A DNA stretch of 64,000 bases, taken from the NCBI GenBank assembly GCA_038043285.1, contig JBBTCJ010000022.1:15539-79538 (forward strand), in the 5' to 3' direction. The notes beneath the pieces are model-generated. The model saw only the letters and a program-made list of their open reading frames with translations. It did not search any database and was not told the DNA's origin. The position numbers were made by a program, and so were the translations under genes. This document shows, one piece after another, positions 1 through 64,000 of the stretch. The stretch is from Planctomycetota bacterium (GTDB lineage Bacteria > Planctomycetota > Phycisphaerae > UBA1845). The number at the start of each line of letters is the position of its first letter. The first letter of the stretch is position 1.

Positions 1-480
1 TGGCTGTTCGACCTGCGCCCCGAACAAATCGAGGTGGTGATCCATCCGGAGTCGATCATTCATTCGATGGTCGAGTTCTGCGACGGTTCGATCATCGCCC
101 AGATGAGCGTGCCGGACATGCGCACGCCGATTCAATATGCGTTGACCTATCCGCATCGCCTGCCGTGTCCTTCCGCGGCGTTGGACTTTCAGGCCATGCG
201 ACGGCTTTCCTTCGAGATCCCGGACGCAGACCGCTTCCCGGCCGTCCGACTGGGGCACGAGGTCGCGCGACGCGGGGGAACATGCGGGGCGGTCTTTAAC
301 GCGGCCAACGAAGCCGCGGTCCGGTTGTTCCGCGACGGAGCCATCGGGTTCCTGGAGATTTCGCGCCACGTCGAACGAGTACTCCACGAACATGAGTTTC
401 ACGAAGCGCCCACCTTGGGGGGGCTGTGGGAGGCGGACGATTGGGCCAGGCAGGAGGTGTTGCGTTGCACAACGTGTTGA
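1..480 (+). CDS. dxr: 1-deoxy-D-xylulose-5-phosphate reductoisomerase, C-terminal part (5' end lies outside the window)
   Basis: The frame is open from nt 1. It contains 'HPESIIHSMVEFCDGSIIAQMSVPDMRTPIQYALTYPHRL', which is typical of the Dxr C-terminal domain. The dxr-rseP synteny is conserved. Confidence 0.9.
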   Translation, partial: WLFDLRPEQIEVVIHPESIIHSMVEFCDGSIIAQMSVPDMRTPIQYALTYPHRLPCPSAALDFQAMRRLSFEIPDADRFPAVRLGHEVARRGGTCGAVFNAANEAAVRLFRDGAIGFLEISRHVERVLHEHEFHEAPTLGGLWEADDWARQEVLRCTTC

Positions 481-485
481 CGGGA

Positions 486-2963
486 ATGGCAGGATCGGTT
501 CCGGCGGAACTTGCGGTCGGCGGGTTGTTCGGCCTCTGGGACACCGTGTGGCCGTATCTGATGATGCTCGCGGGATTCTCGCTGATCGTTTTTGTGCACG
601 AGCTGGGGCACTTCGCCATCGCCAAGTGGGCGGGCGTTCGCGTGGAGCGCTTCGCGGTCGGTTTCGGGCGTGAGCTGTTCGGCTTCACAAGGGGGGAAAC
701 GCGCTATTCGTTCAACGCCCTGCCGCTGGGCGGATACGTCAAGATGCTGGGGCAGGAGGACTTCGACGACAAGACCAACGAGCTTCGCTTCAAGGAGGAT
801 CCGCGCTCGTTCGCCAACAAGCCCGTGGGCCATCGCATGGCCATCGTCTCCGGCGGGGTCATCATGAACATCCTGTTCGCCATCCTGCTGTTCATGATCG
901 TGTTCATGGTGGGCATTCAATCCGAAGCCCCGCGCCTCGCGGAAATCGAACCGGACAGCCCCGCGGAGAAGGCGGGGCTTCAGCCCGGGGACATCGTTCG
1001 CAAGATCAACGGCGACCGGATTCTGGAGTTCAAGGAGGTTCGCTACGCGGTGATGCTCGCCGCGCCGCACGAACCGCTGGAGTTCATCGTCGAGCGCGAC
1101 GGGCGGCTCCTGCCTCCCTTTTACCTCACGCCCGAATACCAGGCCCCCGAGGGGCGGCACGACGTGCAACGCCAGATCGTCGGCATCAAGTCCGGCTTCA
1201 CCCGGAAGATCGTCATCCTCGGTCCGGAGATCGACGTCTCGCGCGAGGATCAACCCCACGTCGGTGACCTTCTCGTCGAGGTCGATGGGATGGCCGTCAC
1301 CAACGAGAACGCCAGCCAGGTCTTCAGCACCCTGACCTCCGCCAAGGGAGACATCTTCGTGGAGCGGAAGGATCCGAAAGACCCCGATGCCCCTCCGCGG
1401 CGAGTGCGCGTGGACATTCCGCCGGTGTTGTCGTTACAGCCCAGCGAACCGGGCGATCCGCGGACGGTCAGCGTTCTGGGGCTTACGCCGCTGGCGAAGT
1501 TCGCCGGCGTGGACGACCGAGGCCGGGCGTATTACGCGGGACTGCGCGTCGGCGACACGGTGCTCTCCTGGGACGACAAGACCTGCCCCAGCGCAGCCGA
1601 CATCGCCCTGTCGGTGATCGACAACGCCGAACGCGACATTCCCTTTTCGGCGCGCCGCGCCAACGGGGAAAGGTTCATGGGCTTTGTCCGCCCGCGAACC
1701 CACGAGCGCGGGCCGGCGACGATCCAGGCCGTCCAGCGCCCCATCGAGGGCGTGGCCGACGCGGACCGCGCCCCCCGGGCGCGGCTCGAATACGTCCGAC
1801 CGGGAGGGATTGCCGCGCGGGCGGGGATTGCCGCGGGCGACGTCATCGTCTCCGTGGAGGGCAAGGAGTTCCCCACCAGCGTCGAGGTCAACACGGCGCT
1901 GCGCAACGGCCTCGCCCACCCCGTGTCGATCACCGTTCGGAAGGCTGACGGTTCGGTCGCGCAGGCCGTTGTCGTGCCCCAGACGTCAGGCTCCATTGAT
2001 GCGAACTTCAGTTTGGTCGCTGACGACGTGCTGGTCGTCGGTGACGCGGTCGAGATGATCAACGGCCGGCGCAGCCCGGCCTCCGAGGCGGGGATTCCGT
2101 CGGGCGTGAGGATCACCTCGCTCAACGGTCAAGCCGTCACCAAGTGGCGAGAGTTGATCGACCGCTTCCGTGAATTCGCCGGAACCACCGTGCAGATGTC
2201 GTTCAAGGATCCGTCAGGCGCGTCGCGGACCGTTCCCTTCCGCGTTCCGGGTTCGCTTCACACGCTGCTGGGCGTCGGACCGGAGGCGCGGATTCTGACC
2301 ATCGACGGACGGGATTCCATCACCGTCACCGAAGGTGACCGCACCGCGACCCTGTCGCTGCTCTACCGCGAGGGGATCCGGGAAGTCCTCAAAACCCTCG
2401 TCGGCAGAAAGCAGGTTCCCGTCGAGTACCGGGCCAATTCGTTTGCCGAGAAAAAAACCGCCCACGTCGACGTCACCGAGGACATGGTTGATCCCTGGCT
2501 CACGCGGGTCGCGTTCCTGCCCAACGTGCAGCCGGGGGCCGAGACCGTCCTGCTGCGCGGGAAAAACGTGATCGACGCGATGTGGATCGGCCTGCACAAA
2601 ACCTACTATTTCATGTACCAGATTTACACCATCCTCGACCGCATGATCTTTACCCGCAGCATGGGCCTCGAGACCATGTCCGGACCGCTGGGGATTTTCG
2701 GCTTCGGCGGACAGGTCGCCCGCGCCGACTTTCTGCAGTTCATCTTCTTTCTGGCGATGATTTCCGCGAATCTCGCGGTCATCAACTTCCTGCCCCTGCC
2801 GATCGTGGACGGCGGGTTGATGGTCTTCCTGATCATCGAGAAGATCAAGGGAAGCCCCGTCAGCCTCCGCGTGCAAATCGCCACCCAGACCATTGGACTG
2901 GTCCTCATCGTCAGCACCTTCGTGTTCGTGACCTATCAAGACGCCCTGCGGCTGTTCGGCTGA
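486..2963 (+). CDS. rseP: RseP-type site-2 zinc metalloprotease (M50) with an expanded PDZ region
   Basis: It has the HELGHF (HExxH) motif in TM1 and a C-terminal 'NLAVINFLPLPIVDGG' motif. The long central region contains several PDZ-like segments (e.g. 'PAEKAGLQPGDIV', 'GLRVGDTVLS', 'AARAGIAAGDVIVSVEG', 'ASEAGIPSGVRITSLNG'). I chose the ATG at 486, 5 nt after the dxr stop, over the upstream TTG at 426. Confidence 0.9.
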   Translation: MAGSVPAELAVGGLFGLWDTVWPYLMMLAGFSLIVFVHELGHFAIAKWAGVRVERFAVGFGRELFGFTRGETRYSFNALPLGGYVKMLGQEDFDDKTNELRFKEDPRSFANKPVGHRMAIVSGGVIMNILFAILLFMIVFMVGIQSEAPRLAEIEPDSPAEKAGLQPGDIVRKINGDRILEFKEVRYAVMLAAPHEPLEFIVERDGRLLPPFYLTPEYQAPEGRHDVQRQIVGIKSGFTRKIVILGPEIDVSREDQPHVGDLLVEVDGMAVTNENASQVFSTLTSAKGDIFVERKDPKDPDAPPRRVRVDIPPVLSLQPSEPGDPRTVSVLGLTPLAKFAGVDDRGRAYYAGLRVGDTVLSWDDKTCPSAADIALSVIDNAERDIPFSARRANGERFMGFVRPRTHERGPATIQAVQRPIEGVADADRAPRARLEYVRPGGIAARAGIAAGDVIVSVEGKEFPTSVEVNTALRNGLAHPVSITVRKADGSVAQAVVVPQTSGSIDANFSLVADDVLVVGDAVEMINGRRSPASEAGIPSGVRITSLNGQAVTKWRELIDRFREFAGTTVQMSFKDPSGASRTVPFRVPGSLHTLLGVGPEARILTIDGRDSITVTEGDRTATLSLLYREGIREVLKTLVGRKQVPVEYRANSFAEKKTAHVDVTEDMVDPWLTRVAFLPNVQPGAETVLLRGKNVIDAMWIGLHKTYYFMYQIYTILDRMIFTRSMGLETMSGPLGIFGFGGQVARADFLQFIFFLAMISANLAVINFLPLPIVDGGLMVFLIIEKIKGSPVSLRVQIATQTIGLVLIVSTFVFVTYQDALRLFG

Positions 2964-2973
2964 CGGGAGCGAC

Positions 2974-3699
2974 ATGATCTCCTTCGTCGTCCCCGCGCAC
3001 AATGAAGAAGCGCTGCTTGCGCGCACGCTGCGAAGCATTCAAGACCCCGCCCGGCGCGTCGAGATCCCCTTCGAGCTGATCGTCGTGGACGACAACTCCA
3101 CCGATCGCACCTCCGAAATCGCGCTGCAGGCCGGTGCGCGCGTGGTAAGCGTATCCCTGCGGAAGATCTCCGCCGTCCGCAACGCCGGGGCGACGTCCGC
3201 GGCGGGAGATGTGCTCATCTTTGTCGATGCCGACACGGTTCTTCCGGAAAAGACGCTCCGCTCGGCGCTGACGGCGCTGCGGCGCGGAGCCGTTGGCGGG
3301 GGGGCCGTGGTTCGCTTCGACGAAACCTTGCCTCTTTGGTCGCGTGGAATGCTCTTCTCGTGGAACCTCACCTCGAGAATCCTGCGCTGGGCCGCCGGGT
3401 GCTTCATTTTTGTCCGCAAGGAGGCCTTCGAAGCCGCCGGCGGATTCGACGAGCGATACTTCGCGGGCGAAGAAATCGTGCTCAGCGAAGCCATGAAACG
3501 CCGCGGGCGGTTCGTCATCCTCGGCGATTCCGTCCTCACTTCCGGTCGCAAACCCAAGCTCTACGGGTTCCGCGAGACCGTTCGCATTCTGGGCGGGCTT
3601 GCCCTGCGTGGATCAAACGCCTGGCAACGCCGGGACGGGCTCGACCTCTGGTACAACCGCCGAGCCTCTCCCCAGTCCCCAGGGGAGAAGGCCGAATGA
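2974..3699 (+). CDS. Family 2 glycosyltransferase
   Basis: The N-terminus 'ISFVVPAHNEEALLARTL...LIVVDDNSTDRT...FVDADT' is a GT2 signature (DxD). Confidence 0.85.
   Translation: MISFVVPAHNEEALLARTLRSIQDPARRVEIPFELIVVDDNSTDRTSEIALQAGARVVSVSLRKISAVRNAGATSAAGDVLIFVDADTVLPEKTLRSALTALRRGAVGGGAVVRFDETLPLWSRGMLFSWNLTSRILRWAAGCFIFVRKEAFEAAGGFDERYFAGEEIVLSEAMKRRGRFVILGDSVLTSGRKPKLYGFRETVRILGGLALRGSNAWQRRDGLDLWYNRRASPQSPGEKAE
3664..3692. repeat. GC-rich palindromic element (CCTCTCCCC...GGGGAGAAGG) overlapping the GT2 3' end and stop
   Basis: The inverted repeat is gcctctcccc/ggggagaaggc. It belongs to the same family as the copies at 4367-4458, 21589-21630 and 39375-39403. Confidence 0.6.
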
Positions 3700-3983
3700 G
3701 GCGACCGTTTGTGCCACGGCCCTTGAGCAGCCGGAGCTTCTCGCAGGTCAGGTGCTCGCACCTGCCTTGACTATCCTCGCGCCGGGGTGCCGGTGCCCCA
3801 TCCTCGCGCAGCGAGCGTGGCGGACGCCTTCCATCGGCAATTGCCAACCGTCAATCCGCCTGGATGCGTCGTATCGTATGCTTCAGGATTGAACCGCGCC
3901 GGCTGTGGGCCGAGCGGCGAAACGCCTGGCCATCGCCCGATAATCGAATCGTTCCTCGGCGATCGCCGACCGGGAGGAAGATC

Positions 3984-4352
3984 ATGGAAGCCGTGGACAT
4001 CTGCCCGCTGACCAAGGAAGCCATTGAAAATCTGATCGCGTCGCGCGGGGCTTGTACGTCAGCCAACGTCAAGCCCTGTCGCCGCCGCACCGAACGCTGG
4101 GCCTTCCCCGGCACCGTCGAGCTGTGGCTGCCCGATGGAAACGGTCGGGAGTGCTACGCGCTGGCCACGTCCATCAATCTCAGCACCCGCGGCATCGGCA
4201 TTCGCGCGGACGAAGCGCTGACGCCGGGAGTGCAACTGGGCATCGCCGTCCATGAGCCGGAGGCCAGTTTCCACGGTCGGGCGGTCGTACGGCACTGCAC
4301 CGACACCGGACAGGGATACCACATCGTCGGATTGGAGTTTCTCTTCGGCTAG
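3984..4352 (+). CDS. PilZ-domain protein (putative c-di-GMP receptor)
   Basis: It carries 'CRRRTERW' (RxxxR) and 'NLSTRGIGI' (D/NxSxxG) motifs. The ATG at 3984 is preceded by a gggaggaag SD. Confidence 0.75.
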   Translation: MEAVDICPLTKEAIENLIASRGACTSANVKPCRRRTERWAFPGTVELWLPDGNGRECYALATSINLSTRGIGIRADEALTPGVQLGIAVHEPEASFHGRAVVRHCTDTGQGYHIVGLEFLFG

Positions 4353-4366
4353 GTTCGGTCTTTAAA

Positions 4367-4458
4367 CCCCCTCTCCCTGGCAGGAAGAGGGGAAGGGGTA
4401 AGGGTCGAATAGGCGTGAATCACGCTACGTCGGACCTCTCCACTCGAGGGGAGAGGGA
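4367..4458. terminator. Two tandem GC-rich hairpins between convergent genes (putative bidirectional terminator or REP-like elements)
   Basis: The hairpins are cccctctccctg/caggaagagggg at 4367-4392 and cctctcc/ggagagg at 4433-4458. They lie between the PilZ stop (4352) and the FG-GAP gene stop (4502). Confidence 0.5.
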
Positions 4459-4501
4459 ACCTCAAACACGGTGCCGGCGTCGCAGCCGACCGCGTGGCCG
4501 G

Positions 4502-6046
4502 TCAACGGAGTCGATTGCGGAACCAGACCAGTGCATCGTTGGTCAATCCGCTCAGTCCGCTGCGGTCGAAGGTGGCGATCACGTCATTGGCTCCATCCGC
4601 GTCCAGGTCGACCACCAGCAGCGCATTGACTTGAGTGCCTCCCGAAACTTCGGATGGAGAAACGCTGGGATCCGTCGTGGACGGACTTGGGCCGGGACGT
4701 CCGGGGGCGTCGTCGTCAATCACCAAAGCCGTGCCCCACTGGTCGTACAGGCTGGACGCGCCGTCCGCGTTCAAGAGTACCACGGCCCCGCCCGCGGAGG
4801 CGATGATGTCGACCTGTCCGTCGAGCGTCACGTCGCCCAATGCGATGGCCCTGGGGAATCGTCCGGTGAACTCGGCGATGGTGTAGACGCGCCACGGAAG
4901 GTTCGGCAGCGGCGCCGTGGTGGCTTCCGGCCCCGGACCCTTGAACCACTGAAGCAGCCCGCCGGTGGTCGATCGGATCAACACGTCCGCCGCTCCGTCG
5001 GCGTCGATATCCGCGACGCGGGCGACGTCCGCTTGGGTGGCCAATTGTCCCACCGCGCCCACCTGCCAGTCGCTGCTGGTGAAGTGAAAATCATCCGGGA
5101 CGTCGATCGTGGGGTTCCGGAACCATCGGATATTCATGCTTCCGGCGGCCGGAAACGTCGCCACGATATCCAGATCCCCGTCGGCGTCGATGTCCCCCAG
5201 GGCGACGTCCTTGACCGAGGTTCCGCTGGGGATCGGATTGGGAACCACGCTCACCTCCCAGCTTCGATCGCGGACCGCCGCGAACCCGCCGTTGGTGAAC
5301 TGCAAGACGGTCGCGGAGGCTTCGTCCTCAGCGCAGCCCGAGTTCCAGGCCACTACGAGGTCGGTGTCCCCGTCGCCGTCGGCGTCGCCGGCCGTCATGC
5401 CAGTGAATCCTCCCAGTTCCGGATCCCCGGCGCTTCCCGCGCCCGCGAGGCGCGAGGCCTCGATCGGCGCTTCCACCCATGCCAGCGCCTGAGCAACCTG
5501 GCCACCATCCGCAGGTCCGAGGTATACCAGAATCAAGCCCGCGAGTTCGACGGAGTCCGGCACGTCGCTGTCCAGGCAGGTCGCCCCGGCTTCCATGGTG
5601 TCTTTCAGTAACACCGCGATGTCCGGCGCGCCGTCCTGATCGAAGTCAGCGATGGTCAGCCCGGCCACGGACACCACCGGGATGTTTCCCGCCAGGGTGA
5701 CGGTTTCAAACGAAATGTTGCCGATCGTATCTCGGCGCTGCAGATGAATCTGTACCGGCTGCGACTGGTTCCATGCCGACACCAGGTCGATGAAGCCGTC
5801 GCTGTCGAGATCCGCGGCGGCGACGAACTGCGGACCGGCGGAGTCTTCGCTTTGGGGATCGACCTGGATGGCGGTGAAAAAGCTCAGCGTTCGTCCGGTT
5901 CCCAGGAAGTCGTCGGAATTGCCGCTCGGGGCGACGGAAGCCCCGTAGTTCCCCCGACATCCGATGAACAAGCCGATCGCGGAGACCGCGACGATCGCGG
6001 AACCCAGACCCCACCAACCCCACGCGTTGTGCTTGCGAACCATCAT
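4502..6046 (-). CDS. Secreted or membrane-anchored FG-GAP/VCBS-repeat (integrin-alpha-like beta-propeller) protein
   Basis: There are about seven repeats of 'DxDxDGxxDhh' (DLDSDGFIDLV, DFDQDGAPDIAV, GDADGDGDTDLVV, DIDADGDLDIV, DIDADGAADVL, VTLDGQVDII, DLDADGANDVI). The start was moved to the ATGATG at 6046, which gives a hydrophobic N-terminus 'WGWWGLGSAIVAVSAIGLFIGC'. Confidence 0.8.
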   Translation of the reverse strand: MMVRKHNAWGWWGLGSAIVAVSAIGLFIGCRGNYGASVAPSGNSDDFLGTGRTLSFFTAIQVDPQSEDSAGPQFVAAADLDSDGFIDLVSAWNQSQPVQIHLQRRDTIGNISFETVTLAGNIPVVSVAGLTIADFDQDGAPDIAVLLKDTMEAGATCLDSDVPDSVELAGLILVYLGPADGGQVAQALAWVEAPIEASRLAGAGSAGDPELGGFTGMTAGDADGDGDTDLVVAWNSGCAEDEASATVLQFTNGGFAAVRDRSWEVSVVPNPIPSGTSVKDVALGDIDADGDLDIVATFPAAGSMNIRWFRNPTIDVPDDFHFTSSDWQVGAVGQLATQADVARVADIDADGAADVLIRSTTGGLLQWFKGPGPEATTAPLPNLPWRVYTIAEFTGRFPRAIALGDVTLDGQVDIIASAGGAVVLLNADGASSLYDQWGTALVIDDDAPGRPGPSPSTTDPSVSPSEVSGGTQVNALLVVDLDADGANDVIATFDRSGLSGLTNDALVWFRNRLR

Positions 6047-6234
6047 GACGTTCCCTTTTGCTTGGAGAGGATTCGCCTCACCCTCGGCAGGCCGAAGGAC
6101 CGGCGCCCCCGAAACGCTGGACCGCGAACGACGCGCACGTCGCCCACGTCGCGCTATGGGGTATCGGCGCGGCGTCGTTTCCCCTTTTGGTATCGCCCCG
6201 GGTTTGGAAGCCTGTCCGATAACGTCGGTTGGGA

Positions 6235-7848
6235 TTACTTGACCAGCACGGCGAGCATGGTGATGTCGTCGCTCTGCTCGGCGCCGGCGGCGAACTCGGT
6301 CACCTTGCGGCGAACGTGTTTGACCAGCGCGGATGGAGTCAGTTCGGCGCCCTCGCGCAACGAGGCCTCCAACTGGGCCATGCCGAAGGGTTCCTGTTCG
6401 GGATTCATGGCCTCGATCACCCCGTCGGTGTAACAAAACAGCGTCGTCGGCGCCGACCCCAGCTCGATGGTCGCGGACAGGTATTCACCGTCCGCGGTTA
6501 CTCCGAGCGGGAAACCCGGTTCGGCGTGGTCCGGCGTCGCCGAAATGGTCTTACCCCGCAGGAACATGGGGCACCAGTGACCCGCATTGGCCAGGCAAAC
6601 GGTGCGCTGCGCCGGGTCGATGAGGGCGGCCAGGCAGGTGATGAACTTGGACTGGGCCGCGTTGCGGCTGACCAGACGGTTCCACCGGCGCATCAGGTCG
6701 CCGGGATCGTCGCAGTCGACGATGGTGACCCGGACCGCGGCCTGCAAGTTGGCCATCAGCAGGGCGGCGGCTACGCCCTCGCCGGACACGTCGGCGATGA
6801 TAATCCAGAACTTTCCGTCGGGGCGCTCGATGACGTCATAGTAGTCGCCGCTGACGCGCCGACCCGGATCGTTGAGGGCCGCAATGACGACACGGTCATT
6901 CTCCGGAAGATCATTGGGAAAGAGACTGTTCTGAATGCCCCGGGCCACGTCGAGGTCCTGGTTGAGCCGGGCAAGTTCCCGCTGCTCGTCGAGCAATCGA
7001 CCGTTGACCAGTCCGATGCTGATTTGGCGTCCGATCGCCGCCAGAAAGTCGATGTCCTCGTCGGAGTACTTTGTCGACGTGCTGGTCCGGTCTCCATAGA
7101 TGACGCCGAGGATTTCCTCGCTGTGGATCAGCGGAACGCACATCGCGGAGCGGATGCCGTGCTGCACCATGCTCACCGTCGGATCGATCTTGCCGCCCCC
7201 GTCGTCGCTGTAGATGGCCCGTTCACCGTGCTCCATCGCCCGACTGAGCAGGCTTCGGCTGATGGTCAGCTCGCCCTCGGCGCCGCGAAGGTTGCGGACG
7301 ACAGGCCAATCCACGGCCCGCTTCCCTTTCCGCCGAATGCCGATCGCGCCGCGCTCGAAGTGCAGCATCTCGAAGCAGATGTCCATGGCTTCTTCCAGCA
7401 GTTTCGGCTGATCCTGCAACGTCGTGAGTCGTTCCGAAAGCTCGTAGATGGTTTCCAGCCGTCGTTGCGAAAGGGCCAGCCGCCGATCGCGCGGGACGTA
7501 GTTTGTCGCGTGACCCGTCGGGGGCTCGTCTGCGACGATGACCGAGGTCGCCGACGCCCGATGGGCGGACCGGAAGACGCCAACCGCTGCTCCCACCGTA
7601 ATTCGATCACCGTCCCTGAGCACGGTGTGGGCGGCCGGCGTGTCGTTGACCAGCGTGCCGTTGCGGCTGCCGAGATCCTCCACGACGTACCCGCGCTCCG
7701 TCGGCGTGATGCGCGCGTGACGGCGCGAGGTGCTTGGGTCGTCGATGGGAACCTCGCATGTGGCGTCGCGGCCCAGTACGACCGGACCGGGCTTGAGCCG
7801 GTGGTGGGCCGTCCGACCGTCTGGAAGGGTGATGTAAAGTTCAGCCAT
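6235..7848 (-). CDS. FHA-GAF-PP2C(SpoIIE) serine phosphatase
   Basis: The N-terminal FHA domain is 'VVLGRDATCEVPIDDPSTSRRHARI...GSRNGTLVN'. A central GAF-like region follows. The C-terminus has 'SGDYYDV...IADVSGEGVAAALLMA...DDITMLAV', typical of PP2C/SpoIIE. Confidence 0.9.
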   Translation of the reverse strand: MAELYITLPDGRTAHHRLKPGPVVLGRDATCEVPIDDPSTSRRHARITPTERGYVVEDLGSRNGTLVNDTPAAHTVLRDGDRITVGAAVGVFRSAHRASATSVIVADEPPTGHATNYVPRDRRLALSQRRLETIYELSERLTTLQDQPKLLEEAMDICFEMLHFERGAIGIRRKGKRAVDWPVVRNLRGAEGELTISRSLLSRAMEHGERAIYSDDGGGKIDPTVSMVQHGIRSAMCVPLIHSEEILGVIYGDRTSTSTKYSDEDIDFLAAIGRQISIGLVNGRLLDEQRELARLNQDLDVARGIQNSLFPNDLPENDRVVIAALNDPGRRVSGDYYDVIERPDGKFWIIIADVSGEGVAAALLMANLQAAVRVTIVDCDDPGDLMRRWNRLVSRNAAQSKFITCLAALIDPAQRTVCLANAGHWCPMFLRGKTISATPDHAEPGFPLGVTADGEYLSATIELGSAPTTLFCYTDGVIEAMNPEQEPFGMAQLEASLREGAELTPSALVKHVRRKVTEFAAGAEQSDDITMLAVLVK

Positions 7849-7991
7849 GCGCGGTCATTCCCGACGCCGCGGGACGCCCTCGAATCGTCCCCTGCGGCAC
7901 CGCTCCCAGTATACCGCGAACACCCGGTCGCGGACAGGAAACGGTGGTTGGACGGCAAGGTTGCAGCACCCGAAAACCACCTACAAAGCCC

Positions 7992-8747
7992 TTACGCTCG
8001 CCGCGTCCATTCTATTCCGGCGTACTTCGCGGTAAGCTGCCCGGCGAGTTCCAGCTCTCGGGCGGACCAGCTCCCCGGCTCTAGGTCGATGCCCGCGACG
8101 CGAGCCAACGCGTCGGGAAGCGACTGTTGCACGGTGTCCAGAGCGGTCGAAGCATCGGTCGCCGTCGCGGCGGTCGCCTGCTGAGCGAAACGATTCCCGA
8201 TGATGATCGAGCCGTGCTGAAGAATACCGTGCGGCGTGCGGCGTTGAGCGCTGCCGGCGATTTTTCCGCCGGCCGCAAGCAGGTCGTACCGATGCCTGCG
8301 TTCAAAGCAGAAGAACGGACCGCGGGCGGCGCCGGAGTCATCACCGCAGCCTGACGCGCTGGCGACAACTCCGAGCACATCCAGAACATCGAGGACGCCT
8401 GCGTGGACCATTTCGTACAGCTGACTGGGGCCTCGCGCGGTCACCAGCGGATGCGTCGCCGGCAGCGCAAGGGAATAGGTCACTTCGAGATCGTGCAGGA
8501 TCGCCCCGCCCCCCGTCTGGCGACGGACGACGGGCAGATTCCCCGCCGGCGGCGGAAGGCGCTCGTAGTCGGCGTAATGCTGAAAATAACCCAGCGAGAT
8601 CGTCGGAGTTGCCCAGCGATAAAGCCGGAATGTCGGCGGCGACGCCCCCTCCCCGACGCAAACGAGCAATGCTTCGTCGCGGGCCATGTTCGTCGGCCCG
8701 GAAAGCGGAGCATCGTGCAGGACTCGGATTCCCGAAGAACAGCTCAC
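7992..8747 (-). CDS. Lipoate-protein ligase / octanoyltransferase family protein (BPL/LPL catalytic domain)
   Basis: Motifs are 'NMARDEALL', 'LYRWATPTISLGYFQ', 'RRQTGGGAILHD.EVTYSL' and 'GKIAGSAQRR'. Confidence 0.85.
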   Translation of the reverse strand: MSCSSGIRVLHDAPLSGPTNMARDEALLVCVGEGASPPTFRLYRWATPTISLGYFQHYADYERLPPPAGNLPVVRRQTGGGAILHDLEVTYSLALPATHPLVTARGPSQLYEMVHAGVLDVLDVLGVVASASGCGDDSGAARGPFFCFERRHRYDLLAAGGKIAGSAQRRTPHGILQHGSIIIGNRFAQQATAATATDASTALDTVQQSLPDALARVAGIDLEPGSWSARELELAGQLTAKYAGIEWTRRA

Positions 8748-8849
8748 CGCAAAGTTCTACTCGAAGCGGCGAACTCGGCGAAGCGCCGGCCTGCGACGCC
8801 CGGCGCAAAGGATGAATCCGGTAACGCTCGTCAGCGGCGTAGGGACGAG

Positions 8850-9140
8850 TTATCTGCCTAAGTTATCGTGGTTCCAGCACCCCGTGCCCCAATCCACGAC
8901 CAGCGCGACTACCCCTGGGACCACTCCGGCCAACAACCACGCACAGTCGGCCGCGACCCACGGGCAGACCCCGTTTGCCCCGTCGCACTTCTCGGTCCGG
9001 CGGGCGTGCAGACCGGACGCATCGGTCTTGTGGGCCAGCGTCGCACAGCCGGAAAGACCCGGCATCGCGGCGGCAACGACCAGTGGGATGCATCGAACCG
9101 AGTTCCAAAACGACGAATCCGGCACGGAGTTCCCCTCCAT
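8850..9140 (-). CDS. Small lipoprotein, function unknown
   Basis: An AAGGAGG SD lies 8 nt upstream of the ATG. The signal peptide ends in the lipobox 'MPGLSGC'. The mature part contains 4 further Cys. Confidence 0.55.
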   Translation of the reverse strand: MEGNSVPDSSFWNSVRCIPLVVAAAMPGLSGCATLAHKTDASGLHARRTEKCDGANGVCPWVAADCAWLLAGVVPGVVALVVDWGTGCWNHDNLGR

Positions 9141-9215
9141 CTTTAATCCTCCTTGATTCTTCGATTCTCGGCGATGGTTTTCCGCAAGCTGGTCGCGCCA
9201 CTGCGCCGCGTATGG

Positions 9216-9455
9216 CTATTTCTTGTTGGGTTCCACCACCGGTTCGCCCGGAGCGACCATCTCGCCGGGGGAAACCATGTGCGGCTGCGACTCGTCCTGC
9301 GGCTCTTCCGCCGGTTGCGCCCTTTGCTCCCCATGCGGATCATTGTTGTAATCGTAGGTCCGAACCGATTTGTGCGAGGAGGTTGCGCATCCCGCCAACG
9401 CGGCCATCGACGCGGCCGCACCCAAGACTTCCAAAGCCCATTTCATCCGACGCAT
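9216..9455 (-). CDS. Small acidic, Pro-rich lipoprotein
   Basis: The ATG at 9455 has an aaggaaa SD. The N-terminus 'MRRMKWALEVLGAAASMAALAGC' contains a lipobox. Confidence 0.55.
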   Translation of the reverse strand: MRRMKWALEVLGAAASMAALAGCATSSHKSVRTYDYNNDPHGEQRAQPAEEPQDESQPHMVSPGEMVAPGEPVVEPNKK

Positions 9456-9486
9456 GTTATTTTCCTTGTGATCGAACTTGGTGATC

Positions 9487-9521
9487 CGAAAAAACACTGG
9501 ACCGGGTTTGACCCGGTCCAG
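9487..9521 (-). terminator. Rho-independent terminator after the LPP20-like gene
   Basis: The minus strand reads ctggaccggg-tcaaa-cccggtccag followed by TGTTTTTTCGG. Confidence 0.7.
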
Positions 9522-9590
9522 GCTGCGGCGTTTCTCAAGGTTCCCTGTAAAGCGCCGGGCGGCCGTCCCGCCGCGTTCTTGGACGGCGCC

Positions 9591-10916
9591 TTATCCGCGG
9601 CGTTGCACGATGACCATGTGCTGATGGACCACGCGCCAGACGTCGGCCGCCGGAAGCGTAACCGTCACCCGCGCGGTGCCCTGCTCGAAGATCGCCGGAG
9701 CCGTAACCGCGCCGTCGATGATCGCTTCCACCTGGGTGGTGATTTCGTCGTGCTGGGTCACGAAATCGCGAACCACGGTGCCCGACCGAATCTCCAGACC
9801 GTACACCTGCTCGGTGAGCTTGCGCATCCCGTCCAGCGCCGCGGCGCGGGCGGCCTTCAGCTTGCCCTGAGCGGTGTCCATGCCCGGATCCGTGCCCTCG
9901 CCGGTGGCTTCAATGGTCCGGTCCATCCACTGCGGCATTTCGACGCCCGAACTTTGCACCTGGCTGATGATCTGCCGGCGCGGCACTCCGGACCCCGTCG
10001 CCTGGATGTACTGCCGGTCGACCGTCTGCTTGATGTTCTGAATGTCCGTCGTGGTCACCTTGTTGCCGTGATAATGCTCGCTGTGAAGCTCTTTGATCTT
10101 GGTGACCACCTGCTCGACGGGGACTTCCATGGTCACCTCGGCGATCAGCTCATCCTCGTGGAGGTACTTGCCGACGCGGCGCGCGCCGATGACGATCCCC
10201 TGAGCCTGCGTGCTGATCTCGTCGGACTCGGTGATGAAGTCGCGGACCAGCGTGTCGGAGGTCAGCCGCAGCCCCTTGATCTGCTCCAGCAGCTTGCGCA
10301 TCGCGTCGACCTCGCCGGCGCGTTCGGCCATCAGGCGCTCGTTGGGCGGAACGGACTTCCAGATGCCGGGCACGGGCATGACGGCCGGGGGCTTGTATTC
10401 AGGTGGCAGCGGCGTGATCGCCTGCTCGACGCCCTGCGGAAGATTCGGCGGAAGGTCCGGACGCGGCGCGCCGGAACCCGTGACCTTGATCACGTCGGTC
10501 TTGATGCTTTCCTTGATCTGCTCGAAGTCCGTGGTCTTGACGGTGTTGCCCTTGTAATGGGCGGTGTGGACTTCCTTCAGCGTCGAGATGAGCTTGGCGA
10601 CGGTGACCTCGGCTTCCACCTCGCAGGCGCCGTCTTCGTAGTAGCGCGGTTGACCCAGGCGCACGCCGCGGATGAACGTATCCACGCCCGCCCGAATCTC
10701 GTCGCTCTCGGTGATGAAGTCCCGAACGTGCGTCTCGGAATTGATCTTCACCCCGTACACCGTCTCCGCCAACTTGCGGTAGCAGTCGGCCTCGGCGGCC
10801 CGACGCGCCAGTAGTTTGTTCTGTGCATCCCTGGCTGGATCCTGCGCCACGACGATGCCGACGACGGCCAGCGTCGCCCCGGTCGTCAGCCACGCCCAAC
10901 GTTTTCCGGTGAACAT
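9591..10916 (-). CDS. Secreted protein with three tandem LPP20/FlgP-like repeats
   Basis: The ATG at 10916 has an aaggag SD and is followed by a signal-like N-terminus. There are three repeats of 'A.RAA..D..RKL.E...G..I.S.T.VRDF.TESDEI'. Repeats 1 and 2 (~120 aa) also share 'HY.GN.V.TTD...IK......TGSG.PR'. Confidence 0.7.
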   Translation of the reverse strand: MFTGKRWAWLTTGATLAVVGIVVAQDPARDAQNKLLARRAAEADCYRKLAETVYGVKINSETHVRDFITESDEIRAGVDTFIRGVRLGQPRYYEDGACEVEAEVTVAKLISTLKEVHTAHYKGNTVKTTDFEQIKESIKTDVIKVTGSGAPRPDLPPNLPQGVEQAITPLPPEYKPPAVMPVPGIWKSVPPNERLMAERAGEVDAMRKLLEQIKGLRLTSDTLVRDFITESDEISTQAQGIVIGARRVGKYLHEDELIAEVTMEVPVEQVVTKIKELHSEHYHGNKVTTTDIQNIKQTVDRQYIQATGSGVPRRQIISQVQSSGVEMPQWMDRTIEATGEGTDPGMDTAQGKLKAARAAALDGMRKLTEQVYGLEIRSGTVVRDFVTQHDEITTQVEAIIDGAVTAPAIFEQGTARVTVTLPAADVWRVVHQHMVIVQRRG

Positions 10917-11113
10917 ATGGTTGCATCTCCTTGTTGAAACGGTCCGTCGGCCAACACGGATAAGCCCGCGCAGGTCCACGTTTCGATTGCGTATTCTCGT
11001 TGACACTTACAACCGCCGAAGGTTAGCCGTCCGTCTAAAGCCCCGTGCACGGGGGTCCGGAACATCTTTCCACCCCCGAAATGCCGGCGTCGTATCACCA
11101 TCGACCGGACGTC

Positions 11114-12160
11114 TTAGCCGCCCTTCCGTACGCGGCTGCCGTACGTCTTCACTCGATCGCGAGCCTCGGCATAGACCGGGTCGTCCGCCCCCGCACAGGC
11201 TGTCTTGTAGTTGTGCATGGCGCTTTCAAGGTTGCCCATCGCCTCGCCAGCGAGGCCCGCTCCGTACGCCGCCTGATGGTCGTTGGGGTTCTCCGCCAAC
11301 GCCGCCTGGAACGCACCGAGGGCCTCTCGATAGGACTCCGCGCGAAGGTAGCGCACGCCCTGGGCGCAGTTGGCGTTCCCGCTGGATTCGATCTCCGCCT
11401 CGACGTCGATGCGACAGGGCATCAACATGCTGACGAATTCGCGGGCCCCGCGCTCCACCAGCGATCCGATGATTTTGTCGGCGGGGGTGAGGTCGGCCTC
11501 CGTCGAGCTGGAACCGAAGATCGGGCTGGCCTTGGTCTTCTCCGTGGCGCTGTAGGTCCGCGGGCTGAAGTACTCCCACACCTTACCGTTGCCGGAATCG
11601 ACAAGCTTGAACGACACCTTCACGGTCATGTTGCGGGTGACGGTTTCGACCTCTTCGGTCTGGGCGCTGACGCTACCGCCGCCGCGCCGCCCGCCGCCCC
11701 AACCGGAGAGATCAAGTCCCGCCAGCGTGCGCTGTTTGCCCACGTGCTTTTCGACCTTCACCTCGATGTTGCTAAGCAGGTACCCCTCCGCGCCGATGAG
11801 TTGCCCGCCGCCGCCGCCCTTCTTGGTGGACAGCCCCGCGGCTGCGAGGTCTGCTTCGTCGAACACCGCCTGTGTGTCACGGCGCTCGGTAACGGTGATC
11901 TTCGCGCCGAACTTGCCGCGCGATTCGTTGATCAACGACTGAAGAATCGTGACCGAGATTTCCGACCACTTGGGATCCGTGGTCTCGCCGACCTTGGCCG
12001 GCATCACCGCAATCGTCTCCATGCCCGGCGGCAGCCCCTTGGCCGGCTCCACCGCATAGGCGAAGTTCACCACCGCCCGCTCCCTCGACGCGCACCCGAC
12101 CAACAGAGGCGACGCCGTCATCCCAATCCACAACAGTCTTTGCACCTTAGGCCCTAACAT
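11114..12160 (-). CDS. CsgG/LpoB-like lipoprotein with a C-terminal TPR-like tail
   Basis: The ATG at 12160 is preceded by a GGAGGTG SD. The lipobox is 'LLVGCAS'. The CsgG-like pattern is 'IAVMP...VTERRDTQAVFDEADLAAAGL...IGAEGYLLSNIEV...VKVSFKLVDSGNGKVW'. The TPR-like C-terminus is 'YREALGAFQAALAENPNDHQAAYGAGLA'. Confidence 0.65.
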   Translation of the reverse strand: MLGPKVQRLLWIGMTASPLLVGCASRERAVVNFAYAVEPAKGLPPGMETIAVMPAKVGETTDPKWSEISVTILQSLINESRGKFGAKITVTERRDTQAVFDEADLAAAGLSTKKGGGGGQLIGAEGYLLSNIEVKVEKHVGKQRTLAGLDLSGWGGGRRGGGSVSAQTEEVETVTRNMTVKVSFKLVDSGNGKVWEYFSPRTYSATEKTKASPIFGSSSTEADLTPADKIIGSLVERGAREFVSMLMPCRIDVEAEIESSGNANCAQGVRYLRAESYREALGAFQAALAENPNDHQAAYGAGLAGEAMGNLESAMHNYKTACAGADDPVYAEARDRVKTYGSRVRKGG

Positions 12161-12574
12161 CCGCACACCTCCCATGTCTAGAGTATCTGCTTGGCATCGT
12201 CACCTGCCGCGACCGCGCGTGGCAGCGGATGACCGACGGCCCAAACGAACGCGAGCCTTGCGTGACTCGCTTTGAATATCTGTGTAGCGACTGACCGCCA
12301 CACCCGCGTTGGGTGGGCGCCTTCGTCCGATAAGCATCCTATCCGGGAACGCCCGGGACGGCGAGCCATGCCGCCGACCCAGGGGCCGCAAACTGCCTTG
12401 AGGAGTCCAGGACGCGCAGATAGCACACCACCGCCCGCCCGCGACGTCAAGAAGCAGGCCGCGGGAAGCTGAGACCGTTCCGCCCGGCCCGGTTTTCTGT
12501 TCCGTTGCCCGTACCTACAATCGACGACCCGACGCGAAGGCGCGGACCCTGGCGACCTAGGAGCTTAAATACCC

Positions 12575-13786
12575 TTGACCCCCCGTCGGACAACGCGAAA
12601 GGTTATGGTCGGCGGCGTGCCCGTTGGCGGGGGTGCACCGGTGGCCATCCAGTCCATGACCAGCACTTACACCCATGACGTGGACGCCACCGTGCGGCAG
12701 ATCCGACAGTTGGCCGAGGCGGGTTGTGATATCGTACGGGTTGCGGTTCCGGACCGGAAGGACACCGAAGCCCTTCCGGCGATCCTCGATCAGTCACCCG
12801 TCCCGATCGTCGCGGACGTGCATTTCCACTATGAACGGGCGCTCGAGGCGATCGAGGCCGGCGTGCACAAGATTCGCTTGAACCCGGGCAACATCAAGGA
12901 CCGCGGGGAAGTCGACCGCGTCATCCGTGCGTGCCGCGAGCGCCGCATCCCCATCCGCGTCGGTGTCAACGAGGGCAGCGTCGTCGAACGCCGGGACAAG
13001 GAACTTCGCGGAGCGCAGATGGCCGACCTGGCGGTCGATCGCCGTGCGAGCCTGGTCCGGTTGATGGTCCAGACGCTGGAGCACTACCTGCGCATCTTCG
13101 ACGAGAACGACTTCCACGACGTCGTCCTGGCCGCCAAGAGCATCGACGCGGGACTGGTGATCGACGCCTACCGCGCGATCAGCGAGCGGTTTGATTTTCC
13201 CTTGCACCTGGGCGTGACCCACGCCGGTCCGCCGGAGACGGGGCGCATCCGCTCGATCGCCGCGCTGGGTGCGCTGCTGGCGAGCGGGATCGGCGACACC
13301 ATCCGCATCTCCTACGCCGCCGATCCCATTTTCGAGGTCGAGGACGCCAAGGAACTCCTCTGTTCGTTGGGGCTTCGCAACCGCGTCGAACCGGAATTGA
13401 TCGCCTGCCCCACCTGCGGGCGAATCGAAATCGATCTCATCAAACTGGTGGCCGAGGTGCGACAAAAACTCGCCACGATCAAGACGCCGGTGAAGGTCGC
13501 GGTGATGGGCTGCGTGGTCAACGGTCCGGGCGAAGCCGAAGGCGCCGACGTGGCCGTCTTCGCCGGCAAGGGGCGGGGGATCATCTACGTTCGGGGCGAG
13601 CAGAAGCGGACCGTGACCGAGGCGGAGATGCTCGACGCCCTGTACGAGGAAGCGGTGGCCTTTGCCGCCCGCGTCGAACGCGGTGAGGTCGCGCTCTCGG
13701 CGGGGCGAGTGAACATCGTGCCGCCGGATCCGTTGCCGAGGAGGGATGGGACGATCCCGTTGACGGTTGGCGTCCGACGGCGATAG
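12575..13786 (+). CDS. ispG: 4-hydroxy-3-methylbut-2-enyl diphosphate synthase
   Basis: Motifs are 'VGGGAPVAIQSMTSTYTHDVDATVRQIRQLAEAGCDIVRVAVP' and the cluster cysteines 'CPTCGR...GCVVNGPGEA'. Confidence 0.95.
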   Translation: MTPRRTTRKVMVGGVPVGGGAPVAIQSMTSTYTHDVDATVRQIRQLAEAGCDIVRVAVPDRKDTEALPAILDQSPVPIVADVHFHYERALEAIEAGVHKIRLNPGNIKDRGEVDRVIRACRERRIPIRVGVNEGSVVERRDKELRGAQMADLAVDRRASLVRLMVQTLEHYLRIFDENDFHDVVLAAKSIDAGLVIDAYRAISERFDFPLHLGVTHAGPPETGRIRSIAALGALLASGIGDTIRISYAADPIFEVEDAKELLCSLGLRNRVEPELIACPTCGRIEIDLIKLVAEVRQKLATIKTPVKVAVMGCVVNGPGEAEGADVAVFAGKGRGIIYVRGEQKRTVTEAEMLDALYEEAVAFAARVERGEVALSAGRVNIVPPDPLPRRDGTIPLTVGVRRR

Positions 13787-13797
13787 TCTCCACGCAT

Positions 13798-14991
13798 ATG
13801 TTTCTGTCCGATGATGAGCTGAGGCAGTTCGCGCACGGGCAGGAAAGCGGTCGCGTCGAACGCAAGGGATCGCTGAGTGACCGTGAACAGATCAAAAAAA
13901 CCATCTGTGCATTCGCAAACGATTTGGCCGACTGCCGGAAGCCCGGCATCCTGCTCATCGGTCTCGACGATGGCGGGTCTTGCGCTGGGTTGAAGCCGTC
14001 GGAAGCGTCCATACGCACAATCGTGGATTTCCGTGGCGAGGGGAACCTTCTCCCGCTCCCGACGTTCTGCGTCGAGTGGCGCCGGATTGACTCATGCGAC
14101 GTACTCGTCGTTCAGGTTGAACCATCCGCGGTTCCGCCGGTGCGCCTACGGGGCCGGGTTTGGGTTCGGATTGGTCCGACGGTTCGTGCAGCGACGCCCG
14201 AGGAGGAAAAACGACTTTCTGAAAGGCGCCGATGGCACGACTTGCCGTTTGACCATCAACCGATCGATGCGGCATCACCGTCCGATCTTGATATCCGTTT
14301 GTTCGAGGGGGTTTATTTGCCCGGTGCGATTGACCGAGAGGTGCTCGAGGCGAACCAGCGATCGTCCGTCGAGCAGCTCGCATCGCTACGGTTTTTGACC
14401 TCCAACGGGAGGCCCACGGTTGCGGGAATTCTTGTACTCGGAAAGGATCCGAGGCAATGGGTGCCTGCCGCATACGTGCAGTTTGCTAGATTCGCCGGAA
14501 CGGAGATTTCCGACGACGTACAAGACCAGAAGGAACTCTTTGGACCTATCCCTACGTTGATGCAAATGATGGAGGAGACCCTGGCGGTCAACATACGGAT
14601 TGCGACGCAGATCGGCGGAGGAGTCGTCGAAAGTCGGAACCCGGATTATCCGGTGGACGCGTTACGTCAGTTGGTGAGGAACGCCGTCATGCACCGCGCC
14701 TACGAGGGTACGCATGCGCCAGTGCGCGTTCACTGGTTCGCTGATCGAATCGAGATCTACAATCCAGGAGGACCGTTCGGGATCGTAAACCGCGGCAACT
14801 TCGGGCAACCCGGCGTGACGGACTACCGGAATCCGGTTCTTGCCGAGGCGATGAAGGTTCTGGGGTACGTCCAGCGTTTCGGCGCGGGGATTCCGATCGC
14901 AAGGAGGGAACTGGAGAGAAACCGGAACCCAGCGCCTGAGTTCTTCGTGGAAGCTGAACACGTCCTGGTCACGGTTCGCAAACAGCCATGA
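13798..14991 (+). CDS. Schlafen/AlbA_2-domain protein with a C-terminal HATPase_c_4/wHTH ('divergent AAA / RecG-like' family)
   Basis: The N-terminus is 'ESGRVERKGSL...ICAFANDLA...GILLIGLDDGG' (AlbA_2-like). The C-terminus is 'LRQLVRNAVMHRAY...IEIYNPGG...YRNPVLAEAMKVLGYVQRFGAGI'. It starts 11 nt after ispG, and the local sequence is AT-richer than the flanks. Confidence 0.8.
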   Translation: MFLSDDELRQFAHGQESGRVERKGSLSDREQIKKTICAFANDLADCRKPGILLIGLDDGGSCAGLKPSEASIRTIVDFRGEGNLLPLPTFCVEWRRIDSCDVLVVQVEPSAVPPVRLRGRVWVRIGPTVRAATPEEEKRLSERRRWHDLPFDHQPIDAASPSDLDIRLFEGVYLPGAIDREVLEANQRSSVEQLASLRFLTSNGRPTVAGILVLGKDPRQWVPAAYVQFARFAGTEISDDVQDQKELFGPIPTLMQMMEETLAVNIRIATQIGGGVVESRNPDYPVDALRQLVRNAVMHRAYEGTHAPVRVHWFADRIEIYNPGGPFGIVNRGNFGQPGVTDYRNPVLAEAMKVLGYVQRFGAGIPIARRELERNRNPAPEFFVEAEHVLVTVRKQP

Positions 14992-15995
14992 AAGCGATCG
15001 CCTTCTTTAACAACAAAGGTGGAGTGGGAAAGACCTCGCTTGTTTACCATCTGGCGTGGATGTTCTCGGATTTGGGCGTGCGAATTGTCGCCGCCGACCT
15101 TGATCCACAGGCCAACCTCACCTCGATGTTCCTCAATGAAGACAAATTGGAGAAGCTTTGGCCGGATTCCGACCACGACTTTACGGCGCTCGGTTCGGTT
15201 GCTCCGATTCTCAAGGGGACCGGGGACATAGCGGATCCACATGTCGAGGAAATCACGGAGAACCTTGGACTCATCGTCGGCGACCTGGGGCTCGCACGGT
15301 TCGAAGCAAAGTTGTCGGAGGCGTGGCCGAAATGCGTTGACCAAGACGAGTCGGCTTTCCGTGCCGTCTCTTCTTTCTATCGGATTCTCGTTTCCGCTTG
15401 CAAGAAACGCGATGCGGAGTGGGCGCTGATCGACGTGGGGCCGAACTTGGGCGCGCTCAATCGCTCAGCTGTTCTCGCCGCAGATTCGGTCGTCGTCCCC
15501 ATTGCCGCGGACTTGTACTCCTTACAGGGCTTGAAGAACCTCGGACCCACTCTGCGTGACTGGCGGAAGCAATGGAAGGACCGGCTCGAAAGGGTGCCGA
15601 AAGCCGACTCGCTGCCTCTTCCCCAAGGAGCGATGGAACCCGCAGGGTACATCGTCATGCAACACGCCGTTCGTCTGGATCGTCCGGTCAAAGCCTACGA
15701 GCGTTGGACACGGCGCATTCCAGAAACATATCGGCAGGAAATGCTTGAGGATCCTACGGAAGGAAGCCTTGACCCCAAGGACGACCCGGCCTGCCTTGCA
15801 TCGTTGAAGCACTATAGAAGCCTTATGCCGTTGGCCCAGGACGCGCTGAAGCCGATGTTTCAACTCAAGGCCGCGGATGGGGCTTTGGGAGCCCACGTAT
15901 CGGCGGTCCAGAGTTGCTACAATGATTTTAAATCGCTCGCCCTCAGGATAGCTAAGGTATGCGGGATTGAGGTACCGCGCTTCCACTCGCCCTAA
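14988..15995 (+). CDS. Orphan ParA/MinD-family ATPase with a ~120-aa C-terminal extension
   Basis: It has the deviant Walker A 'FNNKGGVGKTS' and 'DLDPQANLT'. Its start overlaps the upstream stop by 4 nt (ATGA). There is no parB-like gene nearby. Confidence 0.85.
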   Translation: MKAIAFFNNKGGVGKTSLVYHLAWMFSDLGVRIVAADLDPQANLTSMFLNEDKLEKLWPDSDHDFTALGSVAPILKGTGDIADPHVEEITENLGLIVGDLGLARFEAKLSEAWPKCVDQDESAFRAVSSFYRILVSACKKRDAEWALIDVGPNLGALNRSAVLAADSVVVPIAADLYSLQGLKNLGPTLRDWRKQWKDRLERVPKADSLPLPQGAMEPAGYIVMQHAVRLDRPVKAYERWTRRIPETYRQEMLEDPTEGSLDPKDDPACLASLKHYRSLMPLAQDALKPMFQLKAADGALGAHVSAVQSCYNDFKSLALRIAKVCGIEVPRFHSP

Positions 15996-16232
15996 GTCCC
16001 GTTGCCCGTTCATGTTGTCCGAGCGTGGTGCGCGACGGGTCTGGGCCGGAGTCGGCATGGTGCCCCGGAACCGATTTTCACCTGCTGGCGTGGTATTGAA
16101 CTTGCCTGTAAGGTGAGGGTCGAAGGCGGTTCGGTGGGGCGTGGTCAGCACCAAACCGCCGGACGGAAGCGCGCGATCCGCGCCCCAAGCGAGGCTCCGC
16201 GCCGTGGGCCGAGTTACCCATAGGTAAAACGC

Positions 16233-17387
16233 ATGATACTAGCCGTTCCGAAAGAGGTCGTTGACGGTGAACGACGCGTCGCGTTGGTCCCGGAATCGGT
16301 CAAGAAGCTGGTGAAGGCCGGGGCGGACGTGGTTCTGGAAGCCGGCGCGGGCGTCGCCTCCTATTTCTCCGACGACGACTACCAGGGCGCCGGAGCGACG
16401 ATCGAACCCGACGTGGTCAAGCTTCTGTCGGCCGCGGACTTCATCGCCAAAGTTCAACCTCCCGTGCACCATCCGGTCGCCGGTCGGCATGAAGTCGATC
16501 TGTTCCGCGAGGGGGCGGCGTTTCTGACGACCCTCTATCCGACCCGCAACCTCGACGCGGTCCGCCGGCTGGCGGCCCGCCGGATCACCAGTTTCGCAGC
16601 CGACTGCATCCCGCGAACGACGCGGGCCCAGACCATGGACGTGCTGTCGTCGATGGCCAACATCGCCGGGTACAAGGGCGTCATCCTCGCCGCCGATCAG
16701 CTCGCCAAATACTTCCCCATGTTCATGACCGCTGCCGGAACGGTTTTTCAGGCCAAGGTGTTCGTCATCGGGGCGGGGGTCGCGGGGTTGCAGGCGATCG
16801 CCACCGCCAAGCGCCTCGGCGCGACGGTGACGGCCACCGACACCCGACCGGTCGTCAGGGAACAGGTGGAAAGCGTCGGCGGGAAGTTCGTTGGGGTAGA
16901 TGCATCGGAGAGTGCTCAAGACGCGGGCGGATACGCGAAGGAACTCTCCAAGGATTTCTATGATAAACAAGCGAAGTTGATTTCCGACCAGTGCGCAATC
17001 AACGACGTGGTGGTGACCACGGCGCTCATCGGCGGGGTGAAGGCGCCGAAACTGATCACCGAGGAGATGGTTCGGCGCATGAAGCCGGGATCGGTGCTCA
17101 TCGACCTGGCCGCCGAGGGCGGCGGCAACTGCGTGCTCAGCGAGCCGGGCAAGATGGTCGAGAAGCACAACGTCAAGATCTGCGCGCCGCTGAACCTCCC
17201 GTCGCAAATGCCGCTGCACGCCAGCACCCTGTACTCGCGCAACGTGACGTCGTTTCTGACCGCGTTTCTGAAGGACAAGGCCTTCAACCTCGATTGGAAC
17301 GACGAGATTCTCAAAGGCGCCGTCATTACCCATTTTGGAGAGGTCATGCACGGTCCGACGAAGGACGCGTTGTCGAAGGCGACCTGA
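16233..17387 (+). CDS. pntAA: NAD(P) transhydrogenase alpha subunit, part 1
   Basis: It has the AlaDH/PNT fold, with 'VFVIGAGVAGLQAIATAKRLGA' and 'DLAAEGGGNC'. Confidence 0.95.
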   Translation: MILAVPKEVVDGERRVALVPESVKKLVKAGADVVLEAGAGVASYFSDDDYQGAGATIEPDVVKLLSAADFIAKVQPPVHHPVAGRHEVDLFREGAAFLTTLYPTRNLDAVRRLAARRITSFAADCIPRTTRAQTMDVLSSMANIAGYKGVILAADQLAKYFPMFMTAAGTVFQAKVFVIGAGVAGLQAIATAKRLGATVTATDTRPVVREQVESVGGKFVGVDASESAQDAGGYAKELSKDFYDKQAKLISDQCAINDVVVTTALIGGVKAPKLITEEMVRRMKPGSVLIDLAAEGGGNCVLSEPGKMVEKHNVKICAPLNLPSQMPLHASTLYSRNVTSFLTAFLKDKAFNLDWNDEILKGAVITHFGEVMHGPTKDALSKAT

Positions 17388-17477
17388 GCCGCGGGCTTAA
17401 CGCCCGCGCCAACGATCGCCCACGACCCTTCGCCGCCGGTTCAACCGGAAGGAAACCGCACACACGGGAACAACGCC

Positions 17478-17771
17478 ATGCAGCAGTTGGATTTGTGGTC
17501 GATGCTGTTCGTGTTCATGCTCGCAACCTTCATCGGGTTCGAGGTGATCCGCAACGTTTCACGGCTGCTTCACACGCCGTTGATGTCCCTGACCAACGCG
17601 ATTTCCGCGATTGCCGTGGTCGGTTCGATCATCATCGCCGGCGAGCAGAAGGGCACCTTTGCCACCGTGCTGGGAACCGTCGCGGTGGCCGCCTCGATGA
17701 CCAACATCGTCAGCGGATTCCTCATCACCGACCGGATGCTCAAGATGTTCAAGAAGCCGGGGGCGAAGTGA
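17478..17771 (+). CDS. pntAB: NAD(P) transhydrogenase alpha subunit, part 2 (membrane)
   Basis: It is a ~97-aa 3-TM protein ('GFEVI..V...LHTPLMS.TNAISAI') lying between pntAA and pntB. Confidence 0.9.
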   Translation: MQQLDLWSMLFVFMLATFIGFEVIRNVSRLLHTPLMSLTNAISAIAVVGSIIIAGEQKGTFATVLGTVAVAASMTNIVSGFLITDRMLKMFKKPGAK

Positions 17772-17773
17772 TC

Positions 17774-19177
17774 ATGGGCGCGACCGCGATCGACAACCTG
17801 ACGCAACTCACCTACCTGGCCGCCACGGCGTTGTTCGTCTTTTCACTGAAATGGCTCAGCTCTCCCAAGACCGCCCGGCGCGGCGTCGTGGCCGGAGCTT
17901 TGGCGATGACCGCGGCCATCCTCGGCACCCTGCTGCACCATGAGATCATCACCTTCAAGTGGATCGGCATTGCTTTTGTGATCGGAACGGTCATCGGCGT
18001 GCCGCTCTCCTGGGTGCCGCTGACGGCGGTGCCGCAACGGACCGCGCTGTCGCACTCGTTCGGCGGGCTGGCGGCGGGGCTGGTTGGAACGGCCAAGTAC
18101 TTCATCTGGCTTCACGAGGACGGCGCCCTCACCACATTCCGCACCACGGCCATCATCATCGAGGTGATCCTGGGATTCGTGACCTTTACCGGAAGCCTGA
18201 TGGCTTGCGGAAAACTGCAGGAATGGATTCCCACGCGACCGATCACCTATAAGAACCAGAACTTCATCAACCTTGCGCTGTTGCTGATCGCCGCCGTGGT
18301 CGGCGTGATTCTGATCCTCAATCCGCAAACGTGGGGGCTGTTCCCGCTCGTGATTCTTTTGTCGCTGGCGTTCGGTGTGCTGCTTATCATTCCCATCGGC
18401 GGCGCCGACATGCCCACGGTCATCTCGCTGCTGAATGCCTACGCCGGTCTTTCGGCCGTGGCCATGGGCTTCGTCCTCGAAAACAAACTGCTCATCACCG
18501 CGGGCGCGCTGGACGGATCGTCGGGCTTCATCCTCTCGGTCATCATGTGCCGGGCGATGAACCGCTCGTTCACCAACGTCCTCTTCGGCGCCTTCGGACA
18601 GGTGCAGACGTCCGCCGCTGCGGCCGAGCAGAAGTCCTACAAATCCGCCACGCCGCAGGACGCGGCCCAAATGCTGGAGACCGCCGGCAGCGTGGTGGTC
18701 ATCCCCGGTTACGGGATGGCCGTCGCCCAGGCGCAACATCGCGTGCGGGAATTGTATGACCAACTCACCAAACGCGGGGTCAACGTCAAGTTCGCTATTC
18801 ATCCCGTAGCCGGCCGCATGCCCGGGCACATGAACGTGCTGCTCGCCGAAGCGGAGATCCCCTACGACAAGCTGGTGGAGATGGACGACATCAACGGCGA
18901 AATGGTCCAGGTGGACGTGGCCCTGGTGCTGGGCGCCAACGACGTGGTCAACCCGGCCGCCCGGCACGACAAAAACAGCCCGATCTACGGCATGCCGATC
19001 ATCGACGCGGACAAGGCCAAAACGTGCCTGGCCGTCAAACGCACCATGAACCCCGGCTTCGCGGGAATCGAAAACGAACTCTACTACGCCGACAACACCC
19101 TGATGGTCTTCGGCGACGCGAAGGCCGTCGTCGGCGACGTGGTCAAGGAACTCTCCGGCCAAACTGGGATTCACTGA
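17774..19177 (+). CDS. pntB: NAD(P) transhydrogenase beta subunit
   Basis: The ATG at 17774 lies 2 nt after the pntAB stop. Motifs are 'GGADMPTVISLLN', 'VIPGYGMAVAQAQ', 'IHPVAGRMPGHMNVLLAEA' and 'VLGANDVVNPAA'. Confidence 0.95.
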   Translation: MGATAIDNLTQLTYLAATALFVFSLKWLSSPKTARRGVVAGALAMTAAILGTLLHHEIITFKWIGIAFVIGTVIGVPLSWVPLTAVPQRTALSHSFGGLAAGLVGTAKYFIWLHEDGALTTFRTTAIIIEVILGFVTFTGSLMACGKLQEWIPTRPITYKNQNFINLALLLIAAVVGVILILNPQTWGLFPLVILLSLAFGVLLIIPIGGADMPTVISLLNAYAGLSAVAMGFVLENKLLITAGALDGSSGFILSVIMCRAMNRSFTNVLFGAFGQVQTSAAAAEQKSYKSATPQDAAQMLETAGSVVVIPGYGMAVAQAQHRVRELYDQLTKRGVNVKFAIHPVAGRMPGHMNVLLAEAEIPYDKLVEMDDINGEMVQVDVALVLGANDVVNPAARHDKNSPIYGMPIIDADKAKTCLAVKRTMNPGFAGIENELYYADNTLMVFGDAKAVVGDVVKELSGQTGIH

Positions 19178-19335
19178 CCTCATACCAGGCACAGGTCGGA
19201 AGTGTCCACTGGGACTGTCGACGTACCAGGGTCTTTCAGTTTTCTATTCGCGGGATATTGCCGTGAATCGGCGGGACTCGTTGGCCGATCCCCGTCCGCC
19301 GGCATGGTCTATCAAAAGCCCAATATGGGGGGGGA

Positions 19336-19355
19336 CCGCTCCCTTGCGGTCGCGG
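19336..19355 (-). repeat. REP-like motif CCGCGAC-N6-GGAGCGG (single copy)
   Basis: The minus strand reads ccgcgaccgcaagggagcgg. The core is the same as in the RAYT-flanking repeats. Confidence 0.55.
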
Positions 19356-19650
19356 TACTGATAGGCTTGACTCCGACAAAAGACCTTGGGGGGTGACATC
19401 ATTTCGGCGTTTCGCTGTTTGGAGTTTCCAACGCTCCCGCCTTTCCCGTCGTGGCTTCGTCACTGCGCGGCTTCGACCGTCCCCGTTCGTCGAGCGTCGC
19501 ACGCCACTCGGCGGCCTTCTCGGCATAGCCCTGGCCCGGCTCGGCGGCGTCCCATAGGACCCGTTGCCCACGAATTGTTATTCCGCCGCCCACAATTCAG
19601 ACGTCTGAACCGGGCACGGTTGAGCACCCAGGTACGTTCAATGTGACCTC

Positions 19651-22221
19651 CTATGGCTTCTGCGAAGGTGATTTCGGCGCCCGGGATTGCTCCTTGGCGA
19701 CAAGTTCCCTGTAATTGGCCAATCGCGTGACGAACTCATGGTTGTGCGGAAAGAGCGCCACGGCAAGTTCTTGAGACTCCACCGCCTTTTCGTTGTTGCC
19801 GCTGAGGTGATACGCCGCGGCAAGCGTGTCGAGCAGGGGTCCGTTTTTCCCCTTGGAAATTTCGAGCGCCTTTTGGGCGAACGTAAGCGCGGTGCCCACC
19901 GAGGACGGGTCTTGCGAAGCGCAGTCCAGCAGGCACTGCGCGTACCACGCCATAGCGTACTCACTAGCGTTCGGACGTTTCACAGCCTCTCGCCGAATCT
20001 CCAGGGCCTCGTCACACGCGACCCGGGCTGCCTCGTGCTGCCCCGTGCCCTGCAGCACCAGCGCCAGTTCGACAAGACTCGAACCCAACTGCAGGGAACC
20101 GCCTCCGTCTTTCTTCCGACTGCACGCAACGGCTTCATGGGCCAAGCGTTCGGCGGACTTCAAGTCACCTTTGGCGCGACAGAGTCTGGTCATGACCCTC
20201 AACGTAACAGGCGCCCATGGGTGCTCATTGCGGTACACGTTTCTCCAAAACTCGAGTGCTTCACGAAGGAGCGGTTCGGCTTTGTCGTAATCACCTTTTT
20301 CGAAAAGCAGCAGCCCATAGAAGTGCAGGGACATGGTGAAATCTAGTAGACGGTCTCCCGGCAGCCTACGGTAAATCGCACACCCTTCTTCATACAACGG
20401 TTCCGCGTTGCGGTAGTCGCCACTAAGGTACAGCGATTGAGCCAGGGTAATCAGGGCATCGGCAACGTCGTGGTGTTCCCTTCCGTGCAATTTAAGCCGG
20501 ATGTCCAGCACCTCGCGGGCGGCTTGGAGCATGGCAGCATGGTCTTGGCTAATCATGACATTACCGATGCCCATCAGACTGTTTGCAACGTCGGCATGCA
20601 CGTTCCCATACAGCTTTCGGCGAACGTCGAGCGATTCCCTGAGGAGCGCTTCAGCGCCCTTTTGATCGCCCTTGTCTTGGGTAAGGAACCATCCCAAGTG
20701 ATAAAGGCTATCCGCGCGCTCGGGGTGGTCGCTCGGGAGCTCGCGATTGCGGATTTCCAGGCCCGCGCGGAGATGTCGCTCGGCATTGTCGATTTGGCCC
20801 ATAGACTGATAGGTGGTTCCAATCGTCGTATGTAGCGCAGCCTCTACGAGTGGTTGATCCTTGAACACCGTGGAGACCTCCGCCGCCACTTTGTCGATCA
20901 TTTCTCGGACGGTGATGTTCGGGCCGGGGCCTTGGTTGGGGTCGGCCGAGCGGAGCATGGTGCTGAGGTATGCGGTCACGGCCCGAGCGGTATCGCGTTC
21001 ACGGGCTTTCTCATCTCTAGCACGTTCGGCGCGGACGTACAGCGACGTGCTGACGATGATTCCCGCGATAAGAACCACAAACACCGCCGCCAGGGAGGCG
21101 ACGACGGCCTTGTTGCGGCGAGCGAAGACGCGAAGTTGGTAAATGATGCTCGCCCGGCGGGCGAGGATGGCTTCGCCCGTCAGATAGCGATGGATGTCGT
21201 GGGCGAACTCGCCGGCTGATTGGTAGCGGCGATCGCGATCCTTCTCCAGGGCCTTGAAGACAATGGTCTCCACGTCGCCGCGCAGGGACTTGTCCACGGT
21301 GCTCAGCTTGGAGGGCTGCTGCTCACGAATCATCCGCGTCCCGTCGAAGATTTTCGAGCGGCTCACCTCGTAGGGCAGCTTGCCGGAGAGCATTTCGTAC
21401 AAAACCACGCCCAGGGCGTAGACGTCGCTGCGGGTGTCGATGTCCTGCGGGTCGCCCTCGCACTGTTCCGGACTCATGTATTGCAGCGTGCCCACGAGTT
21501 GCCCGACGTCGGTTTGCAGGGTGGTCACGGCCAAGTCCGAGTCCGTGCCGCGAGCCACCCCGAAGTCGATGATCTTCACCTGCCCGAGACCCCCGCTTCC
21601 CCCCCTGCTAAGGGGGAGTGGGGAGGGGTCGGCGGTCACCAGAACGTTCCCCGGTTTGAGGTCTCGATGGATGATGCCCTTCTGGTGGCCGTGGTGGACG
21701 GCGTCGCAGACCTGGGTGAACAGCTCCAACCGCGGCCGCATGCCGAGCTTCTTCTCGTCCGCGTACGAGGTGATGGACTTGGCGTTGGGAATGTACTCCA
21801 TGGCGAAGTAGGGCACGGCTTCGGGGACAAATGCGGCATTGCTGGGGGCGTCCGCTCGCTTTGCACTCGCGGCTCGTGCTTCGCGCTCGCGGGTCGGATC
21901 GGGAACATATGTCCCGGCTTCGTAGATCTGGGCGATGCCCGGATGACGCAAGCGGGCGAGGATCTGGGCCTCGTATTCAAAGCGCCGCAGGGCCGATTTC
22001 GACGCGATGCCCTGCTTCATGACCTTGACCGCCACGACGCGACGGGGGTTGTCCTGCGTGGCTTCGTAGACCGTACCCATTCCCCCCGAGGCGATGACCC
22101 GCTTGACGTGATACCGTCCGATCCGTTCCGGAATGCGCGAGGAAATGGGGACAGGTGGCGGAGCGACGGTTTCGGCGAGGCGCGGGTCGGGAGGGTGTTG
22201 ATCCAGACTCTGATCGGTCAT
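19651..22221 (-). CDS. Ser/Thr protein kinase with a TM segment and a long C-terminal TPR array
   Basis: Hanks motifs are 'GGMGTVYEA', 'AVKV', 'HRDLKPGNVLV', 'DFG' and 'SPEQ'. The TM segment is 'VVASLAAVFVVLIAGIIV', followed by multiple TPR-like repeats. Confidence 0.9.
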   Translation of the reverse strand: MTDQSLDQHPPDPRLAETVAPPPVPISSRIPERIGRYHVKRVIASGGMGTVYEATQDNPRRVVAVKVMKQGIASKSALRRFEYEAQILARLRHPGIAQIYEAGTYVPDPTREREARAASAKRADAPSNAAFVPEAVPYFAMEYIPNAKSITSYADEKKLGMRPRLELFTQVCDAVHHGHQKGIIHRDLKPGNVLVTADPSPLPLSRGGSGGLGQVKIIDFGVARGTDSDLAVTTLQTDVGQLVGTLQYMSPEQCEGDPQDIDTRSDVYALGVVLYEMLSGKLPYEVSRSKIFDGTRMIREQQPSKLSTVDKSLRGDVETIVFKALEKDRDRRYQSAGEFAHDIHRYLTGEAILARRASIIYQLRVFARRNKAVVASLAAVFVVLIAGIIVSTSLYVRAERARDEKARERDTARAVTAYLSTMLRSADPNQGPGPNITVREMIDKVAAEVSTVFKDQPLVEAALHTTIGTTYQSMGQIDNAERHLRAGLEIRNRELPSDHPERADSLYHLGWFLTQDKGDQKGAEALLRESLDVRRKLYGNVHADVANSLMGIGNVMISQDHAAMLQAAREVLDIRLKLHGREHHDVADALITLAQSLYLSGDYRNAEPLYEEGCAIYRRLPGDRLLDFTMSLHFYGLLLFEKGDYDKAEPLLREALEFWRNVYRNEHPWAPVTLRVMTRLCRAKGDLKSAERLAHEAVACSRKKDGGGSLQLGSSLVELALVLQGTGQHEAARVACDEALEIRREAVKRPNASEYAMAWYAQCLLDCASQDPSSVGTALTFAQKALEISKGKNGPLLDTLAAAYHLSGNNEKAVESQELAVALFPHNHEFVTRLANYRELVAKEQSRAPKSPSQKP
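21589..21630. repeat. GC-rich palindromic element inserted in-frame in the kinase catalytic domain
   Basis: The sequence ccccgcttccccccctgctaagggggagtggggaggggtc encodes 'PSPLPLSRGGSGGL', located between HRDLKPGN and DFG. Confidence 0.55.
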
Positions 22222-22514
22222 CTCCGGCGGCTCCGCACGCTGCCCGTCGATCGAAAGTGCGTGGGAATCATCCCCGACCGCGGCGGGTCGTGCAAGGCGG
22301 GCAGAGCGCGGGACGGGGCCTTTTCAATGGTCCCCGCGATTCATCGTGCCGCCCGCTCGGAACGGCGTTTCGGACCAGCGTGCGGCAGTCGTCCGACGCA
22401 GTCCCTGAGGATTGAAAGGCCCTGGTCGACGTACGAGGGTGAATCCCCGTTGCCACGACTACGCGAGCGTGAGCGAGCGGAGTTCGTTTCGACCATCAAA
22501 TCGAGGGCGATGAA

Positions 22515-23390
22515 TCATCGCCCGTCGCCCTGCACGTACGAAATCGTTTTGTACGCCAGTCTCGCCGCGAGAAACTCCGTCACCGCCTGACCGGGGATGG
22601 GCATGACTTCGACAATGTCGGCGGCCACGATGGTCTTCTCCGCCGCGACGCAGCGAAGAAGATCGGTCACGTCGTACCAGTCGAGTCCGCCCGGCTCCGG
22701 CGTGCCGCTTCCCGGGGCGTAGGCGGGGTCGAACCCGTCGACGTCGATGGTGACGTAGACCGTCGGACCAAGGCGATTGAGAACCTGGTCCATCCAGGTG
22801 TCATCGCTGAGGCACTTCCTCGCCGTGATCGGCTCGATCTTGGCTTTCTTGCAGAAGCGATGCTCCTCCAGCGAAACGTTGCGGATTCCCACCGGCACGA
22901 CGGTTGCGCCCAGGTCAATCGCCCGGCGCATCACGCAGGCGTGCGAATGGGGCGAACCCTCCCACGAATCGCGGAGGTCTAGGTGGGCGTCGATCTGCAA
23001 CACCGACAGTTTCTTGTGCCGGGTCATCACCGCGCGAATCAATCCCGAGGTGATGCCGTGTTCGCCGCCGAGACCGATGAGAAACTTCCCGTCCTTCACG
23101 ACCTTCCGTGCGGCGGCGAAGACGTCCTCGTGCATCGCCTTCGGACCGGCCATGTTCGGAAGCAACGGTTCCAGCGTGGTCACGCCGACCTTGTACGCCT
23201 CCGTGCCCAGTTCCTCGTCGAAGAGTTCGACCTGCTGCGACGCGCGGATGATCGCCCCGGGGCCTTCGCGCGTGCCCGCCTGGAAACTGGTCGTCGAATC
23301 GTACGGAACCGGAAGCACGGCGAACTTGGCCTTGCGATAGTCGCTGTATTCCGCCGGCAAACCGAGAAAGTTGTTGGGCAATGTGTTCAT
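22515..23390 (-). CDS. speB: Agmatinase (arginase/ureohydrolase family)
   Basis: Motifs are 'GGEHGIT', 'QIDAHLDLRD', 'SHACVMRR' and 'VTIDVDGFDPAYAPGSGTPEPGGL'. Confidence 0.9.
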   Translation of the reverse strand: MNTLPNNFLGLPAEYSDYRKAKFAVLPVPYDSTTSFQAGTREGPGAIIRASQQVELFDEELGTEAYKVGVTTLEPLLPNMAGPKAMHEDVFAAARKVVKDGKFLIGLGGEHGITSGLIRAVMTRHKKLSVLQIDAHLDLRDSWEGSPHSHACVMRRAIDLGATVVPVGIRNVSLEEHRFCKKAKIEPITARKCLSDDTWMDQVLNRLGPTVYVTIDVDGFDPAYAPGSGTPEPGGLDWYDVTDLLRCVAAEKTIVAADIVEVMPIPGQAVTEFLAARLAYKTISYVQGDGR

Positions 23391-23634
23391 ACGTTACGCC
23401 AGTCACATCGGGCGGGCTTCGCCCACCGCCGACCGTCGTGTCAGGCAGCGCCCGACCTACACCCGACCCATCGACGAATGTGAAGCCTACTCGGTTGGAG
23501 CCGTGTCCGGCAACGCCGTTGCCACCAGCCGGCCGCGTGGAGACAATCCGCGGCGTCACCGGCGGGCGGCAAACCGCCCGTGACGCCCAACTCCCGGTAC
23601 GCCGGTGGCTTGGGGATCCGTAGAACAGCCTCGT

Positions 23635-23721
23635 GGAGGAGTGGCCGAGCGGCTGAAGGCGACGGTCTTGAAAACCGTTGTGCGGGCAACCGTACCGGGG
23701 GTTCGAATCCCTCCTCCTCCG
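23635..23721 (+). tRNA. tRNA-Ser (anticodon TGA)
   Basis: The acceptor stem GGAGGAG/CTCCTCC is perfect. The anticodon stem is ACGGT/ACCGT with loop CTTGAAA. There is a long variable arm (type II) and a GTTCGAATC T-loop. Confidence 0.9.
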
Positions 23722-23767
23722 ATCACGTGACGCATCCGGCTGCACGTCGTCGTGCCGGGCCGGCGAG

Positions 23768-24376
23768 CTACGAACTCACGGGGGTATTCGCTTGGACGGC
23801 GGATTTCGCCCGACGTAGCGAAAGGATCAATTCGACCTCGCCAATGGGGCGGCCGATGGTCGCGGCGATCTGAACGGCTGGTTTCCCTTCGTCGGCAAGC
23901 TGATGAATGGTCCGGACCGCGGCTGAGGCTGCCGTCGTCTTGTCGGAGGTCGACGCGCTCACGCGCGGTGACGGCGCCTCTGAGTCAAGGAGCGGGGCGG
24001 GTGTGTGCGGGGCGTCGCCGACGGTGATGTCCAGGGCCGGACCTCCCTCGGCTTCGCGCAGGAGCCGCGCGAGTTGGTCGATGCGTTCATCGGCGTCGCG
24101 AATGACTCTTTCCAGCTTGGCGAAGCGGGTGTCGATGCGGCCGTGGATGTCCCGGGCGAGGCGATCCAGCTCGATCATGACCTGCTCGACGTCGCGCGTC
24201 GTCTGCGATGATCGGTGCAAGTCCGCGGAGCGGCGCTGCACGGAGTCCACGCGGTCGGCCTGCGACCGTCGAATGCGCCGGCGCGTTGCGGCGATGACCA
24301 GGGTCGTGGCCACCACAACCAGACCCAGAACGAACAGATGTTGCGGCTCAATGCGGTCCATCGCCGAATGTTGCAT
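23768..24376 (-). CDS. Membrane-anchored coiled-coil protein with a C-terminal HTH-like tail (DUF2802-like)
   Basis: Starting at the ATG at 24376, it has a TM segment 'LFVLGLVVVATTLVIAA', a coiled coil, and a C-terminus 'IHQLADEGKPAVQIAATIGRPIGEVELILSL'. Confidence 0.5.
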   Translation of the reverse strand: MQHSAMDRIEPQHLFVLGLVVVATTLVIAATRRRIRRSQADRVDSVQRRSADLHRSSQTTRDVEQVMIELDRLARDIHGRIDTRFAKLERVIRDADERIDQLARLLREAEGGPALDITVGDAPHTPAPLLDSEAPSPRVSASTSDKTTAASAAVRTIHQLADEGKPAVQIAATIGRPIGEVELILSLRRAKSAVQANTPVSS

Positions 24377-24485
24377 CCTGCCGCTCGGGAAAACCGGCGG
24401 AGCGTTGCCACGCCTTGCCTGGACGCTGCCCCAACGCCGCGTCGGCCACGCGCTGCCGCACGGACTTATTTGGCCCAAGCGTAGC

Positions 24486-25685
24486 CTACGATTCTCGCCG
24501 ACTTTCGCCTTGGCGTCGATTCCAGGCATCCCTGGCCGCGTCCAGCACGTCTCGCAGCGGCACGCCGCGTTGGATCGCCGCCTGGCGACAATCGTCAAAC
24601 TCCGGCGAGGCGGAGGTTGCCGGGCCGAACGTTGCGACCTTCACGCGAATCGACCCGTACGCGGTCTCGACAGCTTCGATTCGCCGGGGAAGGACGTGCC
24701 GCGCCGTCTCCCGCCGACGGATGCCGAGCGTCGGCGTTTCGGCGAAGATGATCCGTTCCATCGCTTCCGCGTCCGCCGGGCGGCAGAGGACGCTGAGCAT
24801 CGTGCCCAGCCTTCCCTTCTTCATGTGTATCGGCACGGCGAAGACATCCAGCGCACCCGCGGCGAGGAGTCGCTCCATCGCGTGAGCGATTACCTGCGGC
24901 GCGGCGTCGTCGAGGTTGGTTTGTAGTTCAACCACGCTGTCGGCGTCGAGCATCGAGGCGCCTTCCGACTCGCCGACAAAGACGCGAAGCAAGTTCGGGC
25001 GGGTCTTGCCCTCTCGCGTTCCCGCGCCATAGCCGATCGTGGAGACGCACATCGCGGGCATGGGTCCAAACTCCGCGGCCAGCGTCGTCAGCAGGGCCGC
25101 CCCGGTCGGAGTCGTCAGCTCGCCGGGTTCCGGGCAAGCGGCGATCGGCACGCCTTGCAATAGTCTTGCGGTCGCGGGGGCGGGAATCGGTAGGACTCCG
25201 TGGGCGCACTCGATCGTGCCCGATCCCACCGGGATCGCCGAGCAGACGACGCGCTCGACGCCGAGAAACGCAAGGCAAACCACCGCGCCGACCACGTCGA
25301 TGATCGCGTCGAGGGCGCCGACTTCGTGAAAGTGGACGTTCTCGACAGTGGTTCCGTGGACGGCTGCCTCGGCCTCCGCCAATCGTTCAAATACACGGAT
25401 GGCTCGATCGCGCGCGACCGCCGAAAGCTTCCCCTTGCGGATCATCTCCACAATAGGGTGCAGGTGTCGATGCGGCTGCGGACTCGACGGATCGAGACGA
25501 ACGTCGAACCTGACCGCCGCCAAACCCTGCTTCTGCGTTCGCTCGACCGAAAGGGCAAAGCCCGATAACCCCAGCGACCTCACGGCCTCGCGCAGTGCTT
25601 CTTCGCTCGCCCCGGCGTCGAGCAACGAGGCGACGATCATGTCGCCCGCAGCTCCGCTGAAACAGTCGAAATACGCGATTCGCAA
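24486..25685 (-). CDS. larC: Nickel-pincer cofactor biosynthesis / nickel insertion protein LarC (DUF111)
   Basis: Motifs are 'MRIAYFDCFSGAAGDMIVASLLDAG' and 'VHFHEVGALDAIIDVVG'. Confidence 0.9.
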   Translation of the reverse strand: MRIAYFDCFSGAAGDMIVASLLDAGASEEALREAVRSLGLSGFALSVERTQKQGLAAVRFDVRLDPSSPQPHRHLHPIVEMIRKGKLSAVARDRAIRVFERLAEAEAAVHGTTVENVHFHEVGALDAIIDVVGAVVCLAFLGVERVVCSAIPVGSGTIECAHGVLPIPAPATARLLQGVPIAACPEPGELTTPTGAALLTTLAAEFGPMPAMCVSTIGYGAGTREGKTRPNLLRVFVGESEGASMLDADSVVELQTNLDDAAPQVIAHAMERLLAAGALDVFAVPIHMKKGRLGTMLSVLCRPADAEAMERIIFAETPTLGIRRRETARHVLPRRIEAVETAYGSIRVKVATFGPATSASPEFDDCRQAAIQRGVPLRDVLDAARDAWNRRQGESRRES

Positions 25686-25858
25686 GCTCGACGCTCCCGG
25701 TTCCTGCTGCTTGGAAACCCGATCATGCTACCCCGAACATGGAGAATCGGCGACCCGTGGAATCGCGCCGATTCGAAGAATCGTCCGGACAGTTTTCCCC
25801 CAATCACGGTTCGAGTAGACTGTCCGCAGCCGGTCGGGAGGCTAGGGGTCGCGGGGGT

Positions 25859-26578
25859 ATGGACGCATCACAAACGCACGTGGGGGAGCAGTCGCTGGGG
25901 TGGACCGCCGTCACCTGGCGCATCGTTCGTGGGCTGGCGTGGGGCGTCGTGGCGACCTGCGTCATCGGGGTCGTACTGTTCGTCGCCGGCGGCACGTTGG
26001 ACCGTTCCGCATGGCAGGTCTACTGCGCGGTCTACGGCCTGCTCGGGTTTTTCTTCGGTCTTACCGCCGACCCAGGGCTAATCAAGGAACGGAAGCGACC
26101 CGGACCGGGGGGCATCGACCGTGGGTTTGTACCGATCATCAAACTGGTCGCGTGGACGGTTCCGATCGTGGCGGCGATGGACGTTGGACGGTTCCACTGG
26201 TCGGACACTGTGGCTCCGGCATTGCAGGCCGCGGGCTTGATCGGGTTCGCCGTCCCAGTGTCGATGGTGATCTGGGCCATCGCCACGAACCGTTTTTTTT
26301 CGCCGGTCGTTCGGATTCAAAAAGAGCGAGGCCATCACCTCGTCAGGTCGGGACCGTACCGCTTCGTGCGCCATCCCGGCTACCTGGGTCTCATCGTCGG
26401 GATGCTCAGCAGTCCTCCCGCCCTGGGGTCGTGGGTCTCGATGATCCCGGCCATCGTCTTCGTCGGCGTCATCCTGCACCGTACGGTCACGGAAGACCGC
26501 TTTCTTCAGGCCAACCTTCCGGGATACTCCGAATATTCCGCCAGCGTCCGATTCCGCCTGCTGCCGGGCGTTTGGTAG
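25859..26578 (+). CDS. Isoprenylcysteine carboxyl methyltransferase (ICMT/PEMT) family membrane protein
   Basis: It is a multi-TM protein with 'LVRSGPYRFVRHPGYLG' and 'TEDRFLQANLPGYSEYSASVRFRLLPGVW'. The start was set to the ATG at 25859. Confidence 0.8.
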   Translation: MDASQTHVGEQSLGWTAVTWRIVRGLAWGVVATCVIGVVLFVAGGTLDRSAWQVYCAVYGLLGFFFGLTADPGLIKERKRPGPGGIDRGFVPIIKLVAWTVPIVAAMDVGRFHWSDTVAPALQAAGLIGFAVPVSMVIWAIATNRFFSPVVRIQKERGHHLVRSGPYRFVRHPGYLGLIVGMLSSPPALGSWVSMIPAIVFVGVILHRTVTEDRFLQANLPGYSEYSASVRFRLLPGVW

Positions 26579-26702
26579 CGATTCGACGTCGGCCCTGCGA
26601 TGCTCCTGCGGGAATCGGCGGGCGGATCGCGGGCGATATGCCGTCAGCCTGAATCGCGCGGCCCAGGAAAGAAACCCCGCCCGGTCCGAGTATGATGCCC
26701 GC

Positions 26703-27206
26703 ATGGATGCGGTCGTCTGCGGCATTGATCCGGGCCTCGGAATCACCGGTTACGGCGTGATCCGCACGTCGGGCGTTTCGACGCCGGCGCTGATGGATGC
26801 CGGCGTGTGTCGTTTCGAGGCTCGCGGTTCCCTCCCCGGACGGCTCGTGGCGGTCGAACAGGACCTCTCCGCGATCCTCGCCGAGCACCAGCCCGACATC
26901 GTCGCCGTGGAAGAACTGTACGCCCATTACAAACATCCGCGGACCGCGATTCTGATGGGCCACGCCCGCGGAGTCATCCTTCTGACCGCTGCCCGGCGCG
27001 GCATCGAGGTGCGAAGCTACTCCGCCACCCGCGTCAAACGGTACCTCACGGGCAACGGGCGGGCGACGAAGGGACAGGTGCAGCGAGCCATTCAGATGAC
27101 GCTCGGATTGCCGTCGCTGCCCGAACCGGCGGATGTGGCCGACGCGCTGGCGATCGCGCTGTGCTGTGCATCCGACGCCGGGCAAGAGCGAAGGCCCTCG
27201 TCGTGA
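26703..27206 (+). CDS. ruvC: Holliday junction resolvase RuvC
   Basis: Motifs are 'GIDPGLGITGYGVI', 'VAVEELY' and 'ADVADALAIALC'. Confidence 0.95.
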   Translation: MDAVVCGIDPGLGITGYGVIRTSGVSTPALMDAGVCRFEARGSLPGRLVAVEQDLSAILAEHQPDIVAVEELYAHYKHPRTAILMGHARGVILLTAARRGIEVRSYSATRVKRYLTGNGRATKGQVQRAIQMTLGLPSLPEPADVADALAIALCCASDAGQERRPSS

Positions 27207-28162
27207 GCGCCTTCACCCCCGCGCGTCGCGCTCTCGCCTGGCTGCAACTCGTTCGCCTTCCCAATGTCTTTACCGCCGCCGCGGACGCCTGGGCGGGATA
27301 CCTCTACGCGCGATCCACCGACAGTTTCACCCCAGCCGCGGGCTTCAGCCCGCGCGACCTCTGGACCGTTGACTCGCCGGCCATCCTCTCCGCGCTCGCC
27401 ATCGCCTCGATGTGCCTCTACGCCGGCGGCGTCGCCCTCAACGACGTGTGTGATGCACGGCTGGACACGCTCGAACGCCCCGAACGACCGATTCCATCCG
27501 GTCGAATCACACGACGCCGGGCGTTGATCGTCGCGCTGACACTGTCGGGGATCGGTTGGGCGGCCGCGACGACCGTCTCCGGGGCGTGCGCCGTGGTGGC
27601 GGCCGGACTGCTCGCCTCGATCGTCTTGTACGACTTGGCCGCCAAGCCAACGCCTGCGGGACCATCCGTCATGGGTTTCTGCCGCGCGCTCAACTTTGTC
27701 CTGGGCGCCGTCGCAGTTTCCAGCCGACCGTTAGCACTGACCCTCGCCCCGGCGGGTTTGATCTGGCTCTACGTCGCCTCCGTAACGTGGTTCGCGCGGG
27801 ACGAGGCCGCCCCGCCCCTCCGTCCAGGCAAAACGCTACGCGCCCGCGCGACCGTGGGAACGCTTGGAATCGCGGTGTCCGTGCTGTGCTGGCCGATCGT
27901 CGCGCCCGCGTTGGGTCACTCCGTCTCGACGGTGACCTGGGCGATCAGCGCCGTCTTGGCGGTGTTCCTTTTGGTCATCGGGCTGCGGGCCTCCGCTTGC
28001 CCTGACCCTTGCGCCATGCAAGCCGCCGTCGGATGGTTCATCGTCGGACTTGTCCTGTTCGACGCCGTCATCGCCTCGACCGCGGCCGGCGCGACGGGTT
28101 TGCTTGTGGCGCTGTGGCTTATTCCGACGCTGCTTGTCAGAAGTCGTCTCCCGATGTCGTAG
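27203..28162 (+). CDS. UbiA-family prenyltransferase
   Basis: The GTG start overlaps the ruvC stop (GTGA). Motifs are 'LVRLPNVFTAAAD' and 'ALNDVCDARLDTLERPERPIPSGRI' (NDxxDxxxD). It is polytopic. Confidence 0.8.
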   Translation: MSAFTPARRALAWLQLVRLPNVFTAAADAWAGYLYARSTDSFTPAAGFSPRDLWTVDSPAILSALAIASMCLYAGGVALNDVCDARLDTLERPERPIPSGRITRRRALIVALTLSGIGWAAATTVSGACAVVAAGLLASIVLYDLAAKPTPAGPSVMGFCRALNFVLGAVAVSSRPLALTLAPAGLIWLYVASVTWFARDEAAPPLRPGKTLRARATVGTLGIAVSVLCWPIVAPALGHSVSTVTWAISAVLAVFLLVIGLRASACPDPCAMQAAVGWFIVGLVLFDAVIASTAAGATGLLVALWLIPTLLVRSRLPMS

Positions 28163-28238
28163 CCCTGGATTGGTGCCGGAGAGGCTGCCTTTTCACCTCG
28201 CGTTGGTGCGACTGTCGTCGCTCTCTATACTGCCGCGG

Positions 28239-29144
28239 ATGCCCACGACCTACCTGGGGGAGACGTGCGCCCTGGCGGCTGCGTTCACCTGGGCGACCGC
28301 CCTGGTGCTTTTCAAACGCAGCGGAGAACACGTTCCCCCGCTGACGTTAAACCTGTTCAAGAACTACGTCGCCATCTTTCTGCTCAGCGCGACGCTGCTC
28401 CCGATGTGGCTGCTGCAATCTCCAGACCCGTCCGATGGACCCTTGTCGTGGGGCGACCATTTGCTCCTGCTGATCTCCGGCGCCTTGGGCATCACGCTTG
28501 CCGACACGATGTTGCTTTACGCCCTCAATTTGGTCGGCGTCGGATTGGTGACCGTCGCGGAATGCACCTATTCGCCGCTGGTGTTCCTGTTTGCCTTCTT
28601 GATGCACGCCGAACCCATCACTCGGACGGACCTGATTGGAGGCGGATTGGTCCTCTCCGGAGTGTTCCTGTCTTCGACGCACAAGCCTCCCGCGAACCGC
28701 ACGCGCGGGCAGATTCTGCTGGGATCGGGGTTGGCCGTCGCGGCGATCGCCCTGGTCAGCTTCGCCATTCTGCTGGCCAAACCGGTGCTGGTGCACACCT
28801 CCCTTCTCAGCGCCACCCTGGTTCGGCTTCTCGGCGGGACGGTGCTGTTGACGCTCTTCCTGCTTGCCAGCCCCAACCGCCGGCAGCACTTCGCCGTCTT
28901 CAAACCCTCGCGGACCTGGTGGACGACGGTTCCGGCGGCTGTGACCGGGACGTACCTCTCGATGGTCTTCTGGATCGGCGGCTTCAAGTGGGCCAAGGCG
29001 TCGGTGGCGGCCATCCTCAACCAGAGCTCGACCATCATCGCCCTGATCCTCGCGTCGGTGATTCTGAAGGAGTCGTTCACCCGGCGTAAGGTCGTCGCCG
29101 CCGTCCTGGCGATCACCGGCGTGGTCGTCGTGGCCAGGGGGTGA
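28239..29144 (+). CDS. EamA/DMT-family transporter
   Basis: It is a ~10-TM protein with two EamA-like halves. The ATG at 28239 was chosen. Confidence 0.8.
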   Translation: MPTTYLGETCALAAAFTWATALVLFKRSGEHVPPLTLNLFKNYVAIFLLSATLLPMWLLQSPDPSDGPLSWGDHLLLLISGALGITLADTMLLYALNLVGVGLVTVAECTYSPLVFLFAFLMHAEPITRTDLIGGGLVLSGVFLSSTHKPPANRTRGQILLGSGLAVAAIALVSFAILLAKPVLVHTSLLSATLVRLLGGTVLLTLFLLASPNRRQHFAVFKPSRTWWTTVPAAVTGTYLSMVFWIGGFKWAKASVAAILNQSSTIIALILASVILKESFTRRKVVAAVLAITGVVVVARG

Positions 29145-29263
29145 CGCGGCGCTCGACCGCGGGTCCGCGATTGAAGTTCTCGGCGCTTGTTCGTCGATGA
29201 TCCATTCGATAGGCTTCCGCACCTTGTTTCTTCCGGGTCATCCATGACCGCGAGGGGGAGTTT

Positions 29264-31018
29264 GTGTCTCGTTTCGTGCCCAAGCTCGTCGTCTGCCTCA
29301 AGGAAGGCTACGACGCGAAGAAGTTCGTGCATGACTTGCTGGCTGGTCTGACGGTCGGCGTCATCGCCCTGCCGTTGGCAATGGCCTTCGGCATCGCCTC
29401 GATCCCGGAGAGCGTCGCGACCGAAGCGGGCCTCTCGCCTCCGGCCATGGGGCTGTTCACCGCCGTCGTCGCCGGCTTCCTGATCTCGGCCCTCGGCGGC
29501 AGCCGCGTGCAGATCGGCGGACCCACCGGGGCCTTCATCGTCATCGTCTACGACATCGCCAGTCGCCACGGTTACGGCGGACTGGCGACCGCGACGCTGA
29601 TGGCCGGCGTCATCATCGCCATCATGGGCGTCAGCGGCCTGGGCGGGATGATCAAGTTTATCCCCTATCCCGTCACCACGGGATTCACGTCCGGTATCGC
29701 GGTCATCATCGCCTCGTCGCAGGTCAAAGACTTCTTCGGGTTGGAAATGGGAAGCGTTCCGGCTGACTTCTTTGAGAAATGGCTGGCCTACGCCGAACAC
29801 GCCGCGACGTGGAATCCTGCTACGGTCGGCGTCGGTCTGGGGTCGCTCCTGGTGTTGATCCTTCTGCGAAGGTTCGTTCCGCGCCTGCCGTGGGGCGTCC
29901 TCGGCGTCATCGTCGGAACCGCGGTCGTGGCTGTCCTTCGCCTCGACGTCGAAACCATCGGCAGCCGGTTCGGAAGCATCCCTCGGACGCTCCCGATGCC
30001 CCACTTGCCGCCGATCACCCTCGACCTCGCCCGCAACTTGATCCCGGAGGCCACCACGATCGCCATCCTCGCCTCGATCGAATCCCTCCTGTCGGCCGTC
30101 GTCGCCGACGGAATGATCGGGGCGCGGCACAAGGCCGACTGCGAACTCGTCGCCCTGGGCGTCGTTAACGTCGGATCGGTCCTCTTCGGCGGCATTCCCG
30201 CCACCGGCGCCATCGCCCGCACCACCGCCAACGTCAAGAGTGGGGCAAAAACGCCCGTCGCCGGCATCATCCACGCCCTCACGTTGCTCGTGGTCATGCT
30301 CGCCCTCGCGCCGCTCGCCGGCGCGATTCCCTTGGCGACGCTGGCCGCCGTGCTCGTCATGGTCGCCTGGAACATGAGCGAGATCGACCACTTTCGCTAT
30401 CTTCTTCGCGCTCCCAAAAGTGACATCGCGGTGTTGCTGACCACCTTCGGTCTGACCGTGTTCACCGATCTGACTATCGCCGTCGGCGTGGGCATGGTGC
30501 TCGCGTCGATGCTCTTCATTCAGCGGATGGCCAACGTGGTCAACGTCAGCGCCATCACCGGCGAACTCGCCAACGGCGCGGATGAGCTGGAGGCCGCCGG
30601 CGACCCCAACGCCACCTCGCGGCGTGACATTCCTCCCGGCGTGGAGGTCTACGAAATCAACGGACCGTTCTTCTTCGGGGTGGCCGACCGACTGCAAGAC
30701 ACCCTGCGCGGCCTGGAGAAGCCGCCCAGGATATTCATTCTCCGCATGCGCCGGGTACCCGCCATCGACGCCACGGGCCTGCACGCCCTCCGCGAGTTTC
30801 TGATTAAATGTCGGAAGCAGGGCACCACGCTGCTGCTTTCCGGCGTGCACGCCCAGCCGCTCTACGCCTTCATCAACATCGGATTCGATCACGAGGTCGG
30901 CGTCGAGAACCTCTTCGGCAGCCTCGACGCGGCCCTGAGTCGGGCGCGCAGCCTCCTCGGCCTGCCCGCGATCCCCACCCCGCCCGGTGCGCTCTCCGAA
31001 GTCGCCCGCGAACGATGA
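29264..31018 (+). CDS. SulP-family anion permease with a C-terminal STAS domain
   Basis: Motifs are 'DLLAGLTVGVIALPLAMAFGIASG'-like, 'GGPTGAFIVIV' and the STAS segment 'YEINGPFFFGVADRL...LRMRRVPAIDATGL'. Confidence 0.9.
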   Translation: MSRFVPKLVVCLKEGYDAKKFVHDLLAGLTVGVIALPLAMAFGIASIPESVATEAGLSPPAMGLFTAVVAGFLISALGGSRVQIGGPTGAFIVIVYDIASRHGYGGLATATLMAGVIIAIMGVSGLGGMIKFIPYPVTTGFTSGIAVIIASSQVKDFFGLEMGSVPADFFEKWLAYAEHAATWNPATVGVGLGSLLVLILLRRFVPRLPWGVLGVIVGTAVVAVLRLDVETIGSRFGSIPRTLPMPHLPPITLDLARNLIPEATTIAILASIESLLSAVVADGMIGARHKADCELVALGVVNVGSVLFGGIPATGAIARTTANVKSGAKTPVAGIIHALTLLVVMLALAPLAGAIPLATLAAVLVMVAWNMSEIDHFRYLLRAPKSDIAVLLTTFGLTVFTDLTIAVGVGMVLASMLFIQRMANVVNVSAITGELANGADELEAAGDPNATSRRDIPPGVEVYEINGPFFFGVADRLQDTLRGLEKPPRIFILRMRRVPAIDATGLHALREFLIKCRKQGTTLLLSGVHAQPLYAFINIGFDHEVGVENLFGSLDAALSRARSLLGLPAIPTPPGALSEVARER

Positions 31019-31071
31019 CCGGCGAGTTCGTGGAAGATGAGCGAGCGGCTCATCGACGGTATACTCCTTCC

Positions 31072-32493
31072 ATGGAACAGCGGTCATCGCTTCCCCGGAT
31101 CATTCAAGGCGGCATGGGTGCCGCTGTCTCCAACTGGCGCCTGGCCAACGCCGTGGCACGATCGGGCCAACTGGGGGTCGTCTCCGGCACCGGCATCGAT
31201 ACGGTGTTCGTGCGTCGCCTGCAGGATGGCGATCGCGGCGGGCACATGCGGCGCGGTATGGAGCAGTTCCCGATCCGTCGTGCGGCGGACGAGGCCATGC
31301 GCGGCTACTTTCGCCCCGAGGGCCGGGCGCCGGGCGAGCCGTACAAGCTGCTCCCCCTGTACTGCCAGGTGGTCGCTCCCGCTCGGCGGGAGCTCACCAT
31401 GCTGGCCGCGTTTGTCGAAGTGTTCCTCGCCAAGGCGGGACACGATGCACCGGTGGGCATCAACCTTCTTACCAAGACTCAGTTGCTCACCCTGCCGACG
31501 CTCTACGGCGCGTTGCTTGCTGGGGTCGATTACGTCCTGATGGGCGCCGGCATCCCGCAAGAGATCCCCGGGGTGCTCGACCTGCTCGTTGGGCACCACC
31601 CGGCCCGGCTCCGATTCGACGTGGAGGGACTCGCCTCCGGCGCCGCCGAATACATCGCGTTCGACCCCGGCGCACATTGGGAGACGCTGCCGGAACCACT
31701 GGCGCGGCCGAAGTTCTTCCCGATCGTCGCAAGCAGCTCCCTGGCGATGATGCTTGCCCGCAAGGCGACCGGCCGGGTGGACGGATTCGTGATCGAAGGC
31801 CCCACCGCCGGCGGCCACAACGCCCCGCCCCGCGGGGAGCCGCGGTTCAACGAGCGCGGCGAGCCGATCTACGGCGAACGCGACGAGGTGGACCTCGAGA
31901 AAATTCGTGAGCTGGGACTGCCGTTCTGGGTGGCGGGTGGGGCCGGACACCCCGAGCGACTGATTGCGGCGCGTGAGGCGGGAGCCGCCGGACTCCAGGT
32001 TGGGACTCTCTTCGCCTTCTGCGACGAATCGGGATTCGCCGAGCCGCTCAAGCGCTCGGTGCTTGCCCACGCGGCCCGCGGGGAGGTGGACGTTCGCACG
32101 GAGCCTCGCGCATCGCCCACCGGCTATCCGTTCAAGGTCGTGAATTGGGCCGAGAATCCCGCCCTGGGCGTAACGCGGGAGCGAATCTGCGATATGGGGT
32201 ATTTGCGCGTCGCCTTCCAGGCGGCGGATGGGAAAGTGGATTACCGGTGTCCCGGTGAGCCTGAGGCCGCCTATGTGAAGAAGGGCGGGAAAGTGGAGGA
32301 CACGATCGGCTGCCAATGCCTGTGCAATGCACTGCTCTCCGTCATCGGTCATCCGCAGACCCGTGCCAACGGCACAGTGGAGCCGCCGATCGTTACCAGC
32401 GGCGATGACCTGGCGATCATCGGTGGCTTCCTGCGCGGCCGGACGAGCTACACCGCCGCGGACGTCGTCGCCTATCTGTTGTCGCCCGCGTAG
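31072..32493 (+). CDS. Nitronate monooxygenase / NPD-like FMN oxidoreductase
   Basis: Motifs are 'IIQGGMGAAVSNWRLANAVARSGQLGVVSGTG' and 'FVIEGPTAGGHN'. Confidence 0.8.
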   Translation: MEQRSSLPRIIQGGMGAAVSNWRLANAVARSGQLGVVSGTGIDTVFVRRLQDGDRGGHMRRGMEQFPIRRAADEAMRGYFRPEGRAPGEPYKLLPLYCQVVAPARRELTMLAAFVEVFLAKAGHDAPVGINLLTKTQLLTLPTLYGALLAGVDYVLMGAGIPQEIPGVLDLLVGHHPARLRFDVEGLASGAAEYIAFDPGAHWETLPEPLARPKFFPIVASSSLAMMLARKATGRVDGFVIEGPTAGGHNAPPRGEPRFNERGEPIYGERDEVDLEKIRELGLPFWVAGGAGHPERLIAAREAGAAGLQVGTLFAFCDESGFAEPLKRSVLAHAARGEVDVRTEPRASPTGYPFKVVNWAENPALGVTRERICDMGYLRVAFQAADGKVDYRCPGEPEAAYVKKGGKVEDTIGCQCLCNALLSVIGHPQTRANGTVEPPIVTSGDDLAIIGGFLRGRTSYTAADVVAYLLSPA

Positions 32494-32725
32494 CGTCCCG
32501 TACAGGGTAGGTTCGAGGGGTTCGGGGGGGATTCTGCGCGGGTGGTCACGGAAGGCGCAAGCACCAGCCCTTCCGGGCTTGACGCCGACGACGCCGAACG
32601 AGTGCAAAAAGTCGCACGAAAGGCGTAAACCCCCTCTTATTGATCCGATCCCTCCGTTTTGACATACTATGCCGTGGTGCTGAAGGTACGCTCCGGCGCA
32701 TCCACTTCCTTGAGGAGGGAAAGTT

Positions 32726-35700
32726 ATGTTTTCTCCAATCCGCCTTTTCGCGTTGTTGGCAATTCTCGCCACTCTTGCGGGCGACAGTGTACTTGCTCAA
32801 CCCGAGGGCGGAGAACCCATGAGCCTCGAAACCGCCCGGGCGTGGGTCGAGGCGCAACCCAGGACGTTCGAGAACCAAGTGCTGTTTACGGTGAAGGATG
32901 GTCAGATCGTTCGGTCCGGCCGCTTCACGACGGCCAGCGCGATCTTCGGCGACTTCGACGGCGATAGCGACGTCGATCTTTACGATTACATCGCGATGCA
33001 GATTTGCCTGAGCTTTTCCGGACCCGGAAGCGTCGCCCCTCCCGCTTGCAACGTGTTCGACGTCGAGGGGGACCAGGATACTGATCTGCATGACTTCGCC
33101 GCCTTCGCGGCAGCACACACGGGATCAACAAGCGTCGTGATGGTCGAGGCCGGAAACTTAGTCCCCGTTCGTGCCTCGGCCGATGGGTATTACAGCGGTG
33201 AGCCCGGTACCTCCGGCAATAACGCGCTTAACGGCAACGCTCAGCAGATGGGCTACGATCAAGACGACCTCTGGTACACGTGGTCGGTACAGTCGCAGAT
33301 GGCAGGAAGCGGCGAGATTGTCATTGGAAACACATCGCGTCCACGATCGGCGTTTACTGTTCTTCCGCCGCTTCCGGCAGGGCTCTACGTTTTTCATTTG
33401 TCGGTGGTGAATCTCGTGACGGGGGAATCAGGAGTCGATACGACTATCCTACGCGTAAACGATTGCCTCGCCGCCGAGGATTGCGACGATGGCGATCTCT
33501 GTACGACTGATACCTGTCAGGGTGGCGTTTGTCAGTTTACTGCCCTGACTTGCAATGACGAACTGGCCTGCACGAGCGACAGTTGCAACGAGGTAACGGG
33601 AACCTGCCTGCATGTTGACCTTTGTCCTTCCGGGCAGATTTGCGACTCGAATCTACGGACATGCGTCAGCTCGCCGGAATGCGAATTGACATTAGAAGCC
33701 GACGACATCGTCGGAACGGTCGGTGACGACGTTTGTGACGCGCCTTTGATCTTCTTTACGGGGACCGGAACCCTCATCGCCTCATTACAGACGGCGGATC
33801 GCGTGGATGCGCGCGGTGGCATGGACAGATTGGATGCAGAGCTTAACGGCGGGGTTGTGGCTCCGTCGTTGACGAGCATCGAAACCATCAACATTAGGGC
33901 GCTTACCGCCACGACGCTCAACGCCTCCAACTTCATGGGTGTCAATGCAATCAACTCCGTCGAAAGCCTGGGGACGTTAACCGTCGCTTCGATGCAGGAA
34001 CACACCGACATCGGCCTGTCGGAGATTACCGACGGCACGTCGGGTGTGAGCATCACCTTCGCCACCGCGGTGACCACCGGCTCGGCGGATGCGATTACCA
34101 CCACGCTGACCGGCGCCAATGCCGGCACGGTGACGGTCACCACCGGGGCGACCAACGGGTTTGAGACGTTGAACGTCGCCGGCACGGGCAGCACGGCCAA
34201 CACCCTGACCGCGATTACGCAGGGCACCGGCACCACGATGGTGACGGCCAACCTCGCCGGCGATCAGGCAACCCAGTTGAAGGCCCTGCCCTCGACGATC
34301 CGGTCCTACGATGCGTCGAGCATGACCGGCACTTTGACGCTGGGCAGCGGAACGCGGGCCGACGCCACTGACACCTATGCCTCGTTCGCCACGGTGGATA
34401 TCGCCAACATGACCGGCGGCACGGGCAACGACGTGTTCGTCTTCGGCGCCACGCTGGATGGCAGCGACGCGGATCAAGAGGATGAATGGATCGACGGCGG
34501 TGCGGGACACGATATCCTACAAATGACGATTTCGAGTAGCCGGGGTGGGCTGTTGCCCATCAGAAACATCGAGGAGCTTCGGGTCAACGCCTCGGCGAGC
34601 AGCTCGTCGTTCAGCCTGCTCAATGTCAGCGGCGTCAGCACCGTCACCGTCGAGTCGGACGACACGGCCAACACCATGACCGTGGACAACGTCCCGGTGA
34701 CCAGCACGGCGCAGACCTGGCCGACGCTGGCCTTCCGCGGCGACGGAACCCAGGCTGCCCAGACGTACGACACCATCACCTTCAACGGCTTCGGCGCCTC
34801 GGCTTCGGCCGGGGACAGTATGGCTGTGAACTTCGCCAACCGCGGCACGCCCCTCAACAGCTCGGGCACGACCAACGCCCACACCGTCACCTCGATGACC
34901 GTCGGAAGCAGTTCGTCGACGGGTATGGAAACCTTGACGATCACCGCGGCCGACGGCCCGTTGAGCGTGACCTCGACCACCACCTGCTTCTCCTGCATGG
35001 GCATCACCGTGACGGGTAGCTCGAACGTGGGTCTGGGCACGATGACCGGAACCGCCGACAGCGTCACGTCGCTGACCGCGACGGGCGTGACCGGCAACTT
35101 CACCGCCACCATCGACAACATGAACGGTGGAACGATCCAGCTCGGCACGGGCAACGACACGGTCGACACGACCGGTTCGGCGGCGTCGGCCATGGTCATT
35201 CAGGGAGGCGCAGGCAACGATACCCTCACCGGTGCGGGAGGTTCCGACAATATTCTGGGAGGTCGGGGCACCGACACCCTCGTGGGTGCGGCGGGCGCCG
35301 ATATGCTTAGCGGTGGTGACGACAACGACACCATCCAGGGCGATGGAAGCTCGGACACGATTACCACCGGAAACGGCGCGGATACGGTGGTTCTGACAAC
35401 CGTGGCTGCGGATTCAGCCAACGCGGATACCATCAGCGACTTCACCGCCGGCTCCGGCGGTGACCAGCTCGATATGGACATCTCGGCCCTCGAAACCAGC
35501 GGCGCGACGGACGCCAACGAGGCGGTCAACTTCGTCGAGCTTCAGGACGGTTCGGCGGTGGTGGATACCAATTCGATCGTGATCCAGGAGCTGACGCTTG
35601 ACGCCGCCGCAGGTGCGGTGGCGACGGTTGCGAACACCAACGTGTTCGTGGTGATTGGGACAGTCGCCAGCACGTCAGTGCTGGAGACGGCGCTCGAGGC

Positions 35701-35941
35701 CGGCGGTGACGTCGAGCTGACGATCGCGGCGGCCGGCGGCGACATCACCAGTTGTTTCCCGGTTGTCTACAGCAACGCGACGGACGCCTTCCTGGCGATC
35801 TGCTTCGCGGAAACCGAGGGCGTGGACGACACGAACTTCGAGGCGGCTGACCTCGTGTGCATCAACATCGCCAAGATGTCGAGCAACGCGGCCATCACCG
35901 CCAGCGAGTTCGTGGCGGCCAACTTCGACTTCGTGCCGTAA
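32726..35941 (+). CDS. Large secreted protein: signal peptide, dockerin-like Ca motifs, Cys-rich module, Thr/Gly/Ser-rich beta-rich region and RTX (GGxGxD) repeats
   Basis: A gaggaggga SD precedes the ATG. Dockerin-like motifs are 'GDFDGDSDVDLYDY' and 'DVEGDQDTDLHDF'. The Cys-rich module is 'CDDGDLCTTDTCQGGVCQF..CNDELACTSDSCNEVTGTC'. The RTX block is 'GGAGNDTLTGAGGSDNILGGRGTDTLVGAAGADMLSGGDDNDTIQG'. Confidence 0.8.
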   Translation: MFSPIRLFALLAILATLAGDSVLAQPEGGEPMSLETARAWVEAQPRTFENQVLFTVKDGQIVRSGRFTTASAIFGDFDGDSDVDLYDYIAMQICLSFSGPGSVAPPACNVFDVEGDQDTDLHDFAAFAAAHTGSTSVVMVEAGNLVPVRASADGYYSGEPGTSGNNALNGNAQQMGYDQDDLWYTWSVQSQMAGSGEIVIGNTSRPRSAFTVLPPLPAGLYVFHLSVVNLVTGESGVDTTILRVNDCLAAEDCDDGDLCTTDTCQGGVCQFTALTCNDELACTSDSCNEVTGTCLHVDLCPSGQICDSNLRTCVSSPECELTLEADDIVGTVGDDVCDAPLIFFTGTGTLIASLQTADRVDARGGMDRLDAELNGGVVAPSLTSIETINIRALTATTLNASNFMGVNAINSVESLGTLTVASMQEHTDIGLSEITDGTSGVSITFATAVTTGSADAITTTLTGANAGTVTVTTGATNGFETLNVAGTGSTANTLTAITQGTGTTMVTANLAGDQATQLKALPSTIRSYDASSMTGTLTLGSGTRADATDTYASFATVDIANMTGGTGNDVFVFGATLDGSDADQEDEWIDGGAGHDILQMTISSSRGGLLPIRNIEELRVNASASSSSFSLLNVSGVSTVTVESDDTANTMTVDNVPVTSTAQTWPTLAFRGDGTQAAQTYDTITFNGFGASASAGDSMAVNFANRGTPLNSSGTTNAHTVTSMTVGSSSSTGMETLTITAADGPLSVTSTTTCFSCMGITVTGSSNVGLGTMTGTADSVTSLTATGVTGNFTATIDNMNGGTIQLGTGNDTVDTTGSAASAMVIQGGAGNDTLTGAGGSDNILGGRGTDTLVGAAGADMLSGGDDNDTIQGDGSSDTITTGNGADTVVLTTVAADSANADTISDFTAGSGGDQLDMDISALETSGATDANEAVNFVELQDGSAVVDTNSIVIQELTLDAAAGAVATVANTNVFVVIGTVASTSVLETALEAGGDVELTIAAAGGDITSCFPVVYSNATDAFLAICFAETEGVDDTNFEAADLVCINIAKMSSNAAITASEFVAANFDFVP

Positions 35942-35971
35942 TGACGTATGGTGCATCTTGATGCACCAAGC

Positions 35972-35993
35972 GTAGGGTGGGCATCGCCCACCA
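35972..35993 (+). terminator. Post-stop hairpin (AGCGTAGGGTGGGCA family)
   Basis: The hairpin is ggtgggc-atc-gcccacc, ~30 nt after the stop. It is preceded by a second hairpin, ggtgcat/atgcacc, at 35950-35967. Confidence 0.45.
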
Positions 35994-36168
35994 CGGAGCG
36001 ACCCAAAGATTGACCTGCTTCTCTGCTTGACTCCGGTTCGTAAGTTTTGTATTTGTTAGGTTTTGCGTGTTTCAAGGAAGGAGACGCGAGATGCCTGGCG
36101 ATCGAAGCAAACGGCCGATTCCGGGGGCAATGGACGTGGGCACGTTGCAGCTGAAAATCGGGGCGTGC

Positions 36169-39100
36169 ATGAGCAGTCCCGGCTCAGTGTGGCGGCAAAC
36201 TGCGTTTCTCTTGGCCCTGTTGAGCCGGTCGGCGCTTCCGTCGCCGGCGAGCGTGGAGGATGTGGATCGGCTGATGAACCTCGCCAAGGCCCATTTGGAG
36301 AATCGGGAGTCCGCCAAGGCCGTCGAAGTTCTGGCGGAGTTGTTGAAAGCCGACCCCACTTCGACAGCAGCCTTGCGTAACCTGGCGCGCGCGCACTTGA
36401 TCGCCCGGCGGTACGAGGCCGCCGTCGAGGCGCTCGCCCAAGCAGAGAAGATGGAGCCGAACTCACCGGCGACGGCGTACCTGAAGGGGTTGGCGCTGCT
36501 TCGCCTATCGCGGTTCGATCAGGCGATCGGTCCGCTCGAAACCGCCGTCCGCGGCGACCCGAATACGGGGGCGCTACGCTATCAATTGGCCTGCGCCTAC
36601 GAAGGAGTCGGCGGCGACGAGAAAGCGGGTCAACAATTTCACGAGACCCTGCGCCTGGATCCGCTCCACGCCGGCGCGTATTTCAAGCTTTCGGCACAGG
36701 CGCGGAAGGCGAATCAACCGGAAGAGGCCCAGAAGTATCAGAACGAGTTCGTCCGCTTGCGACGGTTGCTTGGTGAGGCCGCCCGGTCCGCGGAGGCCTT
36801 CGAGCAGTGCGGTCATACGCGTCCCGAGGGAGCGGCGATCCCGGCGCGGCGGGGCGATCGGGGAGCGACGAAGGCGGCGCTGGAAGTGCGTTTTGAAGAC
36901 GCGACCGAGGCCGTATTTCCAGCGGGCGTCGCGCGAGGCGCTGCCACCGCGGCTGTCGTCGAGGTTGACGCGGAAGGGGGCTGCGCGATCTTCGCCGCCG
37001 ATGGCGACGGCGGGCTGAGTGTCCTGCGGCTGACCGGGCTCGTCGCCGGCGCTCCGGGTTCGGACGAAAAAGCCGCCGGGGGGGTTTTCGAGCGGAAGGT
37101 GATGGAGAGTCCCGGCGCGCCGGGATTGAAGGATCGCGTGCGGGCGTTCGCCGCGGATTATCATGACGACGTTCCGCCCGGCGTGCGATACGACGCCAAG
37201 CTTCATGCGCTCACGGACGTTCTTCTTGTCGGGTCGGAGCGGTTGTATCTCTTGAAGCAGACGGCGCCGGGCGTATTCAGCGACGTGACCGGACAATCCG
37301 GCCTGCCCGAAGGCGGGGCGAACGCGGCCCGATGGTTGGACTACGAACACGACGGCGACGTGGACCTGATGCTCGCTGGGCACGACGGTTTGCAGTTGTG
37401 GCAGAACAACGGCGATGGTCGGTTTGAGAATGCGACGGAGCGCGTCGGCATTCAGCCCACGGGGCCGGCGGTGGACGCGGCCATCGGGGATCTCGACGGA
37501 AACGAAGCCGTCGATTTCGTGGTGGCCCGGGGGAAGGCCCCCACGCTGGTCTATCTCAATCAGCGCGCCGGCCGGTTGGCGCTGATGAGCGAGCCGCCCG
37601 GCCCTTGGCCGCCTGCAAGTCGGGCGATCATCAACGACTTCGACAACGACGGTCTTCTGGACACCGTTCTCCTTGGCCGGAAGGAGGCCACGCTGCGGTT
37701 CGGCGGCGCGGGGGAGACGATTCGGATGGACCTCGGCAGTTTAGATGCCACAGCCGTGGCACCGATAGATCACGACAACGACGGTTGGCTCGATCTCTGT
37801 TTTGCCGGCGGCTTCGAGACCCCTGCGGAGTCGCGGGGCGCCGGGATCCGACTGTTTCGGAATCCGGGGTTCCATGCATCGCCGCCGCCCGAGTGGCGCG
37901 ACGTATCGGAGCCGACGAAGCTCGCCGATCTGAACTTGCCGCCCATCCGCGACGCCATCGCCGCGGACATCGACGGCGACGGCGACTCTGATCTGTTGCT
38001 CACCGATGCGGGCGACCGACTGCACTTTCTGCGGAACGCGGGCGCTCACGCGAATGGTCAGTTGAAGATCCGCCTGCTGACCGTCAAGACAAACCCCACG
38101 GGCATCGGCACGCACATCGAACTGCGGAAAAACGATTTTCGGATCGTTCGACAGGTGAACGAGCTGCCCATCGAGATCGGAGTCGGCGGGCGAAAGACCC
38201 TCGATTCGCTTCAGACCATTTGGACGAACGGCGTGGTTGACAATCAGATCGACGCGACGGTCGGCAACGCTCCACAGACGGTCATCGAAAAAAACGTGGC
38301 CACCGGCTCGTGCCCGTTCCTCTATGCCTGGGACGGCAAACGCTTCCGGTTCGTGACCGACGTCCTGGGGAATTCTCCACTGGGGCTTTCGCTACGGCGA
38401 GACGTGATGCTGCCCGCGGATCCGGACGAGCTTGCGCTCATCGGCCCCGCCGACGGCTTCCCGCCGCAGGACGGCGCGTACACTGTTGCGGTGACCTCGG
38501 AGTTCTGCGAGGTGCTCTACCTTGATTTCGTGCGGCTTCTGGCCGTCGATCATCCTGCGGACGTGGAAGTGCATTCGACGGACAAGATCATGCCGCCGCC
38601 GTTCGCGCCTTCGGAGGTGTGGGCTTTGGGGAACCCGCGGAGGCTGATTCGCGCGGAAGGCAGCGACGGGCAAGATCGAACCGAGGCCCTCCGCGCCGCG
38701 GACGGAGTTTTTGCCCCGCCGGGCCTGGCCCTGCCGCCCCCTTTCCGCGGAATGTGCCACCATCTGTCACTGACGCTCGATTTCGGCCCGCTCGATACCG
38801 ATCGACCGCTGGTGCTGGCGCTGACCGGCTGGCTCCAGTACGGGCAGGCCAGCACCAACATCGCCTTGTCGCAGAGTTCGCGGGTCGAGGTCATTCCTCC
38901 GGTCCTGGAAGTGGAAGCGGCGGACGTCGCCTGGGTTCCCCTGGATGTCACCGTCGGCATACCGGCGGGGAAGACGAAGACGATTCTCTGCGATCTTTCC
39001 GGCAAACTTCCATCCGGCGCGCGTCGGCTCCGATTGACCAATACGTTTGAAATCCGGTGGGATCGTGCGGCTCTGTTCGAGCGGCGAACGCTTTCGCCTG

Positions 39101-39615
39101 AATGGGTCATCGAGCTTCCACTCGCCGCGGCGGACCTACGGTGGCGGGGGTTCTCGGAAATCAAATCACGCGCCGAAGGACATCCCACGACGCCGGATCA
39201 CGATGTCGTGTTTGCCAACCCGCCGTGGCGCGGCACGCTCGAGGGGTGGTGCACCCGATACGGCGACGTGCTCGAACTGGTGGCCGCACGCGATGGTCGG
39301 CTGGCCATCGTGAACGGCGGCGACTCCATGACGCTGCGATTCGCCGATCCCGGCGTGCCGGGTCGGACCCCCCCAAGCCCCCCCTTTGCAAGGGGGGAGG
39401 CTTCTCCGCCGAAGGGTTTTGTACGCACTTTCTTTTTCTACTCCGTCGGTTGGGACAAGGACGCGGACGCGAACGTGGTCGATGGGAACACCGTGGAGCC
39501 GCTACCTTCCGAGGGGCCGCCCGGGCCGGCGGATTTCGAGGCCGATCCCGCGGACTGGCGACTCCGTTACAACACGCGATGGGTTCCGAGAGACCGTTTT
39601 CATCCGTCGGAGTGA
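36169..39615 (+). CDS. TPR + FG-GAP/VCBS + ASPIC/UnbV (CRTAC1-family) protein with a large C-terminal extension
   Basis: The signal-like N-terminus starts at the ATG at 36169. It has TPR repeats, 'YEHDGDVDLML', 'DLDGNEAVDFVV', 'DIDGDGDSDLLL', and the UnbV segment 'GIGTHIELR...LDSLQTIWTNG'. Confidence 0.85.
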   Translation: MSSPGSVWRQTAFLLALLSRSALPSPASVEDVDRLMNLAKAHLENRESAKAVEVLAELLKADPTSTAALRNLARAHLIARRYEAAVEALAQAEKMEPNSPATAYLKGLALLRLSRFDQAIGPLETAVRGDPNTGALRYQLACAYEGVGGDEKAGQQFHETLRLDPLHAGAYFKLSAQARKANQPEEAQKYQNEFVRLRRLLGEAARSAEAFEQCGHTRPEGAAIPARRGDRGATKAALEVRFEDATEAVFPAGVARGAATAAVVEVDAEGGCAIFAADGDGGLSVLRLTGLVAGAPGSDEKAAGGVFERKVMESPGAPGLKDRVRAFAADYHDDVPPGVRYDAKLHALTDVLLVGSERLYLLKQTAPGVFSDVTGQSGLPEGGANAARWLDYEHDGDVDLMLAGHDGLQLWQNNGDGRFENATERVGIQPTGPAVDAAIGDLDGNEAVDFVVARGKAPTLVYLNQRAGRLALMSEPPGPWPPASRAIINDFDNDGLLDTVLLGRKEATLRFGGAGETIRMDLGSLDATAVAPIDHDNDGWLDLCFAGGFETPAESRGAGIRLFRNPGFHASPPPEWRDVSEPTKLADLNLPPIRDAIAADIDGDGDSDLLLTDAGDRLHFLRNAGAHANGQLKIRLLTVKTNPTGIGTHIELRKNDFRIVRQVNELPIEIGVGGRKTLDSLQTIWTNGVVDNQIDATVGNAPQTVIEKNVATGSCPFLYAWDGKRFRFVTDVLGNSPLGLSLRRDVMLPADPDELALIGPADGFPPQDGAYTVAVTSEFCEVLYLDFVRLLAVDHPADVEVHSTDKIMPPPFAPSEVWALGNPRRLIRAEGSDGQDRTEALRAADGVFAPPGLALPPPFRGMCHHLSLTLDFGPLDTDRPLVLALTGWLQYGQASTNIALSQSSRVEVIPPVLEVEAADVAWVPLDVTVGIPAGKTKTILCDLSGKLPSGARRLRLTNTFEIRWDRAALFERRTLSPEWVIELPLAAADLRWRGFSEIKSRAEGHPTTPDHDVVFANPPWRGTLEGWCTRYGDVLELVAARDGRLAIVNGGDSMTLRFADPGVPGRTPPSPPFARGEASPPKGFVRTFFFYSVGWDKDADANVVDGNTVEPLPSEGPPGPADFEADPADWRLRYNTRWVPRDRFHPSE
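39375..39403. repeat. GC-rich palindromic element, in-frame inside the CRTAC1-family gene
   Basis: The sequence aagccccccctt-tgc-aaggggggaggctt encodes 'PSPPFARGEASP'. Confidence 0.5.
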
Positions 39616-39838
39616 ACCTGAATCGCCCGTTGAAGCTCCCAACCCGTCTGTTGCCGCACACGGTCCGTCCGCAGGCGCCTCCGGCCCGTCCGGGGAACCC
39701 CCCGCAACGCCTCCGACTCCGCGCGAAACGAACCGAAAACAATGGAGGAGTCTTCAAGCCCCGCCGGGATAGCCGGATGCAACGTGATCTGTGTTACTCC
39801 CGCTTCTTCCCGCTCAGACCGAGCAGTGCGCAGGTCAG

Positions 39839-40003
39839 TCAGTAACCCGTTCCGCCGGCCGCCATCGCCAACACGCCGCAGACGGGGGCTACGATGCCAA
39901 GAACGTCGCCCACGTCGACGATCAGTGGGCCGACGGCCAATACGACTCCAAGCGCCGCATAGCCGATCCGCATTCCACGACCAAGATTGGGTTGAAGCGG
40001 CAT
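39839..40003 (-). CDS. Small hydrophobic protein (possible DUF2892-like), uncertain
   Basis: The ATG at 40003 has an aaagggagag SD. The sequence is 'MPLQPNLGRGMRIGYAALGVVLAVGPL...GVLAMAAGGTGY'. The support is weak. Confidence 0.3.
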   Translation of the reverse strand: MPLQPNLGRGMRIGYAALGVVLAVGPLIVDVGDVLGIVAPVCGVLAMAAGGTGY

Positions 40004-40203
40004 CCCTCGGCTCTCCCTTTCATTGTTGAACCCCTCGTGACCATGATCGTACCAGTCGCTCAAGATTTCCGCCCGTCGGGTGCTCCTCGCCGCATGGAAC
40101 CTCCGCCTGACGGCATCCACCGTGGTGATCTTCCCCAAGGCATCATATACTAGGTTATCGGGCGGCGACGGTTGATCGCCCGTTCCTCTTCGGCGGATCG
40201 ACG

Positions 40204-41160
40204 GTGGGGCGCGACTACTACGAAATCCTGGGCGTCAAGCAAAACGCAACGGAGGACGAAATCCGCCGCGCCTACCGCAAGCTGGCCAAACAGCACCACC
40301 CCGACCGCAACCCCGACGATCCCGCGGCGGAGACCAAGTTCAAGGAGGTCCAGCAAGCCTATGCGACTTTGAGCGACGCCCGGAAGCGCGCCGAATATGA
40401 TCGGTTCGGGGCCGCCGGCGTCGGGCAGTGGAGCACCGATCCGCGTGGTCAGCGCGTCTACCAATGGGGGGGCGGATCCGCCGTCCGCGGCGAGGATCTT
40501 GAGGATCTCTTTTCCGCCTTCGGGGGCGGACGACACGCCAGCATTTTCGACCAATTCTTCGGCTCAGGCGGCGGTCGGCATCCAGCGCGTCCTCCCCAAC
40601 CGGTCGCGGATCAGGACCACGACGTGACCGTGTCGTTTGAGCAGGCCGCCCTCGGCACGACGCTCGCGCTCGATCTCTCCACCGCCGGCAATGGCCGGCG
40701 CGAACGACTCGAAGTCAAGATTCCCGCGGGCATCGACGACGGTCAGAAACTGCGTCTCCGCGGCAAGGTTCCCAACCCCGGCGGCGGACCGCCCGGCGAC
40801 CTGCGACTTTGCATCCACGTTCAGCCGCACGCCTTCTTCGAGCGCCAGGACGCCGATCTGTTCGTCGACGTGCCGATTTCGATTTCCGAGGCGGTCCTCG
40901 GTGCCAAGATCGAGGTTCCCACGCTGGAAGGCCGCGCAACGCTCACCATTCCTCCAGGCACGCCGAGCGGTTCCAAGCTTCGCTTGGCCGGCCGCGGATT
41001 GCGCCGCCGCGGCGGCGGCTGCGGCGACCAATACGTCGCCGTCAAGATCGTTCCGCCCAAGACCATCACCGACGATCAGCGGCGGTTATTTGAATCGCTG
41101 CACGAGGGAAGTCCCGGCGATCCTCGCGCGAACTGTCCCTGGAACAGGAGAGGCACTTGA
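40204..41160 (+). CDS. J-domain co-chaperone lacking the zinc-finger region (CbpA-like DnaJ)
   Basis: The J domain is 'DYYEILGV...EIRRAYRKLAKQHHPDRNP'. It has a G/F region and DnaJ C-terminal domains, but no CxxCxGxG repeats. Confidence 0.9.
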   Translation: MGRDYYEILGVKQNATEDEIRRAYRKLAKQHHPDRNPDDPAAETKFKEVQQAYATLSDARKRAEYDRFGAAGVGQWSTDPRGQRVYQWGGGSAVRGEDLEDLFSAFGGGRHASIFDQFFGSGGGRHPARPPQPVADQDHDVTVSFEQAALGTTLALDLSTAGNGRRERLEVKIPAGIDDGQKLRLRGKVPNPGGGPPGDLRLCIHVQPHAFFERQDADLFVDVPISISEAVLGAKIEVPTLEGRATLTIPPGTPSGSKLRLAGRGLRRRGGGCGDQYVAVKIVPPKTITDDQRRLFESLHEGSPGDPRANCPWNRRGT

Positions 41161-41579
41161 TGATTCTCGGCCAACCGGGAACGGATCGATACCGCTACCG
41201 ACTCGGGCTGGCGTTCCTCTGTGCCGGGGTGCTGTTTCTGCTCTGGGCGTGGGGAAGCTGGTTGTTCCGCGCGTCCGCCCAGGCACAGGATCATGCACCG
41301 CGTCTGGCGCTCGAGTCGCGCTCCGACGGCGCTTTGTCGAAAGAACCGCCGCACGGCGCCGCCGGCGGAAACCGCGCGAAGTTCCTTCGCGCAAGCCCGC
41401 TCTTCTTGCTCGTCGGGCTGCTCTTGGTGTTGACCTTCCTGCTGGGCAGCCTGGCCGCCGTGCGGCTCATCCGGCGCTATCGCCTGCGCGTGGAGGCGAC
41501 ACGCCGTGGCCCATCCGCCTACGAAGACGTCTGGTCCATGCACAAGATTCCCCCGCGCGACGAAGAACTCGACGACTAG
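41160..41579 (+). CDS. Hypothetical two-TM membrane protein coupled to the J-protein gene
   Basis: Its start overlaps the upstream stop. It has two hydrophobic segments ('LGLAFLCAGVLFLLWAW', 'LFLLVGLLLVLTFLLGSLAAV'). Confidence 0.45.
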   Translation: MILGQPGTDRYRYRLGLAFLCAGVLFLLWAWGSWLFRASAQAQDHAPRLALESRSDGALSKEPPHGAAGGNRAKFLRASPLFLLVGLLLVLTFLLGSLAAVRLIRRYRLRVEATRRGPSAYEDVWSMHKIPPRDEELDD

Positions 41580-41620
41580 ACCAAGCGATCCGACTCACCT
41601 TCATCTTCGGCTTCGACGGT

Positions 41621-41738
41621 TCGCTCCCTCACGGTCGCAGCTCTGATGAGAAGCGGCTGGCCGTTTGAACAGCGCCGCGACCGTGAGGGAGCGGAGCCGT
41701 TTCTGTTTCTGTTCCGTACCGCGACCGTCAGGGAGCGG
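41621..41738. repeat. Cluster of three REP-like motifs (CCGCGAC-N6-GGAGCGG), one inverted and two direct
   Basis: Copies are 41621-41640 (minus, degenerate), 41675-41694 (ccgcgaccgtgagggagcgg) and 41719-41738 (ccgcgaccgtcagggagcgg). Confidence 0.65.
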
Positions 41739-41882
41739 CGTCTGCTGACCCGACAAATAAGGTGCCTACGATCACTACCGCGCCCGGCCGTCCGGCAAGC
41801 TGGGATCAAGTCGCGTGACGCGCGCCGGCGAACAAGCGCCATCGCCGGAAACCTGGAGGGCTTCGCGCTAACTGTCGCGCCC

Positions 41883-41932
41883 CAAAACACCGCGGGCGTC
41901 GAAGTCGCCTTCGACGCCCGCGGTCTTTTGTT
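41883..41932. terminator. Bidirectional intrinsic terminator between convergent units
   Basis: The stem is accgcgggcgtcgaag / cttcgacgcccgcggt. It is flanked by CAAAACA on the left and TCTTTTGTT on the right. It lies 17 nt from the csp stop. Confidence 0.75.
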
Positions 41933-41948
41933 CAACGATGGTCTCGAC

Positions 41949-42152
41949 CTAGTTGGCCATGCGGACTTTGCAGGCCTTGGGGCCCTTCGCTCCTTGCGTC
42001 ACCTCGAACTGGACGCGGGAGCCTTCCTGCAGGCTACGGAACCCGTCCATCTGGATCTCGCTCTGGTGGACGAAGACATCGCCTCCGTCATCCGACTGAA
42101 TGAACCCATAGCCCTTTGCGTCGTTGAACCACTTCACTGTACCTTGCGGCAT
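41949..42152 (-). CDS. Cold-shock protein (CspA family)
   Basis: The sequence '[30 protein letters not shown]' contains the RNP1/RNP2 motifs. Confidence 0.95.
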
Positions 42153-42257
42153 GACAACTTACCTCTACTGCTTACGCGCGTCTCCGGTCGGTCGCCCGCG
42201 AAACAACATCTGCTTCTGTCAAAGGACGCCCGCGCTTGCGAAAACGCTCGATACAGT

Positions 42258-42286
42258 ATTGTCGCCCACCTCGGCCTCCCTGTCAA
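42258..42286 (-). promoter_or_regulatory. Putative sigma-70 promoter of the csp gene with a ~100-nt leader
   Basis: The minus strand reads TTGACA-17 nt-GACAAT. Confidence 0.4.
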
Positions 42287-42542
42287 AGGCTTTCTTGTCG
42301 ATCGCACCTCCCTCCGCCCGCCGCACCCCGGAACGCCTCGCCAAAATAGCCTTAACTCATTGTTTTATAGTGACTTACGCCTCAGGTGGCGAATCGACGT
42401 CCGGTCTCGACGGGTTGTTGCGAATCCGCCGCCAAGCTAGATTCCCAGCGACGCCGCAGCGTGCACGGTCACCCGATTCGCGGTTTCCACGGGGGCCGGT
42501 TTTCCACGATGGGACGCCGAACGCCTCCCCGGAAACGATCGC

Positions 42543-43547
42543 ATGAGCAAGATCGACCTCCACACCCACGTGCTCCCGAAGTCCTGGCCGAACCTCAAGG
42601 AGCGCTTCGGCTACGGCGGCTTCGTCAACCTCGAACATCACGCGCCGGGTTGCGCGCGGATGTCCATCGACGGCAAGCACTTCCGCGACGTCCAGGAGAA
42701 CTGCTGGTCCTCCGCGCGGCGCATCGAGGACTGCGATCGACAAGGCGTCACCATGCAGGTGCTCTCGACCGTCCCGGTCATGTTCAGCTACTGGGCCAAG
42801 CCCGCTGATACGCTCGAACTTTCGCGCATCCTCAACGATCATCTCGCCGGCGTGGTCGCGGAACGCCCGACGCGCTTCGCCGCCCTCGGGACGTTGCCGA
42901 TGCAAGCCGCCGACCTGGCCATCCGAGAGCTGGAGCGCTGCGTCCGCACGCTCAAGATGCCCGGCGTACAGATCGGCTCGCAGGTCAACGGAATGAACCT
43001 CGATCACTCCTCGTTGTTTCCAATCTTCGAGGCCGCCCAGGCGCTCAACGCAGCCGTCTTCGTCCATCCCTGGGACATGCTCGGCAAGGAACGGATGAGC
43101 AAGTTCTGGCTCTCGTGGTTGGTGGGCATGCCCACCGAAACGGCGATCGCCATTTGCTCGGTCATCTTCGGCGGAGTTCTGGAGCGCCTGCCGCGGCTGC
43201 GCATCGGCTTCGCCCACGGCGGCGGATCGTTCCCCGGAACCCTCGGACGCATCGAAGCCGGCTTCCACGCCCGACCCGACCTCTGCGCCGTGGACAACAG
43301 TGTCAGCCCGCGGCACTACCTGGGCCGCTTCTACGTCGATTCGCTCACCCACGATGCCGACGCCTTGCGACAGCTCATCAAGCTGGTCGGCGCCAATCGC
43401 GTCGCCTTGGGTTCCGATTACCCCTTCCCTCTCGGCGAGGCCGAACCGGGAAAGATGATCGAAGCCATGCCCGACCTCTCCCGCGAGACCAACGGCCGAC
43501 TCCTCCACAAGACCGCCGAAGAGTTCCTGGGAATGTCGTGTGGGTGA
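42543..43547 (+). CDS. 2-amino-3-carboxymuconate-6-semialdehyde decarboxylase-like amidohydrolase (ACMSD family)
   Basis: Motifs are '[23 protein letters not shown]', '[14 protein letters not shown]', 'FVHPWDM', '[13 protein letters not shown]', 'FAHGGGSFP' and 'DYPFPLGE'. Confidence 0.88.
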
Positions 43548-43660
43548 CCGTTGCGACCGAGTTGAGCTTTGTGATCCGAACCCCAAGCGCGAGCGCGGTC
43601 AGAGTATGTTTGTACAACCGTTGTTTGCTCCGAGCCGCGACGGCGGGGACGCTGCGGAAA

Positions 43661-43840
43661 ATGCTGCTTGCAGCCGCACGTGATTACGACGCGATTCCAC
43701 GGGAACATGATGGATTCGGCCGCCGTTTTGTGGTAGAATTCCCGATGAACGGCCCCAAGGGCGCCGCGATGATTCGTAGCCTGTGGATCGTCCGAGAAAA
43801 TGAGGACTTCGCACGACTTTCGAGTTGCTACGTCGTTTGA
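43661..43840 (+). CDS. DUF6883-like C-terminal fragment (possibly truncated)
   Basis: The C-terminus 'GRRFVVEFPMNGPKGAAMIRSLWIVRENEDFARLSSCYVV' resembles the DUF6883 C-terminal pattern. The expected N-terminal part is not evident. Confidence 0.35.
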   Translation: MLLAAARDYDAIPREHDGFGRRFVVEFPMNGPKGAAMIRSLWIVRENEDFARLSSCYVV

Positions 43841-43854
43841 ACCGGAGCACTGAC

Positions 43855-44073
43855 ATGTCGAACTCGCCCAAGCTTCTTGACGTCGTGGCTCTGACCGTGG
43901 ACCTGCCCGAGCGGCAACTCGTCCGCGGCCAAGTCGGCACGATCGTCGAACTGCTCGACGGCGGGGCCTACGAAGTCGAGTTCAGCGACGACGACGGACG
44001 GACCTACGCCGCCTTCGCGCTGTTCCCGGCCCAATTCATGATCCTGCACCATCGTCCCATGATGGTCGCATAG
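43855..44073 (+). CDS. DUF4926-like small protein
   Basis: The sequence 'LLDVVALTVDLPERQLVRGQVGTIVELLDGGAYEVEFSDDDGRTYA' matches the DUF4926-type pattern. Confidence 0.55.
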   Translation: MSNSPKLLDVVALTVDLPERQLVRGQVGTIVELLDGGAYEVEFSDDDGRTYAAFALFPAQFMILHHRPMMVA

Positions 44074-44091
44074 AGAAAACTCGGTAATCCT

Positions 44092-44117
44092 GTAGCGTCG
44101 CCCTTCATGGGCGGCGC
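44092..44117 (+). terminator. Post-stop hairpin (GTAGCGTCRCCC family)
   Basis: The hairpin is gcgtcgccc-ttcat-gggcggcgc, ~20 nt after the stop. Confidence 0.45.
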
Positions 44118-44616
44118 AGCTCTTCGGCACAAGAACCCGCGCCGCGGATGAACCGCCACGCGACACAAACGCCGAGCTTTCTCCATTGCGGCACACTACG
44201 ATGGGTCCACGCCGCGAGGCGGTCGGTGGGCCTTGGGTACCCCGACCGATCGGAGCCGCAGGCACCAGTTTGCGGACACGCTCGCCAGGCTTGTCACCCC
44301 TCGCCGCTTCGCCTGAACTCCCGACGGTTATCGGGACGTAACCCCCACTTCGCCGAAACGCGACACATTATCGGCGCTGCCTCCACAGCCGCCCCCGCGG
44401 GATTAAGTGCGTCGGTCGCGGGACCGAAATGACTACAGCCGAGTGTACGCGCGCCGCGCGCGGCGAGTTGCTCCCCTGGACGCGAAGTGTCAAGGGTCAG
44501 CTCGCGTGGAAGATCGAAGGTCGGTCGAGCTTCCGGCGTCCGCGCGGACCTTGGGATCTCAATAAGGGCGGGAGTCGCCGCGTATCACCGCGGGACTCGT
44601 TGATGGAGAACGCAGG

Positions 44617-45045
44617 GTGGCCGGCGAGCGTCAAGTCAAACCAACGAGGAGGAGCACGGCATCGGCCGCCGTCAGCGAGCGTCGTCGAACCCCGCGCCGA
44701 CGTTTGGAGGCCGCCGTCGAGGTCCGCCTGTGCGGTCTCGAATTCTCGCCAACCGACGCCGTGCACGGCTCGTTGCTCAACGCCAGCCACCTCGGTCTCG
44801 CCTGTCGCGTGACCGGCGAGCAACTCGATCGGGTGATGCGCTTCGGCAAGGTGCTGCGGGTGGCCTTTCAGCTCGCCGGCGACAGTTGGGGGTTCAACCT
44901 CCTGGGGCGACTGGCCAACATGACCCCCGCGTCCTCGCCCGATGAGATCGTGCTGGGTCTGGAGTTCCTCGAGGAGGGCAATCCTCCCGCCGAGGTCGAG
45001 CGGTTCCGCAAGGCCCTCGAGCAGGCGGGCACGGAGGAAGGATGA
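44617..45045 (+). CDS. PilZ-domain protein
   Basis: Motifs are 'ERRRTPRRR' (RxxxR) and 'LLNASHLGLA' (NxSxxG). The GTG start has a ggagaa SD. Confidence 0.7.
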   Translation: MAGERQVKPTRRSTASAAVSERRRTPRRRLEAAVEVRLCGLEFSPTDAVHGSLLNASHLGLACRVTGEQLDRVMRFGKVLRVAFQLAGDSWGFNLLGRLANMTPASSPDEIVLGLEFLEEGNPPAEVERFRKALEQAGTEEG

Positions 45046-45055
45046 CCGTACAAAC

Positions 45056-45835
45056 ATGAGCGCGACACCAACGATCCTGCAAGAACCTCAGCAGACCGTT
45101 CTCACCGACTGCATCCGTCAGCAGCGCCAACTCGTCCTCACCCACAACACCCCCAAGGGCTGGCTCACGTTCCGCGGCGCCTGGCTGCAAGGCTCGCGCG
45201 AATCGGGGCGAATGACCGTACAGGTCGCGCTTCCCCCCGAAGCGGACGACGACATCGTCCCGCGCCCGGGCGTCAGACTTGGCGGAACGTTCCGACTGGG
45301 GCATAAAAAGTGTATGTTCTGTTCCGAGGTCCGCGGGGCGGAACGCAACGGCGATTCCGCCAGGATCGAACTGAGCTGGCCCAACGAACTGCAACAACTT
45401 CAACGCCGCGTCTTCGAGCGCGCCGTCCCCCCTCAAGGAACGGTCATCGCCGTGCGCTATTGGCCGGAAAACTCGGCGAACACGGGGCCGTCGGAAGCCA
45501 GGACCGTCCGTCACGGACAACTCGAGGATCTGTCCTGCGGCGGAATGAGACTTCAGGCGGCCGACCCGGCCGACCTCGCCCTCGGATGCACCTACCGATG
45601 CTCGTTCGCGCCGCGCCCGGGCAAGCCGGCCATCGTCGTCGATGCCATCCTGCGGCATCGACAAGCCGCTGACTCCGGAAGGGGACGCGTCTCGCTGGGC
45701 TTCCAGTTCGTCGGACTGGAAACCGAACCCGGCGGTCTGCGGACGCTCGAACGGCTGGCGCGCCTCGTCAGCCACCTGCACCGCGCCCACAGTCGTCACC
45801 CCAGGCGCTCTGCCCAGGGAGCCGAATCGACCTGA
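45056..45835 (+). CDS. YcgR-like protein (PilZN-like N-domain + PilZ domain)
   Basis: Motifs are 'LQRRVFERA' (RxxxR) and 'LEDLSCGGMRL' (DxSxxG), preceded by a ~110-aa N-domain. Confidence 0.7.
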   Translation: MSATPTILQEPQQTVLTDCIRQQRQLVLTHNTPKGWLTFRGAWLQGSRESGRMTVQVALPPEADDDIVPRPGVRLGGTFRLGHKKCMFCSEVRGAERNGDSARIELSWPNELQQLQRRVFERAVPPQGTVIAVRYWPENSANTGPSEARTVRHGQLEDLSCGGMRLQAADPADLALGCTYRCSFAPRPGKPAIVVDAILRHRQAADSGRGRVSLGFQFVGLETEPGGLRTLERLARLVSHLHRAHSRHPRRSAQGAEST

Positions 45836-45878
45836 CCCCAGGGAACCCACCGCGCGGGTGCAATGGTTGGAAATCGTG

Positions 45879-45904
45879 GTAGCGTCACCCCTCGTGGGTG
45901 GCGC
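45879..45904 (+). terminator. Post-stop hairpin (GTAGCGTCRCCC family)
   Basis: The hairpin is gcgtcaccc-ctcgt-gggtggcgc, ~45 nt after the stop. Confidence 0.45.
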
Positions 45905-46004
45905 ATGGTAGCGAGAAAGCGCCGGGACAAGCCCCTGACGCTATGGACGGCCATCCCGCGCGACATCGGAGGGCACGAACGACGCGCGCCCCGACCTCCT
46001 CGCC

Positions 46005-47027
46005 CTACTTGCTTTCCGACCCCCGCAGCCAGGGCATCAACGAACGCACGAACGCCCCCGCTCGCTCGTAGGCCGTGCCCACGTCAGCCTGGTGCAATCG
46101 CCGAAAGGTAGGCGCCCCCGCGCGATGTTCCGCGATCCACTCGCGGGCGAACGATCCGCTGCGGACTTCTTCCAAAATCCGCCGCATCTCCTGTTTGCAC
46201 TGTTCGGAGATCAACCTCGGTCCGCGGGTCAGGTCGCCGTACGCAGCCGTGTTGGAGATCGCGTCGCGCATCCCCGATAGTCCGCGGGCGTACAGCAAGT
46301 CCACCACCTGTTTGAGTTCGTGGACGCACTCCAGGTAGGCAAACTCGGGCGGGTATCCGGCTTCCACGAGCGTCTCGAAGGCCGCCTTGGTCAGCGCCGT
46401 CATGCCGCCGCACAGAACCACTTGCTCGCCGAACAGGTCGGTCTCCGTCTCGGTGGCGAAGGTCGTCTCCACGACGCCCGCGCGCGTGGATCCGATCCCG
46501 GCCGCCCATGATAGCCCCGTCGCCTGCGCACTCCCGCTAACGTCCTGATGCACGGCCAACAACGCGGGAAGCCCCTTGCCCTCGACGTAGAGCGATCGCA
46601 GCAGCGTCCCCGGCCCCTTCGGCGCGACCATGACCACGTCGGCCTGCTCCGGCGGGCGGATGAATCCGAACCGAATGTTGAACCCGTGCACCAAGCCCAA
46701 CGTGACGTGCTCGCCGCGCGCGATGCGGTCCCGCAGCAGGGGCGCGATCCGCTCCTCGTAGACTTCGGCCGCGGACTCGTCGGGAAGGGTGAGGATGACC
46801 AAGTGCGCATCCCGAACCGCCTCGGCGACCGATTGCAGAGCGAAGCCGTCCTCGCGGGCGCGCTCGGCGCTTTTTCCCTCGCGCTGCCCGACGACGACGG
46901 TCACGCCGGAGTCGCGCAGGTTCAGCGCGTGCGCCCGGCCCTGGTTCCCGTAGCCGATGACCGCCATTCGCAGCTTACGCAGCAGGGTCACGTCGGCGTC
47001 AGCTTCCGTATATACCTTTGGATTCAT
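46005..47027 (-). CDS. ilvC: Ketol-acid reductoisomerase (class I)
   Basis: Motifs are 'VIGYGNQGRAHALNLRDSG', 'LVHGFNI' and 'FGEQVVLCGG'. Confidence 0.95.
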   Translation of the reverse strand: MNPKVYTEADADVTLLRKLRMAVIGYGNQGRAHALNLRDSGVTVVVGQREGKSAERAREDGFALQSVAEAVRDAHLVILTLPDESAAEVYEERIAPLLRDRIARGEHVTLGLVHGFNIRFGFIRPPEQADVVMVAPKGPGTLLRSLYVEGKGLPALLAVHQDVSGSAQATGLSWAAGIGSTRAGVVETTFATETETDLFGEQVVLCGGMTALTKAAFETLVEAGYPPEFAYLECVHELKQVVDLLYARGLSGMRDAISNTAAYGDLTRGPRLISEQCKQEMRRILEEVRSGSFAREWIAEHRAGAPTFRRLHQADVGTAYERAGAFVRSLMPWLRGSESK

Positions 47028-47258
47028 GCCCGTATCCTATCGCTTCGCATTCCCATCGGAGCGGGTGCGCGGCTTCCGAAGCAATCTGGGAAATCGGAAA
47101 ACGTACCCTGCGTGAGCGCGGTAAGGGTTCAGGTTCAAGGACTTCGTGCCGCGGAAGAACCGAGTCCCGAACGGAAAGGCCGGGCAAGACCGGCAGGCTG
47201 GGGACGATTCGTCACCGCAAAACAAATCACAACCTATTTTCACAGCACGATTTCCGGT

Positions 47259-47287
47259 TTGACGGTCCGAGAAAAATGTAGTATATT
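47259..47287 (+). promoter_or_regulatory. Near-consensus sigma-70 promoter upstream of dnaG-rpoD
   Basis: It reads TTGACG-17 nt-TATATT in an AT-rich intergenic region, ~90 nt upstream of the dnaG ATG. Confidence 0.55.
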
Positions 47288-47378
47288 GGCAGTACTGGGA
47301 GCAATGCCGTTCTGGGATTCTAATTGAACAATTTGAAGTATTAATTTCCAGTCCCATCGCCAAGTCGGTGGGTGCGGT

Positions 47379-49316
47379 ATGTCTCCGGGCCGTGGGCGCG
47401 TTCGGGGTCGGGTAGGCGGTCTTGCTTTGAACAATCTGGAACTGAAAAAACGCCAAATTCTCGATCGGGTCGACTTGTACGAGGTCGTCGCGGAGCAGGT
47501 CGCGTTGAAGCGATCGGGGCGGCGGTGGCTTGGCTTATGCCCGTTCCATTCGGAAAAGTCGCCTTCGTTCACCGTTTCTCCGGAGTTGGGTTTGTTCAAG
47601 TGCTTCGGCTGCGGACGCGGGGGCGACGTGTTCAGTTTTGTTCAGCTCCGCGAAAACGTTCCGTTTATGGAGGCGTTTCGGATACTGGCGGACCGGGCGG
47701 GCATCAGCCTCGACGAACCGAAAGCAACCTCCAGCGGCGTCGACGAACCCGGCCGGGGCGACATCGCCAAGGTCAACGAGTGGGCGGCGCGTTTTTTTCG
47801 GGCGAAGCTGCGCGATGAGACGATTGGTCGGTCGGCTCGGGAGTACGTCGCCGGCCGGGCGTTATCGGATGCGGTGGTCGATGGTTTTGGTCTTGGGTTG
47901 GCCGTGCCGGGCGGACCATCGCTTCGGACGTCAGCCGCGAAGGCCGGATTCAGTGATGCGATACTCCTCGCGGCGGACCTCATTCGTCGCGGCGAGTCGG
48001 GCGACTCGTACGACACCTTCCGCGATCGGCTGATGTTCCCGATCCGCGACGCCGGCGGCCGGGTGCTGGGTTTCGGCGGGCGGACGCTCATTGACGATCG
48101 CGCGAAGTATCTCAATACGTCGCAGAACGTCTTATTCGACAAGGGCTCGACGTTGTACGGCATCGACGTCGCCCGGAAAGCGATGACCGATCGTCGCCGC
48201 GCGGTGGTGGTCGAGGGGTACACGGATTGCCTGGCTTGTCATCAGTGTGACGTGGGCGAGGCGGTGGCGACGTTGGGGACGGCCCTGACTGAGTCGCACG
48301 TCAACGTGCTTCGTCGCTTCTGCGAGGAAGTGATCCTGCTGTTCGATTCGGACCAGGCGGGCGAAGCGGCTGCCGAGCGCGCGGTGCGCGTCGCGGTTCC
48401 GATGTCGTTGCGGGTTCGCCTGGCTCGAATACCGGACGGGAAGGATCCTTGCGATTACCTCGGGCATGGTTCGGGGGCCTTCTCGGACGTGTTGAATCAT
48501 GCGGTCGACGCGCTAGAATTGGCGTGGCTGACGACATTGCGCCGCTTCGGGGGTGGGAGCTCCGACGGGAAGCGGCGGGAAGCTGTCCTCGATTTTCTAC
48601 GTCTGGTGGCCGACGCGTCCTCCACGCGGGCGGTCGATCCCATCCAGCGGGGGCTGCTGATCAACCAGGTTGCGCACCTCTTGCGGATGGACCGCGACGA
48701 GGTGCGTCGAATGGTGACCCGGACGGGGCAACGTCCGCCGAGGCCATCGACCGCCACGGCGGTATCAACCGGGGCCGCGCGGAGTTCGCCGCGTGACTCT
48801 GAGCAGTCCGCCTGGGCGACGGTGTTGGAGATCGGACTCAACGAGCCGGCGCTGTTGATGTCGTCGTTCACGGAGCTTGACCCCTCGCGGATCACGGATC
48901 CGCGGGACCGCCGAATCGCCGCGGCGTTGCTCGGCGCGTCGGAGGAGCTGGGCGCGATCAGCCTGGCGGACATGCTGGCGCGGTGCGGCGTCGAGGGGGA
49001 CGCGGCCCGCGTGGAGGAGTTGGCTCGACGGGGAGCGGAGCGAGGTCGATTCGCGGAGACGCTGGCGATCGCGCTGGAGCGTATCGCGCAGCGGCGTACG
49101 GCCAACGAGGCGGAGGAGGACCGCGAGCTCATGCTCTCGCCAAGTATGAACTTGAACACCGACGAGCGACTGGCCGAGCAGACCCTGCGGTTTGCGGCGA
49201 GCGTAAGTCAAAACCGGCATTTTGCTCCGCGGCGGGCGATCCGCCAGGCGATCGCGGCTGCGGAGATGAAGACCATCGAGAAGGGCGTGGAAGGACGCAC
49301 GACGGAGACGCCATGA
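47379..49316 (+). CDS. dnaG: DNA primase
   Basis: The zinc ribbon is '[34 protein letters not shown]', and TOPRIM is '[10 protein letters not shown]...[13 protein letters not shown]'. Confidence 0.95.
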
Positions 49317-51130
49317 ACACAACCGCGACGGAACACAACACGCAAGCAATCCAGACCGCCACCGACGAGCTCCTTCGGCGGGGGAAGGAGCGGGGGTTCG
49401 TCACCTGGGAGGAGATGAACTCGATTCTCCCCGACGACGCCGTGGACCCCAACGAGCTGGAATCGATCCTCCTTCGGCTGGAAGCGGAAAAGATCGAGAC
49501 GCTCGACGAGTTGGACGCGGCCAGAGTGGATCGGAAGCGCCGGCCCTCGAACGGTCCCAACGGATCATCGGCGCCGGTTCCACCAACCCGCGCCGCCTCT
49601 CGCGCATCGTCTTCGGCACGTGCGGGCAGCGCGCTGCGGCGTCCGGCCGCGCCGGCGCCCTCGGAGTCCTCCGGGGACGACGACACCGGTCAGGACACGG
49701 ACATCGAGACGATCGTGGTCGAGGTCGGCCCCAAGCGGATCGATGACCCGGTGCGCATGTACCTGACGCAAATGGGCGAAATCCCCCTGCTGACCCGCGA
49801 GGAGGAGATTCGACTCGCCAAGAAAATCGAACTGACGCGAATGGCCTTCCGGCAGAAGGTGCTGGAAAGCGACTACTGCGCCGGGCTGGCGGTCGACATT
49901 TTGCAGCAGGTGCATGACGGGGCCCTGCCCTTCGATCGGACAATGAAGATTTCGACGTCGGAACATGCGGCCAAGACGCGGATCAGCACGCGGATCCCCG
50001 GCAACCTGGTGACCGTGCGGGCGATCCTGGCGCGGAACGCGGAGGTTTGGGAGCAGTTCCAGGCGCCGCGCCTGGCCGCCGGGACGAGGCGGACCCTCGA
50101 AACCGACCTCCGCGAGCGTCGGCGGAAGGTTTCGCGGCTGCTGGAGGAGCTTTCGCTTCGCACCAGCCGGATCACGCCGCTGATGCGCAAGCTCCGCGGG
50201 CTGCACCGCAAGATGGTCGAGCTTCAGAAGCGGCTGGCGTCCCAGGAGAAACGGCGAACGCTTCCCGACGACGAGATCCAGGGAATGACCGAGGAACTTT
50301 CGGGCATCAAGTCGTTGTGCCTGGAGGAGCCGGAACAACTTGAACGCCGGTTGACCTGCATTCATCGCGTGTTCAGCGAGTACGAGGACGCGAAGCGAAA
50401 GCTTTCCGGCGGCAACCTTCGGCTGGTGGTGAGCATCGCCAAGAAGTACCGCAACCGGGGTTTGAGCTTCCTGGACATCATTCAAGAGGGCAACACCGGT
50501 CTGATGCGCGCCGTGGACAAGTACGAGTACAAGCGCGGGTACAAGTTCAGCACCTACGCGACGTGGTGGATTCGCCAGGCGATCACCCGGGCGATCGCCG
50601 ATCACGCACGGACCATCCGCATTCCGGTGCACATGATCGAGACCATGAGCCGGCTTCGGAACATCAGCAAAGAACTTCTGCAAGACCTTGGACGCGAACC
50701 GACGATCGAGGAGATCGCGCGACGCGCGAAGATGCCGATCGTGGAATGTCGGCGGGTGTTGAAGATTTCGCGGCATCCGATCTCGCTGGACCGTCCGGTG
50801 GGCGAGAGCGAGGATTCGTACTTTGGCGATTTCATCGAGGACGAGCGGGTCGAGTCTCCGGTGGGGACGGCCGGCGGCGGCATGTTGAAGGACCGCGTCG
50901 AAGAAGTCCTCAAGACGCTGACCTACCGCGAACGGGAAATCATCAAGCTGCGCTACGGCATCGGCGACGGGTACACCTACACCCTTGAAGAAGTCGGGAA
51001 GATCTTCAAGGTTACCCGCGAGCGCGTGCGGCAGGTGGAGGCGAAGGCCATCCGCAAGCTGCAACACCCGGTCCGCGCCCGGAAGCTCGAAGGCTTCCTG
51101 GACCAGATGAAGTCCCAGTCGTCGGCGTGA
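49313..51130 (+). CDS. rpoD: Primary sigma factor (sigma-70)
   Basis: The ATG overlaps the dnaG stop (ATGA). Motifs are '[11 protein letters not shown]', '[12 protein letters not shown]', '[38 protein letters not shown]' and '[22 protein letters not shown]'. Confidence 0.95.
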
Positions 51131-51235
51131 GGCGATTCACGTGATGTTCATTCTCCTTTCGCAATGTGAATCTCTCCGCGTGGACCGTAACGTCGCGGAT
51201 CTGCCGGCGCCCCGGCAATTCAAATCACCTTGGGT

Positions 51236-51844
51236 ATGAAACCGCACCAGGCGTGGATTGCTCGGATTCGGCCCCCGTTCGCCGCCTGCGCGACGTCGTG
51301 CGCGATCTTCTCCATCAGCGGCTGCGGATCGCGTGTGCCCGCCAGCGCGGCGTTGGCCGACGTCGAGGAAGTGCGGCTGTCCGAAGGCGAATCGGCTGAG
51401 GTCGCCCTGGGAGCCGGCGCGTTAAGTTTGGCGGATTCGGTCTGGGGACTTTACAAATCAGAGGACGACTCGCTGCTGTTCCGGGTTCGCTTCGGAGGCA
51501 GCGGCGAGATTGTCGAGGTATTCGACAGCTTCGTGCTCGGTCAGCCGTGGCTGGGGTCGAGCGTCACGCCCGACGGTCAACCGCATGCAACGGAGTTTGC
51601 CGGCGGGAGGTACGTCGCGGGCGGCTACTGCGCCGAGCAATCCGGGCGAATCGGCGTGGTTGGGGTGATTCATGGGCTTCTTTCAGGCGCGCACCTTGGA
51701 ACAGCCCGCGTGGCCTTTTACGGTCCGCTCGCGGACGATCCCATCGATGGAACGTTCGAGCGCCGGGTGACGATTCTCGGCGAGACCCCCTTCACGCCGC
51801 CGGGCGACGCGACGTTCGCCGCTTACGCGGTGCTGGAGGAGTAA
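51236..51844 (+). CDS. Hypothetical lipoprotein
   Basis: The N-terminus 'FAACATSCAIFSISGCGS' contains a lipobox. I recognise no family. Confidence 0.45.
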   Translation: MKPHQAWIARIRPPFAACATSCAIFSISGCGSRVPASAALADVEEVRLSEGESAEVALGAGALSLADSVWGLYKSEDDSLLFRVRFGGSGEIVEVFDSFVLGQPWLGSSVTPDGQPHATEFAGGRYVAGGYCAEQSGRIGVVGVIHGLLSGAHLGTARVAFYGPLADDPIDGTFERRVTILGETPFTPPGDATFAAYAVLEE

Positions 51845-52192
51845 TCCGCCAAGCCGGGAGGCTCAGCCGGTTCGATGCCTTGCCGCGTATGCAGGCCGCG
51901 GCCTTCAGCACATGCCGAGGTGCGAACGCCCGTCATTTCCAAACGTCGGTCGACTTTCTCGTCACCGCGCAGACCGCTTACCCTTCACGAACATCAGCGA
52001 GGCCTGTGAAATTCGCCGGGCTGACCGCGGACGGGGTGGCCTTGATGCGCTCCCTTGCGCCGCCGTCGAGCAGGCCGTGCAACGCACGCGCATGGCGGGC
52101 TTCGCGGTGATGATTGACGCGTGGGTCGAGCGATTCGCCTTCGGGGTTCAAGCGGTTCGTGGTCTTTGGTTGGGACGGAGGGTGCCAGGAGG

Positions 52193-52241
52193 ATAAAAAC
52201 CGGGCGGACGGTGCCGCCGTGGCGTCAAGCACCATCCGCCC
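52193..52241 (-). terminator. Rho-independent terminator downstream of the tiny Lys-rich ORF
   Basis: The minus strand reads gggcggatggtg...caccgtccgccc followed by GGTTTTTAT. Confidence 0.65.
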
Positions 52242-52348
52242 ATGATTCGGTGTGCCGTGCCCGCTTCCATCACCGTCGCGATGCTTGACCGGCTGCCGTG
52301 GCGAGAGTCGGCCGAAAACGATCGCGTCAAGGCGACGCGGGCATAAGC

Positions 52349-52411
52349 TTACTTCTTCTTCTTGCCCTTCTTCACGGTCTTCTTTGCAGCCTTCTTGCGT
52401 TTCTTAGCCAT
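52349..52411 (-). CDS. 20-aa lysine-rich micro-ORF (MAKKRKKAAKKTVKKGKKKK)
   Basis: An AAGGGGG SD lies 8 nt upstream of the ATG. A consensus promoter lies ~25 nt upstream and a terminator ~110 nt downstream. A longer in-frame ORF (up to 52759) exists but looks non-coding. Confidence 0.4.
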   Translation of the reverse strand: MAKKRKKAAKKTVKKGKKKK

Positions 52412-52436
52412 TGGCGTCACCCCCTTTCTGGACGAA

Positions 52437-52464
52437 ATACTACACAATGACTGGACGCTGTCAA
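52437..52464 (-). promoter_or_regulatory. Consensus-like sigma-70 promoter driving the micro-ORF
   Basis: The minus strand reads TTGACA-16 nt-TAGTAT, with TG upstream of the -10 element. Confidence 0.55.
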
Positions 52465-53258
52465 AGGGTTTTTCGTCCGCCAACGCAATTTTGCCTCGTC
52501 TGGATGGTCCGATGACAAGTCGTCGGCGCGTCCTTCGATCGATCCCATCGACGACCGCGCGGCGCATTCGCGCGGTGATCACGCGGGCGATGGGATCCTC
52601 GCGCGACGGCGCTTCCAGCGCGCGCGAAACGATCCGGCAGCGCGCGTGGAGCGGCTCGTTGCGTGGTCGATTCAGAGGTCGGGCGGCCGCCGACGGGAAT
52701 CGCGCAGGCGGGTTTGTCGGTCCCGCGGCGGGGCCTGCCGCGGTCCACAAAACATGCAAATTCTCCGGTAAACTCTGGGTTTTCCGTCATCCCGCAACGC
52801 CCGTCGCGCTCCGTTCCGGATCATCGCTGCGCGCGGAGGCGGCGTGGTCGTCCGCGGACTGGAGGGCCCGCGCCGCGCCGCCCGCCGAGTTCCATTCGGC
52901 GCAGAGAACGATAATCCAACGACGGTTCTGTTGGAGTGGATCACAGCGCCGTGGTTATCGGTCGCGCGGCGTGCGAACGCACGCCGTGGTGGATGGCGCG
53001 GGCCTGCGCACGGCGCGAAAATCGGCGCAAAAAATTTTGTAAAATTTTTGATCGAAGGCGTTGAATCGCCTTGACGCGATCGCGCCGTAGCGCATTTTGA
53101 ACGATCGCCGTACCCCCGACGCGCGGTCCGCGCGAGCATCCCACACGGAACATGGATGCTTGCAGTTGCCGGCGACGTTCGCGGAAACCATCACCGCGAG
53201 AGCGCCGCAAGTGAACCGCTTCGTTGGGGGTTTGTCCGTGAGGCGACGGTGCGATGGG

Positions 53259-53954
53259 CTACGACGCGGCGCCGACAGGGCAGGAAGGCCGCGTGAACGC
53301 CGCCGCGGTAATCTCGGAGTGAAACCGGAGCACCGCGTTCATCCCGATCAGTTCCAATCCCGCCGCCCTGGCTGAGCGGACAAGCTCGCCGCGCGGAATC
53401 GGATAGCGTTTGCTCCTGCGTCCGGTCCGCCGTTCCTTCCGTAAACGCTTCCAGGCGAAGAACGAGTGCGCGTCGAAGAACGTCACCACCACGCCGCACC
53501 GAGCCACGCGGGCCAATTCGCGCAGGAGCTGGTCGCGTTGCCCCGGGTCGCAGACGTGATGGATCAAGCGGCTGCACAGCACCAGATCGACGGCCCCGTC
53601 CCGCAATGGAATCTCCAACGCCGACCCGACGGCGACTCGGGGAGGCCTGGAGAAAAGGTCGTGCATCGGGCGACCTTCGTGGAGCATGGCCGCCGAGGCG
53701 TCCATGGCCGTCGCCCGCAATCCCTCGCGGGCCAACAGCGGGAGAAATCGCCCGGTTCCGCTGGGCAGATCGAGAACCGTAGCGCAGTCCGTCCGCGAAC
53801 GGATGCGTCGGATCGCGCGGGCCACGACGCGCTGCTCGCGGAGGTCCGCCAGCCGCTTCCCCAGCGAACGATCGTGCTTCTTCGCGTAATTCTTGGCGTG
53901 CTCGGGGTTTTGATAGCTTAGGGAAACCAGATCCACGCGACGGCTCCATGGCAC
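53259..53954 (-). CDS. Class I SAM-dependent methyltransferase
   Basis: The sequence 'VLDLPSGTGRFLPLLAREGLRATAMDASAAML' is motif I of this class. Confidence 0.8.
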   Translation of the reverse strand: MPWSRRVDLVSLSYQNPEHAKNYAKKHDRSLGKRLADLREQRVVARAIRRIRSRTDCATVLDLPSGTGRFLPLLAREGLRATAMDASAAMLHEGRPMHDLFSRPPRVAVGSALEIPLRDGAVDLVLCSRLIHHVCDPGQRDQLLRELARVARCGVVVTFFDAHSFFAWKRLRKERRTGRRSKRYPIPRGELVRSARAAGLELIGMNAVLRFHSEITAAAFTRPSCPVGAAS

Positions 53955-54124
53955 CCCGTGCCTGACCTGGGCCTTGTGGGACGGGGACGGCTATCCTAGC
54001 CGACGGACCATTGTAGCGGCCATGCTTCCAACCGGCGAATGCACGCGGCGGCCTCGGTCGATATCCTTCCCTGCGACGGCAGGCAACGAGGCTATGATAG
54101 GGGCGGCGCAGGGGAGCTTTGCCA

Positions 54125-54601
54125 ATGGCCCAGGAACGTCCCAAACGATTCGTGGAATGGCTGACGATCCTGCGGCAGCGCTGGCCTATGGTGCGGCAAC
54201 AGGCGGTCGAGTGGTGGTCGCAGGTGCGCGAGGAGCCGCGCCTGCTTGGGGAAGCGCCCGTCGTCCGTTACGCGGCGTATGGTCTGGGCGGTCTGATCGC
54301 CGTCTGGACCCTTCAGACCATCGTGCAAACAATCACCCCGCCGCCACCCGCATCCGCGCAGGCACGGACGACAACGGCTGACTACTACGTCGTGTGCACG
54401 AGTCCGGCGTGCGCGGAGCACTTCATCGTCCATCGCGCGTTCGGCTTCGATGGTTTCCCGGTCAAGTGTCCGAAATGCGGAGGTAAGACCGGTTTCTCCG
54501 CCCGCCCTTGCGCTTCCGCCGAGTGCCAGGGACGATGGGTCGTGCCCCAGGAGGTTGACGGCGTGCGCCAGTGCCCACACTGCGGGTCGCGCTTGAATTG
54601 A
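54125..54601 (+). CDS. Membrane-anchored double zinc-ribbon protein
   Basis: It has one TM segment ('YAAYGLGGLIAVWTL') followed by two Cx4C...CxxC units ('CTSPAC...CPKCGG', 'CASAEC...CPHCGS'). Confidence 0.5.
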   Translation: MAQERPKRFVEWLTILRQRWPMVRQQAVEWWSQVREEPRLLGEAPVVRYAAYGLGGLIAVWTLQTIVQTITPPPPASAQARTTTADYYVVCTSPACAEHFIVHRAFGFDGFPVKCPKCGGKTGFSARPCASAECQGRWVVPQEVDGVRQCPHCGSRLN

Positions 54602-54636
54602 GGATTCGGGAGTCGCGCCGCCCGCACGTCACGCGG

Positions 54637-56393
54637 TCAAGGTCGCGGAGGGCTGAAGGCTTCGGCGAACGCGGCGACGTCACGCAAGTCCGTCGCCCGA
54701 GCACAACGGAGGCTGTTTCGATCGGCCTGGGGTCCGCCGAGGCATTCGTAGAGGAGGAGCCAATCGTCGGCATCCACATCGCCGTCGGCGTCAAAGTCCC
54801 CTCGCCGCGGCTCGTGGACGATCAGACGCTGGCTGCCCGGCAAGCCGCGGATCGTCTGCACGATCGCGCTGGCCGGCCACTCGACCTGCACGCGATGAAC
54901 CGAACCCGGCGCGGAGCCTAGTCCGAAATGCGCGAAGGTTTCGTCCTGCGACATGAAGTTGCTGTTGGCGGCGATCTGGCGAGTCTGCGTCGGTCCACCC
55001 GCCTCGGCCTGAACGCGTACGAGCCGCCCAACCCCAAGCGGTTGGTGGTTGAGCCGCGCAGCTCGACTTGCAGCCAGCGGTTCTCGCTGCCGCGATGGTT
55101 CCGGTACAAGACCGGATACCCGGCGTGGTTGACGATAAACATGTCCATGTCGCCGTCGCGGTCGAAGTCGAAGACCAGGAAGCCTTTACCCGATCCGGTA
55201 TCGTTGAACCCGCGTGAGGCGCCGACCTCGGCCATGACGCCGGCACCGTCGTTGTCCCACAACCACTTGGGCTGATTGTGGAACTTGTCCTCCGCCGTGG
55301 TCCAGGGAAAGTTCTGGCCGTTGGTCATCCCCAAATCCAGGTCGCCGTCGTTGTCGTAGTCGAAGAAGGCCGCCCCCCATCCCCATGCGCCATCGCGAAC
55401 GCCGGCGGCGGCGGTCGCGTCAGCGAAATGCCCGGTCCCGTCGTTTTCGTACAGGCGATTCCCCGATCCTCCCCACCCGACGTTGCAAACGGTCGGAGTG
55501 CAGACCAAGTTAGGGTCGTAGATCGCGGAGACGAACCAGTCGAAATCGCCGTCGTTGTCGTAATCCGCGATCGACGACCCCATGCCGTTCTCATCCGTGC
55601 CGACACCCACCTCGCGGGTCACGTCGGCGAAGGTTCCATTCCGAAGATTGCGGAACAGGCGGCTGGTCTTGAAATCGGCGGCGACCAGCAGGTCGGGCCA
55701 TCCATCATCGTCGAGGTCCGCAAAGCCGCCGGCGAAGCCCATCATTCCGGGCGCAGCCAGACCTGATGCGTCCGTTGCGTCGATGAAGCGCCCGTCACCC
55801 GCGTTGACGTACAGCCGGTTGAGCCGCCCGGACTCGTGCCAACCGACGACGTGCAGGTCGAGGTCGCCGTCCAGATCGAAGTCGCCGAAGGCGGCGCTGG
55901 TCCAATTCTTCGGCGTGAACGCCTGCATGGTCAATCCCGCGGCGAGCGATCCGTCGAGAAACGTCCCGTCGCCTTGATTGACGAAGAGATAGTTTTGCTG
56001 GGTGAGGGTGAGCACGAGCAAATCAAGATCGCGGTCGTTGTCCACGTCGCCCCAGGCGCATCCGGAACTGAAGGCGTCGAGACCCACGCCGGCCGCGGCG
56101 GCGACTTCCTCGAACGTCCCATCGCCGCGATTGTGGAAAAGAAGGTTGGAAGCTTCCAGTCGCGTAACGTACAGATCCACCCACCCGTCGCCATCGAAGT
56201 CGCCGGCAGCCGCCCCGCCGACCATGGCGGTCATTCCAAGGCACATCTGCCGGCATTGATCCCAATCCCAGTGAAGGAAGCTCACCCCTGCGGATTCGGC
56301 GACGTTCTCGAACCACGGAGGCCCGGCCAGCGCCCCCTTCGGCAAGATCAACGCGGCGCAGGCGAACACGGTTCGCGAAGATGCGATTCGCAT
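54637..56393 (-). pseudogene. FG-GAP/VCBS + ASPIC/UnbV + dockerin-like protein interrupted by a -1 frameshift (or a sequencing error) in a G-run
   Basis: The 491-aa ORF (54918-56393) loses family-like sequence after 'NRLGLGG'. The UnbV continuation 'VRVQAEAGGPTQTRQIAANSNFMSQDETFAHFGLG...VQVEWP' is in another frame (ORF 54637-54954). The shift maps to the cccc run at 55032-55035. Confidence 0.65.
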
Positions 56394-56850
56394 TCTTTTC
56401 CCCCTGGCGGTTCGATACGCGGTAGTTCCGCTTAAGCGCCCCTTGTGAATGCCTCATGCTACCAAAAAAGGCAGATCCGCGGAAGGTCGATTGGAGTTAT
56501 CAGAACGCGCCGCTGGATGTAGACCGTATTGATGACGATGGCGTTGGTGCCCCATTCATCGCGCAGCGATGGGTGGGGAAGGACCACCGGCCGGCAAGCC
56601 CAATGTCCAAGCCGACGGAGATAGTCTCCCACTCTTGCCGTGCGGCTAGGATGGGGGACCCAGCGTCCAGAATCGGAAAGCCCTGACGATTATCAGGACG
56701 TGCGGGTGCGCATCGCCCTCCGTCTCCTGCGGAAGTTGACCGTCAGGGACGAACCATGCCAAGATAGGCGTCCATGCGGAGACGCTCGGCAGGCACGGCC
56801 AACGTTGCCGGAAGCCCCGCCCCGTTTGTTCACCCGCTTGGAGAAACCCA

Positions 56851-57870
56851 ATGCCCACCCCGATCGACCCGGCCGTTCAAAAAGCCACCGACGAACTTCG
56901 CCGTAAGTACCAGGCCGTCCGCGACGAGATCGCCAAAGCGATCGTGGGCCATGATGACATCGTCGACGGCGTGCTGACGGCCCTGTTCGTCGGCGGACAC
57001 GTGCTCATCGAAGGCGTGCCCGGTTTGGGCAAGACCTACCTGGTCCGCACGCTGGCGCAGGCCGTCGATTTGAAGTTCTCGCGCATCCAGTTCACGCCCG
57101 ACCTGATGCCCGCGGACATCATCGGTACGACCATCATTAACGAGGATCCCGGCACCGGCCGGCGGACCTTTCAGTTCCAGCGCGGTCCGCTGTTCGCGCA
57201 AATCATCCTGGCGGACGAAATCAACCGGGCCACGCCCAAGACGCAGTCGGCCCTCCTGGAGGCCATGCAGGAACATACCGTGACCGTGGGGGGAACTCGG
57301 CATGCGCTCGAAGAGCCATTCTTCGTGATGGCCACCCAGAACCCCATCGAGCAGGAGGGAACGTACCCGCTTCCCGAAGCCCAGCTCGACCGCTTCATGT
57401 TCAAACTGGTGGTCAGCTATTCCAACCGCGAGGAGCTGAAGACGATCATGGACCGCACGACGACGGGCTACAAAGCCGACGTGAAGGCGGTCATGAGCGG
57501 GGCAGAGATCGTGGGGACGCAGAACCTCGTGCGGCGGGTGGTGATGGCCCCGCACGTGCAGGACTACGCGATTCGTTTGTCGATGGCCTCCCATCCGGGC
57601 GGGCCTTTCGCCGTCGAAGTCACCAACAAATACGTCCGCTGGGGCGTCAGCCCGCGAGCGGTGCAGACGCTGACGCTGGGGGCCAAGCTCAACGCGCTGC
57701 TCGACGGGCGGTTCAACACGGCCTTCGCCGACGTGCAGAAGGTGTTCCTGCCCGCAATGCGGCACCGCATGTTGCTGAACTTCGAGGCCGAAGCCGAGGG
57801 CATCCAGGTCGACGACCTGCTCCGCGACATGCTCACGAACACGCCGACGATGGTGGAGGCGGCAGCGTAG
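56851..57870 (+). CDS. moxR: MoxR-family AAA+ ATPase
   Basis: Motifs are 'GHVLIEGVPGLGKT' and 'ILADEINRATPKTQSALLEAMQE..VT'. A GGAGAA SD precedes the start. Confidence 0.9.
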   Translation: MPTPIDPAVQKATDELRRKYQAVRDEIAKAIVGHDDIVDGVLTALFVGGHVLIEGVPGLGKTYLVRTLAQAVDLKFSRIQFTPDLMPADIIGTTIINEDPGTGRRTFQFQRGPLFAQIILADEINRATPKTQSALLEAMQEHTVTVGGTRHALEEPFFVMATQNPIEQEGTYPLPEAQLDRFMFKLVVSYSNREELKTIMDRTTTGYKADVKAVMSGAEIVGTQNLVRRVVMAPHVQDYAIRLSMASHPGGPFAVEVTNKYVRWGVSPRAVQTLTLGAKLNALLDGRFNTAFADVQKVFLPAMRHRMLLNFEAEAEGIQVDDLLRDMLTNTPTMVEAAA

Positions 57871-57908
57871 GGTGGGCAATGCCCATGAGAGAATGCGGAA
57901 TGCGGAAT

Positions 57909-58056
57909 TGAACCGCGACCGTTCTGGACCGCTCTCCGTCCTGGACGGCCCTCCGATCTGAACCGCGACAGATATGGAGCGGTCCGTCTGTTCCCTGGAT
58001 CGCCGACCGATGACTGCGTGCACGGCTGACCGCTTATTGCATGCGCGGTTCTGATC
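57909..58056 (+). repeat. Left copy of a ~130-150 bp direct repeat flanking the RAYT gene
   Basis: It is near-identical to 58640-58770 apart from a ~19-nt indel and a few substitutions. It contains two CCGCGAC cores and ends in 'ttattgcatgcgcggttctgatc'. Confidence 0.85.
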
Positions 58057-58072
58057 AAGAAATGACCGTTCG

Positions 58073-58609
58073 TTGCGTGCACGGCTCCATTTCGCATGGT
58101 ATCGTGCATCCACCGTGTCCGAGCCACTCGCGTTTCTTATCACCTTTCGCACCTACGGCTCTTGGCTCCATGGCGATCCACGAGGGTCGGTGGACAACGA
58201 CCACAACATCTTCGACACTCCCATGCTCGATCCCAAATCGTCTTTGTCGGTTGCGGAGAGCAACCGGCTCCGACACCCGCCTGTCGCCCTGACCGAAGCC
58301 CATCGTTCGGTGGTCGCGGACGCGATTCGTCGAGTCTGTGACGAGCGTCATTGGACGCTCTCGGCTCTGAATGTCCGAAGCAACCACATCCACGCGGTAG
58401 TCTCCGCCCCCGACTCTCCGGAACGCGTCATGCACGCCCTGAAGTCGTTTGCCACGCGCGCCCTGCGTGAATCAGGCCTGGCCGCTGCGGGCACTCGTCT
58501 CTGGTCGCGGCATGGGAGTACACGCTATCTATGGGAACCCCGCGAGCTGGAAGGAGCCAACTTCTACGTCGTAGAAAGCCAAGGCCCGGACCGCAGGGGC
58601 GAACTCTGA
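58073..58609 (+). mobile_element. REP-associated tyrosine transposase (RAYT; IS200/IS605-like Y1 HUH transposase)
   Basis: The sequence 'FLITFRTYGSWLHGD', the HUH motif 'SNHIHAVV' and the candidate catalytic-Tyr segment 'GSTRYLW' (its assignment as the catalytic Tyr is an inference) support the call. The start is uncertain (TTG at 58073 or GTG at 58115). Confidence 0.8.
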
Positions 58610-58639
58610 GTTGCGACCTTTCTCGACCGCTCCCCGATC

Positions 58640-58770
58640 TGAACCGCGACCGTTCTGGGATGCCCTCCGATCTGAACCGCGACAGATATGGAGCGGTCCG
58701 CCTGTTCCCTGGATCGCCGACCGATGACTGCGTGCGCGTCTGACCGCTTATTGCATGCGCGGTTCTGATC
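58640..58770 (+). repeat. Right copy of the RAYT-flanking direct repeat
   Basis: See the left copy at 57909-58056. The orientation is the same. Confidence 0.85.
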
Positions 58771-58849
58771 GGCACTCGATGCCCGCCGGTCGATGACCGG
58801 ATCCCAGCAAGGGTTTCAGTCAGCAACGTCAAACTGTGGGGTACCGCGG

Positions 58850-60814
58850 TCACGTTCTTTTGAACTGCCGGTTGAGGTCGGCCTTGGTGAGTCGCAGCAT
58901 CGTGGGTCGGCCATGCGGGCAGGCGCTGGGCTTGTCGAGCAGGTGCCGCTTGGCCATCAGCGATTCGATCTCCTCCGGGCGGAGCACGTCGCCGGCCTTG
59001 ACCGCCGCCTTGCAGGCCATCATGTCCAGCACCTTGTGAATGACGACCTCCGGCTGAGCGGGACGACCGGGCGAAGGCAGCGTCGCGCCGTGTTCCGGTT
59101 GCTGCGCAAGCAGGTCCAGCAAGTCACCCATGAATGCGGCGACGTCCGTATCGCGGACCACGGAGGGGAAGGTGTGGACGGCGATCGAATCCGCGCCGAA
59201 CGGCGTGGCCTCGATGCCCAGCCGGGCGAGCAGGTCGGCATGGGCGTCGAGCAAACCCAGTTGCGCCGGCGTCACGCGAAGGCTCTCCGGAAGGAGCAGC
59301 CGTTGAGACTCCAGCGGGCCTTTCGTGATGCGGTCGCGGAGTTGCTCGTACATCACCCGCTCGTGAAGGGCATGTTGGTCGATGATGATGATCCCCTCGT
59401 CGGTCTCGGCCACGAGATAGAGGTTGTGCATCTGGACGGCCGTCGAGCGAAGAGCATCCGCCGTCGCGGTCAAGGCTTCCAAGCCCAACGGGGCCGCATC
59501 GAACCGCCCGGGCGGCGGCGATGACGCGGCGGAAAGCAAGGACGGCTCGGCGTGCCGTGGTTCATCGGGCGGTGCGTAGAGCGGCCGCCAGGCTTCGCCG
59601 ATTCCCAGCGGAGTCGAGGTCGACGATCGAGGCTCGCCGAAGCGCGGGTGATCCGACTGCCCATACCCGCCCCCCCGACCTTCCACCGGTGGCGCGGTGG
59701 CGAGGCGTCCGACGGGATGGGCGTCCATGACCGACGCGGCGAACTCCCGCCGCATCCGGTCGCGCTCCTCCTCGCTGACGATCGGGGGAGAAGCGCCGGT
59801 CCGTAATCTCGGCGTCAGATCGCAGCGCTGGAAGGTCTCACGCAGGGCGCTGAGCACTTGCGAGTGGATCAGGCCCGAATCGGCCCAGCGGACCTCGACC
59901 TTGGTCGGATGGACGTTGACGTCCACCTCCGCGGGATCAATCGAAATAAACACGAAGACCACGCCGTGCCGGGAAGGCTCGACCAGCCCGCGATAGGCCT
60001 CGCGGATGGCGTGTTGGATGAAGCGATCGCGCACGAATCGCCCGTTGACGAAGGCGTATTGCCACTGGGTCGTGGCGCGAGACTGAGCGGGCGGGGCCGC
60101 GAAAATGTCCAGCTCCACGCCGCGTTCGTTTCGTTGCACGTGCAGCAGGGCGGAGGCGAGTTCGACGCCGAAAAACTTCCCCAGTCGTTCGATGCGCTGC
60201 GCGCACGCGGGCAGGTTCTGGCTGACGCGCCCGTTGTTGTGGAGTTCAAAGGCGATTCGCGGGTGGGCCAGCGCGATCCGGGAGAATTGTTCGCTGACGT
60301 GACCCATTTCAGTGGGTCCGCCGCGGAGAAACTTTCGCCGAGCCGGAACGTTGAAGAACAGTTCGCGGACTTCGACGGCCGTTCCTTCCGGACAACCGGC
60401 CGCCTGCGCGGATTCGAGCTGGTCGCCGGCGATGCGAATCTCCTGACCCTCTACCGTGCCGCGCGGGCGGGAGACCATCCGCAGGTGGGAGACCGCCGCG
60501 ATGCTGGCCAATGCCTCCCCGCGAAAGCCCATCGTCGAGATGCGGTAGAGATCGTCCTCGCAGGCAAGCTTGCTGGTGGCGTGGGGAGTGACCGCCAATC
60601 GCAGGTCCTCGGCCGACATTCCCAGCCCGTCGTCGGTGACGCGGATCAATCGACGTCCGCCTTCCTCCACGGCCAGGACGATGCGCCCGGCCCCGGCGTC
60701 GAGGGAGTTTTCCAGGAGTTCCTTGACCACGCTGGCGGGGCGTTCGATGACCTCGCCCGCGGCGATCTTGTTGACCAGCAGGTCGGGCAGGATTCGGATT
60801 CGCGGCTGAGTCAT
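58850..60814 (-). CDS. mutL: DNA mismatch repair protein MutL
   Basis: Starting at the ATG at 60814: 'IRILPDLLVNKIAAGEVIERPASVVKELLENSLDAG', 'DDGLGM' and the C-terminal 'CPHGRPT'. Confidence 0.95.
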   Translation of the reverse strand: MTQPRIRILPDLLVNKIAAGEVIERPASVVKELLENSLDAGAGRIVLAVEEGGRRLIRVTDDGLGMSAEDLRLAVTPHATSKLACEDDLYRISTMGFRGEALASIAAVSHLRMVSRPRGTVEGQEIRIAGDQLESAQAAGCPEGTAVEVRELFFNVPARRKFLRGGPTEMGHVSEQFSRIALAHPRIAFELHNNGRVSQNLPACAQRIERLGKFFGVELASALLHVQRNERGVELDIFAAPPAQSRATTQWQYAFVNGRFVRDRFIQHAIREAYRGLVEPSRHGVVFVFISIDPAEVDVNVHPTKVEVRWADSGLIHSQVLSALRETFQRCDLTPRLRTGASPPIVSEEERDRMRREFAASVMDAHPVGRLATAPPVEGRGGGYGQSDHPRFGEPRSSTSTPLGIGEAWRPLYAPPDEPRHAEPSLLSAASSPPPGRFDAAPLGLEALTATADALRSTAVQMHNLYLVAETDEGIIIIDQHALHERVMYEQLRDRITKGPLESQRLLLPESLRVTPAQLGLLDAHADLLARLGIEATPFGADSIAVHTFPSVVRDTDVAAFMGDLLDLLAQQPEHGATLPSPGRPAQPEVVIHKVLDMMACKAAVKAGDVLRPEEIESLMAKRHLLDKPSACPHGRPTMLRLTKADLNRQFKRT

Positions 60815-61151
60815 GGATCGGTTACGAATCGTTTCGCAAGCCCAAGGCGACCGACCCCGAGCCGCAGGCTTTACCCCCGCGCGACTTCCCGGCATGCGGT
60901 ATTCTTGGGAACCATCGGTCGTGGCCGCGCGAGCCTCGTCCGCGCCGCCGGCGGACCGAGTATAGTCCGCGCCGTAGCGAGGGGCAAAGCGTGCGGCCTT
61001 CCCGACGGATCCATGGCCATCCTCCCCACCCAGCCGTCACCCACAATGGCCCGAAAAACCGGCTCCCCTTGCATCCCGACGAAGGGACATGCAAGGGGAG
61101 CGGTGAATCCTGGTCAAGGTGATGGCAGCGGATCTTTCCGCGCCGCGGCGG

Positions 61152-62495
61152 TCATCCGCCGCTCAGCGCGGCGATGACGGACTCGGCCACCGAGAGCGCG
61201 GCGTCGGCGTACTCCGCGTTGTGCACCCCGCGCGACCCGTCGGCGTTGACGAACTGATAGTCAAACTTGGCGGTCGCCAGGCTCGCCTGATCGGCCTCGC
61301 TCAACGTGGTCGCGTCGATGTACGACGCATTCGTCGAATCGAAGTAGGGCGCCAGGGCCGCCAGCCGGGCGTCCATGTCGGCTTGCACCTCCGTCCGCTT
61401 TCCGTCGGCAACGTCTTCCGTTCCGTGGCATTGCAGGCAGCCGGTGTATTGGGAGGCCTGGTGCTCGGAGGCGATCGACTCGTCGAACGGGTTGAAGGTG
61501 TGCCCGGTGACGTTGGGCGTCGCCTCCGTGGGATCGTCGAACTCGTGCTGCACCACGTGGCACTGAGCGCAGGCCTGTCCACCCTCGGCCGCCAGTGACG
61601 AGTGCGGGCTGAACGGAACCGTCAAGGGCGAGGCGTCGGCGGCGAACGCGCCGGCGCCGGTCAGCATTTCGATCTGCGGATGGTGCGGCGAGTCGCCGAT
61701 GGTCGCTTCCTCCTGGGTATGGCATTCACCGCAGAGGTCGGCGATCGGCGCGTTCAACTGTGCTTCCTGACCCGTTCCTCCGTGAGGATCATGGCAGGTC
61801 GCGCATTCGATGGACAGGGTCGCGGTCAGAATGGTTGGCACTACGATGTCATCATCGCCGTCCTCCTGCTCCTCAACGGCGAAGCGATAATCCTGCGAAT
61901 GGCACTCCAGACATGAATCCTGCGCAAACGCACTGGACTGCAGCCCCGCAAGCGCCGTGCCATGCTTGGACAACTGCCATTCGTCATAAGTCGGATGATG
62001 CACGTCGGTGTGGCACGAGCCGCACTTGGCCGCCGACATGTCGATCGTCGGGCGCACCAACTCGTCGCCCGGATTACGCGAATGGTCGCCCGCGGGTCCG
62101 TGGCAGTTCTCGCATTGCACGCCGGCAAGCTCCGGCGTCGTCACCTCATCGACGAAGCCGTCGGTCTCGCCAAACCCTACGGTGTGGCAAGGCAGGCACG
62201 CGGCGTTTTCGCCCTGACCGATGGCCTTCAGCGCCTCGAGCGCCTCGGCGTGGGCAGTCGTCACCCAATCGGTGTGCGTGCCGCCATGACAGTCGCTGCA
62301 CGTCTCCGCGCCGACGTACGCCTTCTCCGCGGTTCCGCCGCCATCGTCACCGCCGCCGCCGTCGCCGCCTCCACCGTCACCGTCTCCGGACGACGGCGCC
62401 GGCGTACAGCTCGGGACAGAGAGAATCGTCGTGGCACCCCAGACCAGGGTCAGACACGCGCAAACCAACACCGAGACGTTGTAACGCGATCTCAT
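61152..62495 (-). CDS. Multihaem (9 x CXXCH) c-type cytochrome, probable lipoprotein
   Basis: The ATG at 62495 has a gaggagg SD. The haem motifs are CSDCH, CLPCH, CENCH, CGSCH, CLECH, CATCH, CGECH, CAQCH and CLQCH. A Gly/Asp linker follows 'SVPSC'. Confidence 0.9.
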   Translation of the reverse strand: MRSRYNVSVLVCACLTLVWGATTILSVPSCTPAPSSGDGDGGGGDGGGGDDGGGTAEKAYVGAETCSDCHGGTHTDWVTTAHAEALEALKAIGQGENAACLPCHTVGFGETDGFVDEVTTPELAGVQCENCHGPAGDHSRNPGDELVRPTIDMSAAKCGSCHTDVHHPTYDEWQLSKHGTALAGLQSSAFAQDSCLECHSQDYRFAVEEQEDGDDDIVVPTILTATLSIECATCHDPHGGTGQEAQLNAPIADLCGECHTQEEATIGDSPHHPQIEMLTGAGAFAADASPLTVPFSPHSSLAAEGGQACAQCHVVQHEFDDPTEATPNVTGHTFNPFDESIASEHQASQYTGCLQCHGTEDVADGKRTEVQADMDARLAALAPYFDSTNASYIDATTLSEADQASLATAKFDYQFVNADGSRGVHNAEYADAALSVAESVIAALSGG

Positions 62496-62882
62496 CAGTT
62501 CAACCTCCTCGTTTTCTTGCGAAACCTGGACATGACGTGGACATCGTGTCGTCCGATACGTGCGTGGACACCCATGCGGCAAGCAACGCACCGTGGCCTT
62601 GCCGCGCCAACGGAGACCACCTCTTCCCCACCCGAACATCGGCAGTTCGCCCTGCGAAAATCAAGGCCCACCACCGACGCTTGGGCGGCGTCCGATCGAC
62701 GGACGATGCAAGCTCGACCCATGCGACTTCTCATTCCTTAGAATTGGGAATGCGCGTCGCGTCCGTGCGTCAACAACGCACCGGGATCGCTCCAACTCGG
62801 ATTGGATCAGGTGACGAACGGGTGCCGCATCGAGTGATGGATCCGGCGCGCCATCGCAGAGAACCTTGACGTTTCCGCGCGA

Positions 62883-63674
62883 ATGGATACGGTGATCCGC
62901 GTCACGCTCTGCGGATCATTTCTTTCGGGCTTGGATCACGTGAGGAGAGCAGGTGCGGTCGGATCCGTGAGCCCGGATTGTGGGCGCCACGACCCTTCCT
63001 GGCGCGGGGTTGTCGGTCGCTGCAGGATGCCTCCCATGATCAGCGGGGACGGACTTTGCGGCGTCGACCGCGAGCAGCGGATCGTACTCTGGAACGCCGC
63101 CGCCCAGGCGCTACTGGGGTACTCGTTTCGCGAAGTTCGCGGACGCTTTTGCTACGAAATCCTCGGCGGCGCGGACGAGACCGGTTGTCGAGTCTGCCGT
63201 TACCGATGCGCCAACTTCTCCCACGCCCAGCGAAACGAGCCGATTCGGACAAAAGACCTGTTGGTGCGGGCCAAGTCGGGCAAGGCGCTGTGGTTGGCCG
63301 TCAGCACCATGCTGCCCCCCGACCCGCTCAACGGGAAGGCCGTCCTCATTCACCTGCTCCGTGACATCGACCGGCTCAAGACCTTCCAATTGGGCGTGGA
63401 ACACCTCGTGGAATGCGCCGGCTCCTCAGCGTGGAAGTCGTCGCAACCCCAAGGAGCGGAAGGCGACGGATCCGGTTCGACGGACGCGCTGACCCGGCGG
63501 GAGCGAGAAATCCTCGGTCTCCTGGCCTCGGGAACCTCGACGCGGCAGATCGCAGCCACCCTGGTCGTCAGCCCCGCGACGGTGCGCAACCACGTCAACA
63601 ACATCCTTGGGAAAATGCAGGTGCACAGCCGACTTGAAGCGGTCTCCATCGCGCTTCGCAACGGGTTGCTCTAG
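62883..63674 (+). CDS. PAS-LuxR transcriptional regulator with a 4-Cys motif in the PAS domain
   Basis: The C-terminus 'LTRREREILGLLASGTSTRQIAATLVVSPATVRNHVNNILGKM' is a LuxR HTH. The PAS-like N-terminus contains 'CYEILGGADETGCRVCRYRC'. The start could instead be the ATG at 63027. Confidence 0.8.
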   Translation: MDTVIRVTLCGSFLSGLDHVRRAGAVGSVSPDCGRHDPSWRGVVGRCRMPPMISGDGLCGVDREQRIVLWNAAAQALLGYSFREVRGRFCYEILGGADETGCRVCRYRCANFSHAQRNEPIRTKDLLVRAKSGKALWLAVSTMLPPDPLNGKAVLIHLLRDIDRLKTFQLGVEHLVECAGSSAWKSSQPQGAEGDGSGSTDALTRREREILGLLASGTSTRQIAATLVVSPATVRNHVNNILGKMQVHSRLEAVSIALRNGLL

Positions 63675-64000
63675 CTGATGCGCGCTCCACCGCGTCCTGG
63701 CGGCGCTCGCTTCGCGTGGGCCGATGCGGGCATGGCTTGAGTTCGCGCTGATCGATGCGTCCGAGCATCGGTCGGCTCCCCTTTACGCGAAGCGTCAATG
63801 GCAAGCCCAGGAGCCGGTCCGCGGGGGGGCCGTGGGGCTTTCCCCCCGCGGCCCTGAACAACACCCGGCGCCGTCCAAGGTACAGCAGATCAAGCCAGAA
63901 AATTAGACCAACTGACTCATGGTGCGGCCGATGGCCGCGACTACATTGCACCCCTTGCGCGAACCACGAAATTAGGCATCTCAACGCGGTTCGAGGGGGT

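Follow-up and report, generated by a model that had tools for sequence, protein, structure and literature searches.

A conserved three-gene module of Phycisphaerae-type Planctomycetota pairs a triple FlgP/LPP20-type protein with lipoproteins and may encode a periplasmic scaffold

Three adjacent genes, here called G1, G2, and G3, form a conserved unit across Phycisphaerae-type Planctomycetota, with homologies of sequence and fold, export signals, and conserved gene linkage. They encode a lipoprotein with a CsgG-type fold and a TPR tail (G1), a secreted protein of three tandem LPP20/FlgP-type modules (G2), and a mini-lipoprotein (G3). The favored reading, which we regard as evenly balanced, is that these products are subunits of one outer-membrane-tethered periplasmic scaffold.

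Gene layout and linkage

All four ORFs from G1 to G4 lie consecutively on the minus strand, from position 12160 down to 8850 of the window, the 64-kb stretch of DNA analyzed here (Table 1). Their Shine-Dalgarno (SD) cores span 5 to 7 nt. Since cores of ≥5 nt precede 4/4 of these genes compared to only ~5/22 other Pfam-supported genes in the window, the sites are strong for this genome, as the first-pass annotation had stated. Its count of three lipoboxes and one signal-like N terminus also agrees with our assignment of lipoboxes to G1, G3, and G4 and of a Sec signal to G2. The four-gene run that it described was correct as to strand and order; however, the conserved unit comprises only three genes. 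G4 had no tblastn match in 80/80 related loci, is annotated as a gene only on contigs of the same species, and is restricted to one lineage. Its GC3 of 0.78 exceeds both GC1 and GC2, which speaks for a genuine coding sequence.

Table 1. Features of the module and its surroundings, in window positions
Feature	Position	Strand	Description
Promoter-like TTGACG-N19-TGCTAT	12420..12450	-	262 nt upstream of G1 start codon; read from sequence
G1	12160..11114	-	348 aa; SD GGAGGTG 12172-12166, 5 nt before ATG; lipobox LLVG-C23, lipoprotein (Cys23); CsgG/PelC/HpaA/FlgT-M-type alpha/beta domain; ~2.5 C-terminal TPRs
G1 long beta-hairpin, residues 126-188	11597..11785	-	AF2 strands 126-151 and 164-188
G1 TPR tail, residues 263-343	11132..11374	-	five helices; AF2 pLDDT 92-97; Pfam TPR_16 E 5e-7
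G2	10916..9591	-	441 aa; SD AAGGAG 10932-10927, spacer 10 nt; signal peptide ...VVGIVVA/QDP; three LPP20/FlgP-type modules; secreted, nonlipidated
G2 module 1, residues 27-152	10461..10838	-	extension ends in strand IKVTGSGAPR
G2 module 2, residues 188-313	9978..10355	-	extension ends in IQATGSGVPR
G2 module 3, residues 333-441	9594..9920	-	canonical order; IEATGEGTDP strand before helix 1; no extension
Intrinsic terminator, G2-G3 gap	9487..9521	-	stem 9521-9497, 11 bp (8 GC), loop 3 nt, then TGTTTTTT
G3 mini-lipoprotein	9455..9216	-	79 aa; SD AAGGAAA 9467-9461; lipobox LAG-C; acidic linker; conserved C-terminal motif MVSPGEMVAPGEPVVE
G4 Cys-rich small lipoprotein	9140..8850	-	96 aa; SD AAGGAGG 9154-9148; lipobox LSG-C; adjoins module, outside conserved unit

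The suggested phylogenetic co-occurrence of G1 and G2 was confirmed: G1 lies directly upstream of G2 in 64/74 species-level genomes (49 to 71% identity for G2; 29 to 76% for G1), with 10/74 lacking an adjacent G1. G3 lies downstream of G2 in at least 63/76 loci by two automated criteria (~70 by eye), small ORFs 3′ of G2 in other genomes align with it, and it is kept in comparable form beside a two-module G2 variant. Previously listed as merely one of four genes, G3 is instead a conserved third partner with its own C-terminal motif, the family ending in SPGEM(V/I)V(E/D). Neighbors other than these three genes vary between related loci. The trio persists in a relative whose G2 is only 35% identical; there, the G1 counterpart has TPRs and passes the Pfam CsgG cutoff (27.9 versus 20.8 bits), and a 40-aa mini-lipoprotein lacking the C-terminal motif occupies the G3 position. 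In sister clades, the genes clustered with G2 and G3 encode a G2 paralogue that is a lipoprotein and a protein with an FlgT_N domain (37.0 bits; cutoff, 28.8), in which neither FlgT_M nor FlgT_C was detected. The gene neighbors of this FlgT_N protein are housekeeping (ribH-nusB-ftsY), and ispG is among the housekeeping neighbors of the module. No G1-like neighbor accompanies related LPP20-repeat proteins that contain coiled coils.

The intrinsic terminator proposed between G2 and G3 also held up, the 91-nt stretch containing it (9470 to 9560) having a minimum free energy of −39.8 kcal/mol (z = −4.5 versus shuffles). Because the G2-G3 gap is only ~40 nt in relatives, this terminator is probably lineage-specific or only partly efficient. 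Upstream of G1, the TTGACG-N19-TGCTAT element, a putative sigma-70-type promoter, recurs in 15/59 related loci (background, 0.005 per 420 nt) and in relatives stands back-to-back with a sigma-70-like ispG promoter.

Domain structure of the encoded proteins

G2 is a member of the Pfam LPP20 family (44.5 bits, above the gathering cutoff of 25.9), in agreement with the LPP20/FlgP homology first proposed for it. FlgP PDB chains match it at E values of 2 × 10−8 (single sequence) and 3.5 × 10−12 (family profile; Campylobacter jejuni FlgP 9hmf), and Vibrio FlgP matches the profile at ~1 × 10−7; Helicobacter pylori Lpp20 gave no match to this profile at E ≤ 1. By sequence, the modules are nearer to flagellar FlgP than to nonflagellar Lpp20. 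The tandem segments lie where the first-pass annotation had placed them, repeats 2 and 3 being 43% and 40% identical to repeat 1, and the extension that it described (HY.GN.V.TTD..IK...TGSG.PR) is present in repeats 1 and 2 and absent from repeat 3. Of the three modules, module 3 matches C. jejuni FlgP best; relatives carry between 2 and 6 modules in tandem. Mean column identity in the family is 71%, Cys45 and Cys98 are conserved, and the lipobox is absent in 44/45 homologues. Assignment of G2 as a lipoprotein was rejected, given a Sec signal peptide without a lipobox Cys; FlgP homologues without lipidation are documented (PMC11756786). The AF2 monomer (pLDDT 85.8; pTM 0.82) is compact, without extended hairpins, and its top Foldseek matches are FlgP (9hmf) and Lpp20 (5ok8). 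Superposition of the modules is better on Lpp20 (rmsd 3.9 Å) than on FlgP (8.6 Å). The G2-FlgP profile alignment is gapless over the segment that forms the ring-building beta-hairpin in FlgP, where the G2 model has short strands and helices. No paper linking planctomycetes with FlgP or LPP20 proteins was found in the literature searched.

G1 had been described as CsgG/LpoB-like. The CsgG-type fold was supported by Foldseek (AF2 monomer, pLDDT 79.7), with HpaA as the best match (E = 9.5 × 10−6), followed by FlgT (5 × 10−5), CsgG (6 × 10−5), PelC (1.6 × 10−4), and GNA1162 (9 × 10−4). In contrast, the Pfam scores fell below the cutoffs for both CsgG (14 versus 20.8 bits) and LpoB (12.6 bits). Any CsgG match at all was found in only 3/45 homologues, weak LpoB matches occurred in 11/45 (best E, 0.013; all under the cutoff), and LpoB structures were absent from the best 50 fold matches. 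FlgO PDB chains gave no sequence-level match to G1. Homologues number in the hundreds (58 to 76% identity), one of them annotated “CsgG” by JGI; mean column identity is 67%, and the lipobox is kept in 44/45. The uncharacterized Pfam family DUF6340 (PF19867), for which no function is known and no papers were found, matches 29/45 homologues (best E, 5 × 10−7), covering the alpha/beta domain's C-terminal half and the TPR start. Two individually checked homologues narrowly pass its cutoff; the window's own G1 has no match at E ≤ 1.

The Gly-rich insertions and TPR tail noted earlier in G1 correspond to low-confidence AF2 loops at residues 95 to 104, 113 to 122, and 150 to 162 and to the C-terminal TPRs, for which a search with the family profile retrieves consensus TPR structures (E = 1 × 10−31). 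The strands of the long hairpin, LSNINVKVEKHVGKQRTL and TEEVETVTRNMTV, are near-invariant among homologues and conserved on both faces, and its tip (pLDDT < 50) is variable and Gly/aromatic, reading G(W/F)GGHG(W/Y)GGG. The distal half is charged (KVEKHVGKQR/TEEVETVTR), without an alternating hydrophobic pattern. Since the hairpin is charged rather than amphipathic and the Pfam CsgG cutoff is missed, a curli-like pore is unlikely.

Known ring systems and competing explanations

That lipoproteins of the FlgP and FlgO types assemble into rings associated with the outer membrane, as the first-pass annotation presupposed, is borne out by published work: the lipoproteins FlgO and FlgP make up concentric rings of C58 symmetry that touch via hairpins (10.64898/2025.12.02.691832), and the inner FlgP ring consists of 17 trimers, with FlgQ resembling a two-FlgP repeat (PMC12222027). 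The module echoes the parts list of the Vibrio H-ring (FlgO, FlgP, and FlgT, arranged concentrically about the L/P rings and anchored to the outer membrane) in its lipid anchoring, in having an LPP20/FlgP-type protein adjacent to an alpha/beta lipoprotein from which a beta-hairpin protrudes, and in the FlgT_N-domain protein of sister clades. However, G2 is a nonlipidated three-module fusion, G1 has a TPR tail and no detectable similarity to FlgO in sequence, and the module adds G3, lies outside a flagellar gene cluster, and has no MotX or MotY seen nearby. The C. jejuni basal disk, in which further FlgP rings accompany the one of 17 trimers, offers the best sequence match to G2, tandem FlgP-like repeats (FlgQ), and a FlgP trimer as the inner-ring repeating unit. 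Unlike G2, FlgP of C. jejuni has one domain, is lipidated, and lacks the C-terminal extension of modules 1 and 2 (a helix and a TG.G strand), and helices are predicted in G2 where FlgP has its ring-forming hairpin. H. pylori Lpp20 (HP1456) shares G2's Pfam family and superposes on it as given above, but is a single-domain lipoprotein with different partners; a lipoprotein gene paired with an FlgP-type gene is documented in the H. pylori FapH-FlgP operon (PMC11756786). G1 shares a TolB-N-like N-terminal fold (Foldseek E, 1 × 10−5 to 1 × 10−3; probability 1.0) and a lipid anchor with the CsgG/PelC/HpaA/GNA1162 group, which tends to form rings. Unlike this group, it has a TPR tail, lacks amphipathic membrane hairpins and nearby curli or Pel genes, and misses the CsgG and LpoB cutoffs.

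A narrower form of the scaffold reading, possible but doubtful, is a Phycisphaerae flagellar motor accessory equivalent to the H-ring or basal disk, in which fused FlgP trimers (G2), an FlgO-like G1, and an FlgT_N protein encoded elsewhere would surround the L/P rings. The closer sequence affinity of G2 to FlgP than to Lpp20 favors it, as do the joint occurrence of FlgO-like, FlgP-like, and FlgT_N-like proteins in related loci and the flagellar role of all experimentally placed FlgP, FlgO, or FlgT. In Vibrio, flgO-flgP has the same gene order as G1-G2, a lipoprotein and then an LPP20 protein. In at least one carrier genome, fliM lies 1.4 kb from the module. Against this form, flagellar genes do not cluster with the module in the window, which has none, or in 79/80 related loci, only one FliM gene being present across the 80; the promoter-like element is sigma-70-like, and the FlgT_N protein has no detectable FlgT_M or FlgT_C. 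We consider it improbable that these are envelope lipoproteins working as monomers or in small complexes, like the H. pylori surface antigens Lpp20 and HpaA, and acting without ring architecture in adhesion, outer-membrane homeostasis, or some other periplasmic role. HpaA does top the G1 fold matches, the G2 modules superpose best on Lpp20, and the compact G2 model and housekeeping gene context fit, but the strict three-gene linkage, the very high class-wide conservation, including both faces of the G1 hairpin, and module numbers of 2 to 6, typical of scaffold proteins, argue against this explanation.

Two further explanations are each very improbable. G1 might be a CsgG-like outer-membrane secretion channel with G2 and G3 as substrate or accessory, as its fold, the distant orthologue above the CsgG cutoff, and the JGI label would suggest. 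Against this stand the Pfam results for G1 and its homologues, a charged distal hairpin half unsuited to a membrane barrel, the failure to find CsgA/B/E/F-like genes nearby, and the predicted G2 structure, that of a folded multidomain protein and not an amyloid subunit. Alternatively, G1 could be an LpoB/LpoA-type peptidoglycan synthase regulator with G2 and G3 as unrelated neighbors. Its architecture recalls the TPR-plus-lipoprotein arrangement of Lpo proteins, and weak LpoB matches exist; these are all below the cutoff, LpoB is missing from the best 50 fold matches, no PBP genes lie nearby, and the G1-G2-G3 linkage argues for a common function.

Proposed assembly

In the scaffold reading, we infer physical interaction, oligomerization, location, and function as follows. 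G2, exported by Sec and nonlipidated, would be the main building block, with a disulfide between Cys45 and Cys98 stabilizing its three covalently linked FlgP/LPP20-type (SHS2) modules. As a lipoprotein in the outer membrane with a fold of the CsgG/PelC/FlgT-M group, G1 would hold G2 under the membrane through protein-protein interfaces on its charged hairpin and TPR tail; the strong conservation of G1 and G2, including both hairpin faces, fits multipartner interfaces. G3 may be a lipid-anchored peptide tether whose acidic C-terminal motif docks on G2 or in the G1 TPR groove. Given the resemblance of the parts to the Campylobacter FlgP disk and to Vibrio FlgO-FlgP(-FlgT), an oligomeric ring, arc, or lattice would be the most likely form of the assembly, and the machine that it would surround may be the flagellar motor, the leading candidate.

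Counting for the scaffold are the LPP20/FlgP homology of G2, the predicted fold that G1 shares with the ring-forming outer-membrane lipoproteins CsgG and PelC and the FlgT middle domain, the distant G1 counterpart above the CsgG cutoff, the gene linkage, the export signals, the strong conservation, the sister-clade clusters, and the published FlgO and FlgP rings. Counting against it, in the models, are the better superposition of G2 on non-ring Lpp20 and the lack of a predicted FlgP-type hairpin. The missing G1-FlgO sequence match, the housekeeping neighbors, the sigma-70-type element, the terminator parting G2 from G3 in the window, the 10/74 genomes without adjacent G1, the coiled-coil LPP20-repeat relatives without a G1-like neighbor, the lack of flagellar genes in the window, and the presence of just one FliM gene in 80 related loci also weigh against it. 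If the scaffold reading is correct, G1-G2-G3 would probably represent an unstudied scaffold beneath the outer membrane of Phycisphaerae planctomycetes.

Conservation and layout of the gene cluster

Four consecutive minus-strand genes of the window (GC, ~65%), G1 to G4, encode a lipoprotein with an alpha/beta domain and a TPR tail (G1), a secreted protein of three LPP20/FlgP-type modules (G2), a mini-lipoprotein (G3), and a small Cys-rich lipoprotein (G4), respectively. Codon-position GC favored all four reading frames, including that of G4. The first-pass annotation, made by eye, described these genes as a run with unusually strong Shine-Dalgarno (SD) sites, three lipoboxes, and one signal-like N terminus. 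Relative to this genome the sites are indeed strong: SD cores of 5 nt or more precede all four cluster genes versus ~5 of 22 other Pfam-supported window genes. The export signals were also confirmed, with lipoboxes in G1, G3, and G4 and a type I signal peptide in G2.

Features of the cluster and of related loci (L-numbers denote the related loci compared)
Feature	Coordinates	Strand	Details
G1	12160..11114	minus	348 aa; SD GGAGGTG 5 nt before ATG; lipobox LLVG-C23
G2	10916..9591	minus	441 aa; SD AAGGAG, 10-nt spacer; signal peptide ...VVA/QDP, without lipobox
G3	9455..9216	minus	79 aa; SD AAGGAAA; lipobox LAG-C
G4	9140..8850	minus	96 aa; SD AAGGAGG; lipobox LSG-C
Hairpin 3' of G2	9521-9497	minus	11 bp, 8 GC pairs, 3-nt loop, then TGTTTTTT
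Promoter-like element TTGACG-N19-TGCTAT	12450-12420	minus	262 nt upstream of G1; conserved
G2 paralogue	L081:7455-8738		between G3 and FlgT_N gene; counterparts in L060, L067, L069, L073, L076, L080, L086
FlgT_N-domain protein	L081:8767-9918, L066:7557-8714, L094:6511-7656		also in L095-L174

G1 and G2 each have hundreds of homologues of the same length at about 60 to 75% identity. The named ones come from Phycisphaerae, Phycisphaerales, or Planctomycetota metagenome-assembled genomes, and the window G2 is identical to a "Planctomycetota bacterium" protein. Scanning one genome per species, we found G2 relatives in at least 214 genomes and analyzed the best 80 loci. G1 lay directly upstream of G2 in 64 of the 74 loci with enough flanking sequence (identity to the window proteins, 49 to 71% for G2 and 29 to 76% for G1), so the pair co-occurs in related genomes as anticipated. 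Two automated criteria placed a G3-type lipoprotein after G2 in at least 63 of 76 loci, and inspection by eye raised the count to ~70; the protein has 50 to 80 aa, an acidic linker, and a motif at its C terminus. Its motif is usually ...SPGEM(V/I)V(E/D), with the variants SPGTMIVE, SPGEPIVE, QGEMIVE, and SPGQMVVDP, and close relatives carry 1 to 4 copies of the SPGEM unit. Neither G4 nor the lplA-like gene had a counterpart in any of the best 80 loci. The conserved unit is G1-G2-G3, and G4 is not part of it. Divergently oriented ispG is a frequent neighbor of this unit, and the remaining neighbors vary. G4, present solely on contigs of the same species, has six Cys residues in its mature part, a hydrophobic C-terminal stretch, and the strongest SD of the four.

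The intrinsic terminator proposed 3' of G2 was supported by the hairpin and the sequence following it; the 91-nt stretch containing the hairpin folds with a z of −4.5 versus shuffles. The G2-G3 gap is 135 nt in the window and ~40 nt in relatives, which makes it probable that the terminator is confined to this lineage or acts with only partial efficiency. Upstream of G1, a generic sigma-70 scan returned no promoter; the promoter-like element emerged solely from comparison of loci, 15 of 59 of which carried it (background, 0.005 per 420 nt). In relatives this element stands back-to-back with a near-consensus sigma-70 promoter of ispG. The ispG-G1 intergenic region (12420 to 12525 of the window and aligned loci) shows back-to-back conserved promoter-like elements, and a GCCGAT box common to relatives lies between the two. 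The G1 leader (~255 nt in the window) is longer than that of relatives. A riboswitch or leader RNA upstream of G1 was considered and dropped, given no Rfam match in 8600 to 12700 and leader folding no better than that of shuffles (z = −0.46).

Elsewhere in the window, the strong-SD genes besides ispG are RseP (426 to 2963), RTX (32726 to 35941), TPR/FG-GAP (36067 to 39615), and cytochrome c (61152 to 62639). These few genes encode secreted, envelope, or membrane proteins, hinting at a link, in this genome, between SD strength and protein export. Between ispG and pntA (13798 to 15995) lie an AlbA_2/Schlafen-HATPase_c_4 gene, disrupted on one same-species contig, and a ParA/CbiA-like ATPase gene. 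This is the only stretch of the window with GC down to 0.58, and it may be an inserted island, since relatives carry other genes at this position. On the minus strand at 28568 to 32772, around which AT skew is strongly negative (−0.17 to −0.25), two large adjacent open reading frames of 839 and 562 aa had no Pfam match at E <= 1e-5.

Domain architecture of G2 and G1

The three segments of G2 proposed as tandem repeats aligned, the second and third sharing 43% and 40% of residues with repeat 1, and the extension HY.GN.V.TTD..IK...TG.G.PR was confined to repeats 1 and 2, as originally noted. Pfam LPP20 (PF02169) matched G2 over two stretches (44.5 bits; gathering cutoff, 25.9), G2 homologues were preannotated with the same family, and NCBIfam had no model for G2. 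Among PDB sequences, flagellar FlgP chains were the sole significant matches: Campylobacter jejuni FlgP (9hmf; E = 2e-8 for the single sequence, 3.5e-12 for a profile of 45 sequences) and Vibrio FlgP (9yds, 9yfg, 9yec, and 8z5n; about 1e-7), with a range over all five entries of 2e-8 to 8e-6 (single sequence) and 3.5e-12 to 2.6e-7 (profile). The suggested LPP20/FlgP homology is therefore well founded. Helicobacter pylori Lpp20 was unmatched by the G2 profile among PDB sequences at E <= 1. The alignment with C. jejuni FlgP is gapless and of the same length from helix 1 to the next core strand, the best-conserved part of each G2 module, which the AF2 monomer models as an insert of two short strands and two helices. 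In FlgP this segment gives the ring-building hairpin, a feature that G2 may or may not share.

The AF2 model of G2 is compact and confident (pLDDT, 85.8; pTM, 0.82) and has an SHS2-like fold, with a three-stranded sheet packed on a long helix. Its top Foldseek matches were FlgP (9hmf; probability 1.0) and Lpp20 (5ok8; 0.96), at E values of 0.02 to 0.14 that are weak because the query had three domains; the modules superpose more closely on Lpp20 (rmsd, 3.9 Å) than on FlgP (8.6 Å). A lipobox is absent in 44 of 45 G2 homologues, and Cys45 and Cys98 are conserved, a sequence pattern that fits a soluble, disulfide-bonded periplasmic protein. FlgP homologues without lipidation are already known.

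The order of strands in G2 apparently departs from the canonical domain. The extension of modules 1 and 2 terminates in a strand, I.(V/A)TGSG.PR, whose motif is the one found in LPP20/FlgP domains in their canonical first strand. In G2 such a strand takes the canonical position only once, as IEATGEGTDP, directly preceding helix 1 in module 3. The same rule applies to relatives that have 2, 4, or 6 modules: a strand follows each module except the last, which is preceded by one. Modules 1 and 2 may thus be circularly permuted, or each may donate a strand to its neighbor; either arrangement would rigidify the array and match the high pTM.

The AF2 model of G1 (pLDDT, 79.7) combines an alpha/beta domain with a very long hairpin (strands 126 to 151 and 164 to 188, with a Gly-rich tip of low confidence) and five TPR helices at 263 to 343 (pLDDT, 92 to 97). 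The TPR tail had been recognized correctly: TPR models matched all 45 homologues, the profile matched consensus TPR structures at E = 1e-31, and TPR_16 scored 30.5 bits on the window protein, just below its cutoff of 32.7. Of the proposed CsgG/LpoB-like character, the CsgG part was upheld at the level of fold, and neither part was upheld by the Pfam scores of G1. Foldseek (probability 1.0 throughout) matched G1 to H. pylori HpaA (9.5e-6), Vibrio FlgT (5e-5 and 1.6e-4), CsgG (6e-5), PelC (1.6e-4), and GNA1162 (9e-4); across the CsgG entries 4uv2, 6l7a, and 4uv3, E ranged from 6e-5 to 1e-3, with HpaA, FlgT, and PelC equal or better. Pfam CsgG (PF03783) gave 14 bits (cutoff, 20.8) and matched only 3 of 45 homologues at E < 1; LpoB (PF13036) gave 12.6 bits (cutoff, 22.3), with subthreshold matches in 11 of 45. 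The commonest non-TPR family among the homologues was the uncharacterized DUF6340 (PF19867; 29 of 45; best E, 5e-7). Against its cutoff of 26.4 bits, homologues P0195 (26.5) and P0205 (29.5) lay above and P0222 (20.1) below, and the window G1 had no match at E <= 1. Among the PDB matches listed for the G1 sequence and profile, which were TPR chains only, there was no FlgO, including that in 9yds.

The hairpin strands LSNINVKVEKHVGKQRTL and TEEVETVTRNMTV are near-invariant and charged on both faces, the distal strands being conserved as K-, E-, R-, and T-rich, and only the tip, G(W/F)GGHG(W/Y)GGG, varies. This pattern argues for a conserved protein-protein interface rather than a CsgG-like membrane barrel. 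In the Vibrio cholerae H-ring, a hairpin of FlgO touches the hairpin sheet of FlgP (10.64898/2025.12.02.691832). A curli-type channel, to which the CsgG fold match would point, was accordingly rejected on the charged strands and the subthreshold Pfam CsgG score, and we consider it very improbable; the curli partners CsgA/B/E/F are absent near G1, whose neighbors are ispG, G2, G3, and then variable genes. An LpoB-like regulator seems equally improbable: the fold matches lie elsewhere, and the LpoB scores of the homologues stay below threshold. A link to type IV pili was judged too weak, with pilT downstream in only 4 to 5 loci and the PilW match of the TPRs generic. In L019, L020, L029, L031/L089, and L088, the distance from the module to the downstream PilT-type ATPase gene ranges from a few hundred bases to ~3.4 kb, and one locus has a lone fliM (L089:12718-13719) after that gene.

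Distant relatives and FlgT_N-domain neighbors

At E <= 1e-30 the G2 profile reached 258 clusters (50% identity), a number that grew to 1107 at E <= 1e-10. The module count in these relatives ranges from 2 to 6, and long coiled coils occur in some of them. P0248 (1448 aa), P0303, the P0328 family (~580 to 600 aa), P0250, P0254, and P0279, for example, carry 2 to 6 copies of the FlgP-like module, in some arranged as module, coiled coil, module. The coiled-coil relatives had no G1-like neighbor in the contexts examined. At the metagenomic locus L094 the trio is kept although its G2 orthologue is 35% identical over the full length: the upstream gene encodes a lipoprotein with TPRs (BLASTP E = 1e-4 to G1), and a 40-aa mini-lipoprotein follows. 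Because this upstream lipoprotein scores 27.9 bits with Pfam CsgG (cutoff, 20.8), the CsgG link of G1 gains support through a distant orthologue. Downstream of a two-module G2 variant, too, there is a mini-lipoprotein; it ends in ...KIIVE.

The cluster gains two further members in sister clades. A G2 paralogue lies 3' of G3 in 8 of the 80 genome loci, most of them lacking an adjacent G1. It is a 427-aa lipoprotein, ~23% identical to G2, with three LPP20-like modules and no Pfam match. A secreted protein of ~380 aa with an N-terminal FlgT_N domain (PF16548; 9 of 10 members match, one at 37.0 bits against a cutoff of 28.8) lies nearby at L094 and in 10 of the 80 genome loci (11 loci in total), and its profile also matches C. 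jejuni FlgP (5e-5). A metagenome scan with this protein recovered the G2-paralogue-FlgT_N cluster in ~33 of 80 loci; outside that cluster, its gene adjoins a retropepsin-like gene and ribH-nusB-ftsY. Both genes are absent from the 64-kb window. Together, the FlgO-like, FlgP-like, and FlgT_N-like proteins are reminiscent of the components that make up the Vibrio H-ring.

A candidate periplasmic scaffold and its significance

G1, G2, and G3 carry export signals and are linked across the loci compared, and their homologies place G1 and G2 in recognizable families (LPP20, CsgG-type fold, and TPR); neither is a new kind of protein, and one G2 homologue is already automatically named "LPP20 family lipoprotein." Their arrangement, conserved across the clade, appears undescribed: a fused, apparently permuted triple module and a nonlipidated subunit with two lipoprotein partners, one a peptide-like tether. 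The literature searched contained nothing on FlgP- or LPP20-type proteins in planctomycetes and mentioned neither LPP20 together with CsgG nor DUF6340.

We give roughly an even chance to the idea that the three proteins form an outer-membrane-tethered periplasmic scaffold. G2 would be the periplasmic building block, which G1, by its hairpin and TPRs, and G3, by its C-terminal peptide, would tether and organize beneath the outer membrane; the complex would oligomerize into a ring, arc, or lattice, as in FlgP/FlgO/CsgG-fold relatives. TPR domains dock short peptides in Hop/SGT-EEVD and PEX5-PTS1. A TPR domain beside a short conserved acidic C terminus recalls such docking, and our guess is that the G3 terminus might sit in the TPR groove of G1, suggesting a simple docking mechanism.

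The main competitor, which we find rather unlikely, is a set of non-oligomeric envelope lipoproteins like Lpp20 and HpaA, folds that Foldseek matched to G2 and G1, respectively. A narrower, flagellar version of the scaffold is possible but less likely than not. Its sequence affinities to FlgP and FlgT_N favor it, as do the facts that all structurally placed homologues are flagellar and that fliM lies 1.4 kb away in one carrier genome. Other observations count against it or are neutral: flagellar genes are absent from the 64-kb window, a FliM gene is near the module in only 1 of 80 loci, the module is set among housekeeping genes in all loci examined, and the promoter-like element is of the sigma-70 type. 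That the one fliM stands alone suggests a scattered distribution of flagellar genes in these genomes, making gene context a weak test. On the same tentative footing, G1-G2-G3 and its sister-clade companions (the G2 paralogue and the FlgT_N protein) could be the planctomycete counterpart of proteobacterial flagellar outer-membrane disks, in which a CsgG-fold/TPR lipoprotein and a mini-lipoprotein serving as a peptide-like tether would hold a covalently fused FlgP "trimer." Alternatively, the same parts may have been recruited for a nonflagellar structure, a ring or a lattice, beneath the unusual outer membrane of planctomycetes.

Should the proteins not oligomerize, they would be a clade-specific envelope lipoprotein set of modest interest. 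FlgP-, FlgO-, and FlgT-type proteins are textbook cases of new rings added to an old machine, and their structural placement has so far been confined to Gamma- and Epsilonproteobacteria. Here, a highly conserved module combines the same folds anew: three fused modules with the first strand apparently relocated, a TPR-bearing CsgG-fold partner, and a lipid-anchored peptide tether. It provides concrete candidates for the poorly understood planctomycete envelope and motor and bears on whether disk-building proteins had a single origin or were recruited repeatedly. If these proteins do form a flagellar disk, FlgP/FlgO/FlgT-type disks would far exceed the Proteobacteria in both age and spread.

Follow-up and report, generated by a model that had tools for sequence, protein, structure and literature searches.

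The window, that is, the whole 64-kb stretch of DNA that was analyzed, carries two overlapping genes (Table 1) between ispG (GcpE, E=3e-126), which ends at 13786, and pntAA (AlaDh_PNT), which starts at 16233. The original prediction had described the same arrangement, with ispG 11 nt upstream and pntAA ~240 nt downstream (237 nt were found). The ATGA that it reported at the junction is present in the sequence, and by inspection the stop codon TGA of gene 1 overlaps there the start codon ATG of gene 2.

Table 1. Features of the two-gene locus, in coordinates of the window.
Feature	Position	Strand	Details
ispG to gene 1 spacer	13787..13797	+	11 nt; left edge of the low-GC segment
Gene 1	13798..14991	+	397 aa; ORF
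Schlafen nuclease signature E16-x4-E21-x-K23	13843-13866	+	E16-SGRV-E21-R-K23; alignment A2
"Schlafen box" C37-A-F-A-N41	13906-13920	+	Cys replaces the Ser of SAFAN; alignment A2
GHKL (Bergerat-fold) ATP-binding domain	14647..14973	+	Pfam and HMMER alignment to 3LMM
ATGA stop/start overlap of gene 1 and gene 2	14988..14991	+	junction CC-ATGA-AA
Gene 2	14988..15995	+	335 aa; ORF
Deviant Walker A N9-K10-G-G-V-G-K15-T16	15012..15035	+	signature Lys K10, P-loop Lys K15
Family-specific C-terminal motif C269-L..LK.YRSLMP.AQ...KP.F.LK..DGA.G.H303	15792..15899	+	invariant columns, alignment A1
Gene 2 to pntAA spacer	15996..16232	+	237 nt; GC back to ~0.65

The pair has a GC content of 0.582 versus a mean of 0.642 for the window (sd 0.017, windows of 2.2 kb) and is the lowest-GC 2.2-kb stretch in the whole 64 kb. 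Besides, the GC and GC3 values of both genes are the lowest among the 40 ORFs of the window (GC3 of 0.67 and 0.675, versus 0.777 ± 0.052 for the 40 ORFs). The three 120-nt hand counts behind the initial suggestion of horizontal acquisition were exact (0.542, 0.533 and 0.667), and the suggestion itself agrees with the position of the pair at the extreme of the window. Terminator and promoter scans of the locus gave nothing exceeding the shuffled expectation; a weak sigma-70-like match at 13760-13787 overlaps the ispG stop, and such matches were no more numerous than by chance. Co-transcription of the pair with ispG is probable. We searched the spacer downstream of gene 2 for a terminator, a repeat or an att-like element and the window for direct or inverted repeats bracketing the pair and for an integrase, and found none; nor was anything conserved in the DNA at the cassette borders when 80 loci were compared. 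An empty site was also sought by exact look-ups of the IspG, PntAA and gene 1 proteins, and none was found: every copy that they returned was strain-level, came from the same Hainich groundwater population and had the pair, so that the boundaries of the insertion are drawn from composition alone. Apparent disruptions of gene 1 and ispG in the assemblies L194 and L195 were taken as assembly noise (scattered 1-nt indels, ispG 3' end, contigs with ~6x coverage).

The association of the two genes is widespread. A homolog of gene 1 was found directly upstream and on the same strand in 87 of 87 loci ascertained through gene 2, and the ParA-like gene downstream in 3 of 3 loci ascertained through gene 1; hence the two are conserved as neighbors in other genomes, as had been proposed for checking. 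The 4-nt overlap is kept in 80 of the 89 loci across phyla, with a 1-nt overlap in 2 more, and there is no third conserved gene across 80 loci. The two proteins have co-evolved (Mantel r = 0.59, a value reached by 0 of 999 permutations). One protein, P0253, is a natural in-frame fusion of SLFN_AlbA_2, HATPase_c_4 and AAA_31 with a linker of ~11 aa. A second candidate fusion, P0369, was discarded; with its Arg/Pro-rich, out-of-frame middle and degenerate Walker A, it reads as a frameshifted pseudogene or an error. The pair is present in more than 20 bacterial phyla, with identities of 52-66% across them, and its flanks are unrelated and differ in nearly every locus. This cross-phylum identity, the unrelated flanks and the GC/GC3 anomaly indicate that it is horizontally acquired and mobile. 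Close relatives (at least 50% identity) were not found on sequenced plasmids or phages, and contigs of IMG/VR can include host flanks.

Gene 1 is a minimal stand-alone "Schlatpase", composed of a Schlafen/AlbA_2 nuclease domain and a GHKL ATPase domain. Specifically, Pfam identified SLFN_AlbA_2 (PF04326) at aa 16-132 (E=1.3e-13, 51.9 bits versus a cut-off of 25.3) and HATPase_c_4 (PF13749) at aa 307-392 (E=6e-17, 61.9 bits versus 26), both above the Pfam gathering score against which they were judged. These are the domains that had been predicted, except that the C-terminal wHTH included in the prediction is absent; the protein ends directly past the GHKL domain. The PADLOC pAgo model PDLC02394 matches aa 14-392 at model positions 33-433, a region that is the Schlatpase N-terminus of SLFN-pAgos. 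With an AF2 model of moderate confidence (pLDDT 71), Foldseek retrieved 3LMM (E=1.6e-16), and further matches were the nuclease domains of SLFN14/11/12/13/5, the SAMD9 tRNase and the GHKL domains of PDK. In the databases the relatives of gene 1 are labeled "transcriptional regulator" or "RecG-like". The linkage to gene 2 is limited to a clade of short, wHTH-less Schlatpases (median length 396 aa, C-terminal extension of 0-5 aa), and the unlinked relatives are 64-144 aa longer at the C-terminus.

The E-x4-(D/E)-x-K and SAFAN motifs are needed for tRNA cleavage and defence in prokaryotic Schlafens, whose anti-phage tRNase activity has been published (PMC13056530; bioRxiv 10.64898/2026.05.29.728809), in agreement with the immune role that the original prediction had attributed to Schlafen nucleases. 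In gene 1 the E-x4-E-x-K motif and the CAFAN box are invariant in alignment A2. Residues E16, E21 and N41 appear in 77 of 77 aligned linked homologs, and position 23 is K in the subtype of the window and T in a sister subtype. The GHKL domain conserves the Mg-binding Asn (N295) and the glycine boxes (P323-G-G, G362/G364), and has its catalytic Glu changed to Gln (Q291, nt 14668-14670), which the HMMER alignment with 3LMM places opposite the Glu of "vrEamlNAmiHRdw". Among the aligned linked homologs this position is Q in 46 of 84 and E in 38, and it is E in 15 of 15 unlinked ones. The idea that an invariant Q291 is typical of every linked Schlatpase was discarded, since it marks just one of the two subtypes. 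The equivalent residue of RzAgo, E314, is required for ATP hydrolysis and not for binding (bioRxiv 10.64898/2026.05.29.728809). Gene 1 is likely to bind ATP, and its hydrolysis is doubtful. With Q291 in one subtype and the Lys to Thr change in the other, each subtype may have one activity altered, and for this reason the mechanism of RzAgo may not be directly transferable to the pair. Overall, gene 1 is predicted to be a toxic tRNase effector.

Gene 2 appears to be a catalytically intact ATPase of the ParA/MinD fold, with a deviant Walker A and belonging to the 3PG5 subfamily. Pfam gave AAA_31 at aa 1-201 (E=8e-29) and also CbiA. The KGGVGKT Walker A, already likened to ParA/MinD from the sequence, was found to be nearly invariant, with K10 in 88 of 89 loci and K15 in 85, and the Walker A' (D37/D39) and Walker B (D149) aspartates are present in all 89. 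Such residues are needed in ParA/MinD proteins for ATP-sandwich dimerisation and hydrolysis. The family counts 527 representative clusters at E<=1e-30, and the mean column identity of gene 2 across phyla is 72%. In a profile search of the PDB the best match was 3PG5 (122 bits, E=1.6e-34, positions 1-321, full length) and Soj obtained 57 bits (E=1.6e-14). In the same way, Foldseek with the AF2 model (pLDDT 89, pTM 0.90) had 3PG5 at the top (E=1.7e-15, TM 0.71/0.76), followed by Soj/ParA/McdA. The ~120-aa extra C-terminal domain that had been assigned to gene 2 does not hold up as a separate domain: the model is a single compact ParA fold, and the alignments of its 335 aa to Soj chains of 243-264 aa span 324-330 query columns, meaning that the extra length corresponds to distributed insertions. 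The last third of the ParA fold is simply outside of the Pfam AAA_31 model. The NCBIfam scores were below every partition-ATPase cut-off (ParA_partition 56 bits versus 180, RepA 57 versus 348, SopA 27 versus 725). The lack of a ParB or parS partner was also seen by us, with no ParB coupled in any locus of the pair and consensus parS matches in the window at no more than chance. The idea that gene 2 is unlikely to be a partition ATPase agrees with these cut-offs and with its closer relation to 3PG5 than to Soj; judged from sequence, it is not a Soj or partition orthologue. We predict for it a role as regulator or sensor of gene 1, in the manner of an antitoxin-like switch.

We found other combinations involving the ParA-like family. 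Toxin domains of the SIR2, RelA/SpoT or RES families are found coupled to distant full-length paralogs of gene 2. Among paralogs borne by phages or prophages, the tightly coupled downstream genes were RelA_SpoT (22) and SIR2_2 (19), in a scan of 64 flanking ORFs of which 53 were downstream partners and none was a ParB. One plasmid operon has the order PDC-S28 helicase, ParA-like gene and ThsA-like SIR2. P0322 is a ParA-like/RES fusion with a degenerate Walker A (PHGAVGTT). A SIR2-linked paralog (30% identity, E=5e-48) and a lone one from an E. coli prophage (26%, E=3e-33) both aligned end to end by BLASTP, and the family C-terminal motif is conserved in these two, kept in P0322 and common to the paralogs coupled to SIR2, RelA/SpoT and RES. 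In P22-like and lambdoid prophages, lone paralogs are found in the moron slot next to the repressor. The family looks like a common partner of interchangeable toxic domains.

As to the genomic neighborhood, ~90% of the copies of the pair are outside recognisable defence islands, as solitary cassettes among housekeeping genes such as gyrA, RNR, uvrA, aaRS, mutS and dnaA; in cyanobacteria it is found repeatedly after uvrA. For the remaining ~10%, the surroundings are Hma, BREX or AbiL-like loci. HmaA flanks the pair on one side and HmaB/HmaC on the other in 6 of ~75 unique loci, and the pair overlaps a full-length BREX PglZ in another and also adjoins AAA_21/RloB (the AbiL-like pair) and an integrase, in agreement with the report of auxiliary Schlafen-HisKinase proteins (PMC12839542). 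Beside decayed Hma genes the pair is still intact, which points to an autonomous module and not to a subunit of Hma or BREX. The window has no Hma genes (HmaA helicase, HmaB methylase or HmaC ATPase). Therefore, of the two expectations for other genomes, co-occurrence was found throughout and location in defence islands only for a minority, and the argument from neighborhood is weak for the pair as such.

This preference for housekeeping neighbors could suggest a function outside of biological conflicts, either as a nucleoid-positioned RNA-processing or regulatory factor or as a degenerate partition/positioning system with gene 1 as adaptor. Positioning of cargo is the normal job of ParA/MinD ATPases, and the cyanobacterial copies after uvrA and the database labels of the gene 1 relatives go in the same direction. 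However, the pair is in no conserved housekeeping operon, its flanks nearly always differ, and its distribution is patchy, HGT-like and accompanied by a compositional anomaly. There is neither ParB nor parS, gene 1 has no HTH, the nuclease motif is conserved and the paralogs are coupled to toxins. We regard such a function as very improbable.

We somewhat favor the interpretation of the pair as a self-contained, horizontally mobile two-gene conflict module, acting in anti-phage abortive infection (Abi) or in a toxin-antitoxin (TA)-like manner. The embedding in Hma, BREX and AbiL-like loci and the toxin-coupled paralogs lend support to the "defence or addiction" reading with which the sequence had been first described, the function being here proposed by comparison. 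For its operation we infer a tRNase activity, a physical interaction of the two proteins, a direction of regulation (inhibitor or activator), a trigger and an anti-phage phenotype. The Schlafen domain of gene 1 would cleave tRNA after binding of ATP by the GHKL domain assembles an active oligomer, as has been demonstrated in the homologous SLFN-pAgo module. Translational coupling would provide gene 2 in fixed stoichiometry with gene 1, and its product would bind the Schlatpase as a nucleotide-dependent restraint or sensor switch, standing in for the wHTH or sensor domains found in cis at the C-terminus of unlinked Schlafens. A perturbation by infection (candidates are a phage protein, loss or change of DNA, or a change in the nucleotide pool) might alter the ATP-dimer state of the ParA-like protein, and this would release or license the RNase and stop translation.

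Another possibility is a selfish addiction module with no dedicated anti-phage role, in which the Schlatpase toxin is neutralised by binding of the ParA-like antitoxin and loss of the module kills or arrests the cell. An overlapping, promoter-poor two-gene cassette that appears single among housekeeping genes in many phyla, with a patchy HGT-like distribution, is what could be expected from it; so are the paralogs paired with classic TA toxins (RES, toxSAS-like RelA/SpoT, SIR2) and the maintenance of the pair where the flanking Hma has decayed. On the other hand, a 335-aa partner with a conserved, competent ATPase site is atypical of type II antitoxins, the in-frame fusions P0253 and P0322 conflict with an antitoxin that acts by differential instability, and the placement in Hma, BREX and AbiL-like loci and in prophage immunity slots suggests phage defence. 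We consider the purely selfish module unlikely. TA and Abi roles are not mutually exclusive.

Within the conflict module that we favor, the sign of the regulation could also be the opposite. The ParA-like ATPase might be a positive factor for ATP-driven assembly or activation that dimerises on DNA/ATP, gathers Schlatpase protomers and offsets a hydrolysis-dead GHKL domain (Q291), with a nuclease that is inactive alone. Its conserved active site fits this role, and the reciprocal degeneration of the GHKL Glu and the nuclease Lys suggests that the ATPase work has been re-partitioned. Also, many defence operons made of a nuclease plus an NTPase are reported to require the NTPase for activity (bioRxiv 10.1101/2025.07.10.664194), and GiPD474 protects without a separate effector. 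Against it, the RES fusion P0322 retains the family C-terminal motif with a degenerate Walker A, indicating that at least one lineage can do without ATP turnover, a better fit to a binding or inhibitory role, and the identity of the ParA-like proteins hardly separates the Schlatpase subtypes (60% within versus 58% between them). Activation by gene 2 seems to us improbable.

The pairing of a Schlatpase with a ParA-like protein is undescribed in PADLOC v2 and in the searchable literature, as originally claimed. In PADLOC-DB v2.0.0, the matches of gene 1 were limited to the Schlatpase parts of pAgo/Aga models and those of gene 2 to the Walker A segment of PDC-M28B, and no defined system has models for both proteins, which is also the case for the paralogs. 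Literature searches over open-access papers and bioRxiv brought up no ParA partner of Schlafen, SIR2 or toxSAS. Prokaryotic Schlafens have been recognised as anti-phage tRNases only in 2025-2026, and those characterised all bear their sensor in cis. Their most abundant class, Schlafen plus a minimal histidine-kinase/GHKL domain (the Schlatpases, ~60,000 proteins), is without a known trigger or regulator, and the pair supplies it with a defined, obligate and genetically separable partner, which makes regulation directly testable by means of the two genes, of point mutants and of the natural fusion. The pair also ties the ParA/MinD-fold ATPases, textbook positioning machines, to the control of immunity or toxins over several effector families. 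It is conceivable, though we rate it somewhat below even, that 3PG5-type ParA-fold ATPases are a new widespread class of immune/toxin regulators, in which one nucleotide switch, possibly DNA-sensing, has been joined repeatedly to at least four unrelated effectors (Schlafen tRNase, SIR2, RelA/SpoT and RES), working in trans or in cis, or on its own in prophage immunity regions. The best-conserved form of it would be the Schlatpase/ParA pair, with the reciprocal K23T and E291Q subtypes as two ways of dividing ATPase and nuclease control. Such a link of ParA to immunity could explain the action of the single-gene prophage defence protein GiPD474, and would add a class of sensors/regulators to defence-discovery pipelines, the pair and the ParA-like family being unmodelled in PADLOC v2.

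Among known systems, gene 1 is closest to the SLFN-pAgo RzAgo, the pSlfn-HisKinase proteins and RorSlfn5, with which it shares AlbA_2 (PF04326) plus GHKL (PF13749), the E-x4-E-x-K motif, the SAFAN-type box and the GHKL Asn and Gly boxes; the match to the SLFN-pAgo N-terminus covers aa 14-392. Relatives that have been shown to cleave tRNA and to protect from phages are RorSlfn5, RzAgo and Cash. A point against our interpretation is that HisKinase-type pSlfns gave no protection in E. coli against the phage panel used, and among the pSlfns tested only the DUF262 and Ig-like fusions protected (Nat Microbiol 2026, PMC13056530). Unlike the described Schlafens, gene 1 has no fused sensor (pAgo, Ig-like, DUF262, NACHT or wHTH), and differs from RzAgo in that the GHKL catalytic Glu is Gln in its subtype; an obligate, separately encoded ParA-fold partner is unmentioned in the SLFN-pAgo and pSlfn papers. 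The HGT behavior and the embedding in RM/BREX-type loci are shared with prokaryotic Schlafens. At least 1017 taxa are reported to have Schlafen-HisKinase-wHTH RNases as auxiliary effectors of their BREX and BR systems (NAR 2026, PMC12839542), and the pair resembles these auxiliary Schlafens of Hma ("BR type 1") and BREX in the 6 Hma loci and in the one overlapping PglZ. However, they have the wHTH and no ParA partner, and the surroundings of the copy in the window, as of ~90% of the copies, are free of Hma or BREX genes.

GiPD474, a ParA/MinD/Soj-like AAA_31 protein of the Gifsy prophage, confers broad phage resistance by experiment (AEM 2025, PMC12724215). By its description it is similar to gene 2 (ParA-fold AAA_31, ~360 aa, GGVGKT, horizontally spread), and paralogs of gene 2 (26% identity, end to end) share its repressor-adjacent slot in E. 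coli and P22-like phages. GiPD474 works on its own, in contrast to gene 2, which invariably comes with a Schlatpase. With ParA/Soj/MinD, gene 2 has in common the fold, the deviant Walker A with the signature Lys, the Walker A'/B Asp and the canonical C-terminal helices, and the match to the uncharacterised 3PG5 (DIP2308) extends over the full length. It differs in ~80 residues of family-specific insertions and the distinctive C-terminal motif, and in place of ParB/parS, MinE or a cargo partner it has a nuclease/ATPase.

Compared with type II TA systems, the two-gene overlap and the solitary mobile distribution match, and the large ATPase partner and the natural fusions are atypical. Toxin-swapping defence modules derived from TA systems are known, as the CapRel-type fused toxSAS, Xre-RES and Panacea-type promiscuous antitoxins. 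The gene 2 family is like them in having one partner for varied toxins, sometimes fused and often prophage-borne, and the order of the genes varies in it, the effector being first for the Schlatpase and second for SIR2 and RelA/SpoT. Unlike in those modules, the conserved partner is a large, apparently competent ParA-fold NTPase and not a small HTH, DUF4065 or pseudo-ZFD. The logic would be common to all of them, a neutralising module that is possibly also the sensor.

We have analyzed the low-GC two-gene feature that had been picked out from the sequence by eye, formed by a Schlatpase gene (gene 1, SLFN_AlbA_2 plus HATPase_c_4) and a ParA-like ATPase gene (gene 2). Its ORFs, overlap, neighbours and composition were confirmed by computation, and the three GC counts over 120 nt on which the original prediction relied were exact when recomputed. 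The GC content of the 2.2-kb pair was 0.582 versus a window mean of 0.642 (sd 0.017), the lowest for any stretch of 2.2 kb in the 64-kb window, and the two genes had the lowest GC and the lowest GC3 among its 40 ORFs. This is not due to chance. At the junction, CC-ATGA-AA, the stop of gene 1 overlaps the start of gene 2. Upstream lies ispG (GcpE, E=3e-126) and downstream, after a gap of 237 nt, pntAA. Near the cassette a sigma-70-like match was seen only once, TTGACG-16-GATAGT (window 13760-13787), and it runs over the stop codon of ispG. Transcription of the pair probably occurs by read-through from ispG, because ispG ends 11 nt before gene 1 and no other promoter was seen; among the 47 loci having a co-directional upstream gene, 22 showed a gap of 60 nt or less. 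In two assemblies with low coverage from the same population (L194 and L195) there were 8-17 single-base indels, only in the 3' end of ispG (positions equivalent to window 13349-13743), that altered how ispG and gene 1 were called. We considered pseudogenisation, but these are most likely assembly errors. Besides, downstream of the pnt operon, at a distance of 2.3 kb, there is a Ser/Thr protein kinase of 856 aa that is fused to long arrays of TPRs (window 19651-22221, minus strand).

Coordinates of the pair and of the two subtype-defining codons of gene 1 in the window
Feature	Position	Strand	Description
Gene 1	13798..14991	+	ORF, 397 aa
Gene 2	14988..15995	+	ORF, 335 aa
K23 codon	13864-13866		subtype-defining position
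Q291 codon	14668-14670		subtype-defining position

Gene 1 and gene 2 each have thousands of close homologs. When one genome per species was scanned with the gene 2 family profile, we found 80 loci at 52-66% identity in more than 20 phyla, including Planctomycetota, Verrucomicrobiota, Cyanobacteriota, Acidobacteriota, Actinomycetota, Chloroflexota, Nitrospirota, Fusobacteriota and Spirochaetota. In all 80, and in seven metagenome loci as well, a gene 1 homolog was located directly upstream on the same strand, so the expectation that the pair stays together in other genomes was borne out. The ParA-like gene also came next in the three loci ascertained through gene 1. The 4-nt stop/start overlap was present in 80 of 89 loci, and no third gene was conserved across the compared loci. 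The pairwise identities of the two proteins were correlated (Mantel r=0.59, 0/999 permutations), and in one representative protein, P0253, Schlatpase and ParA are fused in frame through a short linker. P0369, which had also looked like a fusion, was discarded as a frameshifted relic. Among the Schlatpases of viral contigs, only a short-form relative at 48% identity had the partner; those at 40% and at 22-31% identity, all of them long forms, had no ParA-like gene alongside.

Gene 1 belongs to a known and recently characterised kind of protein. The combination of AlbA_2 and GHKL has been named the "Schlatpase" supradomain and is found in 60,692 prokaryotic proteins, mostly small and stand-alone, a C-terminal HTH being present in some and absent from others (bioRxiv 10.64898/2026.05.29.728809). 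Both Pfam matches, SLFN_AlbA_2 at aa 16-132 and HATPase_c_4 at aa 307-392, exceeded the gathering score, and the Schlatpase part of the PADLOC SLFN-pAgo model was matched across aa 14-392. The AF2 model (pLDDT 71, the Schlafen half 80-93) matched 3LMM, mammalian SLFN nuclease domains, the SAMD9 tRNase and PDK GHKL domains. Of the HATPase_c_4/wHTH C-terminus originally proposed only the GHKL domain was found, the protein stopping directly after it, while all 15 unlinked Schlatpases (those without a ParA-like partner, recovered from viral contigs) continue for 64-144 further residues. The nuclease motif E16-x4-E21-x-K23 and the C37-AFAN41 box are invariant in close homologs. In the GHKL domain N295 and the glycine boxes are retained and, by alignment to 3LMM, the catalytic Glu is replaced by Gln291. 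In the SLFN-pAgo protein RzAgo, D32 of E-x4-(D/E)-x-K is essential, and the GHKL residue E314 is required for hydrolysis and dispensable for binding (bioRxiv 10.64898/2026.05.29.728809). Over loci L001-L091 two subtypes were apparent, one with K23 and Q291, that is, the canonical nuclease motif and the Glu to Gln change (40 loci, the window included), and the other with T23 and E291 (33 loci), and only two loci were mixed. Judging from these residues, one of the two catalytic signatures is altered in each subtype, with near-perfect reciprocity. E291 was present in 15 of 15 unlinked Schlatpases. The ParA partner barely separates the subtypes (60% identity within versus 58% between).

Gene 2 gave Pfam matches to AAA_31 and CbiA, with a Walker A KGGVGKT, and fell below all curated partition-ATPase thresholds. 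Its family profile matched 3PG5, an uncharacterised structural-genomics entry, over the full length (E=1.6e-34), Soj being far weaker. The subfamily is structurally solved and functionally uncharacterised. The AF2 model (pLDDT 89, pTM 0.90) was one compact ParA fold, and Foldseek alignments to Soj chains of 243-264 residues covered 324-330 columns; for these reasons the extra C-terminal domain of about 120 aa that had been proposed does not exist. Actually, the additional residues, about 80, are insertions, and the protein ends in a canonical ParA C-terminus bearing a family-specific motif at aa 269-303. Since K10, K15, D37, D39 and D149 are essentially invariant, gene 2 appears to encode a functional ATP-dimer switch. 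Among solved structures gene 2 is matched best by 3PG5 (DIP2308) and gene 1 by 3LMM (DIP2311), both of them uncharacterised proteins of Corynebacterium diphtheriae with locus tags three apart, and there may be a distant version of the association in this species.

The immediate neighbours of the pair, by crude ORF calling, were overwhelmingly unrelated housekeeping genes. Neither bracketing repeats nor border DNA conserved between loci were found, and the pair, in the window too, behaves as a bare mobile cassette. In cyanobacteria it was found repeatedly immediately downstream of uvrA with a gap of 23-31 nt (L199:1052-6249 and L200:979-6258, from Nostoc and another 9-Mb genome, with two more UvrA neighbours in the 75-locus survey), which could be explained by a common site of insertion or by vertical inheritance among these bacteria. 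Most copies were outside defence islands, and a minority within known defence loci. In six loci the pair lay between HmaA and HmaB/HmaC, with full-length PADLOC matches, and in another it adjoined AAA_21/RloB and an integrase. In an IMG/VR contig (3300043424_000947, L108:3755-8290) the Schlatpase and ParA-like genes were followed by a full-length BREX PglZ (PADLOC PDLC02566, 934 bits) that has a 4-nt overlap with the ParA-like gene; either the module has a variant of three genes or the pair is embedded in BREX here, both being possible. In L201:1999-5164 and L202:1816-5166 the pair was intact and only fragments of the flanking Hma genes were left, an upstream SNF2 piece of 187-248 aa and a downstream DUF1156 piece of 76 aa; here the cassette has outlived the defence system in which it had been embedded.

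No close relatives of gene 2 were found on sequenced plasmids or phages. Distant relatives aligning end to end (24-38% identity) were common, with 365 IMG/VR matches, and the family comprised 527 representative clusters at E<=1e-30. The genes tightly coupled to these distant paralogs coded for toxic or immune domains. Among 64 scanned flanking ORFs, 53 of them downstream partners, there were 22 RelA_SpoT and 19 SIR2_2 and no ParB. A Spirosoma plasmid operon carried a PDC-S28 helicase, the ParA-like gene and a ThsA-like SIR2; a SIR2-linked paralog (30% identity, E=5e-48) has the same C-terminal motif as gene 2. In P0322 (545 aa) the ParA-like domain is followed, as a fusion, by a RES toxin domain at the C-terminus, the Walker A is degenerate (PHGAVGTT) with the P-loop lysines lost, and the family C-terminal motif is retained. 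This lineage can apparently do without ATP turnover.

On balance we lean towards a two-component conflict module. The Schlatpase would be a toxic tRNase effector, and the ParA-fold ATPase would be dedicated to it as a nucleotide-dependent regulator or sensor, doing in trans what sensor or wHTH domains do in cis in other Schlafens. For the ATPase we favour a role that is restraining, antitoxin-like or sensory, because four unrelated toxins have a partner from this one family, sometimes as a fusion, and because the P-loop lysines have gone from at least one fusion that keeps the family motif. That the pair is a purely selfish TA module we consider unlikely; that the ParA-like protein acts instead as an activator appears rather improbable, and a housekeeping role for the pair very improbable.

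Gene 1 as a kind and a structure for the subfamily of gene 2 were known; neither the obligate Schlatpase/ParA pairing nor the effector swapping of the ParA-like family is described in PADLOC v2 (2023 release) or in the open-access literature searched. In E. coli, HisKinase-type pSlfns gave no protection against the phage panel used (PMC13056530). Schlafen/minimal-HisKinase RNases have been reported as auxiliary effectors of BREX and BREX-related (DUF499/DUF1156) systems, in a paper that does not mention a ParA partner (PMC12839542), and the presence of the pair within Hma and BREX loci fits this report. Lone full-length paralogs of gene 2 directly follow a CI-type repressor in the P22-like Salmonella phage ST160 (L090:3515-5068) and in the prophage immunity region of E. 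coli IHE3034 (L198:3126-5077). The ST160 paralog also follows a DUF3024 protein matching the PADLOC candidate PDC-S43. The same repressor-adjacent layout is found for GiPD474 (WP_000368620.1), a prophage ParA/AAA_31 protein shown experimentally to give broad phage resistance (PMC12724215), the likeness being one of position.

What the first reader, a model, noticed from the sequence alone, without database searches (positions are those of the whole stretch)
21589..21630. Palindromic GC-rich element inserted in-frame between the catalytic loop and DFG of a Ser/Thr kinase
In this kinase, 26 residues separate the HRDLKPGN catalytic loop from DFG ('VLVTADPSPLPLSRGGSGGLGQVKII'). I recall roughly a dozen residues in typical Hanks kinases. 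The extra ~14 aa are encoded by a 42-bp imperfect palindrome (ccccgcttccccccct/agggggagtggggagggg). It belongs to the same family as the intergenic hairpins at 3664-3692 and 4367-4458. This looks like a REP/MITE-like element that landed in a coding sequence and was tolerated in-frame. It may alter kinase regulation, or it may have inactivated the enzyme.
Basis: partly seen in the sequence, partly recalled or inferred. Interest (0 to 1): 0.55.

Follow-up and report, generated by a model that had tools for sequence, protein, structure and literature searches.

The report
Palindromic repeat inserted in kinase loop
A 42-base palindromic DNA repeat sits in frame inside a protein kinase gene and adds a 14-residue surface loop while leaving every catalytic motif intact; it is one copy of a short element found inside genes of several bacterial phyla.

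Summary
The kinase (19651-22221, minus strand) has 26 residues between HRDLKPGN and DFG, against 12 in 117 of its 120 best homologues. The extra 14 codons are exactly 21589-21630 and form a nested imperfect palindrome.

The element reading is supported, but the family assignment is not. A profile built only from copies in other organisms hits the window at two places: this insert (E=2.3e-4) and 39366-39397 (E=8.7e-7). The second hit is a 14-codon in-frame insert in an unrelated FG-GAP protein, absent from 118 of 120 homologues. The intergenic hairpins at 3664-3692 and 4367-4458 do not match the profile.

The family has the form A-C7-N2-C7-TTGC(W)AA-G7(-N3-G7-T). Copies occur in Planctomycetota, Cyanobacteria, Nitrospirota and other phyla. 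About 62% lie inside long open frames, including ValRS, AlaRS, DnaX and GcvP, and all four stop-free frames are used.

The same insert is found in three other kinases of one subclade, yet is absent from their nearest relatives. AlphaFold places it as a coil between strands beta7 and beta8. All catalytic motifs are intact, so inactivation is unlikely.

How the element moves is unknown. No transposase was found, and the GTAG/CGTC end tag is absent.

The parts
21589..21630 (-). 42-nt in-frame copy of the nested C-run/G-run palindromic element. It encodes DPSPLPLSRGGSGG (residues 198-211), the insert in the beta7-beta8 turn.
   Evidence: Sequence and translation. 14-residue excess over 117 of 120 homologues and over PknB. 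nhmmer profile from 124 copies in other organisms hits 21587-21630 (+) at E=2.3e-4. Codon usage is in the lowest 4.5% of 14-codon windows of the gene.
21599..21618 (.). Inner hairpin of the element: CCCCCCCT / loop GCTA / AGGGGGAG on the plus strand. On the coding strand the loop region reads CTT AGC AGG, which is the 'PLS(K/R)GG' reading of the family.
   Evidence: family frames.
21589..21595 (.). Outer arm (ACCCCCG on the plus strand), which pairs with 21624-21630.
   Evidence: RNA fold, outer helix.
21624..21630 (.). Outer arm (AGGGGTC on the plus strand), which pairs with 21589-21595.
   Evidence: RNA fold, outer helix.
19651..22221 (-). Host gene: an 856-aa Hanks-type Ser/Thr kinase with a transmembrane segment and TPR repeats.
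   Evidence: ORF. Pfam Pkinase 1.8e-41, TPR_12 6.7e-46. Best solved relatives are PknB and PknA.
21646..21669 (-). Catalytic loop HRDLKPGN (residues 185-192).
   Evidence: invariant in the 70-sequence alignment.
21559..21567 (-). DFG motif (residues 219-221).
39346..39401 (+). Second copy of the same element family in the window, inside ORF 36067-39615. Net gain is 14 codons ('ADPGVPGRTPPSPPFARGEAS' against 'TGDLLPS' in the closest full homologue). The same ~55-nt unit lies in the opposite orientation at the same site in relative L003.
   Evidence: nhmmer hit 39366-39397 (-) at E=8.7e-7. Absent from 118 of 120 homologues. DNA comparison with L003 and L004. Codon usage in the lowest 0.8% of the gene.
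36067..39615 (+). Host gene of the second copy: a TPR + FG-GAP/VCBS (CRTAC1-like) protein.

Best explanation
The 42 bases at 21589-21630 are a copy of a short dispersed nested-palindromic DNA repeat. The family consensus is A-C7-N2-C7-TTGC(A/T)AA-G7, often followed by N3-5-G7-T, giving 38-44 nt when complete. The copy lies in the codons for the beta7-beta8 turn of a Hanks-type kinase.

The copy is a multiple of three bases long, and the element has no stop codon in four of its six frames. It is therefore simply translated, here in the 'PLS(K/R)GG-x-GG' frame, into a Pro-rich then Gly-rich 14-residue loop.

The loop sits at a solvent-exposed turn between two strands, and the catalytic loop, the DFG motif and all other invariant residues are untouched. 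The kinase most likely still works, and the insert has been inherited as part of the gene.

Shown: the insert is derived, it matches the repeat family, it is in frame, and it is modelled as a surface coil.

Inferred: the kinase is active. The element spreads by a hairpin- or single-strand-dependent mechanism that leaves no obvious target duplication and gives clean filled and empty sites. The closest known analogy is the IS200/IS605 or RAYT type, but no enzyme was identified.
For: 1. Derived state: 12-residue spacing in 117 of 120 homologues, and an exact 14-residue gap against PknB.

2. Family match from independent data: an nhmmer profile built from 124 copies in other organisms gives only two significant hits in 64 kb, this insert (E=2.3e-4) and 39366-39397 (E=8.7e-7).

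3. The second hit is also a net 14-codon in-frame insert in an unrelated protein, missing from 118 of 120 homologues including one 84% identical.

4. The identity is at DNA level, not protein level. The same core is read as PPLAKGG, PPLLRGG, PPLSKGG or PPLARGG depending on strand and frame. In the FG-GAP gene the unit is reverse-complemented between two relatives. Both window inserts use rare codons (AGG 5%, CCA 6%, GCA 6%, TCT 3%).

5. The repeat is dispersed. There are three copies in 6.8 kb of relative L003, one intergenic and one a ~20-residue insert absent from the L004 orthologue. Copies also occur in many phyla with non-random flanks: an outer C-run in about 100 of 127, and T at the optional position in 130 of the 134 copies listed.

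6. It is tolerated in real genes. 61 of 98 copies lie in long open frames, against 56% of random positions. Hosts include ValRS, AlaRS, DnaX and GcvP.

7. Structure: AlphaFold model with pLDDT 86.4 and pTM 0.86. The insert (model residues 174-187) lies in the coil 172-190, pLDDT 67-69, between strands 169-171 and 191-193. The fold matches PknB and PknA (TM to target 0.82-0.87). All family-invariant residues are present.

8. The same insert, at the same position and in the same orientation, is present in three further kinases (P0007; two tandem kinases on L128). The L128 copies match the family profile (E about 1e-3).
Against: - Hairpin stability is not better than composition-matched shuffles.
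- Only two copies were seen in 64 kb, so high copy number in the source genome is not shown.
- No transposase or RAYT gene is present in the window, and no target-site duplication could be defined.
- Pro (CCN) followed by Gly (GGN) codons produce C-run/G-run palindromes automatically. Across the four kinases the Gly identities are conserved while their third codon positions vary, so part of the present palindrome could be held by protein-level selection.
- Kinase activity was not tested.
- The search pattern would give about 70 chance hits in 596 Gb under uniform base composition. The cross-phylum family therefore rests on the conserved flanks, not on the number of hits.
Confidence: 0.8

Rival explanations
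1. Ordinary loop expansion: a Pro/Gly-rich linker arose by local slippage or duplication within the kinase gene. The palindrome is a by-product of CCN (Pro) codons followed by GGN (Gly) codons.
For: Pro-then-Gly peptides necessarily give C-run/G-run DNA. The hairpin is not better than shuffles. The same kinase has another lineage-specific insert in the beta4-beta5 loop that does look like local duplication (tandem 19-20-nt repeats).
Against: The profile from unrelated genomes matches at E=2.3e-4, including the loop and the spacer architecture. A second copy lies in an unrelated gene in the same window. The same DNA is read in four frames and on both strands elsewhere. The insert uses rare codons. 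It appears as a single 42-nt unit with clean empty sites.
Confidence: 0.07
2. Exapted functional loop: the element-derived insert has been kept because it does something for the kinase, for example as a docking or regulatory loop or a phosphorylation site. It would then be more than a neutral passenger.
For: The insert is retained in four kinases that are only 71-80% identical to one another in the kinase domain, apart from the L128 tandem pair at 96%. The segment (K/R)GG-x-GG-(L/V)G is conserved while Gly third codon positions differ (GGG/GGA/GGT/GGC). Both tandem paralogues on L128 keep it.
Against: K-G-G-x-G-G is simply the translation of the element consensus in that frame, so the similarity may reflect shared origin or repeated insertion. 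The left half is not conserved. The nearest relatives do without it. Model confidence in the loop is low.
Confidence: 0.2
3. The insertion inactivated the kinase, leaving a pseudokinase or decaying gene.
For: The insert lies between the catalytic loop and DFG, close in sequence to the active site.
Against: The 856-codon frame is intact with coding-type GC3 of 0.74. The VAVK Lys, alphaC Glu, HRD, N192, DFG and SPE are all present and invariant in the family. Strands beta7 and beta8 are preserved in the model. The same family of elements sits in essential genes such as ValRS, AlaRS and DnaX.
Confidence: 0.05
4. Same family as the intergenic hairpins at 3664-3692 and 4367-4458, that is, one REP-like family used both as terminators and as this insert.
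For: All are C-rich arm / G-rich arm hairpins. 4367-4402 has a loosely similar two-run layout.
Against: The family profile gives no hit there even at E<=100. Their arms are CCTCTCC/GGAGAGG, not C7/G7. They lack the TTGCWAA loop. The multiple alignment shows only 42% column identity.
Confidence: 0.08
5. Assembly or sequencing artefact, such as a chimeric snap-back or homopolymer error.
For: The element has homopolymer runs and a palindrome, both error-prone.
Against: The length is exactly 42 nt and in frame. Homologous inserts occur in independent metagenomes (L001, L128) with ordinary substitutional divergence. Copies also occur in isolate and complete cyanobacterial genomes.
Confidence: 0.02

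Closest known systems
Rickettsia palindromic elements (RPE; Ogata et al. 2000, as summarised in PMC10969869 and PMC3184786)
   Same: Palindromic repeats are inserted in frame inside many unrelated protein-coding genes, including housekeeping ones. They add a peptide segment at positions compatible with the fold. No transposase is encoded within the element.
   Different: RPEs are about 105-150 bp, confined to Rickettsia, and end in CGTC (PMC3733652). The element here is 38-44 nt (42 in the kinase). It has a C7/G7 nested hairpin with a TTGCWAA loop and no CGTC end. Copies with the same core occur in Planctomycetota, Cyanobacteria, Nitrospirota, Nitrospinota and others.
REP elements, including intragenic REPs (Di Nocera et al. 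2013, PMC3733652), and REPINs with RAYT transposases (PMC3116915)
   Same: 20-40-nt GC-rich imperfect palindromes that are dispersed. Some copies lie inside genes. They are thought to move through single-strand hairpin recognition.
   Different: REPs are defined by a GTAG or CGTC tag at one end, are mostly extragenic (downstream of genes), and are usually species-specific in sequence. Here no such tag is present, copies are not depleted from coding DNA (62% against 56% random), and the core is shared across phyla. No RAYT was found nearby.
Other repeats fused internally to protein genes (BRE of Betaproteobacteria; RUP, BOX and SPRITE of pneumococcus; reviewed in PMC3184786)
   Same: Small non-coding repeats are found translated inside open reading frames.
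   Different: Those are longer MITE-like units (about 100 bp or more) limited to one lineage.
   Same: Very small (21-27 nt) apparently mobile repeats with hairpin potential, seen as filled and empty sites between relatives, with no encoded enzyme.
   Different: They are reported only in Nostocaceae (PMC5861425). Their sequences could not be compared. The present family is abundant in Oscillatoriales (Microcoleus) and in non-cyanobacterial phyla.
Hanks-type kinases PknB and PknA of M. tuberculosis (the host protein's closest solved relatives)
   Same: Same fold and catalytic motifs.
   Different: PknB has a tight beta7-beta8 turn (ISAT-NAVKV). The window kinase has 14 extra residues there, plus a second insert of about 26 residues in the beta4-beta5 loop.

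Membership tests
C7/G7 nested-palindrome repeat with TTGCWAA loop (family defined here) | Significant match to a sequence profile built from copies in other organisms | tested here: met
   nhmmer hit at 21587-21630 (+), E=2.3e-4, 17.1 bits. The only other hit in the window is 39366-39397, E=8.7e-7.
C7/G7 nested-palindrome repeat with TTGCWAA loop (family defined here) | Architecture: outer C-run, spacer, inner C-run, TTGCWAA-type loop, inner G-run, spacer, outer G-run; 38-44 nt | tested here: met
   Plus strand reads ACCCCC-GCTT-CCCCCCC-TGCTAA-GGGGGAG-T-GGGGAGGGGTC, 42 nt. Full copies elsewhere are 34-44 nt, mostly 38-44. The copy is degenerate in both G-runs.
REP (repetitive extragenic palindrome) / REPIN | 20-40-nt GC-rich imperfect palindrome | tested here: met
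   17-nt arms at 71% complementarity and a nested fold.
REP (repetitive extragenic palindrome) / REPIN | GTAG or CGTC tetranucleotide tag at one end (PMC3733652) | tested here: not met
   The ends are GAC.../...GTC in the window copy and mostly A-C7.../...G7-T in the family. No GTAG or CGTC is present.
REP (repetitive extragenic palindrome) / REPIN | Predominantly extragenic, downstream of genes | tested here: not met
   Both window copies are intragenic. 62% of family copies lie in long open frames, against 56% of random positions.
REP (repetitive extragenic palindrome) / REPIN | Associated RAYT (Y1 transposase) gene flanked by the repeat | not testable with these tools
   No transposase domain was found in the 30 window ORFs scanned. 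The rest of the genome is not available.
REP (repetitive extragenic palindrome) / REPIN | High copy number within one genome | tested here: inconclusive
   Two copies in 64 kb here and three in 6.8 kb of relative L003. No whole genome was available.
Rickettsia palindromic elements (RPE) | In-frame insertion of a palindromic repeat into functional protein genes | tested here: met
Rickettsia palindromic elements (RPE) | Length about 105-150 bp and sequence families specific to Rickettsia | tested here: not met
   42 nt. The hosts are Planctomycetota, Cyanobacteria and others.
MITE | Terminal inverted repeats of 15-30 bp, target-site duplication, size 70-300 bp or more | tested here: not met
   The element is 42 nt in total. 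No direct repeat flanks the insert when filled and empty sites are compared. The junction is ambiguous by about 1-3 nt.
Hanks-type (eukaryotic-like) Ser/Thr protein kinase (host gene) | Pkinase domain above the curated threshold with catalytic Lys, HRD, Asn, DFG and (A/S)PE | tested here: met
   PF00069, 142.7 bits against a cut-off of 31.7. Fold match to PknB and PknA.
Cyanobacterial SDR elements (Elhai 2008) | Sequence identity to SDR1-8 consensus sequences | not testable with these tools
   The paper is not held. PMC5861425 states that SDRs are confined to Nostocaceae.

The most novel reading that the evidence does not exclude
The kinase insert would be one copy of an undescribed, cross-phylum family of ~40-nt nested C7/G7 palindromic elements. 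These enter protein-coding genes about as often as any other DNA and are translated in any of four open frames. They sit in essential genes (ValRS, AlaRS, DnaX, GcvP) in Cyanobacteria, Nitrospirota and Planctomycetota. They show recurrent or reversible occupation of the same site: a patchy filled/empty pattern among kinases, and opposite orientations at one site in the FG-GAP gene. This would amount to a general, RPE-like generator of protein surface loops far outside Rickettsia, moved by a still unknown, precise, duplication-free mechanism.
Probability: 0.35. Interest if true: 0.8.

Novelty: new variant of a known kind. Interest (0 to 1): 0.6.

Why it matters
In-frame palindromic repeats inside working genes are a textbook oddity of Rickettsia and a minor note for REPs. 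Here the same behaviour appears for a much smaller element with no encoded protein, whose core sequence is shared by distant phyla. It is found in a signalling kinase and also in aminoacyl-tRNA synthetases and replication proteins.

If the family is truly mobile, it is a widespread source of new surface loops in bacterial proteins. It would also be a handle on an unidentified DNA-insertion mechanism that is precise and leaves no target duplication.

For annotation and structure prediction it explains recurrent 'PPL(A/S)KGG-x-GG' low-complexity loops. For this particular kinase the practical message is modest. The insert is a tolerated loop between strands beta7 and beta8, not a disruption.

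Tried and rejected
1. Thermodynamic significance of the hairpin by shuffling. This is uninformative, because C/G-rich shuffles fold equally well.

2. Simple pattern counts in the window. There are only two C5...G5 loci, which is too few for statistics.

3. Multiple alignment of all C-arm/G-arm hairpins in the window. Column identity was only 42% and gave no support for one family. One coordinate I supplied for the P0007 row was wrong.

4. A third protein search with a 58-residue query centred on the insert. It returned only 30 candidates, all short fragments, none with the insert.

5. Exact look-up of the window kinase in the assembly index. It is not on record, so the source organism is not identified beyond 'Phycisphaerae-like Planctomycetota', judged from the names of best hits.

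6. Rfam. Only chance miRNA-like hairpin hits appeared, with no family match.

7. Literature searches for the core DNA strings and peptides. Nothing relevant was found. The Elhai 2008 paper is not held.

8. blastn of a full copy against plasmids. There was no match, probably because of the low-complexity filter.

9. Viral contigs. One hit only, so there is no sign of phage carriage.

10. Synteny between the window kinase and P0001, P0007 or P0024. None exists beyond the kinase domain, so strict orthology could not be used to date the insertion.

11. Looking for a conserved target motif or target duplication at the junctions. The result is ambiguous. Some full copies sit inside longer palindromes (L102, L116), but no rule emerged.
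Full report
**1. The observation**

The ORF at 19651-22221 (minus strand) encodes an 856-residue protein with an N-terminal Pkinase domain (PF00069, 1.8e-41), a hydrophobic segment and TPR repeats. HRDLKPGN is encoded at 21669-21646 and DFG at 21567-21559. The 26 residues between them are VLVTADPSPLPLSRGGSGGLGQVKII.

The 42 bases 21589-21630 encode DPSPLPLSRGGSGG. On the plus strand they read ACCCCCGCTTCCCCCCCTGCTAAGGGGGAGTGGGGAGGGGTC. The repeat finder reports 17-nt arms (21590-21606 and 21611-21627) at 71% complementarity around a 4-nt loop. The RNA folds into two nested helices at -27.7 kcal/mol.

The hairpin is not statistically better than composition-matched shuffles (z=-0.59 as DNA; z=-1.5 as RNA). 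C5...G5 hairpins occur at only two places in the window. Significance has to come from comparison with other sequences.

**2. The loop is derived**

Among the 120 best homologues of the kinase domain (mostly Phycisphaerae and Planctomycetota metagenome proteins), the spacing between the catalytic-loop Asn and DFG is 12 residues in 117, 17 in two and 25 in one. The alignment to M. tuberculosis PknB shows a single clean 14-residue gap opposite dpsplplsrggsgg.

**3. The DNA belongs to a repeat family, but not the one proposed**

A second C-run/loop/G-run site at 39378-39397 lies inside ORF 36067-39615, a TPR + FG-GAP/VCBS protein. An alignment of 120 homologues of its C-terminal part shows a net 14-residue insert there too. 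The window reads ADPGVPGRTPPSPPFARGEAS, against TGDLLPS in P0121, which is 84% identical. The insert is absent from 118 of the 120.

The one other carrier, P0138 (88% identical), has a different peptide, APPLAKGGLGEVGPDAPGFP. Its DNA is the reverse complement of the window's over about 55 nt, with the same 63-nt distance between conserved flanks.

The 6.8-kb contig of that relative (L003) holds three copies of the core. One is in this gene and one is intergenic. The third is inside a UnbV_ASPIC gene, where it is part of a ~20-residue insert absent from the orthologue in L004.

These were in Microcoleus and other Oscillatoriales, Planctomycetota/Phycisphaerae, Nitrospirota, Nitrospinota, Armatimonadota and others. 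Under uniform base composition this pattern would give roughly 70 chance hits in 596 Gb, so the number of hits proves nothing.

The flanks do carry the argument. The optional base is T in 130 of the 134 copies listed. A second C-run precedes the core in about 100 of 127 copies, with A before it in 72. Two further G follow in 110-118. Sixteen full copies show C-run/spacer/core/spacer/G-run units of 34-44 nt, often with complementary spacers.

I built an nhmmer profile from the 124 copies outside the window's lineage. In the 64-kb window it finds exactly two significant hits: 39366-39397 (E=8.7e-7) and 21587-21630 (E=2.3e-4). It finds nothing, even at E<=100, at 3664-3692 or 4367-4458. It finds none in the insert-free relatives L002, L004 and L125.

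So the kinase insert is a slightly degenerate member of this family. They are CCTCTCC/GGAGAGG-type hairpins at gene ends.

**4. DNA-level, not protein-level, identity**

The core has stop-free frames on both strands, and all four are used in different host genes: PPLAKGG and PPLLRGG on one strand, PPLSKGG and PPLARGG/PPFARGG on the other. The kinase uses the PLS(K/R)GG frame and the FG-GAP gene uses PPFARG.

Both window inserts are rich in rare codons (AGG 5%, CCA 6%, GCA 6%, GCT 6%, TCT 3% of their synonymous sets). They fall in the lowest 4.5% and 0.8% of equal-length windows of their genes.

**5. Tolerance in coding DNA is general**

Of 98 family copies with enough flanking sequence, 61 (62%) lie in a stop-free frame of at least 250 codons with at least 60 codons on each side. 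The figure for random positions in the same loci is 56%.

Pfam confirms bona fide hosts:
- glycine dehydrogenase GcvP
- DnaX, which also carries an intein
- valyl-tRNA synthetase, with the element inside the catalytic domain
- alanyl-tRNA synthetase, in a Phycisphaerae genome
- a NACHT-HEAT protein
- a BcrA/BadF-type activase

In ValRS of two related Thermodesulfovibrionia genomes the element sits at the same site but is read in different frames.

**6. History of the kinase insert**

P0007 carries a 13-residue version at the same position, SPLDSSPTKGGSGG. Its DNA aligns with the window's over the full length but has lost the C-runs. The profile no longer detects it.

A metagenome scan for the right junction (G-run followed by the conserved GQVKIIDFG codons) found one contig, L128. 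It has two tandem kinases, both carrying DPTAAPL(A/T)KGGQGG, encoded by GACCCAACGGCCGCCCCCCTT(G/A)CCAAGGGGGGCCAAGGGGGGTT. Both copies match the profile at E about 1e-3. All four inserts are colinear.

In a neighbour-joining tree these kinases form one clade of nine with five insert-free proteins. Each carrier's nearest relative lacks the insert. The query is 82% identical to P0001. P0007 is 90% identical to P0024 and shares the gene order PilZ-MazG-DUF8042-PIG-L-kinase with it.

The empty sites carry the family-wide consensus VDS(T)GQVK. The pattern therefore needs one of three things: repeated insertion at one position, precise loss, or gene conversion among the many paralogous kinases. I could not decide between these. 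The window kinase shares no flanking synteny, and only ~30% C-terminal similarity, with the others.

**7. Effect on the protein**

An AlphaFold2 model of residues 25-375, built with 69 homologues, has mean pLDDT 86.4 and pTM 0.86. Strands at model residues 169-171 (VLV) and 191-193 (KII) bracket a coil at 172-190. That coil contains the insert (174-187) and has pLDDT 67-69. The model superposes on PknB and PknA with TM-scores of 0.82-0.87 to target.

All residues invariant across the 70-sequence alignment are present in the window protein. These include K of VAVK, the alphaC Glu, H/R/D/K/N of the catalytic loop, DFG and SPE. The gene has coding-type GC3 and an intact frame.

The most likely reading is an active kinase with an enlarged, flexible, solvent-exposed beta7-beta8 turn. 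Activity itself is inferred, not shown.

Across the four carriers the right half, (K/R)GG-x-GG-(L/V)G, is conserved while Gly third positions vary. This is compatible with some protein-level constraint. It is also what the element consensus encodes in that frame, so exaptation remains a minority possibility.

**8. Mechanism of spread**

The following is shown:
- Filled and empty sites exist between close relatives in two other genes, the FG-GAP gene and the UnbV_ASPIC gene.
- The same pattern occurs in the kinase clade.
- One site is occupied in opposite orientations.
- No obvious target duplication is present.
- Some full copies are embedded in longer palindromes.

The inference, by analogy with established knowledge of IS200/IS605 and REP/RAYT systems, is a single-strand, hairpin-recognising, duplication-free insertion or excision process. 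No transposase gene is present in the window, the GTAG/CGTC tag that defines REP superfamilies is absent, and only one copy was found in 2.9 million viral contigs. The agent is unknown.

**9. Comparison with what is known**

Repeats translated inside genes are known. Examples are RPEs in Rickettsia, intragenic REPs, BRE and pneumococcal repeats (PMC10969869, PMC3733652, PMC3184786).

This family works like an RPE but fails RPE membership on size, sequence and host. It is REP-sized but fails REP membership on the end tag and on extragenic location. Cyanobacterial SDRs are the nearest in size, but they are reported only from Nostocaceae (PMC5861425) and their sequences could not be checked.

No Rfam family and no paper in the searchable library contains the core sequence or its peptides. 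That is absence of evidence only.

**10. Verdict**

The finding is real and the main idea is right. The specific family link is wrong, and inactivation is unlikely. As a single kinase insert it is a new member of a known kind. The family behind it, short, shared across phyla and not excluded from coding DNA, looks like a new variant and deserves a proper census.

Noticed in passing
window 21823-21921 (minus strand; kinase residues ~101-133): The same kinase has a second lineage-specific insert, in the beta4-beta5 loop (TYVPDPTREREARAASAKRADAPSNAAFVPE). There are 39 residues where most homologues have 13. The insert contains a tandem 19-20-nt duplication (21858-21876 and 21878-21896) and is bracketed by 15-nt direct repeats (21809-21823 and 21908-21922). 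AlphaFold predicts a helix there (model residues 85-97, pLDDT ~84). It looks like local duplication, not the palindromic element.
   Followed up: partly
window 39346-39401 versus L003 ~531-585: The ~55-nt element unit in the FG-GAP gene is in opposite orientation in two relatives (87% nt identity). It sits at the same site with identical total length, and both versions stay in frame. A third relative (L004) has the empty site. In-situ inversion and two independent insertions could not be distinguished.
   Followed up: partly
window 3665-3690, 4367-4393, 4434-4457: These are CCTCTCC/GGAGAGG-type hairpins at gene ends. The first overlaps the last codons and stop of the GT2 glycosyltransferase gene 2974-3699 (RNA -21.2 kcal/mol, z=-3.95). 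The other two lie between the convergent PilZ (3864-4352) and FG-GAP (4502-6436) genes. They are probably terminator-like or a separate small repeat type, and they are not matched by the C7/G7 profile.
   Followed up: partly
L003 1597-4227 (minus strand), around 1841-1885: A third in-frame copy occurs in this lineage: PPQALLPPLQRGGPGGSVQMG inside a UnbV_ASPIC/FG-GAP protein, absent from the ~93% identical orthologue in L004. The same protein pair differs by two other small indels.
   Followed up: yes
L053 ~3259-3302 and L081 ~2712-2755 (ValRS genes of two Thermodesulfovibrionia MAGs): The element sits at the same site in valyl-tRNA synthetase (residue ~215, inside the catalytic domain) but is read in different frames (PPLAKGG against PPLLRGG). 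Differences in spacer length compensate.
   Followed up: no
L128 507-3605 and 4253 to the locus end: Two tandem, 96% identical kinase paralogues carry the insert. They differ by one base in the loop (TTGCCAA against TTACCAA). This is evidence that the insert is copied along with gene duplication.
   Followed up: partly
L017 3-2909: A Microcoleus DnaX open frame carries both an intein-splicing domain and the palindromic element (at residue ~672). The same element position recurs in three other Microcoleus genomes (L058, L067, L100).
   Followed up: no
L036 3170-3591: Three copies of the core lie at 201-203-nt spacing with identical flanks, so the element is embedded in a longer tandem repeat unit in a Microcoleus genome.
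   Followed up: no
window as a whole: This is a housekeeping chromosomal region at 64% GC: an RseP-like M50 protease, IspG (GcpE), RuvC, IlvC, an RpoD-like sigma-70, DnaJ, LarC, transhydrogenase and an arginase-family protein. There are three FG-GAP proteins and two PilZ proteins. No mobile-element genes were seen in the 30 ORFs scanned.
   Followed up: partly
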